A DNA stretch of 64,000 bases from Dehalococcoidia bacterium. GTDB taxonomy: Bacteria > Chloroflexota > Dehalococcoidia > Lucifugimonadales > Australimonadaceae. The notes under the pieces are model-generated. The model searched no databases and was not told the origin of the DNA. It saw only the letters and a program-made list of their open reading frames with translations. A program made the position numbers and the translations under genes. This document shows, in pieces, positions 1-64,000 of the stretch; position 1 is the first letter of the stretch, and the number at the start of each line of letters is the position of its first letter. Location: NCBI GenBank assembly GCA_965220655.1, contig CBDCQO010000011.1, positions 39,134 through 103,133 on the forward strand. Reading direction: 5' to 3'.

Positions 1-786
1 CTGGTCGAGCAGGTGCAGACCGTGTACCGCAACCAGGGCGTGTCGATCAACGACAAGCACATCGAGACCATCATCAGCCAGATGTTGCGCTGGGTGCGCA
101 TCGACAACATCGGCGACACGGAGCTGCTCCCCAACCAGCTGATCGACCGCGCGCGCTTCCAGAGCGTGAACGAGCGCGTCATCGCCGAGGGCGGCGAGCC
201 CGCCACCAGCAAGCCGGAGCTCCGGGGCGTGACCCGTGCGTCACTCAACACGGACAGCTTCCTCGCCAAGGCGTCGTTCCAGGAGACGGCCCGCGTCCTC
301 ACCGAGGCGGCGATGTCCGGCGAGGTGGACTACCTGCGCGGACTCAAGGAGAACGTCATCATCGGACGGCTCATCCCCGCCCGCCTCGATGTATCCCCGG
401 AGGGGCGCAGCCTCCTCGGCATCCCCGAGGTACTGCCGTCCGCCGAGGGCGACAGCGACGACTTCGAGGCCATCATGGGCCTCATGGGTGAAGTGCCCGG
501 CATGGACGACTTCGAGGACGAGAACGGGCAAGCGCCGCACGCCGCGGTGGATGTGGACTTCTCCCTCGACGACGATGACGAGGGCGATGACGACGACCTC
601 TTCCTCGACGACGACGATGACGACGACCTCGACGAGCCTGCGAACACGGCCTCCGCTTCGACCGAAGAGGAAGAAGAAGAGGAAGAGGAGGCAGGCAGCG
701 CGGACGTCGATGACGATGAGATCGGGGTTGCTGACCCCGAGGACGCTCTCCTGGTCGAAGAGGAAACCGACAGCGCGGAGGAATAG
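1..786 (+). CDS. rpoC: RNA polymerase beta' subunit, C-terminal part (5'-truncated), with long acidic tail
   Basis: Motifs [34 protein letters not shown] and [14 protein letters not shown] are the canonical RpoC C-terminus. Confidence 0.97.
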
Positions 787-819
787 TCTGCGCCGTCCGG
801 AACGGGACTCAGTTGCACG

Positions 820-845
820 GAAGGGCGCCCTAGTGGGCGCCCTTC
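820..845. terminator. Hairpin between convergent rpoC and ctaB, probable bidirectional terminator
   Basis: Perfect inverted repeat GAAGGGCGCCC-TAGT-GGGCGCCCTTC. Confidence 0.7.
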
Positions 846-852
846 TGCATGA

Positions 853-1722
853 CTACGAGTACCAGGGCAGCATCGGCTCGACCGCCAGTGTGACGAACAC
901 GAGCGCGAGGTAGAGCAGCGAGTACTTGTACGCCGCGAGCGTGTCGCGGGAGTCTCCTCCGCCGAGCAGTGGCCACGACATGCGCAGCCAGACCGCGCTC
1001 AGCAGCGTCGTCACCAGCGCGAACGTCAGCCCGCCGTAGCCTGCGGCGAGCGGCAGCCAGGCCATCGCACCCAGCAGCACTACGTACAGCAGCACCTGCC
1101 GGGCAGTGTCGCGCCGCTCCGCCACCGCCGCCAGCATCGGCACGTTCGCGGCGGCGTAGTCGTCCCGCAACAGCATGGAGAGCGTCCAGAAGTGGGGCGG
1201 CGTCCAGAAGAAGATGAAAGCGAACATGTAGAGACCGAGCACCGTGAACTCGCCGGAGACCGCTGCCGCTCCGATGAGCGGCGGGAACGCTCCCGCGGCG
1301 CCGCCGATGACGATGTTGTTCCACGAACGCCGCTTGAGCAGCATCGTGTAGACCAGCACGTAGACCGCCGCGGCCGCGAAGGTGAGGGCTGCCGCCAGCG
1401 GGTTCGCTCCCGCTGCCATGAGAGCCGTGGCTGCGGCCACCAGCACCACCCCGACGAGCGCGGCGTTCCGCGCACTGATCTGTTGCGCCGGCACCGGCCG
1501 CACCCTCGTTCGGCGCATCACGGTGTCTATGTCTGCGTCCAGGCTCTGGTTGATGGCGTTCGCACCGCCCGCGGCGAGCGCTCCCGCGACAACGACGGTG
1601 AGCAGCACGAGCGCGTCCGGCGAACCCGCTGCCGCCTTCCATGCCCCTGCCGCTCCCGTGACCACGAGCAATAGCACGATGCGCGGTTTGCAGAGCGCCG
1701 TCACCTGGCGGAGGAACGCCAT
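853..1722 (-). CDS. ctaB: Protoheme IX farnesyltransferase (heme O synthase)
   Basis: KPRIV, NQSLDADIDTVMRRTRVRP, NIVIGGAAGAFPPLIG, FFWTPPHFW, DDYAAANVPML; ATG at 1722 overlaps the ctaA stop. Confidence 0.95.
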   Translation of the reverse strand: MAFLRQVTALCKPRIVLLLVVTGAAGAWKAAAGSPDALVLLTVVVAGALAAGGANAINQSLDADIDTVMRRTRVRPVPAQQISARNAALVGVVLVAAATALMAAGANPLAAALTFAAAAVYVLVYTMLLKRRSWNNIVIGGAAGAFPPLIGAAAVSGEFTVLGLYMFAFIFFWTPPHFWTLSMLLRDDYAAANVPMLAAVAERRDTARQVLLYVVLLGAMAWLPLAAGYGGLTFALVTTLLSAVWLRMSWPLLGGGDSRDTLAAYKYSLLYLALVFVTLAVEPMLPWYS

Positions 1723-2600
1723 CAGCGCGTCCGTCCGAGCAGCGCGAAACTGAACTGCGCCACGACGGCCCACCAGACGGTTGCGGCCAGACCGAGGTGC
1801 GCGATGCGTAACTCCTGCGGCAGCCGGAGCCAGACCGCGCTCACGCCCACCGTGAACTGCGCCGCCGCCAGCAGCGCGGCGATCACGCTCACGTAGAACG
1901 CCCAGCCTCCCACGCGGCGCGCCTGCCACGCCGTCCATATCAGCGCCAGCAGCAACACCGTCGCCGCTACGCGGTGAACGAGATGCACCCACGCGGCCTC
2001 CGTGCCGCTGCGCGCATCGCACAACGGCAGGCCGGGGCATCCGGCGCTGTGCCCGGTGCCCACGATCGTCCCTCCGGCGAGCACGACGAACGCCGCAGCG
2101 ATAACGAGCGCCCGCCATCGCCTGACGTCCGGGGGCGGCGAGAGACGCACGTCGAGCGCCCGCGCCGCGCCTCCGGTGAGCAGCGCAAGGGTGAGCAGGG
2201 AGAACGTCAGGTGCGCCAGCCGCACCATGCTGTGCAGTTCGGTGAGCACGGTGATGCCCCCGAGCACAGCCTGCACGAGGATCGCCACGAGCGCCCAGAC
2301 CAGCAATCGTGAGGTGAGCCGGTCATGCGCGCGGGCGCGGAAAGCGAAAGCGGCCGAGGCCGCCACGAGCAGCATCGTGACGCCTGCGTAGACGCGATGG
2401 CCGAACTCGATGGCGGTCGCGCCTTCGATCTCGGGGACGAGCACGCCCTCGCAGAGGGGCCAGTCGGGGCAGCCGAGGCCGGAACCGGAGACCCGCACCC
2501 ACGAGCCGTACGCGATGAGGCCGAGCGTGAGCACGGACGCCGCGAGAGCGAGCCACCCGGCGCGGCGGACGTCCACCGCGCGTATTCCCTGCGCTCCCAT
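1722..2600 (-). CDS. ctaA: Heme A synthase (COX15/CtaA)
   Basis: GSGLGCPDWPLC, IEFGHR, HLVHR motifs; multiple TM segments; adjacent to ctaB. Confidence 0.9.
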   Translation of the reverse strand: MGAQGIRAVDVRRAGWLALAASVLTLGLIAYGSWVRVSGSGLGCPDWPLCEGVLVPEIEGATAIEFGHRVYAGVTMLLVAASAAFAFRARAHDRLTSRLLVWALVAILVQAVLGGITVLTELHSMVRLAHLTFSLLTLALLTGGAARALDVRLSPPPDVRRWRALVIAAAFVVLAGGTIVGTGHSAGCPGLPLCDARSGTEAAWVHLVHRVAATVLLLALIWTAWQARRVGGWAFYVSVIAALLAAAQFTVGVSAVWLRLPQELRIAHLGLAATVWWAVVAQFSFALLGRTR

Positions 2601-2604
2601 CGAC

Positions 2605-2808
2605 CTATGCCACCCCGTACGACATGACGGCCAGGATGGCGATGAGTCCCACGGGCAGCAGCGTCCAGACGACCTCGGCGGCGCGTGTGCCCAGGATGCC
2701 GCGCGAGGCGTCCTGCTGCACGCGCATGCGCAGCGCAGTCACGACGATGGCCACTTCGGCCAGCGCCATGAGGCTGACGACTATCCAGAATCCTGCGTGG
2801 GGTGTCAT
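2605..2808 (-). CDS. Small two-TM protein resembling the N-terminal TM hairpin of cytochrome c oxidase subunit II
   Basis: 67 aa, two hydrophobic helices; AEVVWTLLP resembles Cox2 LE(I/V)xWTxxP; directly upstream of ctaA. Confidence 0.6.
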   Translation of the reverse strand: MTPHAGFWIVVSLMALAEVAIVVTALRMRVQQDASRGILGTRAAEVVWTLLPVGLIAILAVMSYGVA

Positions 2809-2935
2809 GTGCAGCGGTACGAGAGCACGCGGGCGGTCCTCCCCGCCCCGGCGCGCCTCCTCTATGGTAGCGTAAGCGGGCTGCCGCCGCCACGTTCTCC
2901 GGGTGACGAGCGGCGGTCCAACGAGGAGGTGGGAG

Positions 2936-3682
2936 ATGGCGATACGCGAGGAAGAGCTCGACCTGCCGGTGGACGAGGGGGAGATGGCCGTATTCCTCTA
3001 CGAGCCGGAGGACGCCGGGCCGCTGCCGTCCATCATCATGGTGCACGACGCCGTCGGCCTGACCGTCGAGGCGCGCGAGCAGGCCAGATGGCTCGCCGGA
3101 CACGGCTACACCGTCGCCGCGCCGGACGTCTTCCACCGCGCCGGGCGCCTGCTGACGCTGCCCGCCCTCGGCGGCGGTCCCGACGCTACGCCCCGCATCC
3201 GCGCGGGGATGACGAACGACGGCCACTGCGCCGACATCACGCGCCTCGCCGCCTTCCTGCGCGAGCGTCCCGCCAGCGACGGTCGCGTCGGGCTCACCGG
3301 GTTCTGTCTCGGCGGGCGCATCTCGTTCCTCGGCGCGGCGCTGGGCGGCGTCGTGGACGCGACCGTGGCGTTCTACCCCACGCGCCTGCTGGAGTCCGAC
3401 CCCGCGGTACCCGGCTCGCCGTGGCCGGTGCACGGGGCAGGGAACGTCACGAACCCGCTGCTGATGTTCTTCCCCGCGCTGGACGGCTTCAACCCGTACT
3501 CGAACGTCGAGGTGATCAGGGCCGCGTTCCCGGATACGGCAGACCACGTCCGCGCCGTGTGGGTGGAGGACGCCGACCACGCCTTCGCGCAGCCCGAGAG
3601 CGGCGCGTACCACCCGGAGCGCGCGGCCGGGGCGTGGGAGGAGGCGCTCGCGTTCTTCGACCGGCACCTCCGGCAGGTATAA
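2936..3682 (+). CDS. Dienelactone hydrolase family protein
   Basis: GFCLGG nucleophile elbow, ADHAF catalytic His, GGAG RBS. Confidence 0.9.
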   Translation: MAIREEELDLPVDEGEMAVFLYEPEDAGPLPSIIMVHDAVGLTVEAREQARWLAGHGYTVAAPDVFHRAGRLLTLPALGGGPDATPRIRAGMTNDGHCADITRLAAFLRERPASDGRVGLTGFCLGGRISFLGAALGGVVDATVAFYPTRLLESDPAVPGSPWPVHGAGNVTNPLLMFFPALDGFNPYSNVEVIRAAFPDTADHVRAVWVEDADHAFAQPESGAYHPERAAGAWEEALAFFDRHLRQV

Positions 3683-3749
3683 TCGCCCACTGCGCGTACG
3701 GGACCGAAACAGCGCTTATCAGCGCATCCGAGCACGAAGGAGCACTCGC

Positions 3750-4484
3750 ATGGACACGATAGAGCAGGTTGTCGACATCGAGACGGCGGACGGGACGATG
3801 GCAACGCCGACGTCGCGCCCGGCTGACGGCGGAACGCACCCGGGCGTCGTCGTCATCATGGAGGCGTTCGGCGTGAACCCCAACATCGAGGGCATCGTGC
3901 AGCGGTTCGCGAGCGAGGGCTACGTGGCCGCCGCGCCCGACCTCTTCCACCGCTCCGGCCGGCTGCGCTACGCCCCCTACGACAGGCTGCAGGAGATGCG
4001 CGAGGACCTGCGCTCCGGCGGCTTCGGCGACGCCTCCATCGACATGGACGTGCAGGCCGCGATCGACTACCTGCGCAGCGACCCGGACGTCGGCGCGATA
4101 GGCATCGTCGGCTTCTGCCTCGGCGGGCGCGTCACGATGCAGTCGGCGATACGCGCGAGCGGGCTGTCGGCGGCTGCCGTCTACTACGGCGGCTTCATGT
4201 TCCCCGGCGACGACCAGCCTGACGCGTTCCATGCGCTGCGCGAGGCCGGGGCGCTCTCGGTCCCGGTGATGGGCTTCTTCGGCGAGGACGACCAGAACCC
4301 GACGCCGGAGCAGGCGCGGACGCTGGACGAGCGGCTCACGGCCCTCGGCAAGGAGCATTCGTTCAACTACTACGCGGGCGCGGGACACGGCTTCTTCTGC
4401 GACGACCGCGCCAGCCACAACGCGGAGGCTGCTGCCGACGCCTGGGCGAAGACGCTCGCGTTCTTCGGGGAGCGGCTGCGCTGA
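3750..4484 (+). CDS. Dienelactone hydrolase family protein (paralog)
   Basis: MEAFGVN, GFCLGG, GAGHGF, AAADAW; AAGGAG RBS. Confidence 0.92.
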   Translation: MDTIEQVVDIETADGTMATPTSRPADGGTHPGVVVIMEAFGVNPNIEGIVQRFASEGYVAAAPDLFHRSGRLRYAPYDRLQEMREDLRSGGFGDASIDMDVQAAIDYLRSDPDVGAIGIVGFCLGGRVTMQSAIRASGLSAAAVYYGGFMFPGDDQPDAFHALREAGALSVPVMGFFGEDDQNPTPEQARTLDERLTALGKEHSFNYYAGAGHGFFCDDRASHNAEAAADAWAKTLAFFGERLR

Positions 4485-4493
4485 GCAATCGAC

Positions 4494-4622
4494 TGTCATT
4501 CCGAGCGAGCGCAGCGGAGCACGCGCTTTAGCGCGCGGAATCCTCTCGGGAGACGCCCTTTGACGCGCGAACGCTTCTCTGAGAGATGTTTCGACTCCGC
4601 ATCCGGCTACGCTCAACATGAC
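4494..4622. repeat. REP-like family 1 (GAGAGATGyTTCGACTCCG..CGCTCArCATGACA), inverted pair
   Basis: Further copies at about 8833-8870, 14275-14320, 19457-19559 (pair), 33201-33230, 33330-33363 and 57895-57939, all intergenic. Confidence 0.8.
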
Positions 4623-4647
4623 AGGGCATAGAGAGAGGAGACACCCC

Positions 4648-6039
4648 ATGACCGACGCGTATGACGTCATCATCATCGGAGGCGGGTCCGCCGGCGAGAA
4701 CGTCGCCGGACGCACCGCGCCCGCGGGACTGAGCACCGCCATCGTCGAGGCGGAGCTGGTCGGCGGCGAGTGCTCGTACTGGGCGTGCATGCCGAGCAAG
4801 GCGCTCCTCCGTCCCGGCGAGGCGCTCGCTGCGGCGAAGCGCGTGCCCGCCGTACGGGACGCCGTCACCGGCAGCGTGGACGCCGCCCGCGCGATGCGCG
4901 CCCGCGACGCGTTCGCGAGCCAATGGAGCGACGCAGGGCAGGAGCAGTGGGTCGCTTCCGTGGGCGCGGCGCTCATCCGCGGCTGGGGGCGGCTCGACGG
5001 CGAGAAGCGCGTCGTGGTCGAGATGGCCGACGGCAGCGGGAGCGTCGAACTGGAGGCGAACAAGGCCGTGGTGCTCGCGACCGGTTCGCTCGCCTTCGTG
5101 CCGCCCATCGAGGGGCTGGTCGAGGCCGAGCCGTGGACGAGCCGCGAGATCACGTCGGCGAAGAGCGTGCCGGAGAGCCTCATCATCATCGGCGGGGGCG
5201 TCGTCGGGCTGGAGATGGCGCAGGCGTGGAAGTCGCTCGGCACGGCCGAGGTGACGGTGCTGGAGCGCAGGACGCCCGAGGACACGCCGCTGTTCGAGCC
5301 GTTCGCGCTGCGGGCGGTCGTCGACTCGCTGGAGGCGCAGGGCGTCGTCTTCCGGTTCGGGTGCGTCGTGGCGTCGGCGGCCCGCGCGAGCGACGGCGTG
5401 AGCGTGACGATGGACAACGGCGAGACGCTGTACGCGCAGGAGCTGCTCGTGGCGGCGGGGCGCACCGGCGTCGTGGAGGGCGTCGGGCTGGAGACGGTCG
5501 GCGTCGACGCGCAGCGGTACGTGCAGGTGAACGACCACCTGCAGGTGGAGGGCGTGGACGGCGGCTGGCTGTACGCGGTGGGCGACGTGAACGGGCGGGC
5601 GCTGCTGACGCACCAGGGCAAGTACCAGGCGCGGCAGGCGGGCGACCACATCCGCGGGCTCGACGCCTCCGCCTGGGCGGACAACGGCATGGTGCCCGCG
5701 GTGGTGTTCACCGACCCGCAGATCGGCAGCGTGGGGCTGACGGAGCGCGCCGCCCGCGAGCGCGGCCTGAACATCCGCGCCATCGAGATGGGTTGGCCGG
5801 TCGCCGCGGCGCCGCTGCACGGCGAGCACTTCACCGGCGGCGTCAAGTTCATCGTGGACGAGGACCGGCGCGTGCTCGTCGGCGCGACGTTCGCAGGGCC
5901 GGAGGTCGGCGAGCTGACGCACGCGGCGACCATCGCCATCGTGGGCGAGGTGACGCTGGACCGGCTGTGGCACGCCACGCCGTCGTTCCCCACCCTCAGC
6001 GAGGTCTGGCTCCGCTTCCTGGAGACGTACGGCCTGTAA
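4648..6039 (+). CDS. Pyridine nucleotide-disulfide oxidoreductase (dihydrolipoamide dehydrogenase-like)
   Basis: IIGGGSAG FAD motif, GGECSYWACMPSK redox disulfide, GGGVVG NAD motif, C-terminal FPTLSE. Confidence 0.88.
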   Translation: MTDAYDVIIIGGGSAGENVAGRTAPAGLSTAIVEAELVGGECSYWACMPSKALLRPGEALAAAKRVPAVRDAVTGSVDAARAMRARDAFASQWSDAGQEQWVASVGAALIRGWGRLDGEKRVVVEMADGSGSVELEANKAVVLATGSLAFVPPIEGLVEAEPWTSREITSAKSVPESLIIIGGGVVGLEMAQAWKSLGTAEVTVLERRTPEDTPLFEPFALRAVVDSLEAQGVVFRFGCVVASAARASDGVSVTMDNGETLYAQELLVAAGRTGVVEGVGLETVGVDAQRYVQVNDHLQVEGVDGGWLYAVGDVNGRALLTHQGKYQARQAGDHIRGLDASAWADNGMVPAVVFTDPQIGSVGLTERAARERGLNIRAIEMGWPVAAAPLHGEHFTGGVKFIVDEDRRVLVGATFAGPEVGELTHAATIAIVGEVTLDRLWHATPSFPTLSEVWLRFLETYGL

Positions 6040-6049
6040 GCGAGGGGAG

Positions 6050-6343
6050 CGGGCGGAACAAGGTGCGCAACCCCCATGCGATTCTGCACACCTTGTAACC
6101 GCCGTTACGAGTAAACCGGGGGGTCGATTTGAGCACCTTGAGCACCTTGCGTTGCTCTGCGCAAGGCCACGGCCTGCTTCCCATGCACATTGAACAAGAT
6201 GCTCAATGTTTTCAAAAGTTGGAGTGCTCACCGGTGGCTCATTCCGTTGCATCGTGTTTCATCGCGCTGGCGGCAGGCTGCGAGAACGGTCATCCAACCA
6301 ACGTACGCGGACGGGGCGCGACCACGTAAGGGGCGGGTGTCAG
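6050..6343 (-). repeat. Dispersed ~300-bp structured element, copy A
   Basis: Shares the head TGACACCCGCCCCTT..GGTCGC..CGTACG, the motif GGGAAGCAGGCCGTGGCC (6165-6182) and the TACTCGTAA linker with copy C; collinear with copy D. Confidence 0.75.
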
Positions 6344-6373
6344 CAATCCGTGGGATCAACATCAAGGCACAGG

Positions 6374-6601
6374 ATGGACAGGATTATGGTCAGCCTGTAC
6401 CCGCCGCCGGGATCCCTACGGGTATTCGCGGCGGAGCAGGGCCGGGTGACGCTAACTATGAATGAGGGTACGGCGGAGTACCCGCGTATGCAGATGCTCA
6501 GTGTCGAGGAGATGCTGCGGCACGGGGAGCGTCCGAAGCTTCCACCGGTGGACCCGCGCTCGCTGGTCGGGGACACGCAGGACAAGATGCTGATTCTGTG
6601 A
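6374..6601 (+). pseudogene. C-terminal remnant of a DNA methyltransferase/Mrr-like restriction protein
   Basis: IMVSLYPP..AAEQG..YPRMQMLSVEEML..RPKLP resembles the YPRxQILTxEELL tail of MTase-Mrr fusions; no N-terminal part. Confidence 0.5.
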
Positions 6602-6807
6602 GGGGGGAGGGAGTAGGCATCTCCCGGGGAACGCTGATGGACAGGGAGCGAGGGCGAGTGTACAGGTGCAATGCTACTTATTGGTGACACGCGGGCCTTG
6701 CATGGTCGTCTTGGGAGTGGCCTATCCTGAGCAAACGGCTTGGGTAGGCCTCTGTAAACGAGCAATCCTGTAGGAACAGGTACATATGGTATATTGCCCC
6801 TGAGAGG

Positions 6808-7575
6808 ATGACGATGAGTTACAAGTCCGCAATCGAATGGACTGAATCAACTTGGAATCCGGTCACCGGCTGTACCAAGATTACCCGTGGATGCGACAAC
6901 TGCTACGCCGAGCGCCTCGCTGAACGATTCCGCGGGACGCGCGGGCATCCCTTCGAGCGCGGATTTGATCTCACGCTACGCCCAGAACGGCTAGGCCAGC
7001 CTCTTTCCTGGAAACGCCCTCGGATGATATTCGTGAACTCTATGAGTGATCTCTTTCACAAGGACATTCCAACGGAATTCGTCGATCAAGTATTCGAGAC
7101 CATGGAATCTGCTGACTGGCATGTCTTCCAGGTGCTCACTAAACGTAGTCCTATCATGAAGGATTACCTGCAGTCCCGATATGGAGCGGACCTTGCTCCA
7201 CGTCACATCTGGTGCGGCGTGTCCGTCGAGGATAAGAAAGCTACTGCACGTATCCGACACCTGCAAGACGCCCCAGTAGCGACTCGTTTTCTTTCTATAG
7301 AACCACTTTTGGGTCCCGTAGGGAACATAGACATCGACGGAATTTCTTGGGTCATCGTTGGTGGTGAAAGCGGACTAGGTGCTCGGCCTATGAAAGCTGA
7401 GTGGGTTATGGACATTCAGAAACTATGCGCATCACAACAAACACCATTCTTTTTCAAGCAATGGGGAGGGAAAACAGCGAAATCTGGCGGGCGGTTACTG
7501 AACGGAATCGAACACAACGCTATGCCTGCCTATCTGAAGGGAGAAGATGGTTACGCCTTTCGTATGGCCTCCTAA
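6808..7575 (+). CDS. DUF5131 / phage Gp37-Gp68 family three-Cys-motif protein
   Basis: SAIEWTESTWNPVTGCTKITRGCDNCYAE, FVNSMSDLFH, FQVLTKR, SIEPLLG, WVIVGGESG, FFFKQWGG. Confidence 0.95.
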   Translation: MTMSYKSAIEWTESTWNPVTGCTKITRGCDNCYAERLAERFRGTRGHPFERGFDLTLRPERLGQPLSWKRPRMIFVNSMSDLFHKDIPTEFVDQVFETMESADWHVFQVLTKRSPIMKDYLQSRYGADLAPRHIWCGVSVEDKKATARIRHLQDAPVATRFLSIEPLLGPVGNIDIDGISWVIVGGESGLGARPMKAEWVMDIQKLCASQQTPFFFKQWGGKTAKSGGRLLNGIEHNAMPAYLKGEDGYAFRMAS

Positions 7576-8809
7576 TGGCCCTCCACCGGTACTCGAAGAA
7601 CACAGCAGGGCGAAACTTGAAGTCCTGCGGCGTTATCTCCATGACTACTTGGACACACTTGGAGCGATTCCTGCGCGTGATGAATTCAAACTCGACCTTG
7701 TAGATGGATTCGCGGGTGGAGGTACGTTCCGGGACGGTAGGGGTATTGTTTCAGGCACACCACTCATCATGCTTGAGGAATGTGAGGCCGCTCAAGAGAG
7801 ACTCAACCAAGACCGCACCAAGCCCCTACGTTGTGATTTCAGGATGCACTTTGTTGACATTAATCCTGACCACACGACTCATTTACGAAGAGTCTTGGCT
7901 GAGCGCGGCCATACTGCAGACGGAAAGAAGATAACGATCCATACGAGCAGATTCGAGGCGGTAGCTGATAGAATCATTGCGGAAATACTAGAACGCCAAC
8001 CCAGAGCAGGTCGTGCAATCTTCCTATTGGACCAAACTGGTTTTTCACAAGTGGAGTTCGCTCTCGTGAAGCGCATTCTCACTAAGCTACCTAGGGCAGA
8101 AGTGATTTTGACGTTCGCCTCGGACGTACTAATGAACTACCTCGGAGAGAGACCACAGATCATCAATGCGGTCGCTCCTATCGCATTAACGGAATCCCAA
8201 ATACACGATTTGATTGAACTGAAGGAGGGGGATGGAGGTCGAGCACTCGTTCAAAGAGTGATGAGGGATCATATTCGCAGTACTACAGGTGCTACCTACG
8301 ACACGCCTTTTTTCATCCGACCAAGGCAATCTCGACGTGCCTTGTGGTTCCTTCACCTTTCACGGCATCCCAAGGCGCGTGATGTGATGATCCAATGTCA
8401 TTGGAACAGCTTCAATACATTCGAGCACTATGGTTCCGGTGATTTTGACATGCTCGGTTGGGATGCTTTGAATACGGGAACGCCGCCACTATTTCATTTT
8501 GAGGAACTCGAAGCGGTACAACTCCGGGAACAACTTCTTAGCTCTATGCCAGACCGGCTGTATGCATTGGCGGCAGAAAACCCCATCACTGTGGAGGCGA
8601 TGCGCGATGTACTCGCCAATGAAACAGCCGCGCGGTTCTCAGACCTTGATGATGTCGTCCTCCGGCTTGCCAAGGAAAAGGAGATTGATATTCTTGGCCC
8701 GTCAGGTAGACAGCGAGGACGCACTTTGACGCAGTTAGGTTCGACTGATTTGATTGCGATTCCTAGGATGCCTCTATTCCCGGGTCTCTCGCGTCGCCAA
8801 CGAAGCTGA
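7547..8809 (+). CDS. tcmP: Three-Cys-motif partner protein (SAM-dependent methyltransferase-like)
   Basis: HSRAKLEVLRRYL, VDGFAGGG SAM-binding motif, FLLDQTG; overlaps the DUF5131 gene. Confidence 0.88.
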   Translation: MVTPFVWPPNGPPPVLEEHSRAKLEVLRRYLHDYLDTLGAIPARDEFKLDLVDGFAGGGTFRDGRGIVSGTPLIMLEECEAAQERLNQDRTKPLRCDFRMHFVDINPDHTTHLRRVLAERGHTADGKKITIHTSRFEAVADRIIAEILERQPRAGRAIFLLDQTGFSQVEFALVKRILTKLPRAEVILTFASDVLMNYLGERPQIINAVAPIALTESQIHDLIELKEGDGGRALVQRVMRDHIRSTTGATYDTPFFIRPRQSRRALWFLHLSRHPKARDVMIQCHWNSFNTFEHYGSGDFDMLGWDALNTGTPPLFHFEELEAVQLREQLLSSMPDRLYALAAENPITVEAMRDVLANETAARFSDLDDVVLRLAKEKEIDILGPSGRQRGRTLTQLGSTDLIAIPRMPLFPGLSRRQRS

Positions 8810-8986
8810 TATCCAGCATACACGGATATCGCTGAGAGATGCTTCGACTCCGACTCCGCTCAACATGACAGGTCCCGCTCCGCACCGCCGGTTCACCCCT
8901 TCCTGACCTTCCACGATCGAGGGGGAAGGGATCAGACAGGGATGCGAGGTTCATGCCTCCGCAGGAACGACGGAGGTAGGCGATCC

Positions 8987-9330
8987 GTGACACCCGCCCC
9001 TTTCCCGGTCGCGCCCCGACCTCGTACGCTGGTTGGTGACGGCGCACCGCCCTGGGCGGACGGCGTCGGCGGGCCTGCCCCGGCAGGCGGGGGCGCGCCA
9101 AGCGCGTGCAGGAGTGGAATGTCCCTTAATGTCCCCAAATGTCACCCCCAGGACGACAGCGCCGCGCGGTCCACGCCTGCGTTGGGGGCATGGAGAGGAG
9201 GAGGCGGGAAGGACAACTCAGGACACGAGTCTACGCAAGGTGCATCCGGTTGCACCCGGCATGACGGGTCCGGTGCGAGGGGCCGGGCCGCAGGGGTGGT
9301 TTGGGACTGAATGAGACCGAATGAGACCGC
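8987..9330 (+). repeat. Dispersed element copy B (conserved head, divergent body with ~10-bp tandem repeats)
   Basis: GTGACACCCGCCCCTTTCCCGGTCGCGCCCCGACCTCGTACGCTGG head; AATGTC(C/A)C x3 at about 9118-9146; GAATGAGACC x2 at about 9309-9328. Confidence 0.65.
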
Positions 9331-9390
9331 CAGAAAACGATCGGGGACGCCTCCCTGTTGCCGTGCGGGGCGGGCGCGTAAACTGCCCGC

Positions 9391-10188
<798 letters not shown>

Positions 10189-10189
10189 G

Positions 10190-11098
10190 ATGACCGCCAC
10201 GCCCGCCCCGCAATCAAAGCTCGTCTCCTGGTTCTGGGCGGCGCGGCCGTTCTCGCTGTCGGCGTCGGTCGCGCCGGTGCTGGTGGGGACAGCGCTCGCG
10301 GCGACCGTGGGCGCGCTCGACTGGCTGCTGTTCGCGCTCGCGCTGACGGGGTCGGTCGCCATCCAGATCGGCACGAACCTGACGGACGAGTACTCGGACC
10401 ACCGGAAGTCGGGCGGCGAGGGAAAGTTCCTCGCGCCGCACAAGGTGATCCAGCGCGGTCTGCTCTCGGAGCGGGCGGTGGCGCTGGGGATGGGTGCCGC
10501 GTTCGGCTACGGCGTCGTTGCGGGACTGATCATCGTCGCGCACGTGGGCTGGCCGATCCTCGCGGTGGGGCTGGCGAGCGTCGCGGCGGCGTACCTGTAC
10601 GCGGGCGGGCCGAAGCCGCTGGGGACGCTGGGGCTGGGCGAGCCGGTGGTGTTCGTGTTCATGGGGCAGGTGATGGTGATGGCGTCGTACTACGTACAGC
10701 AGCAGGCGCTCACCTGGGCGTCGTTCTACGTGTCGCTGCCGGTCGCGTTCATCGTGACGGCAATCCTCGTCGTGAACAACATCCGCGACGTGGAGGAGGA
10801 CCGGGAGGCCGGGAAGCGAAGCCTCGCCACAGCAGCCGGAACGCGGGTGGCGACGTGGACATACGGGGCGCTCCTGGCGGGGGCGTACCTGAGCATCGCG
10901 GGGGCGGCGCTGGGCGGGGCCGTGAGCCCCTGGGCGCTGCTGGGGCTCGCGCCGCTGCCGTGGGCCGCAGGGGCGGCGCGGGCGCTGTTCGCGGCGGAGG
11001 AGCGTCCCGCGATGAACCGTCTGCTCGTGCGCAGCGGCAAGCTGCACGGGTTGACCGGCCTCGCGCTCGCGGCGGGGCTGTACGCGTCGAGTCTGTGA
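10190..11098 (+). CDS. menA: 1,4-dihydroxy-2-naphthoate prenyltransferase
   Basis: ARPFSL, NLTDEYSD, NNIRDVEEDREAGKRSLA; follows menB. Confidence 0.92.
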   Translation: MTATPAPQSKLVSWFWAARPFSLSASVAPVLVGTALAATVGALDWLLFALALTGSVAIQIGTNLTDEYSDHRKSGGEGKFLAPHKVIQRGLLSERAVALGMGAAFGYGVVAGLIIVAHVGWPILAVGLASVAAAYLYAGGPKPLGTLGLGEPVVFVFMGQVMVMASYYVQQQALTWASFYVSLPVAFIVTAILVVNNIRDVEEDREAGKRSLATAAGTRVATWTYGALLAGAYLSIAGAALGGAVSPWALLGLAPLPWAAGAARALFAAEERPAMNRLLVRSGKLHGLTGLALAAGLYASSL

Positions 11099-11112
11099 CA
11101 CCTTGCGCTAAC

Positions 11113-11143
11113 TATACGTATACGCTACGCTATGATACGTATA
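11113..11143. promoter_or_regulatory. Paired palindromic operators upstream of the TA module
   Basis: TATACGTATA and ATACGTAT palindromes flanking a TATGAT -10-like box. Confidence 0.6.
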
Positions 11144-11166
11144 CCGCTGGCACAGGACGTACGGTT

Positions 11167-11409
11167 ATGAAAAGCAAACTCACCATCACCGTGGACTCGG
11201 AACTCATCCCGGCGGCCAAGCGCTACGCCCGCTCGAAGGGGGTGTCGCTCTCGGCGGTCATCGAGCAGGCGCTGCGGGAGGCGACGGATACGAGCGAGCC
11301 ACCATTCATGGAGTACTGGCGGGAACGCTTCGCCAAGTCCCGGAAGGCGCCTCCGGAACCGGGAACGGACCCCCGCTACGACTACTTCGTGCGCAAGTAC
11401 CTCAAGTAA
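11167..11409 (+). CDS. Antitoxin, DUF6364/RHH-type
   Basis: MKSKLTITVD..AKRYA..GVSLSAVIE; C-terminal Y..KY; TAATG coupling to the PIN gene. Confidence 0.82.
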   Translation: MKSKLTITVDSELIPAAKRYARSKGVSLSAVIEQALREATDTSEPPFMEYWRERFAKSRKAPPEPGTDPRYDYFVRKYLK

Positions 11410-11813
11410 TGCTTCTCGACACCAATGTCCTCCTGGACGCGGCCCTGGGCAGACGACCACACGTAGACGCCGCAGTAGAGCTTCTCAATCTGATTGCACT
11501 AGGCACGGGTAGAGCCTTCGTTGCATGGCACGCCATTGCAACTCTCTACTACGTAGCCTCACGCTCGCACGGCGATGACGATACCCGCAGTTTCATCATG
11601 GAACTGATGCGCTTCGTATCCGTCGCGCCGACGAGCACCGAGGCCGTCCGGTATGCGGCATCCCTGCCCATGGCGGACTTCGAGGACGCTATGCAGGTGG
11701 CTGCGGCGCGAGCATGCAGCGCGGAGTACATCGTCACGCGGAACCTGAGCGACTTCGAACGCTCCCCTATCCCCGCGCTCACTCCACAGGAGGCGCTCGT
11801 CCGGCTGCGCTGA
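11409..11813 (+). CDS. PIN-domain (VapC-like) toxin
   Basis: LLDTNVLLD, DFEDAMQ, IVTRNLSDF. Confidence 0.9.
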   Translation: MLLDTNVLLDAALGRRPHVDAAVELLNLIALGTGRAFVAWHAIATLYYVASRSHGDDDTRSFIMELMRFVSVAPTSTEAVRYAASLPMADFEDAMQVAAARACSAEYIVTRNLSDFERSPIPALTPQEALVRLR

Positions 11814-11877
11814 CGTTGCTCCTCCCCGCCCACACCTCGCGTTGACCATGCGCACGCGCACGCCTAGACTCACTTCC

Positions 11878-13992
11878 ATGTCCATCTACCGCTACTCCCG
11901 ATGGGACGGCTCGCAGGACGTCGCGCTCCCCACGACCGACGACCTGTTCGACCGCCTCTCCGAGCAGATCCTGCAGGGCGACGACCTGCGCGGGGCGCTC
12001 AACCGCATGATGCGCTACGGGATGCGAGGCGAGGGCCAGCGCGGCCAGGGGCTGCAGGACCTGCTCGAACGCCTCCGCGACGCCCGCCAGCGCAACCTCG
12101 ACCGCTACGACCTCTCCTCCATGTTCGACGACATCCAGGAGCGGCTCGACGCCATCGTCGACAAGGAGCGCTCGGGCATCAACCAGCGCCTCGACGAGCT
12201 GGCGCCCTCGTCCAATCGCGACGCGCAAGACGGGAGCGGACAGGACGGCGAAGACGGGAGCGGACAGGACGGCGAAGGCGGACAGGGGCAGGACGGCGGC
12301 GGACAGCCCGGCGGGAGCGGCGCGCCGCCGGACGAGTTCACCGACATGCTCAGGCAGATGGCGAACCGTCACCTCAACCAGTTGGACCAACTGCCGGAGG
12401 GCGCGGGCGGGCGCATCAAGCAGTTGCGCGACTACGACTTCATGGACAGCGGCGCACGCGAGGACTTCGACGCGCTCATGCAGGAGCTCCAACAGCAGTT
12501 CCTCCAGCAGTACTTCCAGGGGATGCAGGAGAGTCTCCAGAACCTGACGCAGGGCGACCTCGCGCAGATATCGGAGATGGTGCGCGACCTCAACGAGCTC
12601 GTGAAGCAGAAGCTGCAGGGCGACGACCCGGACATCAGCGACTTCATGAACAAGTGGGGGCACATGTTCCCGCCGGGCATCGAGACGTTCGATCAGCTGA
12701 TGGAGTACATGTCCAACCAGATGGCGCAGATGCAGTCGCTCATGAACTCCATGACGCCGGAGATGCGCCGCCAGCTCGAGGAGATGATGGACGGCCTCCT
12801 GCAGGACAACCGCCTCGCGTGGGACCTGTTCGAGCTCGGCACGAACCTCGAACGGCTGGACCCGGACAGCTTCCCGGACAACGACTTCCGGCTGTTCGGC
12901 GACGAACCCGTCACGCTGCAGCAGGCACTCCAACTCATGGGCGACCTGAACGACATGGAGGAGTTGGAGCAGCAGCTGCGGCACGCGCTCCGGACCAACG
13001 ACGCCACAAACATCGACGCGGACGACCTCGGCAAGGTGCTCGGCGAGGAGGCGCGGCAGTACGCGCAGGAGCTGCAGCGGCTCACGAAGGAGCTGGAGGA
13101 AGCAGGGCTGATCCGCAAGCGCGGCCAGAACGGCTGGGAGCTGACGCCGCAGGCGATGCGGAAGATAGGCGACAAGGCGCTGACCGACATCTTCAACCGC
13201 ATCCGCGGCGGCGACATCGGCGACCACAATCGCGAGAAGAGCGGCGTCGGCGTCGAGATCACGGACGAGACGAAGCGGTGGGAGTTCGGCGACCCGCTCC
13301 ACCTGAACACGCTCAAGACGGTGAGCAACGCCGTGCTGCGGGAGGGGCCGGGCACGCCCGTCCGCATCAGGCCGGACGACTTCGAGATCGACCGCACCAT
13401 CGCGCAGACGCGCGCCTGCACCGTCATCGCCATCGACATGAGCTACTCGATGTTCTGGGACGGCGCATTCCAGGCCGGTCAGCGCGTGGGGCTGGCGCTC
13501 GACACGCTCATCCGGTCGAAGTTCCCCAAGGACCAGGTCACGGTCGTCGCGTTCTCCTACTTTGTGCTGCCGCTCCAGCCGCACATGCTGCTCGACACGT
13601 ACTGGGTCGAGTTCGGCGGCGGCACGAACTTCCAGGAGGTGCTGCGCCAGTCACGACAGATACTCGGCAAGCAGGGCGGCACCAACAAGCAGATCATCCT
13701 CATCACGGACGGCGAGCCCACGACCTACAACTGGACGGAGAGCGACCTGCGCGCGAACTACGGGCGCCGGGGCGGCGGGCTCGTTGAGGCGACGATGCGC
13801 GAGGTGATGCGCTGCACGCGCGACAACATCACCATCAACACGTTCATGCTGGACCAGAGCCCGTCGCTGCTGCGGTTCGTGCAGCTGATGACGAAGATCA
13901 ACAAGGGCCGCGCGTTCATCTCCAGCCCGCACAGCCTCGGCTCCTACGTCGTCGCCGACTACGTCTCGAACCGGAACAAGGTCATCCGCTGA
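11878..13992 (+). CDS. VWA domain-containing protein (AAA/Mg-chelatase partner type)
   Basis: N-terminal YRYSRWDGSQ, MIDAS DMSYSM, GTN, ITDGEPT; short GSGQDGED tandem repeat. Confidence 0.85.
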   Translation: MSIYRYSRWDGSQDVALPTTDDLFDRLSEQILQGDDLRGALNRMMRYGMRGEGQRGQGLQDLLERLRDARQRNLDRYDLSSMFDDIQERLDAIVDKERSGINQRLDELAPSSNRDAQDGSGQDGEDGSGQDGEGGQGQDGGGQPGGSGAPPDEFTDMLRQMANRHLNQLDQLPEGAGGRIKQLRDYDFMDSGAREDFDALMQELQQQFLQQYFQGMQESLQNLTQGDLAQISEMVRDLNELVKQKLQGDDPDISDFMNKWGHMFPPGIETFDQLMEYMSNQMAQMQSLMNSMTPEMRRQLEEMMDGLLQDNRLAWDLFELGTNLERLDPDSFPDNDFRLFGDEPVTLQQALQLMGDLNDMEELEQQLRHALRTNDATNIDADDLGKVLGEEARQYAQELQRLTKELEEAGLIRKRGQNGWELTPQAMRKIGDKALTDIFNRIRGGDIGDHNREKSGVGVEITDETKRWEFGDPLHLNTLKTVSNAVLREGPGTPVRIRPDDFEIDRTIAQTRACTVIAIDMSYSMFWDGAFQAGQRVGLALDTLIRSKFPKDQVTVVAFSYFVLPLQPHMLLDTYWVEFGGGTNFQEVLRQSRQILGKQGGTNKQIILITDGEPTTYNWTESDLRANYGRRGGGLVEATMREVMRCTRDNITINTFMLDQSPSLLRFVQLMTKINKGRAFISSPHSLGSYVVADYVSNRNKVIR

Positions 13993-14006
13993 CTCCGCCC
14001 TTACCC

Positions 14007-14033
14007 GTCATTCCCGCGCAGGCGGGAATCCAG
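14007..14033. repeat. REP-like family 2, GTCATTCCC-N8-GGGAATCC (dRS3/RPE-like)
   Basis: Further copies at 21711-21737, 33239-33264, 35084-35111, 56899-56927 and about 60329-60354. Confidence 0.85.
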
Positions 14034-14042
14034 AGCGCGCGG

Positions 14043-14216
14043 CTAACGCCCGAAACGCAGGTACCAGTAGACGAACAGCGCCATCGCCGCTGCGATGACC
14101 GCCAGGCTTGCGACGGCGAACGCCGAGTCCACCAGCACACCGAGGCTGTTGAGGACGACGGCGATGATGACGAAGATGAACACCACGCCGACCAGTCCGG
14201 CATCTTCACGCTTCAT
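14043..14216 (-). CDS. Small membrane protein, 57 aa (below the ORF-track cutoff)
   Basis: MKREDAGLVGVVFIFVIIAVVLNSLGVLVDSAFAVASLAVIAAMALFVYWYLRFGR; AAGGAG RBS; genome-like codon usage. Confidence 0.7.
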   Translation of the reverse strand: MKREDAGLVGVVFIFVIIAVVLNSLGVLVDSAFAVASLAVIAAAMALFVYWYLRFGR

Positions 14217-14326
14217 CGCTGCGCACTCCTTCGGTGCACCCGCCCATCCGGCGCAGTTCGCTCAACGGATGCTTCCCGAGAGATGCTTCGACTCCGCCCG
14301 CGGCTCCGCTCAGCATGACACGGTTG

Positions 14327-15115
14327 TCAGCGGCCCGGGAAGTTCGGCAGACGCTTCTCCCTGAACGAGCGCACGCCCTCTAGGAAGTCCTCGCTCGCCT
14401 CGACGCGGTCGAGCGCCCGCAGGCGCTCCTCCGGCACCTGGCCCGCCGCGCCGAACTCCAGCAGATCGCGTATCACCTGTTTGTGCGTCCGGTGCGACAC
14501 CGGCGAGAGCGACGCGATCTCCTCCGCGAGCGCACGCGCCTCGTCCATGAGCGCATCGCCGTCCACGACGACACTGACGACGCCCGTTGCGAGCGCGCGC
14601 TCCGCGGGGATCATGCGCCCCGTCAACATGAGGTAGGCCGTGTCGCCGGGGCCCGCGAGGCGCAGCAGGCGGTCGATGTGCCCGTGCGACACGCCGATGC
14701 CGCGCTTGGCAGCGGGCAGCCCGAACTGCGCGTCCGTCGACGCGATGCGCATGTCGGTGTAGAGCGCGAGCTCCAGCCCGCCGCCGAGGCAGTAGCCGCG
14801 TATCGCCGAGATGGTCGGCTTGGAGAGCGCGTGCAGCGCGTCGCAGGCGGCGTGCACGGCCTCCCTGTAGTGGCGCGCACGGTCGGGGGTGCTCCGCGTC
14901 TCCTCGAAATCCTTGATGTCCGCGCCCGCCGAGAACGCCTTCTCGCCCGCGCCGGTCAGCAGCACCGCGCGCACCGTGGCGTCAGCGTCCAGCTCCGCAA
15001 AGAGCGCCGGCATGCGCTGCCACATGTCGTAGGAGATGGCGTTCCGCTGCTCCGGGCGGTTCAGCGTCAAGGTCGCGACTGCTCCGTCGCGCTCCAGCAG
15101 TAACTCGTCGGCCAC
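14327..15115 (-). CDS. Enoyl-CoA hydratase/isomerase family protein
   Basis: LNRPEQRNAI, FSAGADI, GYCLGGGLELAL, EKRLPNF. Confidence 0.92.
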   Translation of the reverse strand: MADELLLERDGAVATLTLNRPEQRNAISYDMWQRMPALFAELDADATVRAVLLTGAGEKAFSAGADIKDFEETRSTPDRARHYREAVHAACDALHALSKPTISAIRGYCLGGGLELALYTDMRIASTDAQFGLPAAKRGIGVSHGHIDRLLRLAGPGDTAYLMLTGRMIPAERALATGVVSVVVDGDALMDEARALAEEIASLSPVSHRTHKQVIRDLLEFGAAGQVPEERLRALDRVEASEDFLEGVRSFREKRLPNFPGR

Positions 15116-15119
15116 GGCG

Positions 15120-15560
15120 CTATCCCTCCGCCGCCTTCGCGCGCAGGCAGTCGAAGAAGCGGTCGATCTGCGTCTTCGCCACAGTTCCCATGAGACGCTG
15201 GCCGACCCGCGCGAGCACGCCCGTGACCTGCACGTCGCCCTCGAAGCTCAGCTCCGTGCCTTCGCCGTCGTCCGAGAGCGCCAGCGAGCCGCTGCCCCGA
15301 ATCTCGGTCCGAGCGCCGGAGCCCTCGACCGTCATGCGGTAGGACTCGGGCTCGACCACGTCGGTGATGGCGAGCCTGCCCCTGTACGAGCCGGAGACGA
15401 TGCCGACGCGCACCGACAGCTCAATCTCGTAGCGGTCGTCACCGAGGGGCGTAAACGCGCTGACGCCGGGGATGCACGCGCCAACGGCTGCCGTGTCCAT
15501 CAGCGTCTGCCAGAGGCGCTCTCTGGGGACGTCGAACCGGTACGATCCGCTCAGCTTCAT
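15120..15560 (-). CDS. coxG: CoxG / SRPBCC family protein
   Basis: LMD...ACIPG, GSYRG, GVLARVGQRL; divergent from coxSLM. Confidence 0.85.
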   Translation of the reverse strand: MKLSGSYRFDVPRERLWQTLMDTAAVGACIPGVSAFTPLGDDRYEIELSVRVGIVSGSYRGRLAITDVVEPESYRMTVEGSGARTEIRGSGSLALSDDGEGTELSFEGDVQVTGVLARVGQRLMGTVAKTQIDRFFDCLRAKAAEG

Positions 15561-15729
15561 GCGGCAGTCCTCGCGGGTAGTGCGTTCACTATAGCAGCGC
15601 CGGACGCAATCCTCCGATTGACAAACACCGTGCGTTAGATACCCTTGCGCGCGCAAGGCGCACGCGTGTGCATGGCGCAACGGCGCACGCGGCAATCCCC
15701 AGACGCGACCTGACGGTCGAGGGAGGAGG

Positions 15730-16209
15730 TTGACTGTGGCAGTTCCTGTCGAGATCACCATCAACGGGAAGGCCTGCGCCGGAGAGGTGGAAGAGCGGCA
15801 GTTGCTCGTCCACTTCATCCGGGAGAACGCGGGACTGACCGGGACGAAAGTGGGGTGCGACACCAGCCAGTGCGGCACGTGCACGGTGCAACTGGACGGC
15901 GTCTCGGCCAAGGCGTGTACGGTGCTCACCGTGCAGGCCTCGGGCTCCTCGGTCACGACGATCGAGGGCATCTCCGACGGCGTCGACCTGCACCCGCTGC
16001 AGGAGGCGTTCTGGAACAACCACGGGCTGCAGTGCGGCTTCTGCACGCCGGGCATGATCATGGCGGCGAGCGAGTTGCTGAGCAGGAACCCCTCCCCCAC
16101 GCGCGAGGAGATACGCCACGGGCTGGAAGGGAACATCTGCCGCTGCACCGGCTATCAGAACATCGTGAGCGCCGTCGAGGACGCCGCCGGCAAAATGGGA
16201 GGGAGGTAA
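15730..16209 (+). CDS. coxS: Molybdenum hydroxylase small (2Fe-2S) subunit
   Basis: [29 protein letters not shown]. Confidence 0.93.
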
Positions 16210-16212
16210 GCC

Positions 16213-18567
16213 ATGACCACTCGGATATTCGGTTCCGGTATCCGCCGTCGTGAGGACCCCCGGCTCATCACCGGCCGGGCGTCGTATACCGACGACATCA
16301 AGCTGCCGGGGATGCTCCACGCGGCCATCCTCCGCAGCCCCTACGCCCACGCGAACATCAAGTCGGTCGACGCCAGCGGCGCGGCCGGCCAGCCCGGCGT
16401 CGTGGCCGTCTACACCGGCGCAGACACGGAGGGCGTACTGAACGGCCTGCCCTGCGCGTGGCTGATCCCCGGCTCCGACCTGAAGACCCCCGCGCACCCG
16501 CCCGTCGCGAAGGACAAGGTCCGCTACGTCGGCGACGCCGTCGCGGTGGTCGTGGCGGAGTCGCGCTACCAGGCCGAGGACGCGCTGGAGCACATCGCGG
16601 TCGACTACGAGCCGCTGGACGTCGTCATCAACCCGAAGGCCGCCGCGCAGGACGGCGCGCCGCAGATCCACGACGACGTGCCGAACAACGTCGCCTTCAC
16701 GTGGGCGGTCGCCGGCGGCGACGCGGACGCGGCCTTCGCGGACGCGGCGGTCACCGTCAGCGACACCATCACGCTCCAGCGGCTCATCGCGAACCCGATG
16801 GAGCCGCGCTCGGCGCTCGCCCAGTGGAACGCGCCGATGGGAGAGTTGACGCTCTGGAACACGTCGCAGAACCCGCACATCGCGCGGTTCCTCACCTGTG
16901 TCGTGACCGGCGTGCCGGAGCACAAGATACGCGTCATCGCGCCGGAGGTCGGCGGCGGGTTCGGGAGCAAGATCCCGTACTACGCCGACGAGGCCATCAC
17001 CGCGTTCTGCTCGATGAAACTGGGCGTGCCGGTGAAGTGGACCGAGACGCGCAGCGAGAACTACCTGATCACGACGCAGGGCCGCGACCACATCGAAGAG
17101 GTGGAGATGGCCGCCACGAGCGACGGCGTCATCACCGGACTTCGCACCACCGTCTACGCGGGCCTGGGAGGCTACCTCTCGACCGCGAGCCCCGGCGTCC
17201 CCACCATCCTGCACGGGCTGATGTACTCCGGCCCGTACAACATCCCCAACATCAGCGGGACGGTCTACGGCGTGTTCAACAACGGCTGTCCGGTGGACGC
17301 CTACCGCGGCGCAGGACGCCCGGAGGCGACGACGCTCATCGAGCGCCTAGTCGACCTGGTCGCCGCGGCGGTCGGACAGGACCCGGCGGAGGTGCGCCGC
17401 AAGAACCTCATCCCGAAGTTCGAGAACGGCCACGACGTCGCCACCGGCATCACCTACGACAGCGGCGACTACGAGTCCGCGTTGGACTCCTGCCTGAGCG
17501 CGGCGGGCTACGAGATGTTGCGCGCCGAGCAGGCGCAGGCACGAGCGGAGGGCCGCTGCGTCGGCATCGGCGTCTCCTCCTACGTCGAGATATGCGGCCT
17601 CGGACCGTCGCAGGTGGCGGGAGCGGTCGGCTTCCAGGGCGGACTGTGGGAGAGCGCCATCATCCGCTTCTACCCTACGGGCAAGGTCAACGTCATGGTT
17701 GGCTCGTCGCCCCACGGACAGGGTGAGGAGACCACGTTCGCCCAGATCGTCGCGGGAGAGGTCGGCGTGGACGTAGACGACGTCGAGGTGCTCCACGGCG
17801 ACACCGACAACACTCCTATGGGGTGGGGAACGTACGGCAGCCGCACCACGGCGGTATCCGGCGCTGCTATCGCGGTCGCCGCGCGCAAGATCAAGGAGAA
17901 GTCGCGGGCGCTCGCAGCGCATCTGCTCGAAGCCGCGCCCGAGGACATCGAGTACGAGGACGGACGCTTCTTCGTGCGTGGGTCGCCCGACCAGCACAAG
18001 ACGATCCAGGACATCGCGCTCATGGCCAACGTCGCCTGGAACATGCCGGAGGGCATGGAGCCGGGCCTGGAGGCGAGCGCGTTCTACGACCCGCCCAACT
18101 TCACCTACCCGTTCGGCGCGCACGTCGCCGTCGTGGAGGTGGACCCGGACACGGGCCACATCGACCTGCAACGCTACGTTGCAGTGGACGACTGCGGCGT
18201 ACAGATCAACCCGATGATCGTGGAAGGACAGGTGCACGGCGGCGTCGTGCAGGGCGTCGGTCCCGCGCTCTGGGAAGGCGCGGTCTACGACGACGACGGC
18301 CAGCTCGTGACCGGCTCGATGCTGGACTACGCGCTGCCCCGCGCGGACCTGCTTCCTGAGATCGAGGTGCACTCCAACTCGACGCCATCGCCGCACCACC
18401 CGCTGGGTGTGAAGGGCATCGGCGAGGCGGGCACCATCGCGTCCACTCCCACCGTCTACAACGCGGTGATGGACGCGCTGCGTCCGCTCGGAGTGACCCG
18501 CGTGGACATGCCGTTGACGCCGGAGAAGGTCTGGCGCGCGATCAACGACGCACGGAACGGAGGCTAG
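16213..18567 (+). CDS. coxL: Molybdenum hydroxylase large subunit, form II CoxL/CutL-like
   Basis: RREDPRL, GGGFGSK, AYRGAGR (form II), GQVHGG, KGIGE. Confidence 0.9.
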   Translation: MTTRIFGSGIRRREDPRLITGRASYTDDIKLPGMLHAAILRSPYAHANIKSVDASGAAGQPGVVAVYTGADTEGVLNGLPCAWLIPGSDLKTPAHPPVAKDKVRYVGDAVAVVVAESRYQAEDALEHIAVDYEPLDVVINPKAAAQDGAPQIHDDVPNNVAFTWAVAGGDADAAFADAAVTVSDTITLQRLIANPMEPRSALAQWNAPMGELTLWNTSQNPHIARFLTCVVTGVPEHKIRVIAPEVGGGFGSKIPYYADEAITAFCSMKLGVPVKWTETRSENYLITTQGRDHIEEVEMAATSDGVITGLRTTVYAGLGGYLSTASPGVPTILHGLMYSGPYNIPNISGTVYGVFNNGCPVDAYRGAGRPEATTLIERLVDLVAAAVGQDPAEVRRKNLIPKFENGHDVATGITYDSGDYESALDSCLSAAGYEMLRAEQAQARAEGRCVGIGVSSYVEICGLGPSQVAGAVGFQGGLWESAIIRFYPTGKVNVMVGSSPHGQGEETTFAQIVAGEVGVDVDDVEVLHGDTDNTPMGWGTYGSRTTAVSGAAIAVAARKIKEKSRALAAHLLEAAPEDIEYEDGRFFVRGSPDQHKTIQDIALMANVAWNMPEGMEPGLEASAFYDPPNFTYPFGAHVAVVEVDPDTGHIDLQRYVAVDDCGVQINPMIVEGQVHGGVVQGVGPALWEGAVYDDDGQLVTGSMLDYALPRADLLPEIEVHSNSTPSPHHPLGVKGIGEAGTIASTPTVYNAVMDALRPLGVTRVDMPLTPEKVWRAINDARNGG

Positions 18568-18570
18568 GCC

Positions 18571-19437
18571 ATGTTTCCAGCACAGATCACCTACCACCGC
18601 GCAGGCTCGGTAGCCGAGGCGGTACAACTGCTCTCGGACAACGAGGGCGCGAAGCTCCTGGCGGGCGGGCACAGCCTCCTCCCGCTGATGAAGCTGCGGC
18701 TCGCGGCGCCCGCCGTGCTCGTGGACATCGGGCGCATCGAGGCGCTCAAGGGCGTCTCCGCGAGCGACGGAGGCATCACCATCGGCGCGCTGACGACGCA
18801 CGCTGAGATAGCGTCGTCCGACCTCGTGCAGCAGCACGCACCGGTGCTCGCCGAGGCCGCCGCACTCGTCGGCGACCCGGCGGTGCGGAACCGGGGCACC
18901 ATCGGCGGGAGCGTCTCCCACGCCGACCCGGCGTCCGACCAGCCGACCGTGCTCACGGCGCTGGGCGCGACGTTCAACGTGACGGGGCCGGGCGGCGACC
19001 GCAGCATCGCAGCGGCCGACTTCGCGACCGGCCTGCTGGAGAACGCGCTGAACGACAACGAGGTGCTGACGAGCATCTCGGTGCCGTCCGTCCCATCGGG
19101 CGCAGGCTCGGCGTACGTCAAGTTCCCGCACCCGGCGTCGCGCTACGCCGTCGTCGGCGCTGCCGCCATCCTCGTAGTGAGCGGCGGCACGTGCTCCTCG
19201 GCGAGCGTCGCGGTCGGAGGCGTGGAAACCACGCCCGCGCGGGCGTCGTCGGTCGAGGCGGCGCTGGCGGGCTCGGACCTGGGCGACGCGGCGCTGGACG
19301 CCGCCGCAGCGGCGGTCGGAGGCGACCTGAACGGCGACCCGATGGGCGACGTCTTCGCCTCAGCCGAGTACCGCAGGGCGATGGCGGCGGTGTACGTGCG
19401 CCGGGCACTCGGCGCGGCAGCGTCGCGGGTGGGCTGA
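18571..19437 (+). CDS. coxM: Molybdenum hydroxylase FAD-binding medium subunit
   Basis: LAGGHSLLPLMKLRLA, VRNRGTIGGS..HADP, SAEYR. Confidence 0.92.
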   Translation: MFPAQITYHRAGSVAEAVQLLSDNEGAKLLAGGHSLLPLMKLRLAAPAVLVDIGRIEALKGVSASDGGITIGALTTHAEIASSDLVQQHAPVLAEAAALVGDPAVRNRGTIGGSVSHADPASDQPTVLTALGATFNVTGPGGDRSIAAADFATGLLENALNDNEVLTSISVPSVPSGAGSAYVKFPHPASRYAVVGAAAILVVSGGTCSSASVAVGGVETTPARASSVEAALAGSDLGDAALDAAAAAVGGDLNGDPMGDVFASAEYRRAMAAVYVRRALGAAASRVG

Positions 19438-19578
19438 CCGCTCTGCCCCAGGGCGGTGTCATGTTGAGCGAAGCCGAAACATCTCTCGGGGAAAGGTTGG
19501 CATAGGCAGGACGTTCCCCGAGAGATTCCTCGACTCCGCTACGCTCCGCTCGGAATGACCACCCCCGGAGGAGACCCC

Positions 19579-20517
19579 TTGGACGAAACGCGCTCCAACT
19601 CCGTGCCCGCGTCCGTCGACGAACTGCAGCAGGCGCTTCGCGGCGAGATGTACGTCGCCGACCGTGCGCTGGCGATGTCGGTCTACCTCGCGCTGACACT
19701 GAAGCGCCCGCTCTTCCTCGAGGGCGAGGCGGGTGTCGGCAAGACGGAAGTCGCCAAGGTGCTCGCGTCGGCGCTGGGGGCTCGCCTGATCCGCCTCCAG
19801 TGCTACGAGGGGTTGGACGTGAGCCAAGCGGTTTACGAGTGGAACTACTCGCGGCAGTTGCTCCACATCCGGCTGCTGGAGGCGTCCGGCAACGTCGACC
19901 GCACGGCGGCGGAGCGCGAGCTGTTCAGCGAGGAGTTCCTCATCAAGCGCCCCCTCCTGCAGGCGCTCGACTCCGGCGAAGGCCCCGTGGTGCTCCTCAT
20001 AGACGAGCTGGACCGGGCCGACGAGGAGTTCGAGGGCTACCTGCTGGAGATGCTGTCCGACTTCCAGATCACGATACCGGAGGTCGGCACGTACACGGCG
20101 GACGAGCCGCCGGTGGTCGTCATCACGTCGAACCGGACGCGCGAGATACACGACGCGCTCAAGCGCCGCTGCCTCTACTACTGGATCGACTACCCCGACC
20201 TGGACAAGGAGACGCAGATCGTTCGGAGCAAGGTGCCGCAGGCGTCGCAGAAGCTCGCGGGACAGGTCGCCTCGTTCGTCCAGGAACTGCGCGGCACGGA
20301 GCTGTACAAGGTGCCCGGCGTCGCGGAGACGCTCGACTGGACGGCGGCGCTCGTGAGCCTGAACGAGACCGAACTGAGCCCGGACGTGATCGACGACACG
20401 CTCGGTATCATGCTCAAGTACCGCGAGGACGTGCAGGCGGTGCGCGGGGAGCAGACGCGCGCCCTGCTGAACCGCGCGATGCATCGCGGCACGCAGCGCG
20501 GAGGCAGGCGTGGCTGA
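19579..20517 (+). CDS. coxD: MoxR-type AAA+ ATPase
   Basis: EGEAGVGKT Walker A, RLQCYEGLD, LLIDELD, ALKRRC; TTG start after GGAGGAG. Confidence 0.9.
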   Translation: MDETRSNSVPASVDELQQALRGEMYVADRALAMSVYLALTLKRPLFLEGEAGVGKTEVAKVLASALGARLIRLQCYEGLDVSQAVYEWNYSRQLLHIRLLEASGNVDRTAAERELFSEEFLIKRPLLQALDSGEGPVVLLIDELDRADEEFEGYLLEMLSDFQITIPEVGTYTADEPPVVVITSNRTREIHDALKRRCLYYWIDYPDLDKETQIVRSKVPQASQKLAGQVASFVQELRGTELYKVPGVAETLDWTAALVSLNETELSPDVIDDTLGIMLKYREDVQAVRGEQTRALLNRAMHRGTQRGGRRG

Positions 20518-21853
20518 CGCCACGGACGGGTACATCCTCGGCAACCTCCTCCTCTTCGGACGGCTGCTCCGGCGGCTCGGCCTCGACGTGCACGTGGGGC
20601 GGATGCTGGACGCCATCCGCGTGCTGGAGGACATCGGCCTCGAACGACGGGGCGACGTACGCGCCGCGCTGCGGACATTGCTCGTGCATCGCAAGGACGA
20701 CCTCCCGCTGTTCGACGAGGCGTTCGACGTCTTCTGGCGCCAGCGCAAGGACAGCACGTCCACGATGGACCTGCGCTCGATGGGCGAGCAGCGCCGCTTC
20801 CGCAAGCCGTCCGCCGGGCCGCCAACGCCCGGGAGGGAACCGGACGACTCAGCTGAGCCAGCAGACCCCGACGAGGGCTTCGACCGCGTCGACCTCACCC
20901 GCACGTTCAGCGCGCGCGAGGTGCTGCGGACGCGCGATTTCGCGGAGTTCACACCGGAGGAGATGCTGGAGGCAAGGCAGCTCATGGCCTCGCTCCGGTG
21001 GAACCCCGGTCTCCGGCGCACGCGGCGCAAGGAGGCGGGGCGAGGGCCGGGGCTGGACGTCCGCAGGACGCTGCGACACAACGTCCGGTACGGCGGCGAA
21101 CTCGTGCGCCTGGAGACGCGCCGCCGCAAGGAGAAGCCGCGCAGGCTGGTGGTGGTCTGCGACGTGAGCGGCTCCATGGAGCGGTACACGCGGATGCTGC
21201 TGCACTTCATCCACAGCCTCTACGCCGGGCTGGACAACCGCATCGAGGCGTTCCTGTTCGCCACGCGGCTCACCCGCATCACGAAGCACCTGGGGCAGCG
21301 CGACATCGACCGCGCCGTCTCGGAGGTCGCGAAGGCAGTGCCGGACTGGTCCGGCGGGACGCGCATCGGCGACGTGCTCAAGGAGTTCAACTTCCGCTGG
21401 GCGCGGCGCACGCTCGGCTGGGGCTCCATCGTGCTCATCGTGTCGGACGGCTGGGACCGCGGCGAACCGGAGCTGCTGGGCCGCGAGATGGCGCGGCTGC
21501 AGCGCAGTTGCAACCGGCTCATCTGGCTGAACCCGCTGGCGGGGAACGAGGACTACGAGCCGCTGACGGTGGGGATGCAGGCCGCCGCGCCGTACATCGA
21601 CGACCTCCTGCCGGTGAACAACCTCGCGGCGCTGTTCGACCTCGCGGAGCACCTGAACAGCCTCTCGCAGGGCCGTCCGGTGCGCCACCAGCAGGCATCG
21701 CCTCTCTCCCGTCATTCCCGCGAAAGCGGGAATCCAGAAGGACAGGAGGTCGCAGCTGCCCCGGCGCCTCCGCAGCGCTCATGGCACGCGAATGCGAACC
21801 CCACGTTCCGCCACCCCATGTGGGGTCGCGGCGAGCCGGGGAATGGGGCGTAG
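20510..21853 (+). CDS. coxE: VWA domain protein CoxE
   Basis: CDVSGSMERY, WSGGTRIG, SDGWDRG, IWLNPL. Confidence 0.9.
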   Translation: MADATDGYILGNLLLFGRLLRRLGLDVHVGRMLDAIRVLEDIGLERRGDVRAALRTLLVHRKDDLPLFDEAFDVFWRQRKDSTSTMDLRSMGEQRRFRKPSAGPPTPGREPDDSAEPADPDEGFDRVDLTRTFSAREVLRTRDFAEFTPEEMLEARQLMASLRWNPGLRRTRRKEAGRGPGLDVRRTLRHNVRYGGELVRLETRRRKEKPRRLVVVCDVSGSMERYTRMLLHFIHSLYAGLDNRIEAFLFATRLTRITKHLGQRDIDRAVSEVAKAVPDWSGGTRIGDVLKEFNFRWARRTLGWGSIVLIVSDGWDRGEPELLGREMARLQRSCNRLIWLNPLAGNEDYEPLTVGMQAAAPYIDDLLPVNNLAALFDLAEHLNSLSQGRPVRHQQASPLSRHSRESGNPEGQEVAAAPAPPQRSWHANANPTFRHPMWGRGEPGNGA

Positions 21854-21919
21854 CCGGGTGGGACCTACCGTATCTTCCCGACCCTATGCAGCCGCTGACG
21901 GATTGAGGGCGCCCGCAGG

Positions 21920-23935
21920 ATGAGCGAACTGTTCGAAGGCCTCGCGTATCTCGGCAACTAGGTCTACTGGCTCGCGTTCGGCGTTGCGGTCCTGACGGCG
22001 GTCCTCATCAGGCTCCTGCCCGGCGTCTCAACGAGCCTCGTGGTGGCGCCCGCCCTGCCGTTCATCGTTGCGAACGTAGAAGACCCGCTCATCGGCATCG
22101 TCATGCTGACAACGCTGGCGAGCGCGGGTGTGGTGATGAGGTCCGTCACCCCCGTGCTGTTCGGCCTGACGGACTCTGCGAACTACGTAACGTTCGTGGA
22201 AGGGAACCAGTTGGCGCGCAGGGGACAGGCCGCCCACACGCTTGGTGCCGCCTTCGCAGTCTCAGCGATAGGGGGACTCGTGGGAGTGCTCGTGTTCGCT
22301 TCTGTGCTTCTCATCGGCGCTCCTCTCGTGGGTCGGCTCCTCAGCCCTTTCGGGTTCGTTGCGATAGGGCTGTTCGCTCTGGTGATAGTAGCGCTCCTCA
22401 ATTCGGGATCGATGCTGAAGGGGCTGGCGGCTGCGGCGTTGGGTCTGCTGCTCGGCACGAGCGGTCTCGACCCATTCGAGGGGCCGCTGCGCTCCGCTTT
22501 CGACGGATCGGACCGGTGGCGCAGCTTCGTCGTGACCGCGGCAGCTATAGGCGCTCTCGGCCTGGCGGAAGTGATCGACCTGACGGTGACCCGGCAGCCG
22601 CTCTCGCTCCGGGAGACGCCGGACAGCAGGAGTGAGGTTCTTCGAGGCGTCTGCTACGGGCTCCGCAGGTGGCGCATCGCCGTGCGGCAGGGCCTCTTCG
22701 GCGCCCTTGTCGGTGCCATGCCGGGCACGGGCACGGGACTGGTGCACTGGCTCTCCTATGCGCTGGGCATATTCCTCACGAAGGACAAGAGAGAGTTCGG
22801 CCGGGGATCTCTGGACGGGCTGCTCCTGGCGGAATCAGCGGTGGGCGCGGGCGTGGCGGGAGGAGGGGCTCCAACCGTCCTGTTCGGGATACCCGGCAGC
22901 AGCGCATGGGCGTTCGTCCTCGCTGCCTTGCTCACCTTCGGCATCGCTCCGGGCCCTCAGATGCTGGAGGCGCATGGTGACGTCGTCGTGATGATGGTGT
23001 TCAGCCTTGCACTGGCGATGCCGGCGGTTGCCGTCATCGGAGTGCTGGCCACGGGTCGGCTGGTGAAACTCGCCCGTGTTCCCTATCCGGTCATCGGCGG
23101 AATCATCATACCGGTCTTCTTTCTCGGGTTCACCTCGACAGAGAGCCTCGTTGGGATGTACGTCATGGCTGCCGCGGCAGTGTTGGGGCTGGTGATGAAG
23201 TGGTGCAAGTGGCCGCGCCCACCCCTCGTGTTGGGACTCTTGATCGGCTTTACGCTGAGCTGGGTCACCGATGCACTCGCAGAGCGGGAGACCGTGGAGA
23301 TGACGGTCTGGTCCATGCCCTGGCCAGCACTGGCCGCCCTGTCTGTCGCGGCGGTGGTGGCCGCTGTGGTCTTCAAGAGAGGCAGGCTCGGCATTCCAAT
23401 CGCTCGTCCGGACGCGGCAGGAGTGGACGCCGGAAGCGCTGGCGAACCTGCTGTCTCCAGCGACAGCGAACCAGACGACGCGGGCGCGCGGCCACGTATC
23501 GCGGTGACGCTTCCCAGTCTCTTCACGATGGCCGTCATCGCGGCGGGTGTCTGGGGGTTGTACGAGACCGCCGCGTTCCCGTCGTCAGGCTGGGTATTCC
23601 CACTGTTGGTCAGTTTCGCCGTAGTGGGCTTCGGCGGCGCTCAACTGGCCTTCGATCTCCGGCAGGGCAAGGCAGGCGCAATCATGGACATCGGGATACG
23701 GAGCCTGGGGATGCCGGATGCGCGGAGGACAGCGCTGCTCATGGCCGCCATGATGGCCGTCTTCATGGCGCTCCTCCACGTCATCGGTCTGAGGTACGCC
23801 ACCATACTCTTCCCGCTCGGCCCCGCCTTGCTCTTCCTGGAAGGACGCACGCGCTGGATAGGCGCGGGGGTCGGTGTGGCGCTTCTGGCGACATTCAACG
23901 TCGCCCTGGTTCTCATCGAACAGCACACCGCATGA
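21920..23935 (+). pseudogene. Tripartite tricarboxylate transporter TctA(-TctB-like fusion) with in-frame TAG at codon 14
   Basis: ATG at 21920 gives MSELFEGLAYLGN*VYWLAF..., in frame with the 22040 ORF; TctA motifs LLPG, FGIPG, GIAPGP, PPLVLG. Confidence 0.7.
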
Positions 23936-23979
23936 CGAGATTTCCCGCCTGAAGGCGGCGCTCGCCACGAACGGTCCCG

Positions 23980-25077
23980 TCACGCCGAGGGATAGAACCC
24001 CTTGTCGTACCAGTAGGTGAGGTCGCTGCCGAACCACTCGGTGGGGATCTCCTGCCCGACGCCGGCCTCGACCGCCTTGCGGTAGATGAGCGCCCCCGCA
24101 GCAGCCATCTGTATGCCCATGCCAGTGCTGTTCTTGTAGTAGACGATGTCGCCGGGCTGCGCCTCCAGCGCCGTCGTTCCGGCCGCCACCTCGCCCAGCG
24201 TGCATATCCTGTCCCACGAGACCAGCCCCTGCTCGATGGGGTCGAGCAGCTCGATCTGGTTGTTCGAGTAGACGCTGTCGCGGTCGTTGATGCAGATGAA
24301 GGCACTGCGGGCGAACGTCGTGTCGTCCACCTCGGACTTCTTGAAGTTGGCGTCGCTGTTCTGCAGCGAGATGACGAACTGCCCCGGCTCCAGCCAATCG
24401 CCGTCGAATACCGGCTTGCCACTCACGTAGCCCGCGTTCGTGGCGCAGCAGACGATCTCGGTGCCCTCCATCGCCTCGCGCGGGTTGTCGACGGGCGTAA
24501 CCTCGATCTCCAACTGCTGCGACATCTCGCTGGCGAACTCCTCGCGGTGCTCTTTCGTGGGGCTGTAGACCTTCACGCTGCGCACCGGGCGCACCTGCAC
24601 GAGCGCCTCCAGGTCCGTCCGCGCCAGCTTGCCGCTGCCGAACATGCCGACCGTCTGCGCGTTCGGCGGCGCGAGGTACTTCGCGGCGACGCCCGACGTC
24701 GCGCCGACCCGTATCCCCGACAGGTAGAACTCGTGGATGAACGCGAGCGGCCGCCCCGTCTGCATGTCGATGAGGACGATGAAGCCCCAGTTGCGGTTCT
24801 CGAACTTGGGCGAGCGCTCGCCCTGCGCGTTCGGCTTCGTGCTGCGCGCGCTCCCGCCGATGCGTATCGCGGCCGTGTCGTACGACGGCGTCGTGCCGAT
24901 GTGGATGTTCGACCCGTACACCTTGCCGGGGTCCGTCGTGGGGCTGATGTAGCGGATGCGGGGGATGTTCACCGCCCCGCTGAGAGCGTGGTCGCGGTAG
25001 GCCGTCTCCATCGCCTCGATGCAGTCGGCCATCGGGTGCACGCGTGCAACATCTTCGTCGGTCAGCACCAGCGTCAT
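23980..25077 (-). CDS. Ornithine cyclodeaminase/mu-crystallin family protein
   Basis: RVGATSGVAAKYLA, GMFGSGKLA, VYSPT, YKNSTGMG. Confidence 0.88.
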   Translation of the reverse strand: MTLVLTDEDVARVHPMADCIEAMETAYRDHALSGAVNIPRIRYISPTTDPGKVYGSNIHIGTTPSYDTAAIRIGGSARSTKPNAQGERSPKFENRNWGFIVLIDMQTGRPLAFIHEFYLSGIRVGATSGVAAKYLAPPNAQTVGMFGSGKLARTDLEALVQVRPVRSVKVYSPTKEHREEFASEMSQQLEIEVTPVDNPREAMEGTEIVCCATNAGYVSGKPVFDGDWLEPGQFVISLQNSDANFKKSEVDDTTFARSAFICINDRDSVYSNNQIELLDPIEQGLVSWDRICTLGEVAAGTTALEAQPGDIVYYKNSTGMGIQMAAAGALIYRKAVEAGVGQEIPTEWFGSDLTYWYDKGFYPSA

Positions 25078-25092
25078 GCGTCCCTCCTGTGG

Positions 25093-25464
25093 TCAGACGT
25101 GCTGGTCCACCAGCACCGGGTTGCCGTCCGGGTCGATCGCCACGAAGCTGGCAGGCCCCGTGCCGTTCTCGTCAGCTTCGCTCGCCAGCTGCACGCCTCT
25201 CGCCTTCAGTTGCCGCTGCAACTCGCGCACGTCCGTGAAAGCGTCCAGCGGACGCGCCTGGCTGTCCCAGCCCGGATTGAACGTGAGGATGTTCTTGTCG
25301 AACATGCCCTGGAAGAGACCGATGGTGACCTCGCCGTTCCTGAGGATCTGCCAGCCCTCGGCGGGGTCGCCTCCGACGACCTCGAACCCGAACTGCTCGT
25401 AGAAGTGCCTCGAGGCCGCGATATCCGCGACGGCCAGGCTGATGGAGAACGCGCCCAGTTCCAT
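25093..25464 (-). CDS. VOC (glyoxalase-like) family protein
   Basis: [38 protein letters not shown]. Confidence 0.88.
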
Positions 25465-25493
25465 GTATCGCTTCTCTCCTGCTGTCAACGGCC

Positions 25494-26591
25494 TCAGTTA
25501 CGGCCCTGGTTGCCGTGCGGCAGGATGACCGTCTTGACCTCGCGGAAGTCGGCCATGGCATGCAGCGCGTCCGAGGTCTCGTCGAGCGAGTAAGGGCGCG
25601 ACAGCATCCGCGCGAACGGCACCGAACCGCCACGCGTGCGCAGGAACTCCAGGGCCTGGTGGTAGTGCCGGCCCTCGCCGGAGCGCACGCTCACGATCGT
25701 CACCTGCTGGCCGAAGCCGTTGATGGACACCGGCCCGCCTCCGCCTCCGATGGAGAGGTAACGCCCGCCCGGTCGCAGGAAGCCCAGCCCCTCCGGGATG
25801 ACCGCGAAAGAGACGCACTGGATGGCGACGTCCGCGCCGCGTCCGCCGGTGCGCTCCATCACCCACTCGTACCGGTCCTTCGCGTCGGGCATGTCGCCAA
25901 TGTCCAGCGTCTCGTCCGCGCCCCACGCCTCGGCGACGTCAAGCCGCACGCGCGGCGCGCCGATCACGAGCACACGGCCCGCGCCACGGTCGCGCGCGAC
26001 CGCCGACGCGTACAGCCCGACGGGCCCCGAACCCTGCACGACGACCGTGTCGTGGGGGTAGATCGGCCCGAGCCGCTCGAAGCCGTGCATCACGGTGCGC
26101 AGCGCACACGCTGCCGAGGCCGCCTGCGGGGACGTCACCTCGTCGGGGATGGGGATGATGGCGGTGCCGGGCGGGATGTAGTGGTACTCGGCGCAGCCGC
26201 CCAGCAGGTACGGCGCCTGGTCGGCGCGCCCGCGCCCGAACCGGATGCTGTCGTCGCAGAGCGACGGCTGGTTCGCCACGGAGCAGTAGAAGCAATGCCC
26301 GCAGAAGCGGTAGGCGGAGACGATGCGGTCTCCCTCCTTGAGCGCATTGCCGTGCACGTCGAACCGCTCGCCGTTGATCGCCACGATGCGCCCCGCAGTC
26401 TCGTGGCCGGGGATGTACGGCAGCATCTTCGGGTTCGCTGCGTCGTGCCAGATGTGCACGTCCGTTCCGCACAGCGTTGCGGCCTCCACCTCCACCAGCA
26501 TCCCCGTCGGCTCCAGGTCCGGCATCTGGACGTCGCGCAACTCGGTCGGGTCGTTGAATCCCGTGATTACGGCAGCCTTGCAGGTCTCCAT
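25494..26591 (-). CDS. Zinc-dependent alcohol dehydrogenase family protein
   Basis: CGTD, PGHE, CGHCFYC..C structural Zn site, GSGPVG. Confidence 0.92.
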
Positions 26592-26892
26592 GGCATCTCC
26601 TCCGCTTTGATGACTTCGGTCCCCTCGGCGGTACTTTACCCCAGCGAGACCGGGTTGCGTACGGTGCCTAGGCAGTCTTGAGGATATGGACGTTGAGAAC
26701 GTAAATGAACATGATCAGCGAAGGGGGAATCAACACGGCGGCAGCCGAGAAGATACAGACTCCGCGCACGTTGCCTGTCTTCACCTCTACACGTGCTCTC
26801 CGTGTCGCCTTCTCGCCGTTTGCTCCCATTTCCTCGCCAGGCACGCCAACCTTTCTTTTGCCATCCGGGTGAGAATCGCGTAAGCGGTCTGT

Positions 26893-28110
26893 CTAACCGG
26901 CAGTGAACTTCGCCGCTTCCTCCGAGCCGCTCGTAGCGTCGCCTTTGCTGTACGAGTGCGCCCCTGTTCCGGCGAGCGCGCCTCCCTGCACGATGAGGTA
27001 CTCGTCCCTGATCGGCCGTCCCTCGAACCAGCACTCCAGGATCTCGCGGACGCCCGCCGCATAGCGGGCCTGCGCCGAAAGGGAGGTGCCCGAGGTGTGC
27101 GGCGTCATCGCGTGGTTGGGCATCGTCCGCCAGGGATGGCCGTTGGGAGGCGGCTGCGGGAACCAGACGTCGCCCGCGTACCCCGCCAGCTGGCCACTCT
27201 CCAGCGCCCTCACGATGGCGTCGCGGTCGCAGATCTTGCCGCGGGCCGTGTTCACGATGTACGACCCACGCTTCATCCTGCCGATGAGCGCGTCGTTGAA
27301 CATGTGCTCGGTCTCCGGGTGCAGAGGACAGTGGATGCTGACCACGTCGCAGACGCTGACCAGCGACTCGACGGTCTCGTGGAACGTCAGGCCGAGCTCC
27401 TGCTCCACGTCGGCAGAGAGCCGATGCCTGTCCGTGTAGTGAAGGTTCACGTCGAACGGCTTCATCCGCTTCAGCACGCCGAGCCCTATCCTCCCGGCTG
27501 CCACGACGCCCACGTCCATCCCCTCGATGTCGTACGAGCGGGAGACCGCGTCGGCGATGTTCCAGCCGCCCCTGACCACCCAGCCGTACTGCGGGATGTA
27601 GTCCCTGACGAGCGCCAGCATCTGCATCACGGCGTGCTCCGCGACGCTGACGCTGTTGCACCACGTCACCTCGCACACCGTGATGCCCCTGTCGATGGCG
27701 GACTGCAGGTCGACGTGGTCGGACCCGATGCCCGCGGTGATCGCCAGCTTGAGCCGGGGAGCCTTCTCGATGCGCTCGGCGGTCAGGTATCCCGGCCAGA
27801 AGGGCTGGGAGATGACGATGTCCGCGTCCGGCAACTCCCGCTCGAAAACGGAGTCGGGGCCGTCCTTGTCCGAGGTGACGACGAACCGGTGCCCCCGCTC
27901 GGTCAGGAACCGCTCCAGCCCTAGCCCGCCCGATACGGACCCCAGGAGATGACCGGGGGTGAAGTCGAGGGCGGTCGGCGAGGGCAGCGTCTGGCCGTCC
28001 GGGTACTGCGCGAGCGTGGGTATCTCTTTGCGAGCGTAGGGGGGAGGGAAGCCGGTCACCGGGTCGTCGTAGAGAACGCAGAGTACTTTCTGGGCGAATG
28101 AGGTGCTCAT
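26893..28110 (-). CDS. fdh: NAD-dependent formate dehydrogenase (metal-independent)
   Basis: VLYDDP, SQPFWP, TAGIGSDHVD, SVAEH, AAGRIG, YAGDVWFPQP, TPHTSG. Confidence 0.95.
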   Translation of the reverse strand: MSTSFAQKVLCVLYDDPVTGFPPPYARKEIPTLAQYPDGQTLPSPTALDFTPGHLLGSVSGGLGLERFLTERGHRFVVTSDKDGPDSVFERELPDADIVISQPFWPGYLTAERIEKAPRLKLAITAGIGSDHVDLQSAIDRGITVCEVTWCNSVSVAEHAVMQMLALVRDYIPQYGWVVRGGWNIADAVSRSYDIEGMDVGVVAAGRIGLGVLKRMKPFDVNLHYTDRHRLSADVEQELGLTFHETVESLVSVCDVVSIHCPLHPETEHMFNDALIGRMKRGSYIVNTARGKICDRDAIVRALESGQLAGYAGDVWFPQPPPNGHPWRTMPNHAMTPHTSGTSLSAQARYAAGVREILECWFEGRPIRDEYLIVQGGALAGTGAHSYSKGDATSGSEEAAKFTAG

Positions 28111-28194
28111 CGCGAAGCCTCCTGAGGTCTCGTTACCTACAGTGTATTAGGGGTTACGCGTGCGGGGAATCGAAGGCAGCAGGAAGAGGAACGC

Positions 28195-29946
28195 CTATCG
28201 CGCCCCCGGAGGGCCGACGCGCACTGTGATGATGTCGGAGCCGTGGAACTGCTGGTGCCGCACCGACGAGGCGTAGCGCCGCAGCAGCCGCAGCGATATC
28301 TCGTTCTCCGACACGGTCTCCTCGTCGTGCTGCTGCAGCTGGCGGATGCGGTCCTCCAGGTTCTCCTCGTCCCCGCCGCCGATGAATTCGAGTTCCGCGA
28401 TCGCCCCCTCGCTGGACGCCAGCACGACCAGCCGCCGCGTCTCCTGTTCGTCGTCGTCAGCATCCAGATCGAAGGACAGATCGAGCGGGGCGAGCGTGAG
28501 CAGCGTTTCTTCCGCAACCGCGCTCAGTCGCTCTTTCATCGCCTGGTCCCATCCTCTGCTCTCGGCGAACTGTTCCGTAAACGCGAAGAGGTCCGGCAGC
28601 ACCTCGGCGTCGAGCTTCGACTCGAAGCGCATCCGCCGCTTCTTGGTGAACTCCAGGAACAGGATCATCACGATAGCGGCGACTCCTCCGGTGGTGATGG
28701 CGCTCTTCACCAGCGCCCCGAACACCGGACCGAGTTGCGGAAGCGTGAACAGGTCGAACTGGAACGACGCGCCTATCCAGAAGGAGATGCCCGCGACGAT
28801 GAGTTTCTGCGTGTTCTGCTCGGACTGGATTACCGTCCGCGCGCCGTCCACGAACAGCGTGCCGGTGACGAGGATGAGGTAGCCGGCCATCACCGGCCCG
28901 GGCAGACTGCTCAAAAGCCCGGACAGCTTGGGAAGGAACGCCACGAGGATGAAGATAGCGCCGATGGAGTAGCCCATCCTGCGCGAAGCGACGCCGGTGA
29001 CCTGGATGAAGGAAACGATGGCCGGGTTCACCGCGTTGGGCACTGCCCCGGTCACGCCTGCCAGCGCATTGCTTACGCCTGCGCCCGTCAACGCCCCCTG
29101 CACGTGCCGGAAATCGACGGCCTTCACTTCACGCTGGGAGACGCGCTGGTGCGTTATCGCCTGCCCGTTCACCTGGATCGCGATGATGACACCGAGAAAC
29201 AGGAACGCCGGCAGCAGCGTCCAGAAATCGACTCCGAGGTCCAGCGCCAGCCCAGGCGCCTCGGAGGGAAGCCCTACCCAGGCGGACTGCGTGATCCGGC
29301 TGGTGTCGTAGATGCCGAACGCTGCAGCAACGAGCACGCCTGCCACGATGCCGATCATCGGCGCCCACAGGCGCAACCGCACACTGCCCCGCATCGTGAG
29401 CGCAGTGACGACCGTCAGCGTCGCCAGTGCGGTCAGCGGCGCGGCCACCGGCTCCTCTATCGACGCGTCGTCGAGGAGCCCGAATACGACCGACGCCAGC
29501 GTGATGGAGAGGATCATCATCACCGTGCCGCTCACGACGGGCGTCACGAGCCTTCGCAGGATGAACAACCACCGGGCGACGACGAACTGGAATGCTGCCG
29601 AGGCGAGCACCAGCGTCGTCAGCGTTGCGGGGCCGCCGTCCACCACCGCCGTGATGCAGAAGGGGATGGCAAAGGCCGCCGTGAAGAACGGCATCACCGC
29701 TCCCGCGCCCAATGGGCCCAGGCGGCGCACCTGCACCAGCGTGGAGAGCCCGACCGCCAGCAGCGAGGCGAACACCATCCACGTCACGTACGGCTCGCCT
29801 CTGTCCGACGCATTCGCCACGATGACCGGCGTCACCAGCAACGTGGCGGAGGCGATCATGCTGAACTGCAGACCGTAACCGAACGAGGTCCGCCAGGGCG
29901 GGTTCTCGTGCGCCTCGTACCGGGGATTCTGCGTTGCCGTGGCCAG
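28195..29946 (-). CDS. NCS2 (xanthine/uracil permease) family transporter with C-terminal soluble domain; probable CTG start
   Basis: YEAHENPP..GLQ N-terminus, TPVVSGTV, TGVASR, FLPKL; GGGAGG lies 6 nt before an in-frame CTG at 29946. Confidence 0.8.
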   Translation of the reverse strand: MATATQNPRYEAHENPPWRTSFGYGLQFSMIASATLLVTPVIVANASDRGEPYVTWMVFASLLAVGLSTLVQVRRLGPLGAGAVMPFFTAAFAIPFCITAVVDGGPATLTTLVLASAAFQFVVARWLFILRRLVTPVVSGTVMMILSITLASVVFGLLDDASIEEPVAAPLTALATLTVVTALTMRGSVRLRLWAPMIGIVAGVLVAAAFGIYDTSRITQSAWVGLPSEAPGLALDLGVDFWTLLPAFLFLGVIIAIQVNGQAITHQRVSQREVKAVDFRHVQGALTGAGVSNALAGVTGAVPNAVNPAIVSFIQVTGVASRRMGYSIGAIFILVAFLPKLSGLLSSLPGPVMAGYLILVTGTLFVDGARTVIQSEQNTQKLIVAGISFWIGASFQFDLFTLPQLGPVFGALVKSAITTGGVAAIVMILFLEFTKKRRMRFESKLDAEVLPDLFAFTEQFAESRGWDQAMKERLSAVAEETLLTLAPLDLSFDLDADDDEQETRRLVVLASSEGAIAELEFIGGGDEENLEDRIRQLQQHDEETVSENEISLRLLRRYASSVRHQQFHGSDIITVRVGPPGAR

Positions 29947-30027
29947 TGCGCGCCTCCCTGCAGACAGGCGTCTCGTTGAGACTCACGCAACTTTACTACG
30001 CACGCGCCCCGTTGCCACAACCCCGCC

Positions 30028-30942
30028 TCATCCCCTGCGAGGCCGGGACGGGGTCTCCGACGGCCGGAGCTCGCCCGCCGCCCTGGTCAGCGCCGCGCCG
30101 TACAGGAAGATCATCCCCGCGACGTACCCCCACATCAGCAGCAGGACGAACGAGGCGATAGGCCCGTACACCGCGCTCCGCTGTCCGGCCAACGCGGTGA
30201 ACCAGAAGAACAGGTGCTTGCCCGCCTCGAACAGCACGATGGCTGTCAGCGCCCCGAATACGGCGTCCCGCCACTCCAGGCGCACGTTCGGCATGAGGTA
30301 GTACACCAGCGCGAAGAGCGCCATCGTCAGGAACGCCGGCAGCAGCGCCGAGACCGCGCCCAGCGCGAAGATAACGACCACGGATATCTCTCCCGCCGAC
30401 TCAGCTATACCCTCGCTGAACCGCACCGCCAGCTGCAGCGAAGCCGTGAGCCCCACCGACAGCAGGAACAGGAGCACGATGATCGTCGTCAAGCTCACCT
30501 GCAGAGCGGTGATGCGGAGCACCTTCTGCGTCTCGACGCCGAACACCCTGTTCACCGACCGGGTCGCAGCCATGAACAGCCCGTTGGCCCCCATGACGAT
30601 GCTGACGAACGCCACCAGCCCGATGGCCAGCGAACCACGGAGCAGGTTGTCTACGGCGTCCTGGATCAGTCCCTGCGACGTGGGGAAGTAGTACAGGAGC
30701 GTTGTCGTCAGCGTCTCCTCGATCACTTCCGGCTCGCCGAAGGCCGCTATCGCCATGATGGCCAACGCGACCGCAGGGAGGAGCGACAGGATGGTGAAAT
30801 ACGCGAGCGAGCCCGCGAGGTCGATACCTCCCGCCTGGAGCAGTATCCGCACCGCCCTTGCGATGGCCGCGCCGCGCCACGCCCCTCTCTTCCTGGGCAA
30901 CTCGCGCGATAGCCGCCGGATCCTTGCCTGTCTGCGCTTCAA
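30028..30942 (-). CDS. YihY/BrkB family membrane protein
   Basis: AGSLAYFTILSLLP, YYLMPN, VYGPIAS..LLMW.Y....FLYGA. Confidence 0.88.
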   Translation of the reverse strand: MKRRQARIRRLSRELPRKRGAWRGAAIARAVRILLQAGGIDLAGSLAYFTILSLLPAVALAIMAIAAFGEPEVIEETLTTTLLYYFPTSQGLIQDAVDNLLRGSLAIGLVAFVSIVMGANGLFMAATRSVNRVFGVETQKVLRITALQVSLTTIIVLLFLLSVGLTASLQLAVRFSEGIAESAGEISVVVIFALGAVSALLPAFLTMALFALVYYLMPNVRLEWRDAVFGALTAIVLFEAGKHLFFWFTALAGQRSAVYGPIASFVLLLMWGYVAGMIFLYGAALTRAAGELRPSETPSRPRRG

Positions 30943-31045
30943 CCGCGGGTCCTGTAACTGCCTGGCTGATGCTCGATTCTACGTCCCTGCATCTCCGAAG
31001 CGTGCCGCATTGCGTTGCCTGATATGTCCGACTATCTTCACCGGC

Positions 31046-31927
31046 ATGAGCACGCCGCTTCCCTGTGGGTACGCCAGCGAGGGCCAGGGTGTCACGCCCC
31101 TGGCCGCTGCGCTGGAATCGAGCGCGATGCGCGACCAGGGCTTCGACGTCACCCTCTCGAAGATGGGCGACGCGCACGCGGTCGTGGCCGGGCTGGCCTC
31201 GGGCGCCGTCGTCTTCGGCAACCTCGCCGCGCCCGCGCTGGTGCTCGCGGCAGCGGAGGGCAGGGCGGACCTCGTCTTCCTCGCGGGCGGCGTCAACCAG
31301 CAGTTCCTCGTCGGCGCGCCCGGCACGACGCTCGACGCCCTACGGGGCCAGCCCCTCGGTATGAGTCACCCCGGCGACCTCACCGACTTCCTCGGCCAGC
31401 TCACCATCGACCGCGTACTCGGTGGAGCGGGCGAGCTTCGGGCTGTCGGCGGCAGCCAGTCCCGCCTGCGGGCCGTGCTCGACGGAGAGGTCGCCGCGAC
31501 GCCGCTCTCGCCGCCTACCGCCGTACAGGCGAAGCATGCCGGCTGTCCCTGGCTGTACGACTACGCGGAGATGGGCCTGAACTTCGCCATCGGCGGCATC
31601 GCGGCCACGCGCTCGCTCGTCGAGTCCCAGCCGGAGCTCGTGCGGCGCTTCCTGCGCGGTTACCTGGAGGGCCAGCGCCGCTACAAGCAGGACAGGGAGT
31701 TCGGCGTCGCGGTCCACGAGAAGTACGGCGAGACCACTCGCGCCATCGCCGGGGAGACCTACGACGTCACCCACAGCGGCTTCCGGGATTTCCCCGACCC
31801 CGCCACCGACGGCATGCGGATGCTCGTCGACTTCTGGAAGCGCACGGGCGTCATCCCCGAAGCGTTTCGCGTCGAGAGCGTCGTCGACTCAGGCCCCATC
31901 GCCACGGTCTGCGGTATCGCCCCTTGA
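31046..31927 (+). CDS. ABC-type substrate-binding protein (NMT1/SsuA-like), no signal peptide
   Basis: LDALRGQPLG, RLRAVLDGEVAA, PELVRRFLRG; no permease gene adjacent. Confidence 0.7.
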   Translation: MSTPLPCGYASEGQGVTPLAAALESSAMRDQGFDVTLSKMGDAHAVVAGLASGAVVFGNLAAPALVLAAAEGRADLVFLAGGVNQQFLVGAPGTTLDALRGQPLGMSHPGDLTDFLGQLTIDRVLGGAGELRAVGGSQSRLRAVLDGEVAATPLSPPTAVQAKHAGCPWLYDYAEMGLNFAIGGIAATRSLVESQPELVRRFLRGYLEGQRRYKQDREFGVAVHEKYGETTRAIAGETYDVTHSGFRDFPDPATDGMRMLVDFWKRTGVIPEAFRVESVVDSGPIATVCGIAP

Positions 31928-31953
31928 CATGCAACCCTGTGGTTGCGTATTAT
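31924..31953 (+). promoter_or_regulatory. Sigma70 promoter with ArsR-type operator, leaderless start
   Basis: TTGACA-N18-TATTAT; palindrome GCAACC-N4-GGTTGC in the spacer; ATG 6 nt after the -10 box. Confidence 0.75.
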
Positions 31954-31959
31954 GCGTGC

Positions 31960-32232
31960 ATGCACAAAGACCTGGTCTTCAGGGCACTCGCGGACCCAAC
32001 ACGGAGGTTGATGCTGGACGAGTTCTCTGAGCGCAACGAGCAGACGCTCTACGAGCTCACGGCGCGCTTGATCATGCGGCATGAAGTCGCCATCTCCCGA
32101 CAGGCCTTGGCCAAGCACCTTGATGTCTTAGAAAAAGCGGGGCTCGTAAGCTCAGAGAAGCGTGGCAAGTATCGGATGCTTGTCTTCAACGATGAACCAC
32201 TCAGGGCTGTCATGGATCGATGGCTCAAGTGA
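31960..32232 (+). CDS. ArsR/SmtB family transcriptional regulator
   Basis: VFRALADPTRR, SRQALAKHLDVLEKAGLV. Confidence 0.9.
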   Translation: MHKDLVFRALADPTRRLMLDEFSERNEQTLYELTARLIMRHEVAISRQALAKHLDVLEKAGLVSSEKRGKYRMLVFNDEPLRAVMDRWLK

Positions 32233-32259
32233 CACGATGAGAAGAAAAGGAGGCCAGAT

Positions 32260-32643
32260 ATGCGCATTACACTCACCGGCGTTTTCGTAAGTGACCAGGA
32301 CGAAGCTCTGAGGTTCTACACGGAGGCCCTCGGCTTTGTGAAGAAGCATGACGTCCCCGTGGGGAGATTCAAGTGGCTTACCGTCGTCTCGCCCGATGAC
32401 CCGGATGGGACCGAGCTTCTGCTTGAACCAAATGACAATCCGGTAGCACAAGAATTTCAGAAAGGGCTATTCGATCAAGGCATCCCAGCGGGGTCCTTTG
32501 GCGTTACGGACATCCGCGCAGAGTATGAGAAACTGAAGTCACTGGGCGTAGCTTTTACGATGGAGCCGACAGAATTGGCCAACGTCACTATTGCGGTCTT
32601 TGACGACACCTGCGGCAACCTGATCCAGATGATGCAAACGTGA
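32260..32643 (+). CDS. VOC/glyoxalase family protein
   Basis: VFVSDQDEALRFYTEALGF, WLTVVSP, FDDTCGNLIQ. Confidence 0.92.
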   Translation: MRITLTGVFVSDQDEALRFYTEALGFVKKHDVPVGRFKWLTVVSPDDPDGTELLLEPNDNPVAQEFQKGLFDQGIPAGSFGVTDIRAEYEKLKSLGVAFTMEPTELANVTIAVFDDTCGNLIQMMQT

Positions 32644-32712
32644 CGACGACCGACCAGACTATCCCGCTTGGGGTGCGGGTGCAGTCTAGCCCGTCCAGGC
32701 GCAGAGAAAGCG

Positions 32713-32789
32713 TGGTGGGCGGTAGAGGACTCGAACCTCTGGCCTCCGCGATGTCAACGCGACGCTCTAACCAACTGAGCTAACCGCCC
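32713..32789 (-). tRNA. tRNA-Val(GAC)
   Basis: GGGCGGTTAGCTCAGTTGGTTAGAGCG..TT-GAC-AT..GGTTCGAGTCC..CCGCCCACCA; 77 nt with encoded CCA. Confidence 0.97.
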
Positions 32790-32930
32790 CGTCCACCGAC
32801 GCCTACGAGTATAGCACCCCCTCGCGGTGATACGGGGCGGCGGCAACGGGCGTCGTGCGGGTGTGCTACCATCGTCCGCGCTGTACGCCCGCGATGCACT
32901 GCGGGTCGGCCATACGAACGGAGGAGGTGG

Positions 32931-33140
32931 ATGATGGTGGAAACAGCACTGCCCGCATGCCAGGCATGCAATGAAGGAGACCTCGTCCCGCTGTCGGACT
33001 TCGGAAGCCAGGGTGCGCCCATCCACTACAAGGCATGGGTCTGCACCAACCCCGACTGCGGGTTCAACCTCAAGATCCGAAACGGCGACGTCTACATCAA
33101 CGAGCCCATCAACAACGGCGCCACGGCAGGCAGGCGCTAG
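32931..33140 (+). CDS. Small zinc-ribbon-like protein
   Basis: CQAC...CTNPDC; GGAGGAGG RBS. Confidence 0.75.
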   Translation: MMVETALPACQACNEGDLVPLSDFGSQGAPIHYKAWVCTNPDCGFNLKIRNGDVYINEPINNGATAGRR

Positions 33141-33372
33141 CCCCCCGCTCCGCTGGGATACTCCCCCCGCCCTCTGAGTGGGGCCGGGAGTGAGGGTTGT
33201 TGTCATGTCGAGCGGAGCCGGAGGTGGAACGCCGTCCCGTCATTCCCGCATCGGCGGGAATCTCAGGCGACCCTTGGTCGCACGTGCGCAGGGCAGCGCG
33301 CACGGGGAGAGGCGGCTGAGTGGGGTGTTTGTCATGGTGAGCGGAGCCGAAGCATCTCTCGGGTTGCCTGCT

Positions 33373-33408
33373 CCCCTCGCCCCCTGGGAGAGGGGCAAGG
33401 GGTGAGGG
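33373..33408. repeat. REP-like family 3 (CCCCTCGCCCCCTGGGAGAGGGG..GGGTGAGGG)
   Basis: Hairpin with GGGTGAGGG tail; degenerate relatives near 8894-8930 and 33160-33197. Confidence 0.55.
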
Positions 33409-34220
33409 TTTATCACGCACGGCGCGCCTCCGCCGTCGGCGCGGCGCTGCTTGCCGTGGGGGCGCTCCTGCTCGCTGCGGCTGCTGCCTACTACGCCTAC
33501 GGCTTCTTCGCCGGACGCGATCTCGACCGCCTCGACGTGACCGTCACCGGACCTGTCAGCGAGACGTTGCCACGCGCGACTGCCACGGCGCATGAGGGGC
33601 CGTCGCCAGCCGCGCAGGAGCTCTACCCCGGATCGCTCATGCCCGCCCGGCAGTGGGCCGACCCGCGCGGCGCGATCAATCTCGGCGTGCCGGACCTCGA
33701 GGGGTTCATCCCCCTCAGCAACGAGGGGCAGCCGCACATCGCCGGGGTCGTCGGGAGGGCCGAGCGCATCGTCATCCCGCAACTCAACGTCGACGCCGAG
33801 GTCGAGGAGCTCAGCATCATCAACCTCGCGTCGAGCGCTGCGTACGAGACGCCCGCGTTCACGGTCGGCCACATCCCCACGACGCCGAACCCCGGTTCGA
33901 CGGGGAACGGCTGGTACTTCGGCCACCTGGAGAACCCGATCCAGGGCGAGGGCAACGTCTTCCTGCGCCTGCCCGAGATTGCCGACCTGCTGCGCGACGG
34001 CGACGACGTGCATGTCATCCTCACGTCCGGCGGGCGGGAGTACCTCTACCTTGTGAACGGCACGAGCACCACCCACGCCGACGATCTCGCGCTCTATCCG
34101 TCGGACGACGCCCGCATCTCGCTCGTCACCTGTTTCCCGCGCCTCAAGTACGACCAGCGCCTCATCGTCACCGCGCAGCTCGTCGCCTTCAGGGACACGC
34201 CCACGCCGGCAACCGCGTAG
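33402..34220 (+). CDS. Sortase
   Basis: N-terminal TM anchor, [14 protein letters not shown] (His), LVTC (Cys), downstream R in DQRLIV. Confidence 0.9.
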
Positions 34221-34227
34221 AATAGAA

Positions 34228-35079
34228 GTGATGGGCTCGGTTCCGGGATACGGACTTCTGCTCCGAGCGGCAGCCGTTGCGCTGCTCGTGCTTGCGTTCG
34301 CCGCCTGCGAGGGCGCGACGCCCACTCCGGTGCCTGTTCCCACCAACACACCGGTTCCTGCTCCCACGAACACGCCCACACCGGTGCCTACCGATACGCC
34401 GACGCCCGCCCCAACGAACACGCCCACACTGGCCCCCGCCGACACACCGACGCCGGCGCCACAGCCTACCGACACCCCCACGCCGGCGCCCGGCGTCACG
34501 CCGCAGCCGACCGACACGCCTACTCCTACCCCGCCGCCAACGAACACCCCGACGCCGAGGCCGCAGCCGACCGACACCCCCACACCCCTCCCCACCGACA
34601 CGCCGACGCCCGAACCTGCGCCTGCGAGCGGCTGGCGCACCGACGTCGCCACCGGCTCCGGCGTCGGCGACCGCGCGACGGACGCCTCGCTGACGCTCGC
34701 CGACGGCTCCACTGCCACCATCGAGTCCGCCGCCGGAGGCCGGGCCGTCCTCCTCTACTTCTTCGCCACTTGGTGACCGTCCTGTAACGCCGAGTTACGG
34801 ACGTTAACCAGCCTCTACAACGACTACAGCAGCGACGTCGAGGTCGTGTCTGTCGCCTTCAACCAGAACGCGGACCAGCTCGGCGCGCACGCCGCGAGGC
34901 AGGGCTATGCGGGGGTGTTCGCCGAGGGTCCTGCATCACTCGTCCGCGACTACAACGTCCGCTCGCAGTCGTCGTGGGTCGGCATCGGGCGTGACGGCGC
35001 CATCCTCAACAGGCGCGGCTACGGAGCAGATGGCGCGTCCTTCTGGCGCGGCATCCTGGACACGCTGCGCGCATCGTAA
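34228..35079 (+). CDS. Thioredoxin-fold (TlpA/AhpC-TSA-like) lipoprotein with Pro/Thr linker; putative selenoprotein (UGA at 34774-34776)
   Basis: Lipobox LAFAAC; [14 protein letters not shown] gives UxxC; the frame stays open to TAA at 35079; hairpin directly 3' of TGA. Confidence 0.85.
34778..34803 (+). promoter_or_regulatory. Candidate bacterial SECIS element
   Basis: CGTCC-(T)-GTAAC-[GCCGA]-GTTAC-GGACG, starting at +2 after TGA. Confidence 0.65.
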
Positions 35080-35265
35080 GCCTCTGGATTCCCGCCGGTG
35101 CGGGAATCCAGAGTGCGCGGGCAGCGCACACGGCGGAGAGTGGGGTTGGGTGGTCACCCTTGTTTTCGTCGTTGTGGCGTCGCAGCGCAGCGGCGGGTGA
35201 GGGCGGTCCACCCGCATTGACACTCCACCCGCCCGCGCCTAGCCTTACCCGCGAGCAGTGAACAC

Positions 35266-35895
35266 ATGACCACGCACAGCACATCCGTATCGCGCCTCGT
35301 CAGGGCGGGGGCAGCCCTGCTCCTGCTGCTGGCGACACTCGCCGCCTGCGGATCGGACCCCACCGCGACACCGGTGCCGCAGCCCACGCCAACCCCGGAG
35401 CCGGAGCCCACCGCCACCCCGCAACCGGCCTCGGACGGCATGGCTGCCGGAGGCTGGCGCTCCGACCTCGCCGTCGGCTCCGGCCACGGCGACCGCGCGG
35501 CCAACGCCTCGATAACGCTCGTGGACGGAACCTCCACAACGCTCGAAGAGGCTGCCGCGGGCCGGGGCGTCCTTCTCTACTTCTTCGCCACGTGGTGACC
35601 GACCTGCCGCGGCGAGGCTCGCACGCTGGACACCCTCTACGACGACTATAAGGACGATGTCGAGTTCATCTACGTCGCTTGGTCGGACCCCATCGCCAAG
35701 CTGGACTCCTATGCCGCGAGTGAAGGCTACGACTGGATATTCGCCGAGGCGGGGCCGGGCACGCCCCAGGACTTCAACATCCGCTCGCAGGCGACGTATG
35801 TCGGCATCGCGCCCGACGGCACCATCGTCGCCAGCAGCGGTGGCGGCTCCGGCAAGGACTGGCCCAGCATCCTCGACCAACTGAGTTCTACGTAA
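35266..35895 (+). CDS. Second thioredoxin-fold lipoprotein paralog; putative selenoprotein (UGA at 35596-35598)
   Basis: Lipobox TLAAC; [14 protein letters not shown]; the readthrough part (..FNIRSQATYVGIAPDG..) is homologous to paralog 1; TAA at 35895. Confidence 0.85.
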
Positions 35896-36056
35896 CCGTC
35901 CACATGCCGCTCGTTGCGCGCCCGCTCCCGCTCGTGGTGAGCCTGTCGAACCACGCCCGTCCCTCAAGTATCCCCTTCCGATCGTGCGCGAAGCCGACTT
36001 CTAGATGCGCGCTGCAGCGAGCCTCCTTGGCTTCAGTGGTCGATGGCTACACCAGA

Positions 36057-37379
36057 TCACCGTACCAGCCCAGGCAGCCAGAGGATAATCTCGGGAAAGA
36101 TGACGACGAGCACCATTGCGAGGATGTTCAGAATCACGTAGGGGACGGCCGCCCAGTACATATCGATCATCGTCGGGTCGTCCTTCGTGGCGCCCGTAAC
36201 GACGCTCTTCAGCACGAAGAGCGTGAGGCCGAATGGAGGAGTGAGTCCTCCATTATTCAAGCCCATCATGAACAGCACCCAGAACCAGATGGGGTCGAAC
36301 CCCAGCGCATTAGCGATGGGTCCAAAGATAGGAATCGCAACCACCATGATCGAAACCGAGTCGATGAAGAAACCAAGGACGAAAATCACTAGGTGCATCA
36401 CGAGCAGGATGACTAGCGGTGATACTGTCAACTCGGAAACCAGTCGCAGGAGGCCGGTCGTGGCGCCACTGAGCGCCAGAACCTGACTGAGCGCAACCGC
36501 CGCTGCGATGATCAGAAAAATCATCGCAGAGACCTTGGTCGCACCCATGACAGACTCGCGGATAACCTCGAAACTAAGCCTCCGGTAGAGGGCGACCACC
36601 GCGACGGCGGCGAGAGCGCCGGTAGCGGCAGCCTCGCTGGGTGTCGTGATTCCCAGCAGGATGAAACCCATGACCATGAAGACGATCAAGAGCATGGGAG
36701 AGAGTTTCAGTGCGCCGGTCAGCTTCTCACTCCACGGTGCGGTAGTGGCCGTGTAGGCCGGGGCAAGCGCTGGGTTGATTCTGACGCGTATCAGGATGTA
36801 GATGGCATAGAGCGCTGCCATGAGCAGGCCCGGCAGAAGACCCCCGATCAACAACCGACTAATCGATACCTGGGCGAAGCTTCCCGCAAGCACCATGAGT
36901 GCGCTGGGGGGAATGACTGAGGCCAGAGTACCGATCGAGGCAATCGTGCCCAGGCCCAGCCGCTTGTCGTAGCCGCGGTTGGCCATCTCCGGGTAGAGAG
37001 TCGTGCCCAGCAGGGCAGTGTCAGCGAGCCCTGCGCCGCTCAGCGTTGCCAGACCGGTTCCCGCAGCCACCGAGACGAACAAGAGGCGCGCACGCAGTTG
37101 CCCTATCCACTTGTCGATGACGTCGATGATCATCGCGATGACCCGGGACTGGAACAGGACCTCACCAAGCAGGAAGAACATGGGGATGGCGACCAGCGTG
37201 AAAGACGAGACTGAAGAGAAGATGCTGCCGGGAATGACCACCAGGCCTTTCGTTCCTGCAGCGACAAGCAGCAGGCCGAGGATATTGGCTCCCGCGAAGG
37301 CGAAGGCCACCGGAAGGCCCATCACCATGAAGAGGACCAGCAGCGTCAGAATGACGACGAGGAAGCCCCACCACTCCAT
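36057..37379 (-). CDS. dctM: TRAP transporter large permease
   Basis: GLPVAFA, LVAIPMF, VIPPS, TPSEAA, LTPPFG. Confidence 0.93.
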   Translation of the reverse strand: MEWWGFLVVILTLLVLFMVMGLPVAFAFAGANILGLLLVAAGTKGLVVIPGSIFSSVSSFTLVAIPMFFLLGEVLFQSRVIAMIIDVIDKWIGQLRARLLFVSVAAGTGLATLSGAGLADTALLGTTLYPEMANRGYDKRLGLGTIASIGTLASVIPPSALMVLAGSFAQVSISRLLIGGLLPGLLMAALYAIYILIRVRINPALAPAYTATTAPWSEKLTGALKLSPMLLIVFMVMGFILLGITTPSEAAATGALAAVAVVALYRRLSFEVIRESVMGATKVSAMIFLIIAAAVALSQVLALSGATTGLLRLVSELTVSPLVILLVMHLVIFVLGFFIDSVSIMVVAIPIFGPIANALGFDPIWFWVLFMMGLNNGGLTPPFGLTLFVLKSVVTGATKDDPTMIDMYWAAVPYVILNILAMVLVVIFPEIILWLPGLVR

Positions 37380-37429
37380 TCAGTCCCCTTTCAGCGCATC
37401 GAGGGATTCGTACATACCGAAGGCCGGGT

Positions 37430-37966
37430 TCATCTCGGCGCCTTCGCATGTGCCAGATGGGTGGAGAGGTCCCTGACGCTCCCGGCAAGCATCCGCAGGA
37501 ACTGGAGCGTCATGAGGAGCATCCCGAAGGGCATGACCCACCATATCCAGAACTCGGGGAACTTGATCGTGCGGAACAGTATGGTGCCGTCCTGGTACAG
37601 GTCCCATGTGGCAACACCCGTGCGGTGGAAGATGACAGCGCTGATAATTGCGCCGATGAGCAGGACCACGGGACGGAGGAGCAACGCCCTCGTCTGGCTC
37701 AGCCGCTCGGTAACGACTGTCATGCTCACGTGGCCGCCCTCGCGCAGCAGCCACGGCGCACTCAGGAAGGTGATGAACAGCAGCGCGTACTCGCTGAAGT
37801 CCGTTACCCATGATGTCGGGTTGTTGAGCACGCGCCGCACGAACACTTCGTAGCCGATGGCAACTGCCATGAGGCCGACGAGGGCGCCGCTGAGGTAAGC
37901 GCAGCCCTCGAGCAGGCGGTCGAACCACCTGCCCGAGACGCCGCCAACCGTCCTGAGCGCTAACAC
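37430..37966 (-). CDS. dctQ: TRAP transporter small permease
   Basis: Four TMs; EVFVR, W..DFSEY, GGHVSM. Confidence 0.88.
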   Translation of the reverse strand: MLALRTVGGVSGRWFDRLLEGCAYLSGALVGLMAVAIGYEVFVRRVLNNPTSWVTDFSEYALLFITFLSAPWLLREGGHVSMTVVTERLSQTRALLLRPVVLLIGAIISAVIFHRTGVATWDLYQDGTILFRTIKFPEFWIWWVMPFGMLLMTLQFLRMLAGSVRDLSTHLAHAKAPR

Positions 37967-38009
37967 CGTTGGTATACCTTGCGGTGGGCTATGGCGTGCG
38001 CATCTCCAA

Positions 38010-39053
38010 CTAACCGGTCAAGCAGGTCAGCGCTTCCTCGATGCGCGAGGCGTACGCGGGGTCGCCGGTCCGGATGTTGTTCTCCAGGTTGGCTTCGTAG
38101 AAGGTGCTGTTCCACAACTCCTCATCTGCTCCCGTAAAGACGACCTCCTCGAGGCCGGCGGCGAGCAGTGCCTCCCGCTCCCTGTCCGAACTCGTGAAGC
38201 CTGCCTCGCGGCCGGACACCTGAACCTCGCTGATGGCCTGGTTGATGATGTCCTTCACGTCGCTTGGAAGCGCGTTCCAACTGTCTTCGTTCGCGAACAG
38301 AGCCGACGTTACCTCGGTGAGATCGGGCTTGATCATGTACTTCAGCACTTCGCCCAGCCCCAGCGCGTCGGCACCGACACCGCCGAACATGATGCCGTCG
38401 ATGACGCCCTTCTCAAGACCGGAATATATCTCTGGAACCGCGATGGTGACCGTCTCGCCGCCAAGTGTTTCGACGAAGGCCTCGTAGGTGCCACCTGAGG
38501 CGCGCAGTTTCAGCCCGCTGAAATCGGGAGAGGTCATCGGCTTGGTGGTATAGACCTTGTTGCCGAATCCCATCGGGAACTCTCCCAGCATCTTGACCCC
38601 TATGTGCTCGGAATAGAGGTCTTCCAGCGCGTCTGAGAGCCCGCACGCCCGCCTCTCCTCCGCGGAACCCCTCGCGAGTGACGACGAGATGACCAAGCTA
38701 GACTGTCCGGCGTGATACCCAGCGGTTGAGAAGTTCAGATCGAAGAGGCCGTCCTTTAGAGGCTGGATCTGCTGGAAGGAGGGTACCGCCTCCGGGCCGA
38801 CCTTGTTGATCACCACACGGTCTCCCCCGATACGCGCTATGGCGTCGATGACAGGGTCGCCGGACACGACGGTCGCTTCCACTCTCCTGTCCCAGGCCAT
38901 GATGACGTTCAACTCCACAGGCTCAGGGGGAGGTGTCGGCGTCGCGGTCGCTGCGGGCGCTGGCGTGGGCGTGGGCTCGTCCTCTCCGCATGCGGCGAGC
39001 AGCCCCATCAGGATAACGACCACTGTTGCTAGGAAGAGAACCCTATTCCACAT
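38010..39053 (-). CDS. dctP: TRAP substrate-binding lipoprotein
   Basis: Lipobox LLAAC, Pro/Thr linker, DFSGLKLR, EIYSGLEKGVIDG, WNALPSD. Confidence 0.9.
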   Translation of the reverse strand: MWNRVLFLATVVVILMGLLAACGEDEPTPTPAPAATATPTPPPEPVELNVIMAWDRRVEATVVSGDPVIDAIARIGGDRVVINKVGPEAVPSFQQIQPLKDGLFDLNFSTAGYHAGQSSLVISSSLARGSAEERRACGLSDALEDLYSEHIGVKMLGEFPMGFGNKVYTTKPMTSPDFSGLKLRASGGTYEAFVETLGGETVTIAVPEIYSGLEKGVIDGIMFGGVGADALGLGEVLKYMIKPDLTEVTSALFANEDSWNALPSDVKDIINQAISEVQVSGREAGFTSSDREREALLAAGLEEVVFTGADEELWNSTFYEANLENNIRTGDPAYASRIEEALTCLTG

Positions 39054-39090
39054 GACAGCCTCCTCCTCCCTGCGGCAACCGCAGGGCAGG

Positions 39091-40047
39091 TCACATCCGC
39101 TTAGCACCGAACCATTCGACGTAGTCGCGTACGCAAGCCGGAACATCGAACTCAGGCTCATAGCCCAGGACCGCCTTGGAGCGGTCCAGGTTCAAAGCCA
39201 CCGCGTTGAACATCGCGGCGCCGCTCGAGTCTGGTGGCGCGACGCTCGTCTTCGTTTCCGGCACAGCTTCGACTATCGCGTTGGCCAGTTCCTCGGCACT
39301 CGTGATTCGCCCCATGCCTATATTGAACACGCGGTCGGTAAGGTCCTCAGCCCTCAGGGCAAGGACCGTGCCTCGGGCTGCATCCTTCGAATAGACCCAT
39401 TCCAGCGGGCGTGAGGGCACTTCGATCTCACCCTTCAGGAGAGCGCCTTCCACCAGGTCGCGGAACATGTTGCTGGGCCCTCCGCCCCCGCGGCCACTCC
39501 AGGGGCCTGCGATGGCCGCATAGCGGACAGCACGGACGTCCACTCCACACCAAGCGGTGTAGTTGGCCGCCAGACTTTCGACAGCCTGCTTGGTCGCCGC
39601 ATAGAACGTGGAGGGCCGGGGGTAGGCTTCCTCGAAAGCCGGGTCGCCGGAATCGCCTCCGCCTGTCAGACTCTGGGCCAGGACCCCTGAGCTCACCACC
39701 ACTACTCTCTCAACGCCCATCGTCCGAGCGGACTCGAGGACGTTGACGGTGCCCATGATGTTGATCTGGATCGCTCCGTAGGGGTTCTGCTGGGCGCCGA
39801 TGGTGAGCATCGGGTACGCCGCGGTGTGGACGACCCGGTCTGCCTTGCTGTCACGTATCGCATTGACGATGCTGAGGGGGGTCAGGATGTCGCCCTGGAC
39901 CACTCTGAGTCTGCTGATGTCCACGTTCTCGGCGAGGCACTCCGGCTGGGGCGCGTAGTCGAACACCGTAACGTCCTCGCCGTCGTTGACGAGGATATTC
40001 GCGATCTGAGAGCCGACCAGGCCCCCTCCAATCAGCAGAACCGGCAT
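39091..40047 (-). CDS. NAD-dependent epimerase/dehydratase family protein
   Basis: GGGLVG, HTAA, NIMGTVNVLE, YAATK. Confidence 0.9.
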   Translation of the reverse strand: MPVLLIGGGLVGSQIANILVNDGEDVTVFDYAPQPECLAENVDISRLRVVQGDILTPLSIVNAIRDSKADRVVHTAAYPMLTIGAQQNPYGAIQINIMGTVNVLESARTMGVERVVVVSSGVLAQSLTGGGDSGDPAFEEAYPRPSTFYAATKQAVESLAANYTAWCGVDVRAVRYAAIAGPWSGRGGGGPSNMFRDLVEGALLKGEIEVPSRPLEWVYSKDAARGTVLALRAEDLTDRVFNIGMGRITSAEELANAIVEAVPETKTSVAPPDSSGAAMFNAVALNLDRSKAVLGYEPEFDVPACVRDYVEWFGAKRM

Positions 40048-40073
40048 TCAATCCTCCCCTGCAGAACAGTGCG

Positions 40074-41168
40074 CTAGAGCCTGTAGAAACGTTTGGCGTT
40101 GCCTCCCAGGACTGCGGCCTTCTGGTCGTCCGAAAGCCCGTCGTCCTTGACGGTCTCCTCAATCTCGTCCATGGCCGACTTGAAGTCGACCTCGTGGGGG
40201 TAGTCGGACGAATAGGCGAAGGGCTCGATTCCCACTCTGCTCGCCAGGTAAGGGAGCGTGGGGTCTACGCCCTCACAGCCGATGAGGACATTGCCGCTGG
40301 CGAGGTACTCTTCCGCCGGACGAGGCGGCGCGCCCGAAAACTCAGCCGCCCGCTGGATCCTGTCCAGGGCGAGTGCTACCCAAGCACAGCCACCCTCCAG
40401 GAACGCGACGCGCATGTCCGGAAAGCGTTCGAAAACTTGGTCGTAGATGAAGGAGACGAACGCGTACAACAGCGGGACAGGGTGGTGAACGATACCAGAG
40501 GTTGTGAGGCTGGTGAACGAGTCGATGCCGATCCCAACGTTCGAGCCTCCATGGACGGCGAGGATACAGCCAAGGTCGGAGGCCTCCTGGTAGACGGGCC
40601 AGTAGTACTCGTGTCCCAGATGGAGGTCGAGACCTGTCGAAGGGAGCATCGCGCCTAACAGCCCCAACTCCTTGACGGCCCGCCGTAGTTCGAGCGCAGC
40701 GCGGGCAGGGTCCTGCATCGGGATCAGCGCGATGGGATGGATCCGGCTGTCGTACCTTTGGTAGCAGTCCGCAACGTAGTCGTTGTACCCACGGCACAGG
40801 CCGACGACGTAGTCCCTGTTTCTCAGTTTGCCGACTTGGAGTCCTTCGGTGGTGTAAACGACGGTCTCCGCCATGCCTGATTTGTCGAGCAGCGCCTGCC
40901 AGTCCTGGGCGGAACCCATCCGATGACCACTGGCATTGATCCGTTTGCGACGGGCGGTAGCATTGTCGCTGGGGGCGACGTTCGTGAAGTGCAGCCCGTC
41001 GAGCGTCCCGAAGAGGCTCGTCTTGCTCAGTTCAATGATTGTGCCGATGCCGCCTGTTCCGAGCGCTGTATCCCGGATCGGTGGATCGAGGAACTCTGCC
41101 ATCTCCTCGATCGACTCGATGATGTGTCCATCAGAGTCCACTATCGTCGGCGTGCTCTCGGTTGTCAT
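40074..41168 (-). CDS. Amidohydrolase family 2 protein
   Basis: DSDGH, AVHG, FLEGG, SSDYPH, GGNAKRFY. Confidence 0.9.
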   Translation of the reverse strand: MTTESTPTIVDSDGHIIESIEEMAEFLDPPIRDTALGTGGIGTIIELSKTSLFGTLDGLHFTNVAPSDNATARRKRINASGHRMGSAQDWQALLDKSGMAETVVYTTEGLQVGKLRNRDYVVGLCRGYNDYVADCYQRYDSRIHPIALIPMQDPARAALELRRAVKELGLLGAMLPSTGLDLHLGHEYYWPVYQEASDLGCILAVHGGSNVGIGIDSFTSLTTSGIVHHPVPLLYAFVSFIYDQVFERFPDMRVAFLEGGCAWVALALDRIQRAAEFSGAPPRPAEEYLASGNVLIGCEGVDPTLPYLASRVGIEPFAYSSDYPHEVDFKSAMDEIEETVKDDGLSDDQKAAVLGGNAKRFYRL

Positions 41169-41350
41169 TGGAACACCTCAGCCCTGATCGCTGTGCCCGT
41201 GGCGAATAGCGTTCGCACGGTAGCACTGTGATACGTTTACGTCAAACTTAAGGCTCATCATGCATGTGAATCGGTATTCACAGCCCAGAGATAACCGGAT
41301 AATGCCGCATCTTCACCGACGGCGAGACGAATCCCCTTGTTCTTGGCACT

Positions 41351-41665
41351 GTGACACCCGCCCCTTACGCGGTCGCCCCGCCATCACGTACGCTGGGATG
41401 CATGACCGCCGCGCACGCAGCACCCATAGACAGAATCTATTGCTCGGGCCGCAGATATAGACACGGTCTATGGCTCCGCTGCGAAAAAGCGTTTTCGATG
41501 AAATCTTGAGTGCCTTGTTGCCCTGAAGCCACGGGAAGCAGGCCGTGGCCACGGAAAACGCCCCGAACAAGATTTCAAGGCACTCAAATGAGGTGGGGGA
41601 TCTACTCGTAAGCGCGGAACAAGAACGTCACTTCAGAGGCCTCGATGAAATCTTGTTCGCGCCCT
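41351..41665 (+). repeat. Dispersed ~300-bp structured element, copy C
   Basis: Head 41351-41407; GGGAAGCAGGCCGTGGCC at 41533-41550; perfect stems 41506-41517/41576-41587 and 41565-41577/41646-41658. Confidence 0.75.
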
Positions 41666-41806
41666 CGACCACCCCGGAAGGAGCCGGTCTGCCTCTTCTC
41701 CTGTTGGAGAGGCGAGGGAGAAGGTGCAGAGGTTGGCGAACGAGACGCATCTGCGATAGCATCCGCCGAGCAGGACGCGGCCGGCGCGGGCCGCGAGGGA
41801 GGCTCT

Positions 41807-42286
41807 ATGACCACGACTCCAGTCAGGCAGACCGTCACGGTCACCGTCAACGGCCAGGAATACACCCGCGAGGTGCCCACTTACCGCACCCTCGTCGACT
41901 TCATCCGCTACGACCTCGGCCTCACCGGCACGAAGGAAGCGTGCAGCGTCGGCGTCTGCGGCGCATGCACCATCGAGCTGGACGGCCGGATCGCCGCATC
42001 GTGCATCACGCTCGCCGTGCGGGCCGACGGCGCGAACATCACCACCATCGAGGGCGTCGCCGACGGCGACACGCTCCACCCCGTGCAGGAGGCGTTCATC
42101 AACCACGGCGGCTTCCAGTGCGGCGCATGCACCCCCGGCCAAATCATGGCCGCCAAGGCGCTGCTGGAGCACAACTCCAGCCCCACTGAGGCAGAGATCA
42201 AGGAATGGATGATGGGGAACCTCTGCCGCTGCACCGGCTACTACCAGATCATCGAGTCCATTCAGGCCGCTGCGGAGGCGAAGTAG
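41807..42286 (+). CDS. Xanthine dehydrogenase family (2Fe-2S) subunit
   Basis: CSVGVCGACT, QCGACTPG, GNLCRCTGY. Confidence 0.92.
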   Translation: MTTTPVRQTVTVTVNGQEYTREVPTYRTLVDFIRYDLGLTGTKEACSVGVCGACTIELDGRIAASCITLAVRADGANITTIEGVADGDTLHPVQEAFINHGGFQCGACTPGQIMAAKALLEHNSSPTEAEIKEWMMGNLCRCTGYYQIIESIQAAAEAK

Positions 42287-42288
42287 CC

Positions 42289-43146
42289 ATGCACGACTTC
42301 ACCTTCCATGCACCCGATTCCCTCTCCGGCGCCCTCGAACTGCTCGCCGAGCACGACGGCGACGCCAAGCTGCTCGCGGGCGGCACGTCGCTCACGACGC
42401 TCCTGAAGCAGTCGCTCATCGCGCCCGACCACATCGTCAGCCTGCACCGCGTGCCCGGCCTCGACTCCATCGAGGCGTCCGGCGGCGAGCTCCGCATCGG
42501 CGGGCTCACCACCCAGCGCGACATGGAGACGTCCGCCGTCGTGAAGGAGCACGCGCCCCTGCTGGCCGAGGCGTACCGCCGCGTCGCCACCGTCCGCATC
42601 AGGAACGTCGCCACGGTCGGCGGCGGCATCGCCCAGGCCGACCCGGCGATGGACCCGCCCCCGTCGCTCCTCATCCTCGGCGCGAGCGTCGTCGCCACTT
42701 CAGCCCGCGGCGAGCGCGTCATCCCCATCGGGGAGGTCTACGCCGACTACTACGAGACGACGCTGGAGCCGGACGAGATCGTGACGGAGCTGCGCGTCCC
42801 CGCCCAGCCTTCCGGCGCAGGTTGGACGTACATCAAGTACCTGCCCCGCACCGAGGACGACTACGCCACCGTCTCCGTCGCCGCGATCGGCAGCGTCGAG
42901 GGCGGCAGCATCGCCGACGTGCGCGTAGCGCTCGGGGCGGTCGCGCCGACCGCGGTGCGCGCCTCGGTCGTCGAGGAGGCGCTGGTTGGCCAGACCCCAA
43001 CGCTCGACGCGCTGCGCGAGGCGTCACAGGCGGTCGCCGACATCGTCGACCCGACCGACGATCCGCGCGGCTCCGCGTGGTACAAGCGGGACATGTCCGT
43101 CGTCTTCACCCGCCGTGCGCTGGAGCAGGTGCTCGGCGTCTCGTAA
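42289..43146 (+). CDS. Xanthine dehydrogenase family FAD subunit
   Basis: LAGGTSL, IRNVATVGG..ADP, RGSAWYK. Confidence 0.9.
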   Translation: MHDFTFHAPDSLSGALELLAEHDGDAKLLAGGTSLTTLLKQSLIAPDHIVSLHRVPGLDSIEASGGELRIGGLTTQRDMETSAVVKEHAPLLAEAYRRVATVRIRNVATVGGGIAQADPAMDPPPSLLILGASVVATSARGERVIPIGEVYADYYETTLEPDEIVTELRVPAQPSGAGWTYIKYLPRTEDDYATVSVAAIGSVEGGSIADVRVALGAVAPTAVRASVVEEALVGQTPTLDALREASQAVADIVDPTDDPRGSAWYKRDMSVVFTRRALEQVLGVS

Positions 43147-43156
43147 GTCCCCCTCT

Positions 43157-44101
43157 CTACCACCAGTGCACCTCGTCGAGCGCCTCGGCGTCCGCGCCGG
43201 TGGCGTCCCATGGCCGCGACGGCAGGTACTTCCACGCCCCGTCCGAGAACATCATGACGATGTTCCCGCTCTCCATCCCCTCCGCGACGCGCAGTGCTGA
43301 GTGCAGCGCCGCGCCGGACGATACCCCGGCGAAGACGCCCTCGGCCCGCATCACGTCCCGCGCCGCCGCGATGGCGCTCGCGCTGTCGACAAGGAAGCGC
43401 CGGTTCAGCAGGCCGAGGTCGAGCAGCGGCGGGATATAGCCTTCCGACAGGCTGCGCAGCCCCTGCAACCGCTCGCCGAGCCTCGGCTCGACGCCCACGA
43501 TCTGCACGTCCGGCCACCGCTCCCGCAGGCGTCGCGCAACCCCGGTGATCGTGCCGCCCGTGCCGATGCCGGCGACGAACACGTCCGCATCGGCCTCTCC
43601 CATCGCCCGAGCGATCTCCTCGCCCGTCGTGGCGTAGTGGCAGCGGACGTTGGCCGGGTCGCTGAACTGGCCGACCGCGTAGTAGCCCGGTTGCTCTGCC
43701 AGCTCCTGCACCCTTCTGATGGCGCCGCGCATCCCGGCCTCCGGCTCGCACCATTCGATCTCCGCGCCGTAGAGGTCCAGGATGTCCGCGATGCTGGGAA
43801 CGATGCCCCGCGGCAGCACGACGCGGACTCGGTAGCCCCGGCGCGGCGCGAGCGCCGCCAGCGCGATGGCCGTGTTCCCGGTGCTCGCCTCCACCAGCGT
43901 CGAACCGGGCTTGAGCGCGCCGCTCTCCTCTGCCGCGTCCAGCATCGCCACCGCTATCCGGTCCTTCACGCTGCCGCTGGGGTTCTGTCCTTCCAGCTTG
44001 GCGAAGAGCCGCACGCCGGGGCGGGGGCTGAGGTTGCGCAGCTCGATGAGCGGCGTGCTCCCCACGAGTGCAGCCAGCGTTCTCTGCCCATCCTGCGCCA
44101 T
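43157..44101 (-). CDS. PLP-dependent cysteine synthase (CysM-like)
   Basis: AKLEGQNPSGSVKDR, ASTGNT, GIGTGGT, GVSSGA. Confidence 0.92.
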   Translation of the reverse strand: MAQDGQRTLAALVGSTPLIELRNLSPRPGVRLFAKLEGQNPSGSVKDRIAVAMLDAAEESGALKPGSTLVEASTGNTAIALAALAPRRGYRVRVVLPRGIVPSIADILDLYGAEIEWCEPEAGMRGAIRRVQELAEQPGYYAVGQFSDPANVRCHYATTGEEIARAMGEADADVFVAGIGTGGTITGVARRLRERWPDVQIVGVEPRLGERLQGLRSLSEGYIPPLLDLGLLNRRFLVDSASAIAAARDVMRAEGVFAGVSSGAALHSALRVAEGMESGNIVMMFSDGAWKYLPSRPWDATGADAEALDEVHWW

Positions 44102-44161
44102 GCGTCGATTCTATCGCGGCGTGTGGGAGGACGATGCGCGCTACCCCGCAGCCGGGAGCCG

Positions 44162-44189
44162 TTGACTCGCCTCCGACGCCTGCTAGAAT
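44162..44189 (+). promoter_or_regulatory. Sigma70-like promoter for the trk cluster
   Basis: TTGACT-N16-TAGAAT; a divergent TAGAAT box lies 6 nt before the cysteine synthase ATG. Confidence 0.55.
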
Positions 44190-44271
44190 TTCCTGTGCCG
44201 TTCTGCAAACGGCTGGAGTTCGCTACGCACACCTCCAACCCAGTCTCCTCGGCGCTCATCGAGGACTTGAG

Positions 44272-45732
44272 ATGAGACGCAACAACTGGCGTCTCCGTCC
44301 GGGCGACCGTGTCGTCAGGCGCCCCCGCCAGAGAGAGACCGCGCCCGTGCGCATCCGCACGCAGGGGAGGCGGCGGCGCTTCACCCTACCCTCATCGTCC
44401 TCGGCGCTGCTGACGCTCGCCGGAGGATTCGCAGCCCTCATCCTGGCAGGCACCGCAATCCTCATGCTGCCGTTCGCGGCAGCCGGGCCGGAGAGCGCCG
44501 GTTTCGTTACCGCACTCTTCACCGCCACTTCCGCCGTATGCGTCACCGGCCTGGTCGTCGTCTCGAGCGGCGACTACTGGAGCGTGTTCGGGCAGGTCAT
44601 CATCGCCGCGCTCATGCTCATGGGCGGGCTGGGCATCATGAGCGCGGGCGTCGTCGTCCTCGCGGTGCTGGGGAGGCGAGTCACGCTGAACCAGCGGCTC
44701 CTCGTGCGGGAGACGATGGGAGGCGAGGCGCTGGGCAGCGCGGTCCGGCTCGTGCGCTACATCATCTGCTTCGCACTGGGAGCGCAGCTCGTCACGTTCC
44801 TGTTGCTGTTCGTCCGGCTCGTGTTCAAGTACCCGGCCATCGAGGCGTTCTGGCAGAGCCTCTTCCATAGCATCTCCGCGTTCAACAACGCAGGTTTCAC
44901 CATCTTCCCTGACTCCAACAGCCTGTCTGCCTTCCAGTCCGATCCCGCCGTGCTCTGGACCATCGGCCTGAGCATCCTTCTCGGTGCGATGAGCTATCCC
45001 GTGATGAACGAACTGGCGCGGCGCAAGGGATTCAGCCGATGGACGCTGGACACGCGCTTGGTCGTGCTCGGAACGCTTGGCCTGTGGGCCACGGGCGCCG
45101 TCACGGTGCTCCTCTTCGAGGTCACGAACCCTCTGACGCTCGGCGGCATGAGCCTGGGAGACAAGATCAGCAACGGCGCGTTCCAGGCGTTCACATCGCG
45201 CACCGCAGGCTTCAGCTCCGTCGACTTCGGCCATGTCGAGGCCGGTACGAGCTACCTCTACATGATGATGATGTTCGTCGGCGGGGCGTCCGGGTCGGTG
45301 GCGGGAGGCATCAAGGTCAACACGGCGATGGTCATCATCGTGGCGACCATCGCGGCGGTGCGAGGGCGACCCAACGTCGAGTTTGCGAGGCGTGAGATCG
45401 CATACTCCCAGGTGAGCCGCGCGCTGGGCGTGCTCGTGCTGGGAGTGGTCGGCGTATCGATGTTCATCATCGCGCTCATGGTCTCCGAGCGGTCGAACCT
45501 CGAAGCAGGAACCTTCGAGTTCGGCGACACGATGTTCGAGACGATGTCCGCCTTCGGCACCGTGGGGTTGTCGCACGGGATAACACCCGACCTCTCCACG
45601 CCCGGAAAGCTCATCATCACGCTGGCGATGTACGTCGGGCGGCTGGGTCCGCTGACAATCGCGCTCGGACTGGCGCTTCGCCAACGCCGGGCGCTGTACC
45701 GATACGCAGAGGAACGCGTTAGAATCGGTTGA
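44272..45732 (+). CDS. TrkH/KtrB potassium uptake membrane subunit
   Basis: Four pore loops: SAVCVTGL, AFNNAGF, SRTAGF, AFGTVGL; MYVGRLGP. Confidence 0.94.
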   Translation: MRRNNWRLRPGDRVVRRPRQRETAPVRIRTQGRRRRFTLPSSSSALLTLAGGFAALILAGTAILMLPFAAAGPESAGFVTALFTATSAVCVTGLVVVSSGDYWSVFGQVIIAALMLMGGLGIMSAGVVVLAVLGRRVTLNQRLLVRETMGGEALGSAVRLVRYIICFALGAQLVTFLLLFVRLVFKYPAIEAFWQSLFHSISAFNNAGFTIFPDSNSLSAFQSDPAVLWTIGLSILLGAMSYPVMNELARRKGFSRWTLDTRLVVLGTLGLWATGAVTVLLFEVTNPLTLGGMSLGDKISNGAFQAFTSRTAGFSSVDFGHVEAGTSYLYMMMMFVGGASGSVAGGIKVNTAMVIIVATIAAVRGRPNVEFARREIAYSQVSRALGVLVLGVVGVSMFIIALMVSERSNLEAGTFEFGDTMFETMSAFGTVGLSHGITPDLSTPGKLIITLAMYVGRLGPLTIALGLALRQRRALYRYAEERVRIG

Positions 45733-45742
45733 GAGGTACGCT

Positions 45743-46405
45743 ATGGCTCACCAGGTAGCCGTCATCGGCATGGGCAGGTTCGGTATAAGCCTGGCACATG
45801 AACTGTACCGCATCGGTCACGACGTGCTTGCCGTTGACCGCGACGAATCGCTCACCCAGATGATGATGGGGCAGGTGACCTATTCCGTCACGGGCGACTC
45901 CACCTCCATGGAGTTCCTGGAGGAAGTGGGCATCCGCAACTTCGACACCGCCGCCGTCGCCATCGGCACGGACATCCAGTCGAGCGTCCTCACCACCGTT
46001 CTCCTGAAGCAGACCTTCGAAGTACCCCAGGTGATGGCGCGCGCCATCAGCGATATCCATGGCAAGACGCTCTCAGCGGTGGGAGCGGACCGCGTCGTGT
46101 ACCCCGAGCAGGAGACCGGAGTGCGTTCAGCGCACAGCCTCTTCCAGCGCGATGTGCTGGAGTACATGGAACTCGCCGGCGGCTTCGGGTTCAGCAAGGT
46201 GAACGTACCCACGGAGATGACCGGCCTGTCGCTGGAGCGGGCAGGGCTGAGCACGGCTCGCGACAAGTACGGCGCGGCGGTCGTCGCCATACGCAGGGGG
46301 CGCGAACCCATCCTCTCGCCATCCAAGGACGAGGTGTTGCAGGAAGGTGACCTGCTCATCCTCGCAGGCAGGGAAGACACGCTCGAACGTTTCGGGCTTC
46401 AGTAA
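45743..46405 (+). CDS. TrkA/KtrA RCK regulatory subunit
   Basis: IGMGRFG, VVYPE, TrkA_C domain. Confidence 0.92.
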   Translation: MAHQVAVIGMGRFGISLAHELYRIGHDVLAVDRDESLTQMMMGQVTYSVTGDSTSMEFLEEVGIRNFDTAAVAIGTDIQSSVLTTVLLKQTFEVPQVMARAISDIHGKTLSAVGADRVVYPEQETGVRSAHSLFQRDVLEYMELAGGFGFSKVNVPTEMTGLSLERAGLSTARDKYGAAVVAIRRGREPILSPSKDEVLQEGDLLILAGREDTLERFGLQ

Positions 46406-46408
46406 GGC

Positions 46409-46861
46409 ATGGCAAAGATCGAACGCGCCCTCGCTCTCGTCACCGGCACTTCGATGGACAAGACCGTCGTCTCCATCGCATGCGACCTCGTGCGTCCTTA
46501 CAAGGGACAGGTCTGGGCGCTCTACGTCATCGAAGTCGGACGGAAACTGCCACTGGACGCGGAGTTGCCGAACGAGACCGCGCGCGGCGAACATCTGCTG
46601 CAGCGCATGGAGGCGTTCGGCAAGACGCTCAAGTGCAAGGTGGAGGGCGACATCCTGCAGGCCAGGGACACGGGGGCAGCCATCGTGCGGGAAGCGGCCG
46701 ACCGCCAGACCGACGTCATCGTCGCAGGCATGCCCTACACCGAACACTACGGCAGCCCATCGCTCGGCGACATGGTGCCTTACGTGCTGCGTCACAGCCA
46801 CTGCCGGGTCGTCGTCTACCGGGAGCAGCAGCCCGAGCCAATTCCGGATGGCTCCTCATGA
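46409..46861 (+). CDS. Universal stress protein
   Basis: YVIEV, QARDTGAAIV, LG..V.YVLRHSHCRV. Confidence 0.85.
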   Translation: MAKIERALALVTGTSMDKTVVSIACDLVRPYKGQVWALYVIEVGRKLPLDAELPNETARGEHLLQRMEAFGKTLKCKVEGDILQARDTGAAIVREAADRQTDVIVAGMPYTEHYGSPSLGDMVPYVLRHSHCRVVVYREQQPEPIPDGSS

Positions 46862-47262
46862 CGCGCCACGTGATGATCGTCGGCTGTGGCAGGCTTGGGG
46901 CGACCGCTGCGAATGCGCTGCTCGACCGGGGCGACCGCGTCACGATACTCGATACGGACGCCGAGAACTTCCGGCGCCTGCGCCCCCGCGTCCGGCTCAG
47001 CATGTACGTCGGCGACGGCACATCCCACGAAGTGCTGCGGCGCACCGGCATCGAGTCCGTAGGAGCGTTCATCGCCGCCACGGGGCGGGACACGACCAAC
47101 GCGCTCGCGGCGCAATCGGCCCGGACCACGTTCGGCATCGAGCACGTCGTGTGCCGCATCAACGATCCGACCAGGAGCGAGATGTACGAGCGGCTGGGGC
47201 TCACCACTGTGAACCCGAACCAGTTGCTCATCGAACTTGTATTGGACGCGATGGAGCAGTAG
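46858..47262 (+). CDS. TrkA_N-only protein
   Basis: IVGCGRLG, GDGT, DTTN; 134 aa, no C-terminal domain. Confidence 0.85.
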   Translation: MTRHVMIVGCGRLGATAANALLDRGDRVTILDTDAENFRRLRPRVRLSMYVGDGTSHEVLRRTGIESVGAFIAATGRDTTNALAAQSARTTFGIEHVVCRINDPTRSEMYERLGLTTVNPNQLLIELVLDAMEQ

Positions 47263-47265
47263 CGG

Positions 47266-47937
47266 ATGTACGTCATCGTCGTCGGCGCAGGCAAGATAGG
47301 CTTCTACCTCACCCGCGAGCTTCTCGCCGCGAGTCACGAGGTTGCGCTCATCGAACGTGATGCCTATGTGAGCGCCAACGCGGCGGAAGAGTTCGGCTCC
47401 ATCCTCATCACCAGCGACGGCACCGAGCCCACCGTGCTCGGCGAGGCCGGAGCGGAACGGTGCGACATCCTCATATCCACAACCGGCCAGGATGCGACGA
47501 ACCTGACCGCATGCCAGGTGGCCAAGTACTCGTTCAACGTCCCCAAGACGATGGCCGTGGTCACCGACCCCGATCACGTGCCGCTCTTCCGTGCGCTGGG
47601 TGTCGACGTAACGATCAGCACCACCGAACTCATCCTCTCGCACGTTGAAGAGGAGCTCACCGGCGGGCCGTTCGTCCACGTACTCCCTCTCCGTGGGGCA
47701 GCGAGCGGCATCGTCTCCATGCGCGTGCCGAGCGGGTCTCCGGTGGTAGGTCAGCCTGTATCCCGCATCAAACTGCCGCAGGGCACGCTGCTGACCGCGG
47801 TGATCCACAAGAACGGCGAACTCAAGCCTGCCGTCAACGACCCTGAATTGGCAGCCGACGATGCCATCGTCGCCATCACTCCGCCGGAGAAGGAAGACGA
47901 GCTGTGGCACGCGCTCACCGGGGAGGCGTGGCGATGA
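47266..47937 (+). CDS. TrkA family protein
   Basis: VVGAGKIG, DATNL.ACQVAK, TrkA_C domain. Confidence 0.9.
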   Translation: MYVIVVGAGKIGFYLTRELLAASHEVALIERDAYVSANAAEEFGSILITSDGTEPTVLGEAGAERCDILISTTGQDATNLTACQVAKYSFNVPKTMAVVTDPDHVPLFRALGVDVTISTTELILSHVEEELTGGPFVHVLPLRGAASGIVSMRVPSGSPVVGQPVSRIKLPQGTLLTAVIHKNGELKPAVNDPELAADDAIVAITPPEKEDELWHALTGEAWR

Positions 47938-49085
47938 AGATCGCTTACCTCGGGCCGCAGGGCACGTTCTCTGAGCAGGCTGCGCTCGACTATGCGCGCC
48001 ACGACGCGGAGTTCATCGCGTACCCTTCGATCACCGCGTCGGCGATGGCCGTCCTGCACGGCAAGGCCGACGAGGCCGTCTGCCCCATTGAGAACAGCTA
48101 CCAGGGCGCAGTCACCGACACGCTCGACGTATTGCTGCACGAGGAAGGGCTGCACATCCGCCAGGAATTGACCCTGGACATCGTGCACAACCTGATGGTG
48201 AAGCCCGGCGTCGTGCTGGCTGCGGTGAAGCGCGTGTACTCTCACCCACAGGCGCTCGGCCAATGCCGCAGGTACCTGGAGCAGCACCTGCCGGATGCGG
48301 AACTCGCGGCATCGCTCAGCACTGCCGAGGCGGTCGAACGGGCGATCGCCTCGGACGTGCCCTCGGCCGCCATCGCGCCGAGCCGGTCCGCGGAACTCTA
48401 CGGCGCTCAGATACTCGCGCCCGGTATCCAGGACGACGACAACAACGTCACCCGGTTCGTCGTGCTCGGCAAGAGCGATCACCCGCGCACCGGCAACGAC
48501 CTCACCTCGGTAGCGATGGAGTTCTCAGAGGACAAACCCGGCCAGCTGTTCGGCGTGCTCAAGGCGTTCGCGGAGCGCAGCATCAACCTCACCAAGATCG
48601 AGTCGCGCCCGACCCGGCTGGGACTGGGCAAGTACTACTTCCTCCTAGACATCGAGGGGCACGAGGACGATTCAACACTGGCGGAAGCACTCAGCCAAGT
48701 GGAACAGCTAACTTCACGAATAATTCGATTCGGCTCCTACCCCCGCGCGGGCATCGAAGCTTACCTCACGGAATCAGTGCAACATATCGCGACGCAACGT
48801 GGTTATCGCCCACAATTGGATGCACTGCGATCAGGGAGGCGCATCGATTTGCTTCTGCAATCCGAAGAAGGCGAGATTGGCGTAGAAATTCGTGCAACCT
48901 CTTCCATCGACGGCATCGCAGGAATGACCGCGGCCTTTCGCGACGCCGGGCTGGCACAGGCGATCTTCGTGTTCGCGGACCCTACGGTGGCAGAGAGAGC
49001 GCGCACCGCAGCCGCAGGGTGGCCGGAGGAACTCGCCGCTACGGCTGTCTTCACGACCGCCGAGCACATCGGCGAGCTGTTGTAG
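47934..49085 (+). CDS. pheA: Prephenate dehydratase with extra C-terminal domain
   Basis: AYLGPQGTFS, PIENS, SHPQALGQC, NVTRF, NLTKIESRP, GSYP, then about 110 extra residues. Confidence 0.92.
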   Translation: MKIAYLGPQGTFSEQAALDYARHDAEFIAYPSITASAMAVLHGKADEAVCPIENSYQGAVTDTLDVLLHEEGLHIRQELTLDIVHNLMVKPGVVLAAVKRVYSHPQALGQCRRYLEQHLPDAELAASLSTAEAVERAIASDVPSAAIAPSRSAELYGAQILAPGIQDDDNNVTRFVVLGKSDHPRTGNDLTSVAMEFSEDKPGQLFGVLKAFAERSINLTKIESRPTRLGLGKYYFLLDIEGHEDDSTLAEALSQVEQLTSRIIRFGSYPRAGIEAYLTESVQHIATQRGYRPQLDALRSGRRIDLLLQSEEGEIGVEIRATSSIDGIAGMTAAFRDAGLAQAIFVFADPTVAERARTAAAGWPEELAATAVFTTAEHIGELL

Positions 49086-49094
49086 CCGCCGACG

Positions 49095-49406
49095 CTACTT
49101 CGTCTTACCGCGCAACCCGCCTACGAAGTTGATCAGTATGCCCAGTCCGTTTGCGAGCGACGCAGTACTTCCCTCCGCGGATGGGGAAGACATGTATTTC
49201 AATGCAGCCCCGGACGCTCTGTTGACGTTGTCCAACGTATCGTTGACGTTATCGACCGTCCTGGTCATTGAGCCAAGCAGGCGCCGGACTGCCCTGAGCA
49301 GCATGAAGGCTGCTACCAGCAGAACGAGCAGGACAAGGATCCCCACCACGAGGTAGGCGCTGACGAGGATGTCGCGTATCAGCGTTACCGTTTCTTGGTC
49401 AAACAA
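49095..49406 (-). CDS. Hypothetical single-TM protein
   Basis: N-terminal TM plus coiled-coil-like segment; TTG start after GGAG. Confidence 0.65.
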   Translation of the reverse strand: MFDQETVTLIRDILVSAYLVVGILVLLVLLVAAFMLLRAVRRLLGSMTRTVDNVNDTLDNVNRASGAALKYMSSPSAEGSTASLANGLGILINFVGGLRGKTK

Positions 49407-49505
49407 GGTTCTTCTCCCTGCCTCTGCGGGCTGCCCGGTCGCTGCGCGTCTTCGCGCACGGATGCGTCATTCTACCGTTGCCTGCCGCTCCTCCGCACCG
49501 CCAGG

Positions 49506-52500
49506 TCACGCCCCGGTCTCCAGCACACGATAGACCGTAACCTCCTGGTTGGCAAAGAAGACCTCGAGTGACAGCCCCACCATCGCGTCGAACTTCTCCA
49601 GCCCCGGCCCCGGGAAGTACACGCGCTCCGTAGGCCCGACGTAGACGTACTCGACGCCGTATTCCGACGCGAGGTCGAGGAAGAGACGCTCGCTCGAGGT
49701 CTCGTACATCAGACTGACGTCGTAGATGCGTCCGCGCACGGCGGCGGGTTCATCTCCGCCCGCGCCCCGCTGCTGTGTCTGGTGCCACTGCCAGCCGACC
49801 ACCACGGGCAGTCCGGTGTACTTGGCCACGCGCGGAGGCCAGCGGTACGCATGCGCAGTGACTCCCTCGAGGAACACCGGAGAGCCCTCGACGTTCGCAC
49901 GGATGAAGTCGATGGCCTCGGCGTCGTAACTCAACGCGTATCGCGCCTCGGGCAGCCCTTTGCTCGGCTCGGCCGGATCGCCGTAAACCGTCGTCCACTG
50001 ATACGCGTGCCCATCCAGTGTCATACCCACTGACGTATCGAATCTGTCCGCGAGGCGCGCCCGCGTGCCGAGCACTGGGAAGACAGCGCTGGCCAGCACG
50101 AGGATGGCCAGCGCGCCCAGCCAGACCTTGCCCCCCTTGCTGCCGAAGCGGACGGCCCCCGATGTCCATACGTGCCACAGCCCAACGCCTCCCACGATGC
50201 CGAACATCACCCACGCGTTCAGGTACAACTTGAACACGGTGTTCATCCGGTCTATGTCGTTCTCGACGGTCACGAAGTCCACGCCGACGCCGATACCCAG
50301 CGCAAGGACGAGCATGCCCAGCAGGAGCAGGTGCACTGGAGCAGCGCGCTCGTTGCTCCGGAAGAGCCAACCCAATGCAACCACCGACGCCCACAGGATG
50401 ACCAGCGACAGCAGCGCCACCGTCAGCCACTCCCGCAACGTGTCCGACCACACGAACGCGCCACCCACGAGCGCCAGCAACAGCAACCCGACCGCCGGCA
50501 CGGCCCGTCCACGCCATCCCATACCGCCCGCGTCTTCGCTCTCCGGCGCAGCCCTCTTGAACAGCTGCCGCGTCTCGAACACGAGCCAGGAGAGCACTGC
50601 GAACAGCAGCAGGGCGTGTATGGCGAGGTACTGCCAGAGCACTGTCCGCCACTCGCTCAGCTTCACGCCTGAGGCGGGGGCCTCGTAGTGCTGGTGGAAC
50701 GGCAGCCACGCCGCGTAGAGCACTCCCCAGAACAGCGCGGCCAGCAGCAGCCCCTTCGCGACCGTCATCGGTTCCGGCGGGCCGCCGCGTACGAACAGCG
50801 CGATGGCGACCGCCGCGAGGCCCAGCAGGCCGTACGCGGGCACTTCCCATGTGTTGATCGCGGCGAACGACCCCACGACGAACGCGAGCCCTGCGAGCGC
50901 GGGCAGCAGCCTTCGCAGCGGGACCGCCTTTCGCGCCCCCAGAACGAGGTTCGCCGCCAATCCGATGGCAAGCACCTGGAAGGGGAGCGATATGAGATGC
51001 GCATGGAGGTCGCCGAAGAGGAACGTCCAGAACGGGAACTCGTTGATCGCTATCTGGTCCGGCATCAGGCGGCTGCTGCGCCAGAAGTCGAAACGCCCGA
51101 ACGATTCGTCCGTGATGCTGCGCCACGCACCCTGCAGCAGTTGCGCGGCGCCGTCCACGTTCGCCAGCACCGTCACGAGGAGTGCAGCGCCCACCCCCGC
51201 CCAGACCGGGCTACCGCGGCGCGCCATCTGTGTGCCTCGCTGTCGCAGCGCTTCCGCCAGGTTGTAGCCCACGCCGAACGCGCCCGTCAGCGTGAATGCG
51301 AACAGCATCGGCAGCGCGAGGTTGTACGCGACCTCCGGCACGATGCCGGTCAGGCGTACCAGGGCCGCGACGGGCACGAACCCGTAGTAGTAGTAGTTGA
51401 TGAAGCCTCCGGCATACCACGGGTCGTAGGGCGGGAAGGTGGACGACTTCACGACGGCGATGAGGTAAGCCATGTCCATCGGCTTCTCGCCGCCGCGCCA
51501 CGCGTGCCAGAGGTCCGGGTTCGCGGCCCGCACCAGCACGAATACGAGATAGGCCGCGATGAACAGCGCCTCCACGCTCGCGATGTACTTCCAATGACGC
51601 TTCGCCAGCCCGATGAGCCATCGGTTGCGGTAGAGCAGCACGCCGGAGACCACGGCCAGCAGCAGTATCGAGAGCGCCACACTGACGCGAGAGAACGTCC
51701 ACACGCCAAGGCTCGCTCCCATCCACACCAGCCACGACACCAGCAGCAGCGCCAGCGGTTTCGCGAGCACGACGCCTCTGTCCGGCAACCAGCGCATCAG
51801 GCGCACGGCGAGCGGAAGTCCGGCGAGGAAGACGACTTCGATAGCGACCAGCCAGACGAGCCAGGGCGCCCAGTCGTTCAGCCCACCCTCGTCGAAGATG
51901 TCCGTCCATGTGCCGCCAGCCTGCTGCACGGCACGATCCTCGTCGCTCAGCAACGCTCTCTCGGGCGGCGGGTCGAGATCACCCAGGAACATGATGGCGC
52001 TGATGTCGTGCTCGCTGAGGCGCTCAACGTTCTGCCACACGAGCACGAGGGGATGGTCGTAGTTCGTGACATTCTCGTCCGCGTAGCCCAGGTCGAGCGC
52101 AAGCGCGCCGGTCTCCACGCCCGGCACACTCTCCGGGCGCTCCATGCCTGCAACCGTGAACGGGTCGTGCACGAACGACACACCCGCGAGGGTGGGGTAG
52201 CGGGCGAAGCCGCGCACGAGTTCGAAGCCAAGTTCACCGGAGAAGAGGGCCCGGTAGTACGCCGCGCTGTAGGGATAGCGCTCCGGCACCCGGGAGATGC
52301 TCCCCCAGGGCCGGTTGCTGTACGACATGATGTAGTCGGCCCTGGCGACCTGATCGGCCACCTCTGACGCCTTATTGAACGTATCGCCCTCGTACATGCG
52401 CAACTGGTCGACGTTGAACCGTCCGAGGTTCGGAAAGCCCTCGTCCCAGTGGTTGTCGGTCACGACGTTCGAGCGGGATGGAGCGTTCTCGTTCATCCAG

Positions 52501-53933
52501 GCGGACGCCTGTATGCCCGGGTGGTCCGTGAAGTAGATCGAGGCGAACGCGAGCGCGTAGAAGGCGGTCGAGGCCACGACGAACGCCATCACCGCTTTGA
52601 CGACACGCTCCCACGCGACCCCGCGCGCCCGCGCGAACCGGTACGCCTCCATGAGCCAGTGGCTTCCGAGCAGGACGAGCACGAGCAGCGTTGGGGCCAC
52701 GTAACGCAGGAACTTCACTTCGAAGAGCGGCACGATGCCTGCGAGGAGGACGACGACCCACGAGATGAGCAACCACTCGCCGATGCGCGGACGCCGCAGC
52801 CCCGCTATCAGGGACGCAGCCAGTCCTCCCCACGCAACGACGCCAAGCGGCAGGCCCAGGGCCCAGACCGAGGTCTGGCGGAGTTCGTACAGGCCGTTGC
52901 GCGGTATGCCGACGTACTGGAGCGTGTACGGCACGAGTCCGGCAGTGCGGGCGACCATCCCTTCCCAGCCGAGGTCCGCCACGTACTTCCGGTAGTCGAT
53001 CAGCGCGTACGGCTGTAGCACGATGAAGGTGAGGAGGGCAACGCCAAACGCGAGCAAGGCGGGACGCACCATAGGTTGTACGAGTGGCCAGCCCTTTTCG
53101 CCGGTCTCCCACTGCCGCCACAGGAGCGCAGCGTAGGTGAGAGCGACCGGCGCGAGTATCGGCAGGCTGCTGCCCCTGAACGCGAAGGTCATCCCGATGA
53201 CGAAGCCGAGAACGGCGTGGTCGCGGAGGCGCCCGCGCTCCAGAACGTTCAGCATCCACCAGAAGGCGACGAGCGCCAGCAGCACCACGAACGACTCGGG
53301 GCGGTAGAAGTGCGTGACCTGGATGTTGAAGACGGTGAAGGCCCCGAGCGCGGCGGCGAGCAGGCCGGCGCCGTGCCCGAAGAGCCGCCGTCCCAGGAAG
53401 AACAGCAGCACTATCGAGGCCGTATCCGCGAACGCCGCCAACGCGCGCCCCGCCGATGCCAGGTCCTCCAGCCGCACCTGGTCCATGAACGGTTCCAGGA
53501 CGAAACGGATGCCAACCAGCAGGTAGATGATGATGGTGCCGAGCGGGAACCAGTGCGGATTGAGCGGGCTTGCGTCCTTATCCAGGAACGTGCCGATGCC
53601 GGGGAAGCCCGGCCTGTCCTCCGGGAAATCGCGGTTCTGGCACGAGTTCCACCCCGGAGCCTCGGTCAGTACGCGGTACATGCAGTCCGCGCGGAGATAG
53701 ATCGAGCGCTCGTCAGGGTGATAGAAACTGCCCCCGTCCCAGTCGAGGCCATGCAGCCGCAGGCCGAGCGCGGCGGCGGCAATCACGAGCAGGACGAAGA
53801 CCCAGGCGGGAGCAGCCCTGAGCCAACCACGCACCAGCGCGAGCTCGACGGCCACGCTCGACGGTCGCTCCTGCGGCTCAGTCTCCGTGGCGCTGGGCGG
53901 GGAAGGCAGCGCGTCGGTTGACATATCGCTCAC
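49506..53933 (-). CDS. Large membrane protein: PMT/GT-C glycosyltransferase-like domain fused to YYY (DUF2298) domain
   Basis: HPDER, WDEG, GGEKPMD, PPYDPWYAG..INYYYYG, NEFP..FLFGDLHAH, RMNTVFKLY, GWQWHQTQQR. Confidence 0.88.
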   Translation of the reverse strand: MSDMSTDALPSPPSATETEPQERPSSVAVELALVRGWLRAAPAWVFVLLVIAAAALGLRLHGLDWDGGSFYHPDERSIYLRADCMYRVLTEAPGWNSCQNRDFPEDRPGFPGIGTFLDKDASPLNPHWFPLGTIIIYLLVGIRFVLEPFMDQVRLEDLASAGRALAAFADTASIVLLFFLGRRLFGHGAGLLAAALGAFTVFNIQVTHFYRPESFVVLLALVAFWWMLNVLERGRLRDHAVLGFVIGMTFAFRGSSLPILAPVALTYAALLWRQWETGEKGWPLVQPMVRPALLAFGVALLTFIVLQPYALIDYRKYVADLGWEGMVARTAGLVPYTLQYVGIPRNGLYELRQTSVWALGLPLGVVAWGGLAASLIAGLRRPRIGEWLLISWVVVLLAGIVPLFEVKFLRYVAPTLLVLVLLGSHWLMEAYRFARARGVAWERVVKAVMAFVVASTAFYALAFASIYFTDHPGIQASAWMNENAPSRSNVVTDNHWDEGFPNLGRFNVDQLRMYEGDTFNKASEVADQVARADYIMSYSNRPWGSISRVPERYPYSAAYYRALFSGELGFELVRGFARYPTLAGVSFVHDPFTVAGMERPESVPGVETGALALDLGYADENVTNYDHPLVLVWQNVERLSEHDISAIMFLGDLDPPPERALLSDEDRAVQQAGGTWTDIFDEGGLNDWAPWLVWLVAIEVVFLAGLPLAVRLMRWLPDRGVVLAKPLALLLVSWLVWMGASLGVWTFSRVSVALSILLLAVVSGVLLYRNRWLIGLAKRHWKYIASVEALFIAAYLVFVLVRAANPDLWHAWRGGEKPMDMAYLIAVVKSSTFPPYDPWYAGGFINYYYYGFVPVAALVRLTGIVPEVAYNLALPMLFAFTLTGAFGVGYNLAEALRQRGTQMARRGSPVWAGVGAALLVTVLANVDGAAQLLQGAWRSITDESFGRFDFWRSSRLMPDQIAINEFPFWTFLFGDLHAHLISLPFQVLAIGLAANLVLGARKAVPLRRLLPALAGLAFVVGSFAAINTWEVPAYGLLGLAAVAIALFVRGGPPEPMTVAKGLLLAALFWGVLYAAWLPFHQHYEAPASGVKLSEWRTVLWQYLAIHALLLFAVLSWLVFETRQLFKRAAPESEDAGGMGWRGRAVPAVGLLLLALVGGAFVWSDTLREWLTVALLSLVILWASVVALGWLFRSNERAAPVHLLLLGMLVLALGIGVGVDFVTVENDIDRMNTVFKLYLNAWVMFGIVGGVGLWHVWTSGAVRFGSKGGKVWLGALAILVLASAVFPVLGTRARLADRFDTSVGMTLDGHAYQWTTVYGDPAEPSKGLPEARYALSYDAEAIDFIRANVEGSPVFLEGVTAHAYRWPPRVAKYTGLPVVVGWQWHQTQQRGAGGDEPAAVRGRIYDVSLMYETSSERLFLDLASEYGVEYVYVGPTERVYFPGPGLEKFDAMVGLSLEVFFANQEVTVYRVLETGA

Positions 53934-54013
53934 GAACGGCAGGCCGCGAACCTACGGCGTGGGCGCGGGCCTGCACATATGCGATGCGCAGGCCCGCGGC
54001 GAAGTGCCGTGCC

Positions 54014-55027
54014 TCAGAGGCCTCTCTCCGCGATCATCGCCGTGAGGTCGGATGTGCGGCAGGAATAACCCCATTCGTTGTCGTACCAGCCGAGCACCTT
54101 CACCATGTTGCCCTCCATCACCATGGTGGAGTCGGCGTCGAAGATGCAGCTGGCCGGGTTCATCTTGATATCGCTGCTGACGATGGGGTCTTCGGTGTAT
54201 TCGAGGATGCCGTTCAGCGCGCCCTCGGCGGCCTTCCGGAACGCCTCGTTCACCTCTTCCTTCGTCACGTCGCGCCCGACGTCGGCGACGAAGTCGGTGA
54301 TGGAGCCCGTGGGCACGGGCACGCGCAGCGCCATGCCGTGCAGCTTGCCGTTCAGCTCTGGGATCACTACGCCGACGACCTTCGCAGCACCAGTGCTGGT
54401 GGGGATGATGTTGGACGCGGCGGCGCGGGCGCGGCGCATGTCCGAGTGCACCTGGTCGAGGATCTGCTGGTCGTTCGTGTAGGCGTGGACGGTGGTCATC
54501 AACCCGTGCTGGATGCCGAACTCGTCGTTGAGCACCTTGATGAGTTGCGCCACGCAGTTGGTCGTGCAGGACGCGTTGGAGAGCACGTGGTGCGCGTCCG
54601 GGTCGTACTCGTCGGCGTTCACGCCCAGTACGAGCGTCTTGTCCTCGCCGGTGGCGGGCGCGGAGATGATGACCTTCTTCGCTCCGGCCTCGATGTGGCC
54701 CGCGGCTTTCTCGCGCTGCGTGAAGATGCCCGTGGACTCGATGACGATGTCCACGCCGAGGTCTCCCCACGGCAGGTCGGCGGGGTTCCGCTCCGAGAGC
54801 GACTGGATGAGACGCCCATCCACCTCGATGCCGCCGTCCACGGCCTGCACCGTGCCGGGGTAGCGCCCGTAGTTCGAGTCGTACTTGAAGAGGTGCGCGT
54901 TCGCCTGCGGGGCCGCGAGGTCGTTCACCGCGACCACTTCCAACTCGTCCGGATGCCGTTCCAACGTCGCCCGGAGCACCTGCCTGCCGATGCGCCCAAA
55001 GCCGTTGATGCCAACTCTCGTGCTCAT
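54014..55027 (-). CDS. gap: Glyceraldehyde-3-phosphate dehydrogenase, type I
   Basis: [26 protein letters not shown]. Confidence 0.98.
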
Positions 55028-55111
55028 ACGCCTCTTTCTCCTCCTTGCGTAAGCCTCGTTCCTGAGGCTGTTCCATGCTATAGACCGTTCGCCTGCACAA
55101 CAAGGCGCGGG

Positions 55112-55573
55112 TCAGGCCGTACGGCTGACCGCGTCGCTCGCCGGTTGCCATGTTTCGTTGTGGATGCTGTCGCCGATCCATTCCCGCAGTTCGATGCCGA
55201 TACCGTTGGGGTCGAGGATCTCCGCGCGCCAGCCGTTGAAGGACGAGCCCGACTTCGGCTCCTGCACGAACGTCACGCCGCGCTCGCGCAGGGCGGCAGC
55301 GGTCGCCTCCATGTCCTCCACCGTAAGAGCGATGGCCTTGACGCCCATGCGCCCCACGTCCACCTCCTCGGATGCACGCTCTGAAGGAGCGGCGATGAGC
55401 TCCACCATCATGTCGCCGAGGGTGATGCACGCCTGTTCGTGCGCCGTGCCATCCGGTCTGTGCGCCACCGTGGTGCGCAGGTGCCGGAAGCCGAGGACGT
55501 CCGTGTAGAACGTCAGCGACTCCTTCATGTCTTTCGCCCAGACCTCGACGTGGTCCATACCCGTGATGCCCAT
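55112..55573 (-). CDS. VOC family protein
   Basis: DHVEV, FYTDVLGF, DPNGIGIEL. Confidence 0.85.
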   Translation of the reverse strand: MGITGMDHVEVWAKDMKESLTFYTDVLGFRHLRTTVAHRPDGTAHEQACITLGDMMVELIAAPSERASEEVDVGRMGVKAIALTVEDMEATAAALRERGVTFVQEPKSGSSFNGWRAEILDPNGIGIELREWIGDSIHNETWQPASDAVSRTA

Positions 55574-55577
55574 CTCG

Positions 55578-56933
<1,356 letters not shown>

Positions 56934-57485
56934 TCAGTGCGCCGCAGCACGCTCCCGCGCGTCGCGCTCATGCGCAGCGGCTATCGCCTTCTCCACCGCG
57001 TCCACGGGCGAGTCTGCGCGCGTGATCTCCAGCGGGTAGCCGTCGCCGCTCGCCATCTCCCACGTCTCGAGGCCGATGACCGGCGTGCCGTCGCCCAGCG
57101 CGTGGGCTATCTCGGAGAGCGTGCCGTATGCGCCGTCCACGGCGATGGCCGCGCGCCCCGTCTTGACCACGATGACGTTCCGCGCGTAGCCCATGCCGGT
57201 CATCACGGGGTAGTCCACCCACGGATTCGCGGCGCGCGGGTCGTCCCCGGGCATCATTCCTATCGTGACGCCGCCCGCGGACTTGGCCCCCCTGCACGCA
57301 GCCTCCATCACGCCGCCGAGCCCTCCGCACACCACAACCGCGCCGCGTTGAGCGAGCTCCCGCCCCACGGCCTCCGCGAGTTCGTAGGCTCGGGCAGAGG
57401 GCGCGCCGCCTCCTATCACCGAGATGAGCAGGGGGCGTTCAGAAGCGTCCGATGGATGCGAGGTGTTGGTCGGGGGGTTCGTCAT
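56934..57485 (-). CDS. LOG family protein (TIGR00725-like)
   Basis: CGGLGGVMEAACRGAK, GMGYARN, GAYGTLSEI. Confidence 0.9.
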   Translation of the reverse strand: MTNPPTNTSHPSDASERPLLISVIGGGAPSARAYELAEAVGRELAQRGAVVVCGGLGGVMEAACRGAKSAGGVTIGMMPGDDPRAANPWVDYPVMTGMGYARNVIVVKTGRAAIAVDGAYGTLSEIAHALGDGTPVIGLETWEMASGDGYPLEITRADSPVDAVEKAIAAAHERDARERAAAH

Positions 57486-57539
57486 ACTCTGGCCCGTGCG
57501 GCGCCTTCGATTCTACCAGCCGAGCCCGGTTGGGGGTGA

Positions 57540-57844
57540 CTAGTGATTAAGGACGTCAACGAGCCTGCCTGGTGACATTCTTAATCGTCGCTCTAGGAGT
57601 AAAACGGCTGCGCCATCTGACATCCTTAATCCCTTTGCCCAGCCCGTTTCCATGGCCGTGGCCTGCTTCCCGCCATTAAGGAAGTAACAATGTCAACGAA
57701 AACAAAGTTCTGCGCCGCCGCCCATAGATTCTGTCGATGGACGGGGGCGCGAGCCATAGACGCGGTCTATGGGTGCTGCGGGCGGGACGGTCATGCAGCC
57801 AGCGTACGCGGTAGGGGCGCGACCGCGAAAGGGGCGGGTGTCGC
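57540..57844 (-). repeat. Dispersed ~300-bp structured element, copy D
   Basis: Head 57789-57844; GGGAAGCAGGCCACGGCC at 57654-57671; ATTAAG(G/A)A motif present four times in both orientations. Confidence 0.72.
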
Positions 57845-57973
57845 AGACGTTATCCGGTGACAACGGCTGTGTGCGTCGGTTAGGACAGGGCTCACCCGAG
57901 AGATGTTTCGACTCCGCCTGCGGCTCCGCTCAACATGACAACGCCCGCTCCGCCGCACCCCACCGCGTGCGCT

Positions 57974-58086
57974 GCCGACGGCGGCGCCTGCGGCGTCCAT
58001 GAGCGGGGCGGGGTAGACGCCCACGAACACGGTGCCCGCGAAAAGGAACCAGACCGGCACGGAGGCTGCGATCGGCAGGCGCAGGC
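57974..58086 (-). repeat. Duplicate of a segment near the 3' end of nuoN (direct repeat of 60379-60491)
   Basis: 113 bp with about 5 mismatches; encodes LRLPIAASVPVWFLFAGTVFVGVYPAPLMDAA. Confidence 0.9.
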
Positions 58087-58135
58087 TTGGCTGCTAGGGT
58101 ACTATGGGAGCCGAGGAGCGGAGAGGAGGCTGAAG

Positions 58136-58330
58136 ATGGCGCATTGCGTCCTTTCGTTGCCCGACAGGTACGGGATCGGCGGGGACGTTGTCGATGGCTA
58201 CGGCGCGCTGCCGCAGGGCCGGGGGACGCAACTGCCCTACAAGAACTCGCTCGGCAGCGCCGACTTCCTGCACCCGCTCCCGTGGACGGCCGTCGCCGTC
58301 GGGGCGAGCGCCGCCGACGCGGAGGAGTAG
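58136..58330 (+). CDS. Small hypothetical protein, 64 aa (possibly a gene remnant)
   Basis: GGAGG RBS; stop lies 4 nt before the next gene. Confidence 0.45.
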   Translation: MAHCVLSLPDRYGIGGDVVDGYGALPQGRGTQLPYKNSLGSADFLHPLPWTAVAVGASAADAEE

Positions 58331-58334
58331 CCGC

Positions 58335-60278
58335 ATGGCCGTCGTCAGCGTCGAAATCACGGAACGCGCGCCCTTCGCCGACGGCGCGGAATCCGGCGAA
58401 GCCGGCCCATACGAGCGTGTCGACGGGCTGCTGACCCACGCCATCGACCCCGCGAACCCGGCGAACGCGCTCATCACCGACCTCGCGCTGGCGCGGCGCG
58501 GCGCCGACGGTCTCGTGCGCTTCACGGGCGATTTCACGCTCATCGCACCGGTCGACCGGGAGCGCGGCAACGGCGAACTGCTGATCGACGTCGTGAACCG
58601 GGGGCGGCGGCAAGTGATGCCGACCTTCAACCTGGCGCCGCCGTCGCGCGTGGGATCGTCGGAGATCCCCCTCGGCGACGGTTTCCTCTGCCGCCGGGGT
58701 TACACGGTGTTGTCGGTCGGGTGGCAGTGGGATGTCCCGCGTAGTCCGGCGATGATGGGCCTCGAGGCTCCCGTGGCCTTCGAGAACGGGAAGCCTGCGA
58801 CGGGGCAGGTGCTGGTGGAGATCAGGCCCGACGCGCCGCAGCGGACGCGGCTGCTGGCGAACCGCGTCCACAAGCCGTATCCAGCAGCCGACGTCGACGA
58901 ACCGCAGGCCCGGCTGCTGGTGAAGGACTGGGAGGATGGGCCATACCGGGAGATTCCGCGTTCGGCATGGCGGTTCGCCGAAGAAACGGACGCTGGCGTC
59001 TTTCCCTCCGCCTCGCACATCACCGTCGAGGCTGGGATGGAGCCAGGGAAGATCTACCACGTCGTCTACACTACCGACCACGCTCCCGTTGTGGGCGCAG
59101 GACTGCTCGCCGTGCGCGACGCCGCGGCGTGGTTGAAGAACGGGGGGAGCTCGCTCGCGCCGTCCGGCTTCGCGTATGCTCACGCCTACGGCGTGTCCCA
59201 GACCGGCCGGCTGCTCCGGCACCTGCTCTACCTCGGCCTGAACGTCGACGAGGAGGGGCGGCAGGTGTACGATGGCCTGCTCGTGCACGTCGCCGGCGCA
59301 CGCCGGGGCGAATTCAACCAGCGTTTCGGCCAGCCGTCCGTACAGTCGACCCCGGGGTTCGGCCACCTCTTCCCGTTCGCGGACAACGAACTGTCCGACC
59401 CCTTCACCGAGGAGCAAGACGGCCTGCTGCGCCGGGTGCGCGCCGCTGGCGCCGCGCCGCGCGTCGTCTATACCAACACCTCGGCGGAGTACTGGCGTGG
59501 CGACGGCTCGCTCACGCACATCGACCCCACGGGGCGGCACGACCTCGACGAGGCGCCGGAGTCGCGCACGTACCTCTTCGCCAGCACGCAACACACGATG
59601 ACCGACTCGCTCCCCGCGCCGGGCGACCCCAACGTCGACGGCACGGAGCGCCGGTTCCCCGGCAACGCGCTTGACTATCGCCCGCTGCTGCGCGCCGCGC
59701 TCGCCAACCTGAGCGCGTGGGCGCGCGGCGACGCCCAGCCTCCGCCGTCCCGCCATCCCCGGCTCGACAACGGCGACGCCGTGACGCGCGCCCACGCGCT
59801 CGCGAGCCTCCGCGCGGTGGACGACGACGCGAAGCCCGACCCGGAGCGGCTGTGGCGGCTGCGCGAGGCCAACATGGGGCCTCGCGCAAGCGAAGGCGTC
59901 GGCGCCTACCCTGTCGCCGAGGGACGCGCCTACCCCAGCTTCGTCTCCGCGCTCGACGCCGACGGCAACGAGGTGGCCGGCATCCGGCTGCCGGACATCG
60001 AGGCGCCGGTGGGGGCGCACTCCGGCTGGAACCCGCGCCACCCGGACTCGGGGTCGCCAGAGCAGATCATCCCGATGGTGGGGTTCTCCCTGTTCTTCAG
60101 TCCAGACGAAGTGCGCCGTCGCTACGCGGACAGGGCGGCGTACGAGGCGCAGGCCCGCTCGGCGGCGGAGCGGCTCGCCGCCGAGCGCTACCTACTCGCG
60201 GAGGACGTTGATGTCGTCGTCGCCGGTGCCCTCTCGCGCTACGACGACGCGCTGGCGGGGGATTCGGGGGCGGAGTAG
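58335..60278 (+). CDS. Alpha/beta hydrolase domain protein (Abhydrolase_10-like)
   Basis: GPYE, NALITDL, DVVNRG, GWQWD, GVSQTGR nucleophile, TSAEYW, DADGNE..GIRLP. Confidence 0.85.
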   Translation: MAVVSVEITERAPFADGAESGEAGPYERVDGLLTHAIDPANPANALITDLALARRGADGLVRFTGDFTLIAPVDRERGNGELLIDVVNRGRRQVMPTFNLAPPSRVGSSEIPLGDGFLCRRGYTVLSVGWQWDVPRSPAMMGLEAPVAFENGKPATGQVLVEIRPDAPQRTRLLANRVHKPYPAADVDEPQARLLVKDWEDGPYREIPRSAWRFAEETDAGVFPSASHITVEAGMEPGKIYHVVYTTDHAPVVGAGLLAVRDAAAWLKNGGSSLAPSGFAYAHAYGVSQTGRLLRHLLYLGLNVDEEGRQVYDGLLVHVAGARRGEFNQRFGQPSVQSTPGFGHLFPFADNELSDPFTEEQDGLLRRVRAAGAAPRVVYTNTSAEYWRGDGSLTHIDPTGRHDLDEAPESRTYLFASTQHTMTDSLPAPGDPNVDGTERRFPGNALDYRPLLRAALANLSAWARGDAQPPPSRHPRLDNGDAVTRAHALASLRAVDDDAKPDPERLWRLREANMGPRASEGVGAYPVAEGRAYPSFVSALDADGNEVAGIRLPDIEAPVGAHSGWNPRHPDSGSPEQIIPMVGFSLFFSPDEVRRRYADRAAYEAQARSAAERLAAERYLLAEDVDVVVAGALSRYDDALAGDSGAE

Positions 60279-60357
60279 AGGTCCCACCGCGTGCGCTGGC
60301 TGCACACGTGTGACCTAGCGGTCACCCAGATTCCCGCCGGTGCGGGAATGACGGGAT

Positions 60358-61806
60358 CTAGAGGAAGGGGGCGAGGACGCCGACGGCGGCGCTTGCGGCG
60401 TCCATGAGCGGGGCGGGGTAGACGCCGACGAACACGGTGCCCGCAAAGAGGAACCAGACCGGCACGGAGGCTGCAATCGGCAGGCGCAGGCGTCCCGCCT
60501 CGGCTGCGTCGCCCACGTACATCTCGCGCACGATGCGCAGGTAGTAGTAGAGCGATACGAGGCTGTTGACGACCGCGACCACCATGAGCCAGAAGAGCCC
60601 GCCCTCGACGGCAGACGTGAACAGGAGGAACTTCGTGACGAAGCCCGCGAAGATGGGCAGGCCCGCCAGCGAGAACATCGCCGACGCCATGACCATCGCG
60701 AGGAACGGCGACCGCGACGCCAGGCCCGCGTAGTCCGCGATGCGCTCCCTGCCGGTCTTCGCCTCTACGGCGATGACGACAGCGAACGCGGCGAGGTTGG
60801 TGAACGAGTAGCCGGCGATGTGGAGCAGCGCGGCGCGCGCGCCAGACTCGTTGAGCGCGATGATGCCGATCAGCACGAAGCCCACCTGGGCAACGCTGCT
60901 GTACGCCAGCAGCCGCTTGATGTTGTCCTGCACCAGCGCCGTGAACGTTCCCACGGTCATCGTCAGCGCCGCGAGGATCGCCAGCGCCAGCTGCCACTCC
61001 TCAAGCGTCGCCCTCCCGGCCTCCGCGAGGAAGCGCAGCGTGAGCGCGAACGCCGCCGCCTTGGAGAGGACGGACACGAGCGCGGTGACCGGCGTGGGCG
61101 CGCCCTCATAGACGTCCGGCGCCCAGAGGTGGAACGGCGCCATCGAGAGTTTGAAACCGAGTCCGGCCACGAACATGGCCAGTCCCAGCGCCACCGTCGG
61201 CCCGAACACCGCCTCGAGGAGCAGTTCCGAGCGCCGGAAGCCTGTCTCCCCGATCGCGCCGTAGATCAGCGCGATGCCGAAGAGCATGACCGCGGACGAG
61301 ATCGCGCCCAGCAGGATGTACTTCACCGCGGCCTCGCCGGAGCGCGAGTCGCCCCGGCTCAGCGCGACCAGCACGTAGAGGCAGAACGCCAGTAATTCGA
61401 TGGCGATGTAGGCGGTCAGCAGCTCCGCCGCGCCCGCCATGAGGCTCGCGCCCAGCACCGCGAACACCAGGAGGGAGTAGAACTCTCCGGTATGCCGGAT
61501 GCGGGTGTGCACGTACTCCATGGAGATGAGCACGACCACGGCCCCGATGGCCATCGCCAGCGCCTTGAACAGCAACGCGTAACGGTCCACGTAGATCAGG
61601 TGCTCGTACAGGATCTCGTGCGTGTCCCACTGCATCGAGAGCGTGACGATGAACGTCACCGCCAGGCCCAAGACCGTCAGCCCGGCGAGCACGCCGTTCT
61701 TCGCGCCGCGCGACGCCCAAGGGACCGTGAAGTCCACAATGAGCACCAGCACGCCGAGCCCAGCGAGCATGAACTCCGGTATCAGGAGTGTGAAGTCCAC
61801 CTGCAT
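60358..61806 (-). CDS. nuoN: NADH-quinone oxidoreductase subunit N
   Basis: EAAVKY, FKLSMAPFHLWAPDVYEGAPTP, KRLLAYSS, SLAGLP, SLYYYL. Confidence 0.95.
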   Translation of the reverse strand: MQVDFTLLIPEFMLAGLGVLVLIVDFTVPWASRGAKNGVLAGLTVLGLAVTFIVTLSMQWDTHEILYEHLIYVDRYALLFKALAMAIGAVVVLISMEYVHTRIRHTGEFYSLLVFAVLGASLMAGAAELLTAYIAIELLAFCLYVLVALSRGDSRSGEAAVKYILLGAISSAVMLFGIALIYGAIGETGFRRSELLLEAVFGPTVALGLAMFVAGLGFKLSMAPFHLWAPDVYEGAPTPVTALVSVLSKAAAFALTLRFLAEAGRATLEEWQLALAILAALTMTVGTFTALVQDNIKRLLAYSSVAQVGFVLIGIIALNESGARAALLHIAGYSFTNLAAFAVVIAVEAKTGRERIADYAGLASRSPFLAMVMASAMFSLAGLPIFAGFVTKFLLFTSAVEGGLFWLMVVAVVNSLVSLYYYLRIVREMYVGDAAEAGRLRLPIAASVPVWFLFAGTVFVGVYPAPLMDAASAAVGVLAPFL

Positions 61807-61808
61807 CG

Positions 61809-63338
61809 CTACAGCAGACCTCCCACCAGGGCGTCCACACCGGGCAAGGCATCCACGCCATGCCTGATCACATCGAGGAACGGAGCGGGCCAGACGCCCA
61901 CGAGCACCAATGGCACCACGAGCGCGCCGGACGCCGCGATCTCACGCGGCGTGAGGTCGGGCAAATCGTCCCACTGGGGGTCACGCTGGCCGAAGAAGAC
62001 GCGCGCGACGAGTCTCAGTATGTAGACCGCCGTAAGGGCCGCGCCGAGGATACCGAGCGCTCCCAGTATGGGCTGCTCGTGGAACGCGCCGATGAACACC
62101 AGCACCTCGGCGATGAAGCCGCTCAACCCGGGCAGGCCGAGCGACGTGAGCCCCGCTATGACGAAGAACGCAGTCGTCCAGCCCATCTTCGACGCGAGGC
62201 CGTTCAGAATGAGCGTGTCGCGGGTGTGCGCGCGCTCGTAGATCGCGCCGACGACGGCGAAGAAGAGGGCCGTCATGATGCCGTGGGAGAACATCTGGAG
62301 CGTCGCCCCCGTGAGCCCGATGCTGTTCAGCGTCGCTATGCCCATGATGACGTAGCCCATGTGGCTCACGCTGGAGTAGCCGACGACGTACTTCAGGTCG
62401 GTCTGCGCCATCGCCGATACCGCGCCGTAGACCACGTTCACGGTGCCCAGGATGAAGAGCACGAGCGCCCACGCCTCCATGCCCTCCGGCAGCAGCGTCA
62501 TGCCGACGCGGATGATGCCGAATGCGCCCAGCTTCATCAGCACGCCGGCGTGCAGCATGCTCACGGAGGTCGGCGCGGCGACGTGACCGTCCGGCGACCA
62601 CGTGTGGAACGGCCAGAGGCCCGCCAGCAGGCCGAAGCCCACCATGACGAGCGGGAACAACGTCTTCTGCGCGCCGGAGGACAGTCCGCCGTCCTGCACC
62701 GCGTCGCGGAGCCGGAGGATGTCGAAGGTGCCTATGTCGACCCAGACGTAGATGGCGATGATGCCTATCCAGACGAGCACGCTCGCTGCGACGATCATGA
62801 GCACGAGCTTCAGCGCGCCGTACTCCTTGGTCCGCGCGAAGTCGGCGAAGGTGGAGCTGGAGCCCCACACCGCGATAAGCAGGAACATCGGCACGATGGC
62901 CAGCTCGTAGAAGAAGAAGAGGAAGAACAGGTCTATGGACACGAACGTGCCGTAGACGCCCGCGATGAGCACGAACAGCAGGATGTAGTAGCTCTTCGCG
63001 TCCCTGTCCACGTTCGCGGCGATCACGGAGCCGGTGAGCGCCACGATGCCCGTGAGCAGGACCATCGGGGCGGCGATGCCGTCCACGCCCAGCCGGAAAT
63101 CTATCCCCACGGACTCGAGCCACGTGTAGACCTTGATCATCTGGAAGGTGTCGGCGCCCGCCGAGTAGTCGAAGGCTATGAACACCCAGGCCGAGCCGAT
63201 CATGAGCAGCGCACCCGACCCAACGCCGACCCAGCGCGCCGTCGTCCGCCACGCCGCCGGCAGGACCATCAGCACAGCCGCCGTGAGCATCGGCAGGTAG
63301 ATGAGCCACTCGAGGACGTGCCGCTCCGCGAAGCTCAT
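61809..63338 (-). CDS. nuoM: NADH-quinone oxidoreductase subunit M
   Basis: LGVDGI, PFHTWSPDGH..APT, LMKLG, YSSVSHMG, SLGLPGLSGFIAE. Confidence 0.95.
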   Translation of the reverse strand: MSFAERHVLEWLIYLPMLTAAVLMVLPAAWRTTARWVGVGSGALLMIGSAWVFIAFDYSAGADTFQMIKVYTWLESVGIDFRLGVDGIAAPMVLLTGIVALTGSVIAANVDRDAKSYYILLFVLIAGVYGTFVSIDLFFLFFFYELAIVPMFLLIAVWGSSSTFADFARTKEYGALKLVLMIVAASVLVWIGIIAIYVWVDIGTFDILRLRDAVQDGGLSSGAQKTLFPLVMVGFGLLAGLWPFHTWSPDGHVAAPTSVSMLHAGVLMKLGAFGIIRVGMTLLPEGMEAWALVLFILGTVNVVYGAVSAMAQTDLKYVVGYSSVSHMGYVIMGIATLNSIGLTGATLQMFSHGIMTALFFAVVGAIYERAHTRDTLILNGLASKMGWTTAFFVIAGLTSLGLPGLSGFIAEVLVFIGAFHEQPILGALGILGAALTAVYILRLVARVFFGQRDPQWDDLPDLTPREIAASGALVVPLVLVGVWPAPFLDVIRHGVDALPGVDALVGGLL

Positions 63339-63342
63339 CCGG

Positions 63343-64000
63343 TCACGCTCCGAACCACAGCAGCGCTCCCAGCACGGCAACGCCCACGACTATGCCAAGA
63401 CCGTAGTCCGCGAAGAGGCCCGTGACGTGGTATCGCAGGCGCCGGCCCGCTTCCACCGCGCTCAGACCGGGGCCGTTCACGCCGACGTCATTCACCACCG
63501 TGCGGTCGAACCGGGCCAGGAGCGCGCTCACCTTGAGCACGACACGGTCGATCGTCCACTGGTACGCGTGGTCCATGTAGAAGCGGTTCGCCACGACGTC
63601 GTGCACGCGGGCGAACCGCTCGCGGAGCGCGTCGACCCGCGACGTGTCCTCGTCCCCGTAGAGGGCGTAGGCCAACGCGAGCCCGCCAAGCGCGAGCACG
63701 ACGCTCGCCACGAGCCATACGGGGACGACCTCGAAGGCGTGGGGTTTGTCACCCGGAGCGACGAGGAACGTGCCGATGCCCTCGTAGCCGATGGGCAGGG
63801 CGATGAACCCCGTCACGACGGCAAGCACCCCAAGGAGCGCGAGCGGCCACGCCATGACGCGCGGCGACTCGTGGATACCGTCGTTCTCCGGCTTGAGCTT
63901 CCCGAAGAAGACGACGAGCACGGCGCGCCCCATGTAGAGCGCGCTCAGCACGATGGCGATGAGGAAGAGCACCACGAACACCGGGTTCAGGCCGCCGGCG
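63343..64000 (-). CDS. nuoL: NADH-quinone oxidoreductase subunit L, C-terminal part (runs off the window)
   Basis: ALYMGR..VFFG, HESP..M..PL, RFYMD..Y, FD; upstream of nuoM. Confidence 0.9.
   Translation of the reverse strand, partial: AGGLNPVFVVLFLIAIVLSALYMGRAVLVVFFGKLKPENDGIHESPRVMAWPLALLGVLAVVTGFIALPIGYEGIGTFLVAPGDKPHAFEVVPVWLVASVVLALGGLALAYALYGDEDTSRVDALRERFARVHDVVANRFYMDHAYQWTIDRVVLKVSALLARFDRTVVNDVGVNGPGLSAVEAGRRLRYHVTGLFADYGLGIVVGVAVLGALLWFGA

Follow-up and report, generated by a model that had tools for sequence, protein, structure and literature searches.

Three intergenic regions of the window (the whole 64,000-nucleotide stretch of DNA analysed here), designated A, C and D, resemble one another along their length, and the question they raise is whether such a repeat is a structured RNA, a set of symmetric protein-binding sites or a mobile element, all of which had been proposed in the initial annotation. 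When the coordinates were re-measured, the three regions were indeed all present, collinear and on the strands claimed, with copy C at 41353-41659 on the plus strand, copy A running from 6341 down to 6055 and copy D from 57842 down to 57545, the latter two on the minus strand. We find that all three are short derivatives, devoid of a gene, of a ~2-kb single-gene cassette confined to one genus, and that this dispersed family is previously undescribed. The earlier interpretation is thus partly supported: the binding-site and MITE-like options fit what follows, the two-stem-loop non-coding RNA option is weakened and the analogy with IS110 bridge RNAs finds no support.

Copy C begins with a promoter-like head (41353..41394), in which GACACCCGCCCC is followed by a -35-like TTACGC and, after a spacer of 18 nt, by a -10-like TACGCT; two ATG codons, at 41398 and 41402, stand 4 and 8 nt past the -10. 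Two 15-bp palindromes of the form ATAGAC-N3-GTCTAT come next (41426-41440 and 41457-41471, together the module 41426..41471), 31 nt apart, and the A/T-rich GAAAAAGCGTTTTC stands immediately upstream of arm 1. This arm (41497..41520) consists of two tandem ~10-nt units of plus sense, GATGAAATC and TTGAGTGCCTTGTTG, and arm 2 (41565..41587) of two units of minus sense, GAACAAGATTTCA and AGGCACTCAA; between the two arms lies the core 18-mer GGGAAGCAGGCCGTGGCC (41533..41550), which has the palindrome AGGCC-GT-GGCC inside it. The linker TACTCGTA (41603..41610, family consensus TYACTC) leads to arm 3 (41617..41630), a single minus-sense unit GAACAAGAACGTCA that is partly decayed in this copy, and to arm 4 (41644..41659), a single plus-sense unit GATGAAATCTTGTTCG that forms the right end of the element, all features being read on the plus strand. 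Arm 2 is complementary to arm 1 over 12 bp and also to arm 4 over 13 bp, so that the perfect alternative pairings described for copy C were recovered, as were the TACTC(G/C)TA linker and every other stem quoted.

The 18-mer is, as had been claimed, the same in C (41533-41550) and A (6182-6165) and has two changes in D (57671-57654). Copy A, with its core on the minus strand at 6165-6182 and arms of the type TGCGCACCTTGTTC, is an internal-deletion short form in which the head and the start of an ATPase open reading frame are fused to the end of that frame; it lacks the ATAGAC palindromes, and its interior GATGCAACGGAATGAGCCACC matches the 3' end of the reading frames of the long copies described below. 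Copy D is a standard short form, with palindromes at 57724-57738 and 57756-57770 on the minus strand, a core (57654-57671, minus) whose sole difference from the 18-mer is GT to AC, and arms of type TGACGTCCTTAATC, the same as those of the intact long copy at C8:145796-147364. The absence of a conserved reading frame from the short copies was borne out in a scan of 15 of them, where the first frame ran from 1 to 107 amino acids and shifted in 14, the remaining copy giving no -10 match. A small peptide was considered and rejected, as the frame from the leaderless ATG often starts MT..AAPID.VY but is conserved neither in length (1-107 amino acids) nor in phase.

The repeat is not restricted to the window. 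The 17-mer GGAAGCAGGCCRYGGCC occurs exactly 15 times in the 2.8-Mb genome, against none for the reversed control, and with up to one mismatch the core gives 20 matches, 18 of them genuine tails that also have the arms and the linker. Palindromes of the ATAGAC-N3-GTCTAT type with up to two mismatches number 4 in the window, where 0.57 were expected and none of 100 shuffled sequences reached 4. These counts together place the repeat family far beyond chance. Exact counts of the 17-mer core in four genomes of the genus were 15, 15, 25 and 20, and among 397 genomes of the class outside the genus it was matched in 5, once each and never more. The genus is one of sponge- or coral-associated Chloroflexota.

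The present genome holds 15 short copies as against 3 long ones and a single divergent long copy, the standard two-palindrome short form being the most numerous. Fifteen of the 16 genome matches to the ATAGAC palindrome at up to one mismatch fall inside short elements, where they are usually paired at 30-32 nt, and the module is absent from the terminal stretches inspected at the starts and ends of long copies; it is joined to tails of both protein lineages. The module therefore appears, on these patterns, to be specific to the standard short form. Plain internal-deletion forms are represented by copy A, by a copy at C12:259690 of this genome (G000) and by the copy at site D of a sister genome (G433). 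Further decayed forms were also seen, namely a head fused straight to arms 3 and 4 (G000 C12:566622) and a solo inverted pair (C11:174604-174632).

Comparison with Rfam agreed with the initial annotation, which did not recognise the element as a known family, there being no match at gathering score or at E<=10: the whole window yielded one tRNA and nothing else at gathering score against Rfam 15, and the interval 41300-41720 yielded no match at E<=10. No description of the element was found in the literature searched.

The ~55-bp head that had been assigned to the element is present in the copies, and a promoter-like head precedes every one of them, but it is not confined to the element, since 88 places in the genome match this 40-52-nt module under a relaxed pattern, including one without a tail inside the window at 8989 on the plus strand. 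Behind some of the 88 matches, reading frames start 6-7 nt past the -10 that look, by eye, like ordinary genes. The head is thus probably a general promoter of the organism and not part of a new RNA.

The initial annotation had proposed a search for longer copies carrying a reading frame, and this search succeeded in the same genome. Long copies lie at G000 C8:104901-106424 (His class, as defined below), at C8:145796-147364 (Val class, intact) and at C12:351146-352661 (broken), and a 49% identical paralogue forms the divergent long copy at C12:747289-748695; a scan of genome_contigs gave 2 loci only. The architecture was examined in 13 long copies from the four genomes of the genus and two metagenome-assembled genomes. 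The head lies 48 nt before the start codon in 13/13; in 12 of them the frame is uninterrupted over 491-567 amino acids, and in 12 the distance from the stop codon to the core is 24-61 nt, the divergent copy L040 having no stop before the core. The position equivalent to arm 1 holds the stop codon of the ATPase. Because non-orthologous long copies have no flanking gene in common (tblastx), the cassette comprises a single gene, and the full ~2-kb unit can be read from these positions as a leaderless promoter (the head), a gene for a ~510-amino acid protein and a tail that starts from the stop codon.

The protein contains a Pfam AAA_25 domain (E 3.8e-13, residues 117-338), and a model of the full chain, of modest confidence (mean pLDDT 61.7), has its best fold matches in KaiC, RecA, Rad51 and RadA (E ~3e-6). 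The C-terminal 109 residues are modelled as a helix-turn-helix with a beta-wing (mean pLDDT 77.1), and nearly all structures matched by this model are winged-helix regulators (LmrR/PadR, MarR-type and ArsR-type), the matches being weak (best E 0.018, TM 0.48). An E of 0.018 falls short of the usual threshold. The N-terminus is rich in Cys and His, with five Cys and two His invariant between positions 35 and 78 across 35 homologues. The models accordingly describe a protein that combines an ATPase motor and a predicted sequence-specific DNA-binding domain. Searched alone against Pfam, the N-terminal 115 residues gave nothing significant (best E 0.17) and the C-terminal 109 residues only HTH_IclR (E 0.16). 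A sequence search of the PDB gave no match past the RecA P-loop, the matches in PHROGs and NCBIfam were confined to weak ones, through the P-loop, to DnaB-like helicases, no close relative was present among 72,556 plasmid or 50,697 phage records, and PADLOC returned no significant defence-system match (best E 0.0014, partial). Pfam detected no primase domain in the protein; its N-terminal CPSH...PTLT motif may bear some likeness to the CHC2 zinc finger of DnaG/T7 gp4 primases.

The tail itself is built of about six ~10-nt units of the form TG-N5-CTTGGTC, arranged in arms as → ← ← → around the conserved core, and across 30 aligned tails the layout of units is + + core - -, followed by - +. Each unit consists of TG, a copy-specific box of 5-6 nt and then CTTGGTC or a close variant, arms 1 and 2 being tandem pairs of such units. 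The complementarity of arms noted earlier holds within each copy, but it is not merely pairwise: all four arms share one copy-specific box. In the 30 tails the scores within a copy exceed those between copies for every pairing of the four arms, both for inverted pairs (10.6 versus 7.1 and 11.5 versus 7.0) and for direct pairs (arm 1/arm 4, 10.1 versus 6.6; arm 2/arm 3, 10.2 versus 7.3). Since all four arms co-vary, and direct pairs do so as much as inverted ones, the arms behave like repeated sites and not like a single fold. The units are also closely tied to the element, the unit TGAAATCTTGTTC with one mismatch allowed occurring 8 times in the genome, 8/8 within 260 nt of a tail core, and every genome occurrence of the 5 least G+C-rich of the 10 unit types lying within the same distance. 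The ACTC of the linker is invariant in 30/30 aligned tails, and similarity between copies ends right after arm 4 in an alignment of 33 tails. This architecture, as far as the sequence goes, fits the option of symmetric protein-binding sites.

The same arms could instead be stems of a structured non-coding RNA, in which the head would drive a ~270-nt transcript from short copies, or the tail would form a 3'-UTR structure in long ones, with an arm 1/arm 2 hairpin carrying the 18-mer in its loop, an arm 3/arm 4 hairpin and a small TYACUC hairpin; such an RNA would work in cis or in trans, and might for instance target the ATPase mRNA or partner the protein. The promoter-like head ahead of every copy and the lack of a reading frame conserved among the short copies agree with this, as do the folds of single tails as two hairpins (-50 to -87 kcal/mol) with both the 18-mer and ACTC conserved at loop positions. 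The linker is the loop of a short hairpin in several copies, and the stems around the TYACTC loop vary by copy and still pair (e.g. in the folds of L037 and L048). Mismatches in stem-loop 1 are 33 G·U against 11 A·C, and this excess, together with the TYACTC hairpin, is easier to reconcile with structure in single-stranded RNA or DNA than with binding sites on a duplex. The bias is reversed in stem-loop 2 (16 G·U and 29 A·C), however, and over all stems non-wobble mismatches are commonest (49 G·U, 40 A·C and 125 others). Nor is there any asymmetry between strands, the mean minimum free energy being -65.3 for the plus and -66.5 for the minus strand, with the plus strand lower in 13 of 28 tails. 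The RNAalifold consensus is weak (-5.85 kcal/mol) and pairs arm 1 with arm 3 instead of arm 2, with changes on both sides in 3-13 sequences per pair. One fixed fold would not require all four arms to co-vary, and the construction of the arms from tandem ~10-nt units, the lack of a terminator-like U-run after arm 4 in copies A, C and D and the absence of any Rfam family at E<=10 likewise count against an RNA.

A search for sequencing runs listed 24, of which 5 were RNA, all five being metatranscriptomes with small query shares. In assembled contigs of 4 RNA runs over 40500-58200 the depth of the bin with copy C was 0.24, 5.73, 0 and 0, where contigs cannot show absence; RNA contigs of two runs start at 41746, which is the start of the downstream gene, and one low-confidence joint from 57670 to 57786 (side 25) lies inside copy D. 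The structured RNA is overall possible but doubtful.

The comparison with IS110 bridge RNAs made in the initial annotation was not borne out. PF01548 (DEDD_Tnp_IS110) has no match in this genome, which is 93% complete, and was matched in 6 of 14 control genomes, and the associated protein is a RecA-fold ATPase and not a recombinase. Like the bridge or seek RNAs of IS110/IS1111, the tail is a non-coding stretch beside the gene of its element and behind a promoter, with two copy-specific hairpin-like modules. In IS110 bridge RNAs the copy-specific segments are complementary to target and donor DNA, whereas here they are complementary to each other and not to flanking target or donor DNA, the flanks having been inspected.

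If the arms are protein-binding sites, the protein encoded alongside them is a candidate reader. In 17 long copies the residue x of the recognition helix (S-x-x-T-L-x-R-A-R) sorts with the box of the tail: His goes with GRAWTC (5 copies), Phe with GGCAC (4), Ala with GGCAT (1), Val with GACAT or GAGTC (4 types) and Arg with G+C-rich boxes ending in CC or AC (3 copies). The adjacent box (CTTGGTC, CTTAATC, CTTGTTC or CTTGATC) varies independently of the helix residue, and in a tree built from the N-terminal and ATPase regions the helix-residue classes do not form clades. The link between residue and box could nevertheless reflect co-inheritance of features ~250 bp apart, the copies numbering 17 and the tree of the C-terminal domain being poorly resolved. 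About half of the short copies in the genome have a long copy of matching specificity, with D and C4:271440 matching the long copy at C8:145796, and C and C12:259887 matching that at C8:104901. The others look orphan and still have intact arms, which is unexpected if the arms matter solely as sites for a cognate protein.

The explanation that we prefer, and to which we give about an even chance, is that the unit is a self-loading initiator-helicase with an iteron origin, of the Rep-ori type found in SaPIs, together with non-autonomous derivatives made of promoter and origin. A strong housekeeping-type promoter would give a leaderless mRNA for the ~510-residue protein, with its Cys/His-rich N-terminus, its AAA_25 ATPase of predicted RecA/KaiC/DnaB fold and its predicted C-terminal winged helix. 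The origin-like site would start at the stop codon, where iteron-like units flank the G+C-rich palindromic core and a further inverted pair follows. The winged helix would read the copy-specific box on double-stranded DNA, and the opposed units would set two ATPase rings to flank the core, so that the cassette would act as an initiator-helicase that loads itself at its own origin. Short forms would retain the cis parts only, promoter and origin-like site, with the two-palindrome module added in most, and would depend in trans on a long copy of matching specificity.

In SaPIs the Reps are initiator-helicases that recognise iterons through a C-terminal winged helix; 6-12 iterons lie directly 3' of rep, divided equally between the two sides of a central region, at least two per side in opposite directions (PMC9371898). 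The cassette resembles the Rep-ori of SaPIs and PICIs in joining an ATPase motor and a C-terminal winged helix in one polypeptide, in having the cognate repeats directly 3' of the gene in two opposed sets around a centre, and in a specificity that varies by element. The resemblance is architectural only, since no sequence similarity to SaPI Reps was detected and the motor here is RecA/KaiC-like AAA_25. The centre also differs: SaPI origins have an A/T-rich one, whereas here it is a conserved G+C-rich palindrome (GGGAAGCAGGCCRYGGCC, then TTGGAAACRCCCC), and A/T richness is limited to one stretch, AACTTTTGAAAAC, which precedes arm 1 and is outside the iteron sets. The cassette adds an inverted pair (arms 3 and 4) and the TYACTC hairpin, lacks integrase, primase and packaging genes, and is present at 15-25 copies per chromosome with gene-less derivatives, all of which sets it apart from SaPIs. 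A second parallel is the Sulfolobus plasmid pRN1, whose minimal replicon consists of a promoter, rep and, 3' of this gene, a stem-loop (PMC4234260). On that description the two share an essential promoter, a replication gene and, directly downstream of it, a stem-loop of ~100 nt that is the putative origin in pRN1; the ORF904 protein of pRN1 is, by contrast, a prim-pol with an SF3 helicase on a free plasmid (PMC4234260), while here the fold is of RecA type, no primase domain was found and all copies seen are chromosomal.

A replicon alone, without a primase or integrase gene, does not explain 15-25 dispersed chromosomal copies. A broader version of the proposal, which we consider doubtful, has the cassette as a chromosomal mobile element in which a RecA-fold ATPase with a reprogrammable winged helix would spread by replication from its own iteron site, free of transposase and integrase, and would have MITE-like satellites of its own; a single residue would set the specificity for a 5-6-bp box (His/GAATC, Val/GACAT, Phe/GGCAC), and co-variation of protein and site would insulate the lineages from one another.

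That the elements turn over is indicated by the finding of different types, different orientations or nothing at equal sites in sister species. At site C elements with different arms were present in three genomes and none in one; site D was occupied by a long copy and by three kinds of short copy (standard, internal-deletion, and inverted with a variant tail); and site A held two different short copies, two genomes being without the element. Presence, absence, type and orientation thus differ at 3/3 intergenic sites in 4 genomes, a pattern that allele replacement by homologous recombination could also produce. Upstream of one dehydrogenase-like gene, long copies are of His type in two genomes and of Val type in one metagenome; in a fourth genome this gene has an inverted Phe-type copy next to it. 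A clean empty site was not found, the intergenic regions being too divergent. Nor was a circular form, the 2,296-nt metagenome contig L076 having chromosomal flanks and no terminal overlap.

Such turnover would also be expected of a transposon-like element, in which the arms would be end-recognition sites and not an origin, and mobilisation of the cassette and its MITE-like derivatives would fall to the ATPase, either by itself or helped by an unlinked nuclease or recombinase of the host or of an element. The 15-25 copies per genome, the ends and specificity types that long and short forms have in common, the variable occupancy of equal intergenic sites in sister species and the existence of additional decayed forms (C12:566622; C11:174604-174632) all agree with transposition. 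The arms, however, are all at one end and the left end is a promoter, and inspection by eye of the ~40 nt preceding the heads revealed neither an arm-like site nor a terminal inverted repeat. The flanks of C and D, again by eye, showed no target-site duplication, no clean empty site supports insertion, and homologous recombination via flanking genes could give the same-site, different-type pattern as well. Neither a transposase nor an integrase nor an HUH nuclease is encoded in the cassette, and the genome as a whole has only 4 tyrosine recombinases, 1 rve and 0 IS110 DEDD matches. We consider transposition of this kind unlikely. By eye, the left ends showed no more than faint arm-like resemblances, such as GAATCCCCTTGTTC upstream of copy C.

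The MITE-like option raised earlier fits insofar as short gene-less copies coexist with long coding ones, and as in MITEs the short copies outnumber the long while having the same cis sites and specificity types. Unlike in MITEs, neither inverted repeats at the two termini nor a target-site duplication nor a transposase was found, and the commonest short form has a two-palindrome module of its own. REP elements with a RAYT transposase (REPtrons) are likewise many short palindromic intergenic repeats, which also flank the RAYT gene, and the present family similarly ties many intergenic repeats to one protein gene whose flanks carry them. The family departs from REPtrons in that its protein combines a RecA-fold ATPase and a winged helix, RAYT being a Y1/HUH transposase, and in that the repeats are ~150-bp composite sites with a specificity particular to each copy. 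A purely regulatory role, in which a winged-helix ATPase would control its own or neighbouring transcription through autoregulatory or roadblock sites and the short copies would be functionless relics, is in keeping with the winged-helix fold, the residue-box link and the position of several copies just upstream of genes with their own promoters, but is very unlikely, as the sites lie downstream of the gene and not at its promoter, and the intact arms, core and promoter and the extra module of the commonest form are unlike passive decay.

For annotation, the intergenic repeats would be best grouped with the adjoining 'AAA family ATPase' genes, and the head treated as a probable general promoter of the organism. 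The preferred reading, a self-loading initiator-helicase with its own iteron origin, would if true define an undescribed family of minimal initiator-helicase and origin cassettes that is multicopy in the chromosome, and would extend the Rep-ori logic of SaPIs and small plasmids to a different motor fold, free of any integrase. It would raise the question of how a single-gene element that lacks a recombinase gets to new sites. The cassettes would diversify their DNA-recognition specificity and leave behind gene-less satellites of promoter and origin, and the apparent pairing of one residue with one box may amount to a small natural set of orthogonal protein-DNA pairs.

The three intergenic regions reported in the initial annotation, copy C (41353-41659, plus strand), copy A (6341-6055, minus strand) and copy D (57842-57545, minus strand), align with one another from end to end, and every 18-mer, linker and stem quoted for them was found in place. 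In the 2.8-Mb source genome, G000 (12 contigs, 66.5% G+C), where the window spans C11:39134-103133, the conserved core has 20 matches with at most one mismatch, 18 of which are true tails, i.e. accompanied by arms and linker. For the exact 17-mer GGAAGCAGGCCRYGGCC, the four genomes of the genus have 15, 15, 25 and 20 occurrences, and among 397 further genomes sampled in the class five have a single match each; its reversed control has no occurrence across the four. Comparison of the element with Rfam gave no match even at E ≤ 10, in line with the initial annotation, which recognised no known family in it, and the sole Rfam match in the window is a tRNA gene (32716-32789, minus strand; RF00005, 70.8 bits). 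The element family is real, undescribed and restricted to the genus.

BLAST of copy C against its own genome returned head and tail matches ~1.6 kb apart with an ORF of ~510 aa in between, and thus the search for longer, ORF-bearing copies succeeded. In 13 such long copies, taken from G000, its three congeners (G397, G433 and G490) and two Dehalococcoidia MAGs, the head begins 48 nt 5' of the start codon, and the -10 element precedes that codon by 6–7 nt, so the mRNA would be leaderless. The ORF is uninterrupted in 12 of the 13 (491–567 aa) and frameshifted in the copy at C12:351146-352661 of G000; the stop codon lies within arm 1, 24–61 nt 5' of the core, in 12 of the 13. Since non-orthologous long copies have no flanking gene in common, the cassette unit is a promoter, a single gene and a tail.

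The head, previously taken as a defining part of the element, did not hold up in that role, as a relaxed head pattern has 88 matches in G000 (e.g. C2:22886, plus; C12:214444, C12:277945, C8:29030 and C8:306754, all minus), including ordinary-looking gene starts. As a promoter, the head has the consensus TGTGACAC-N-CGCCCCTT(G/A)CGC, ~18 nt, TACGMT. Many ORFs at these matches begin 6–7 nt after the -10, which would make their mRNAs leaderless, and include DinB-, LexA-, GroES-, PncB- and SbcD-like starts, named by eye from the first residues. Its placement at such genes indicates that the head is the predicted general strong promoter of the organism and not an element signature. A second dispersed family carries the same head (window 8989-9150, plus; C4:98241, plus; C4:145437, C6:20970 and C7:38852, minus), followed by GGTGACGGCGC, a conserved GCAGGAGTG and three tandem copy-specific repeats of ~10–11 nt (AATGTCCC twice, AATGAGA and AATGTTAC once each); by its repeat pattern, this family appears to be of iteron-like design again. 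Intergenic regions throughout the genus abound in a REP-like repeat, CCCCTCGCCCCCTGGGAGAGGGG...GGGTGAGGGTTG, which often abuts either cassette end (e.g. 3' of the tail at locus L031, window ~41680-41720 and G490 locus L056:1300-1500). The motif CCATCCTGTCCATC(G)ATGTTGAT, whose reverse complement resembles a ribosome-binding site and start codon (AGGATGGACAGG), recurs just 5' of several heads and 3' of one tail (window ~6344-6375, 5' of copy A; G000 C12:351060-351095 and C7:43300-43330; left flanks of loci L044 and L045). Metatranscriptome contigs from two runs (X16 and X17) both start at window 41746, just past the -10-like GCGATAGCAT upstream of a gene starting near 41810, and 41746 is possibly the transcription start of that gene.

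The long-copy protein matches Pfam AAA_25 (E 3.8e-13); NCBIfam and PHROGs gave weak P-loop matches to DnaB-like helicases and nothing else. An AlphaFold model of modest quality (mean pLDDT 61.7) has KaiC, RecA, Rad51 and RadA as its top matches. The C-terminal 109 aa, modelled as three helices and a beta-hairpin (mean pLDDT 77.1), matched almost exclusively winged-helix regulators among the PDB matches listed, albeit weakly (best E 0.018, TM 0.48). The N-terminal domain, for which no family match was found, has invariant C35, C40, C42, H49, C50, H53, C75 and C78 and is probably zinc-binding. Within the ATPase domain the long-copy proteins have a strongly acidic, low-confidence linker (D/E runs; residues ~225–275 in the numbering of P0001), and in several copies (L035, L045–L048) an insertion N-terminal to the winged helix (~395 of P0001) is Pro-rich, variable and at most ~60 aa long. 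Homologues at 57–94% identity are numerous (scoring of 8,000 candidates gave 207 at E ≤ 0.001); PF13481 is present in all 120 among the matches listed, and the few named ones are annotated 'AAA family ATPase [Chloroflexota]'. A sample of 121 genomes from the order contained the protein in one, and a sample of 401 from the class in four, namely G000 and all three congeners and no other sampled genome. A profile search gave 54 clusters at 1e-30 and 7,680 at 1e-10, so the protein is a narrow branch within the broad AAA_25 family. In the ESM Atlas the closest clusters are AAA_25 proteins from Actinomycetota and phages, and no close relative appeared in the plasmid and phage collections.

Written in a single sense, the tail comprises about six ~10-nt units, each TG, a 5–6-nt box and CTTGGTC, CTTGTTC, CTTAATC or CTTGATC: two in arm 1 (plus), two in arm 2 (minus), one in arm 3 (minus) and one in arm 4 (plus). 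The arms were described as copy-specific and complementary within a copy, and the stems are indeed present, but complementarity is not confined to pairs: for all six arm pairings, including the direct ones, similarity is higher within a copy than between copies. A structured RNA, as proposed initially, would fit the conserved loop 18-mer and TYACTC loop, the stems around TYACTC that vary yet pair, and the G·U excess in stem 1 (33 G·U, 11 A·C and 72 other mismatches). Against it, the two tail strands fold equally well, stem 2 has 16 G·U, 29 A·C and 53 other mismatches, and RNAalifold on 30 tails gave a weak consensus (-5.85 kcal/mol) in which arm 1 is partnered by arm 3 and each of these base pairs has both-side changes in 3–13 sequences. 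Together with the likeness of all arm pairings, these data show that what is specific to a copy is a word repeated in every arm rather than half of a particular helix, and we consider a structured RNA unlikely. Such a word points to a putative sequence-reading factor acting on duplex DNA.

Protein and site co-vary: the recognition helix is G-[ILV]-[ST]-[KR]-x-[TAS]-L-x-R-A-R in 17 long copies, and its residue after Leu sorts with the box. His accompanies GAAATC, GGAATC and GGATTC (five copies), Val GACATC, GACACT, GACATT and GAGTCC (four types), Phe GGCACC and GGCACT (four copies), Ala GGCATC (one copy) and Arg GGTCAC, GGCCCC and GCACAC (three copies). The second box of the unit varies independently of this residue. 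Linkage can explain part of the correlation, because helix and arms are only ~250 bp apart. In a tree built from the N-terminal and ATPase regions, proteins with the same residue do not form clades. Upstream of one dehydrogenase-like gene, G000 and G433 carry a His-type long copy and a metagenome relative a Val-type copy; in G490 an inverted copy of the Phe type lies next to this gene.

Short copies are of two kinds: plain internal deletions of the long copy (copy A, C12:259690 and the G433 copy at site D) and a commoner 'standard' form, in which two ATAGAC-N3-GTCTAT palindromes spaced 30–32 nt apart lie between head and tail. This palindrome has 16 genome matches at up to one mismatch, 15 of them within standard short copies, and the tails that follow the two-palindrome 5' module belong to both protein lineages, i.e. 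to the main lineage and to a 49%-identical paralogue. Two decayed forms are seen in G000: at C12:566622-566720 (plus) a long-type head fused directly to arms 3 and 4 (AACAAGATGTGCA...TGCACACCTTGCTC), and at C11:174604-174632 a lone inverted pair of TGGCAYYCTTGATC units without core. Comparison of three sites across the four genomes shows turnover. At site C, G000, G397 and G433 have short copies (TGAAATCTTGTTC, TGAAATCTTGGTC and TGAACACCTTGTTC, respectively) and G490 has none. Site D holds a standard short copy in G000, an inverted short copy with a variant tail in G397, an internal-deletion copy in G433 and a long copy in G490; site A holds an internal-deletion copy in G000, none in G397 or G433, and a standard short copy with other arms in G490. 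At all three sites the four arms of a copy always differ jointly from those of other copies. Across the four genomes neither a clean empty site nor a target duplication could be defined at these sites, where the intergenic regions are crowded with other repeats, and the mobile-element alternative, in which the element would supply putative transposition sites, seems to us rather improbable. The suggested IS110 analogy fails because no such recombinase was found in the 93%-complete genome.

A putative initiator cassette has closer parallels. SaPI Reps have a motor and, at the C terminus, a winged helix that reads iterons; 6–12 iterons lie directly 3' of rep on both sides of a centre, at least two per side in opposite directions (PMC9371898). 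pRN1 needs its own promoter, the rep gene and a stem-loop just 3' of rep (PMC4234260). The cassette follows the same logic but differs in its motor fold, its G+C-rich centre, the lack of integrase or primase, and its chromosomal, dispersed location with satellites. By this analogy, in the likeliest reading and with about an even chance of being right, the element would be the cis part, a promoter and a putative iteron-type origin-like site, of a putative self-loading initiator-helicase cassette.
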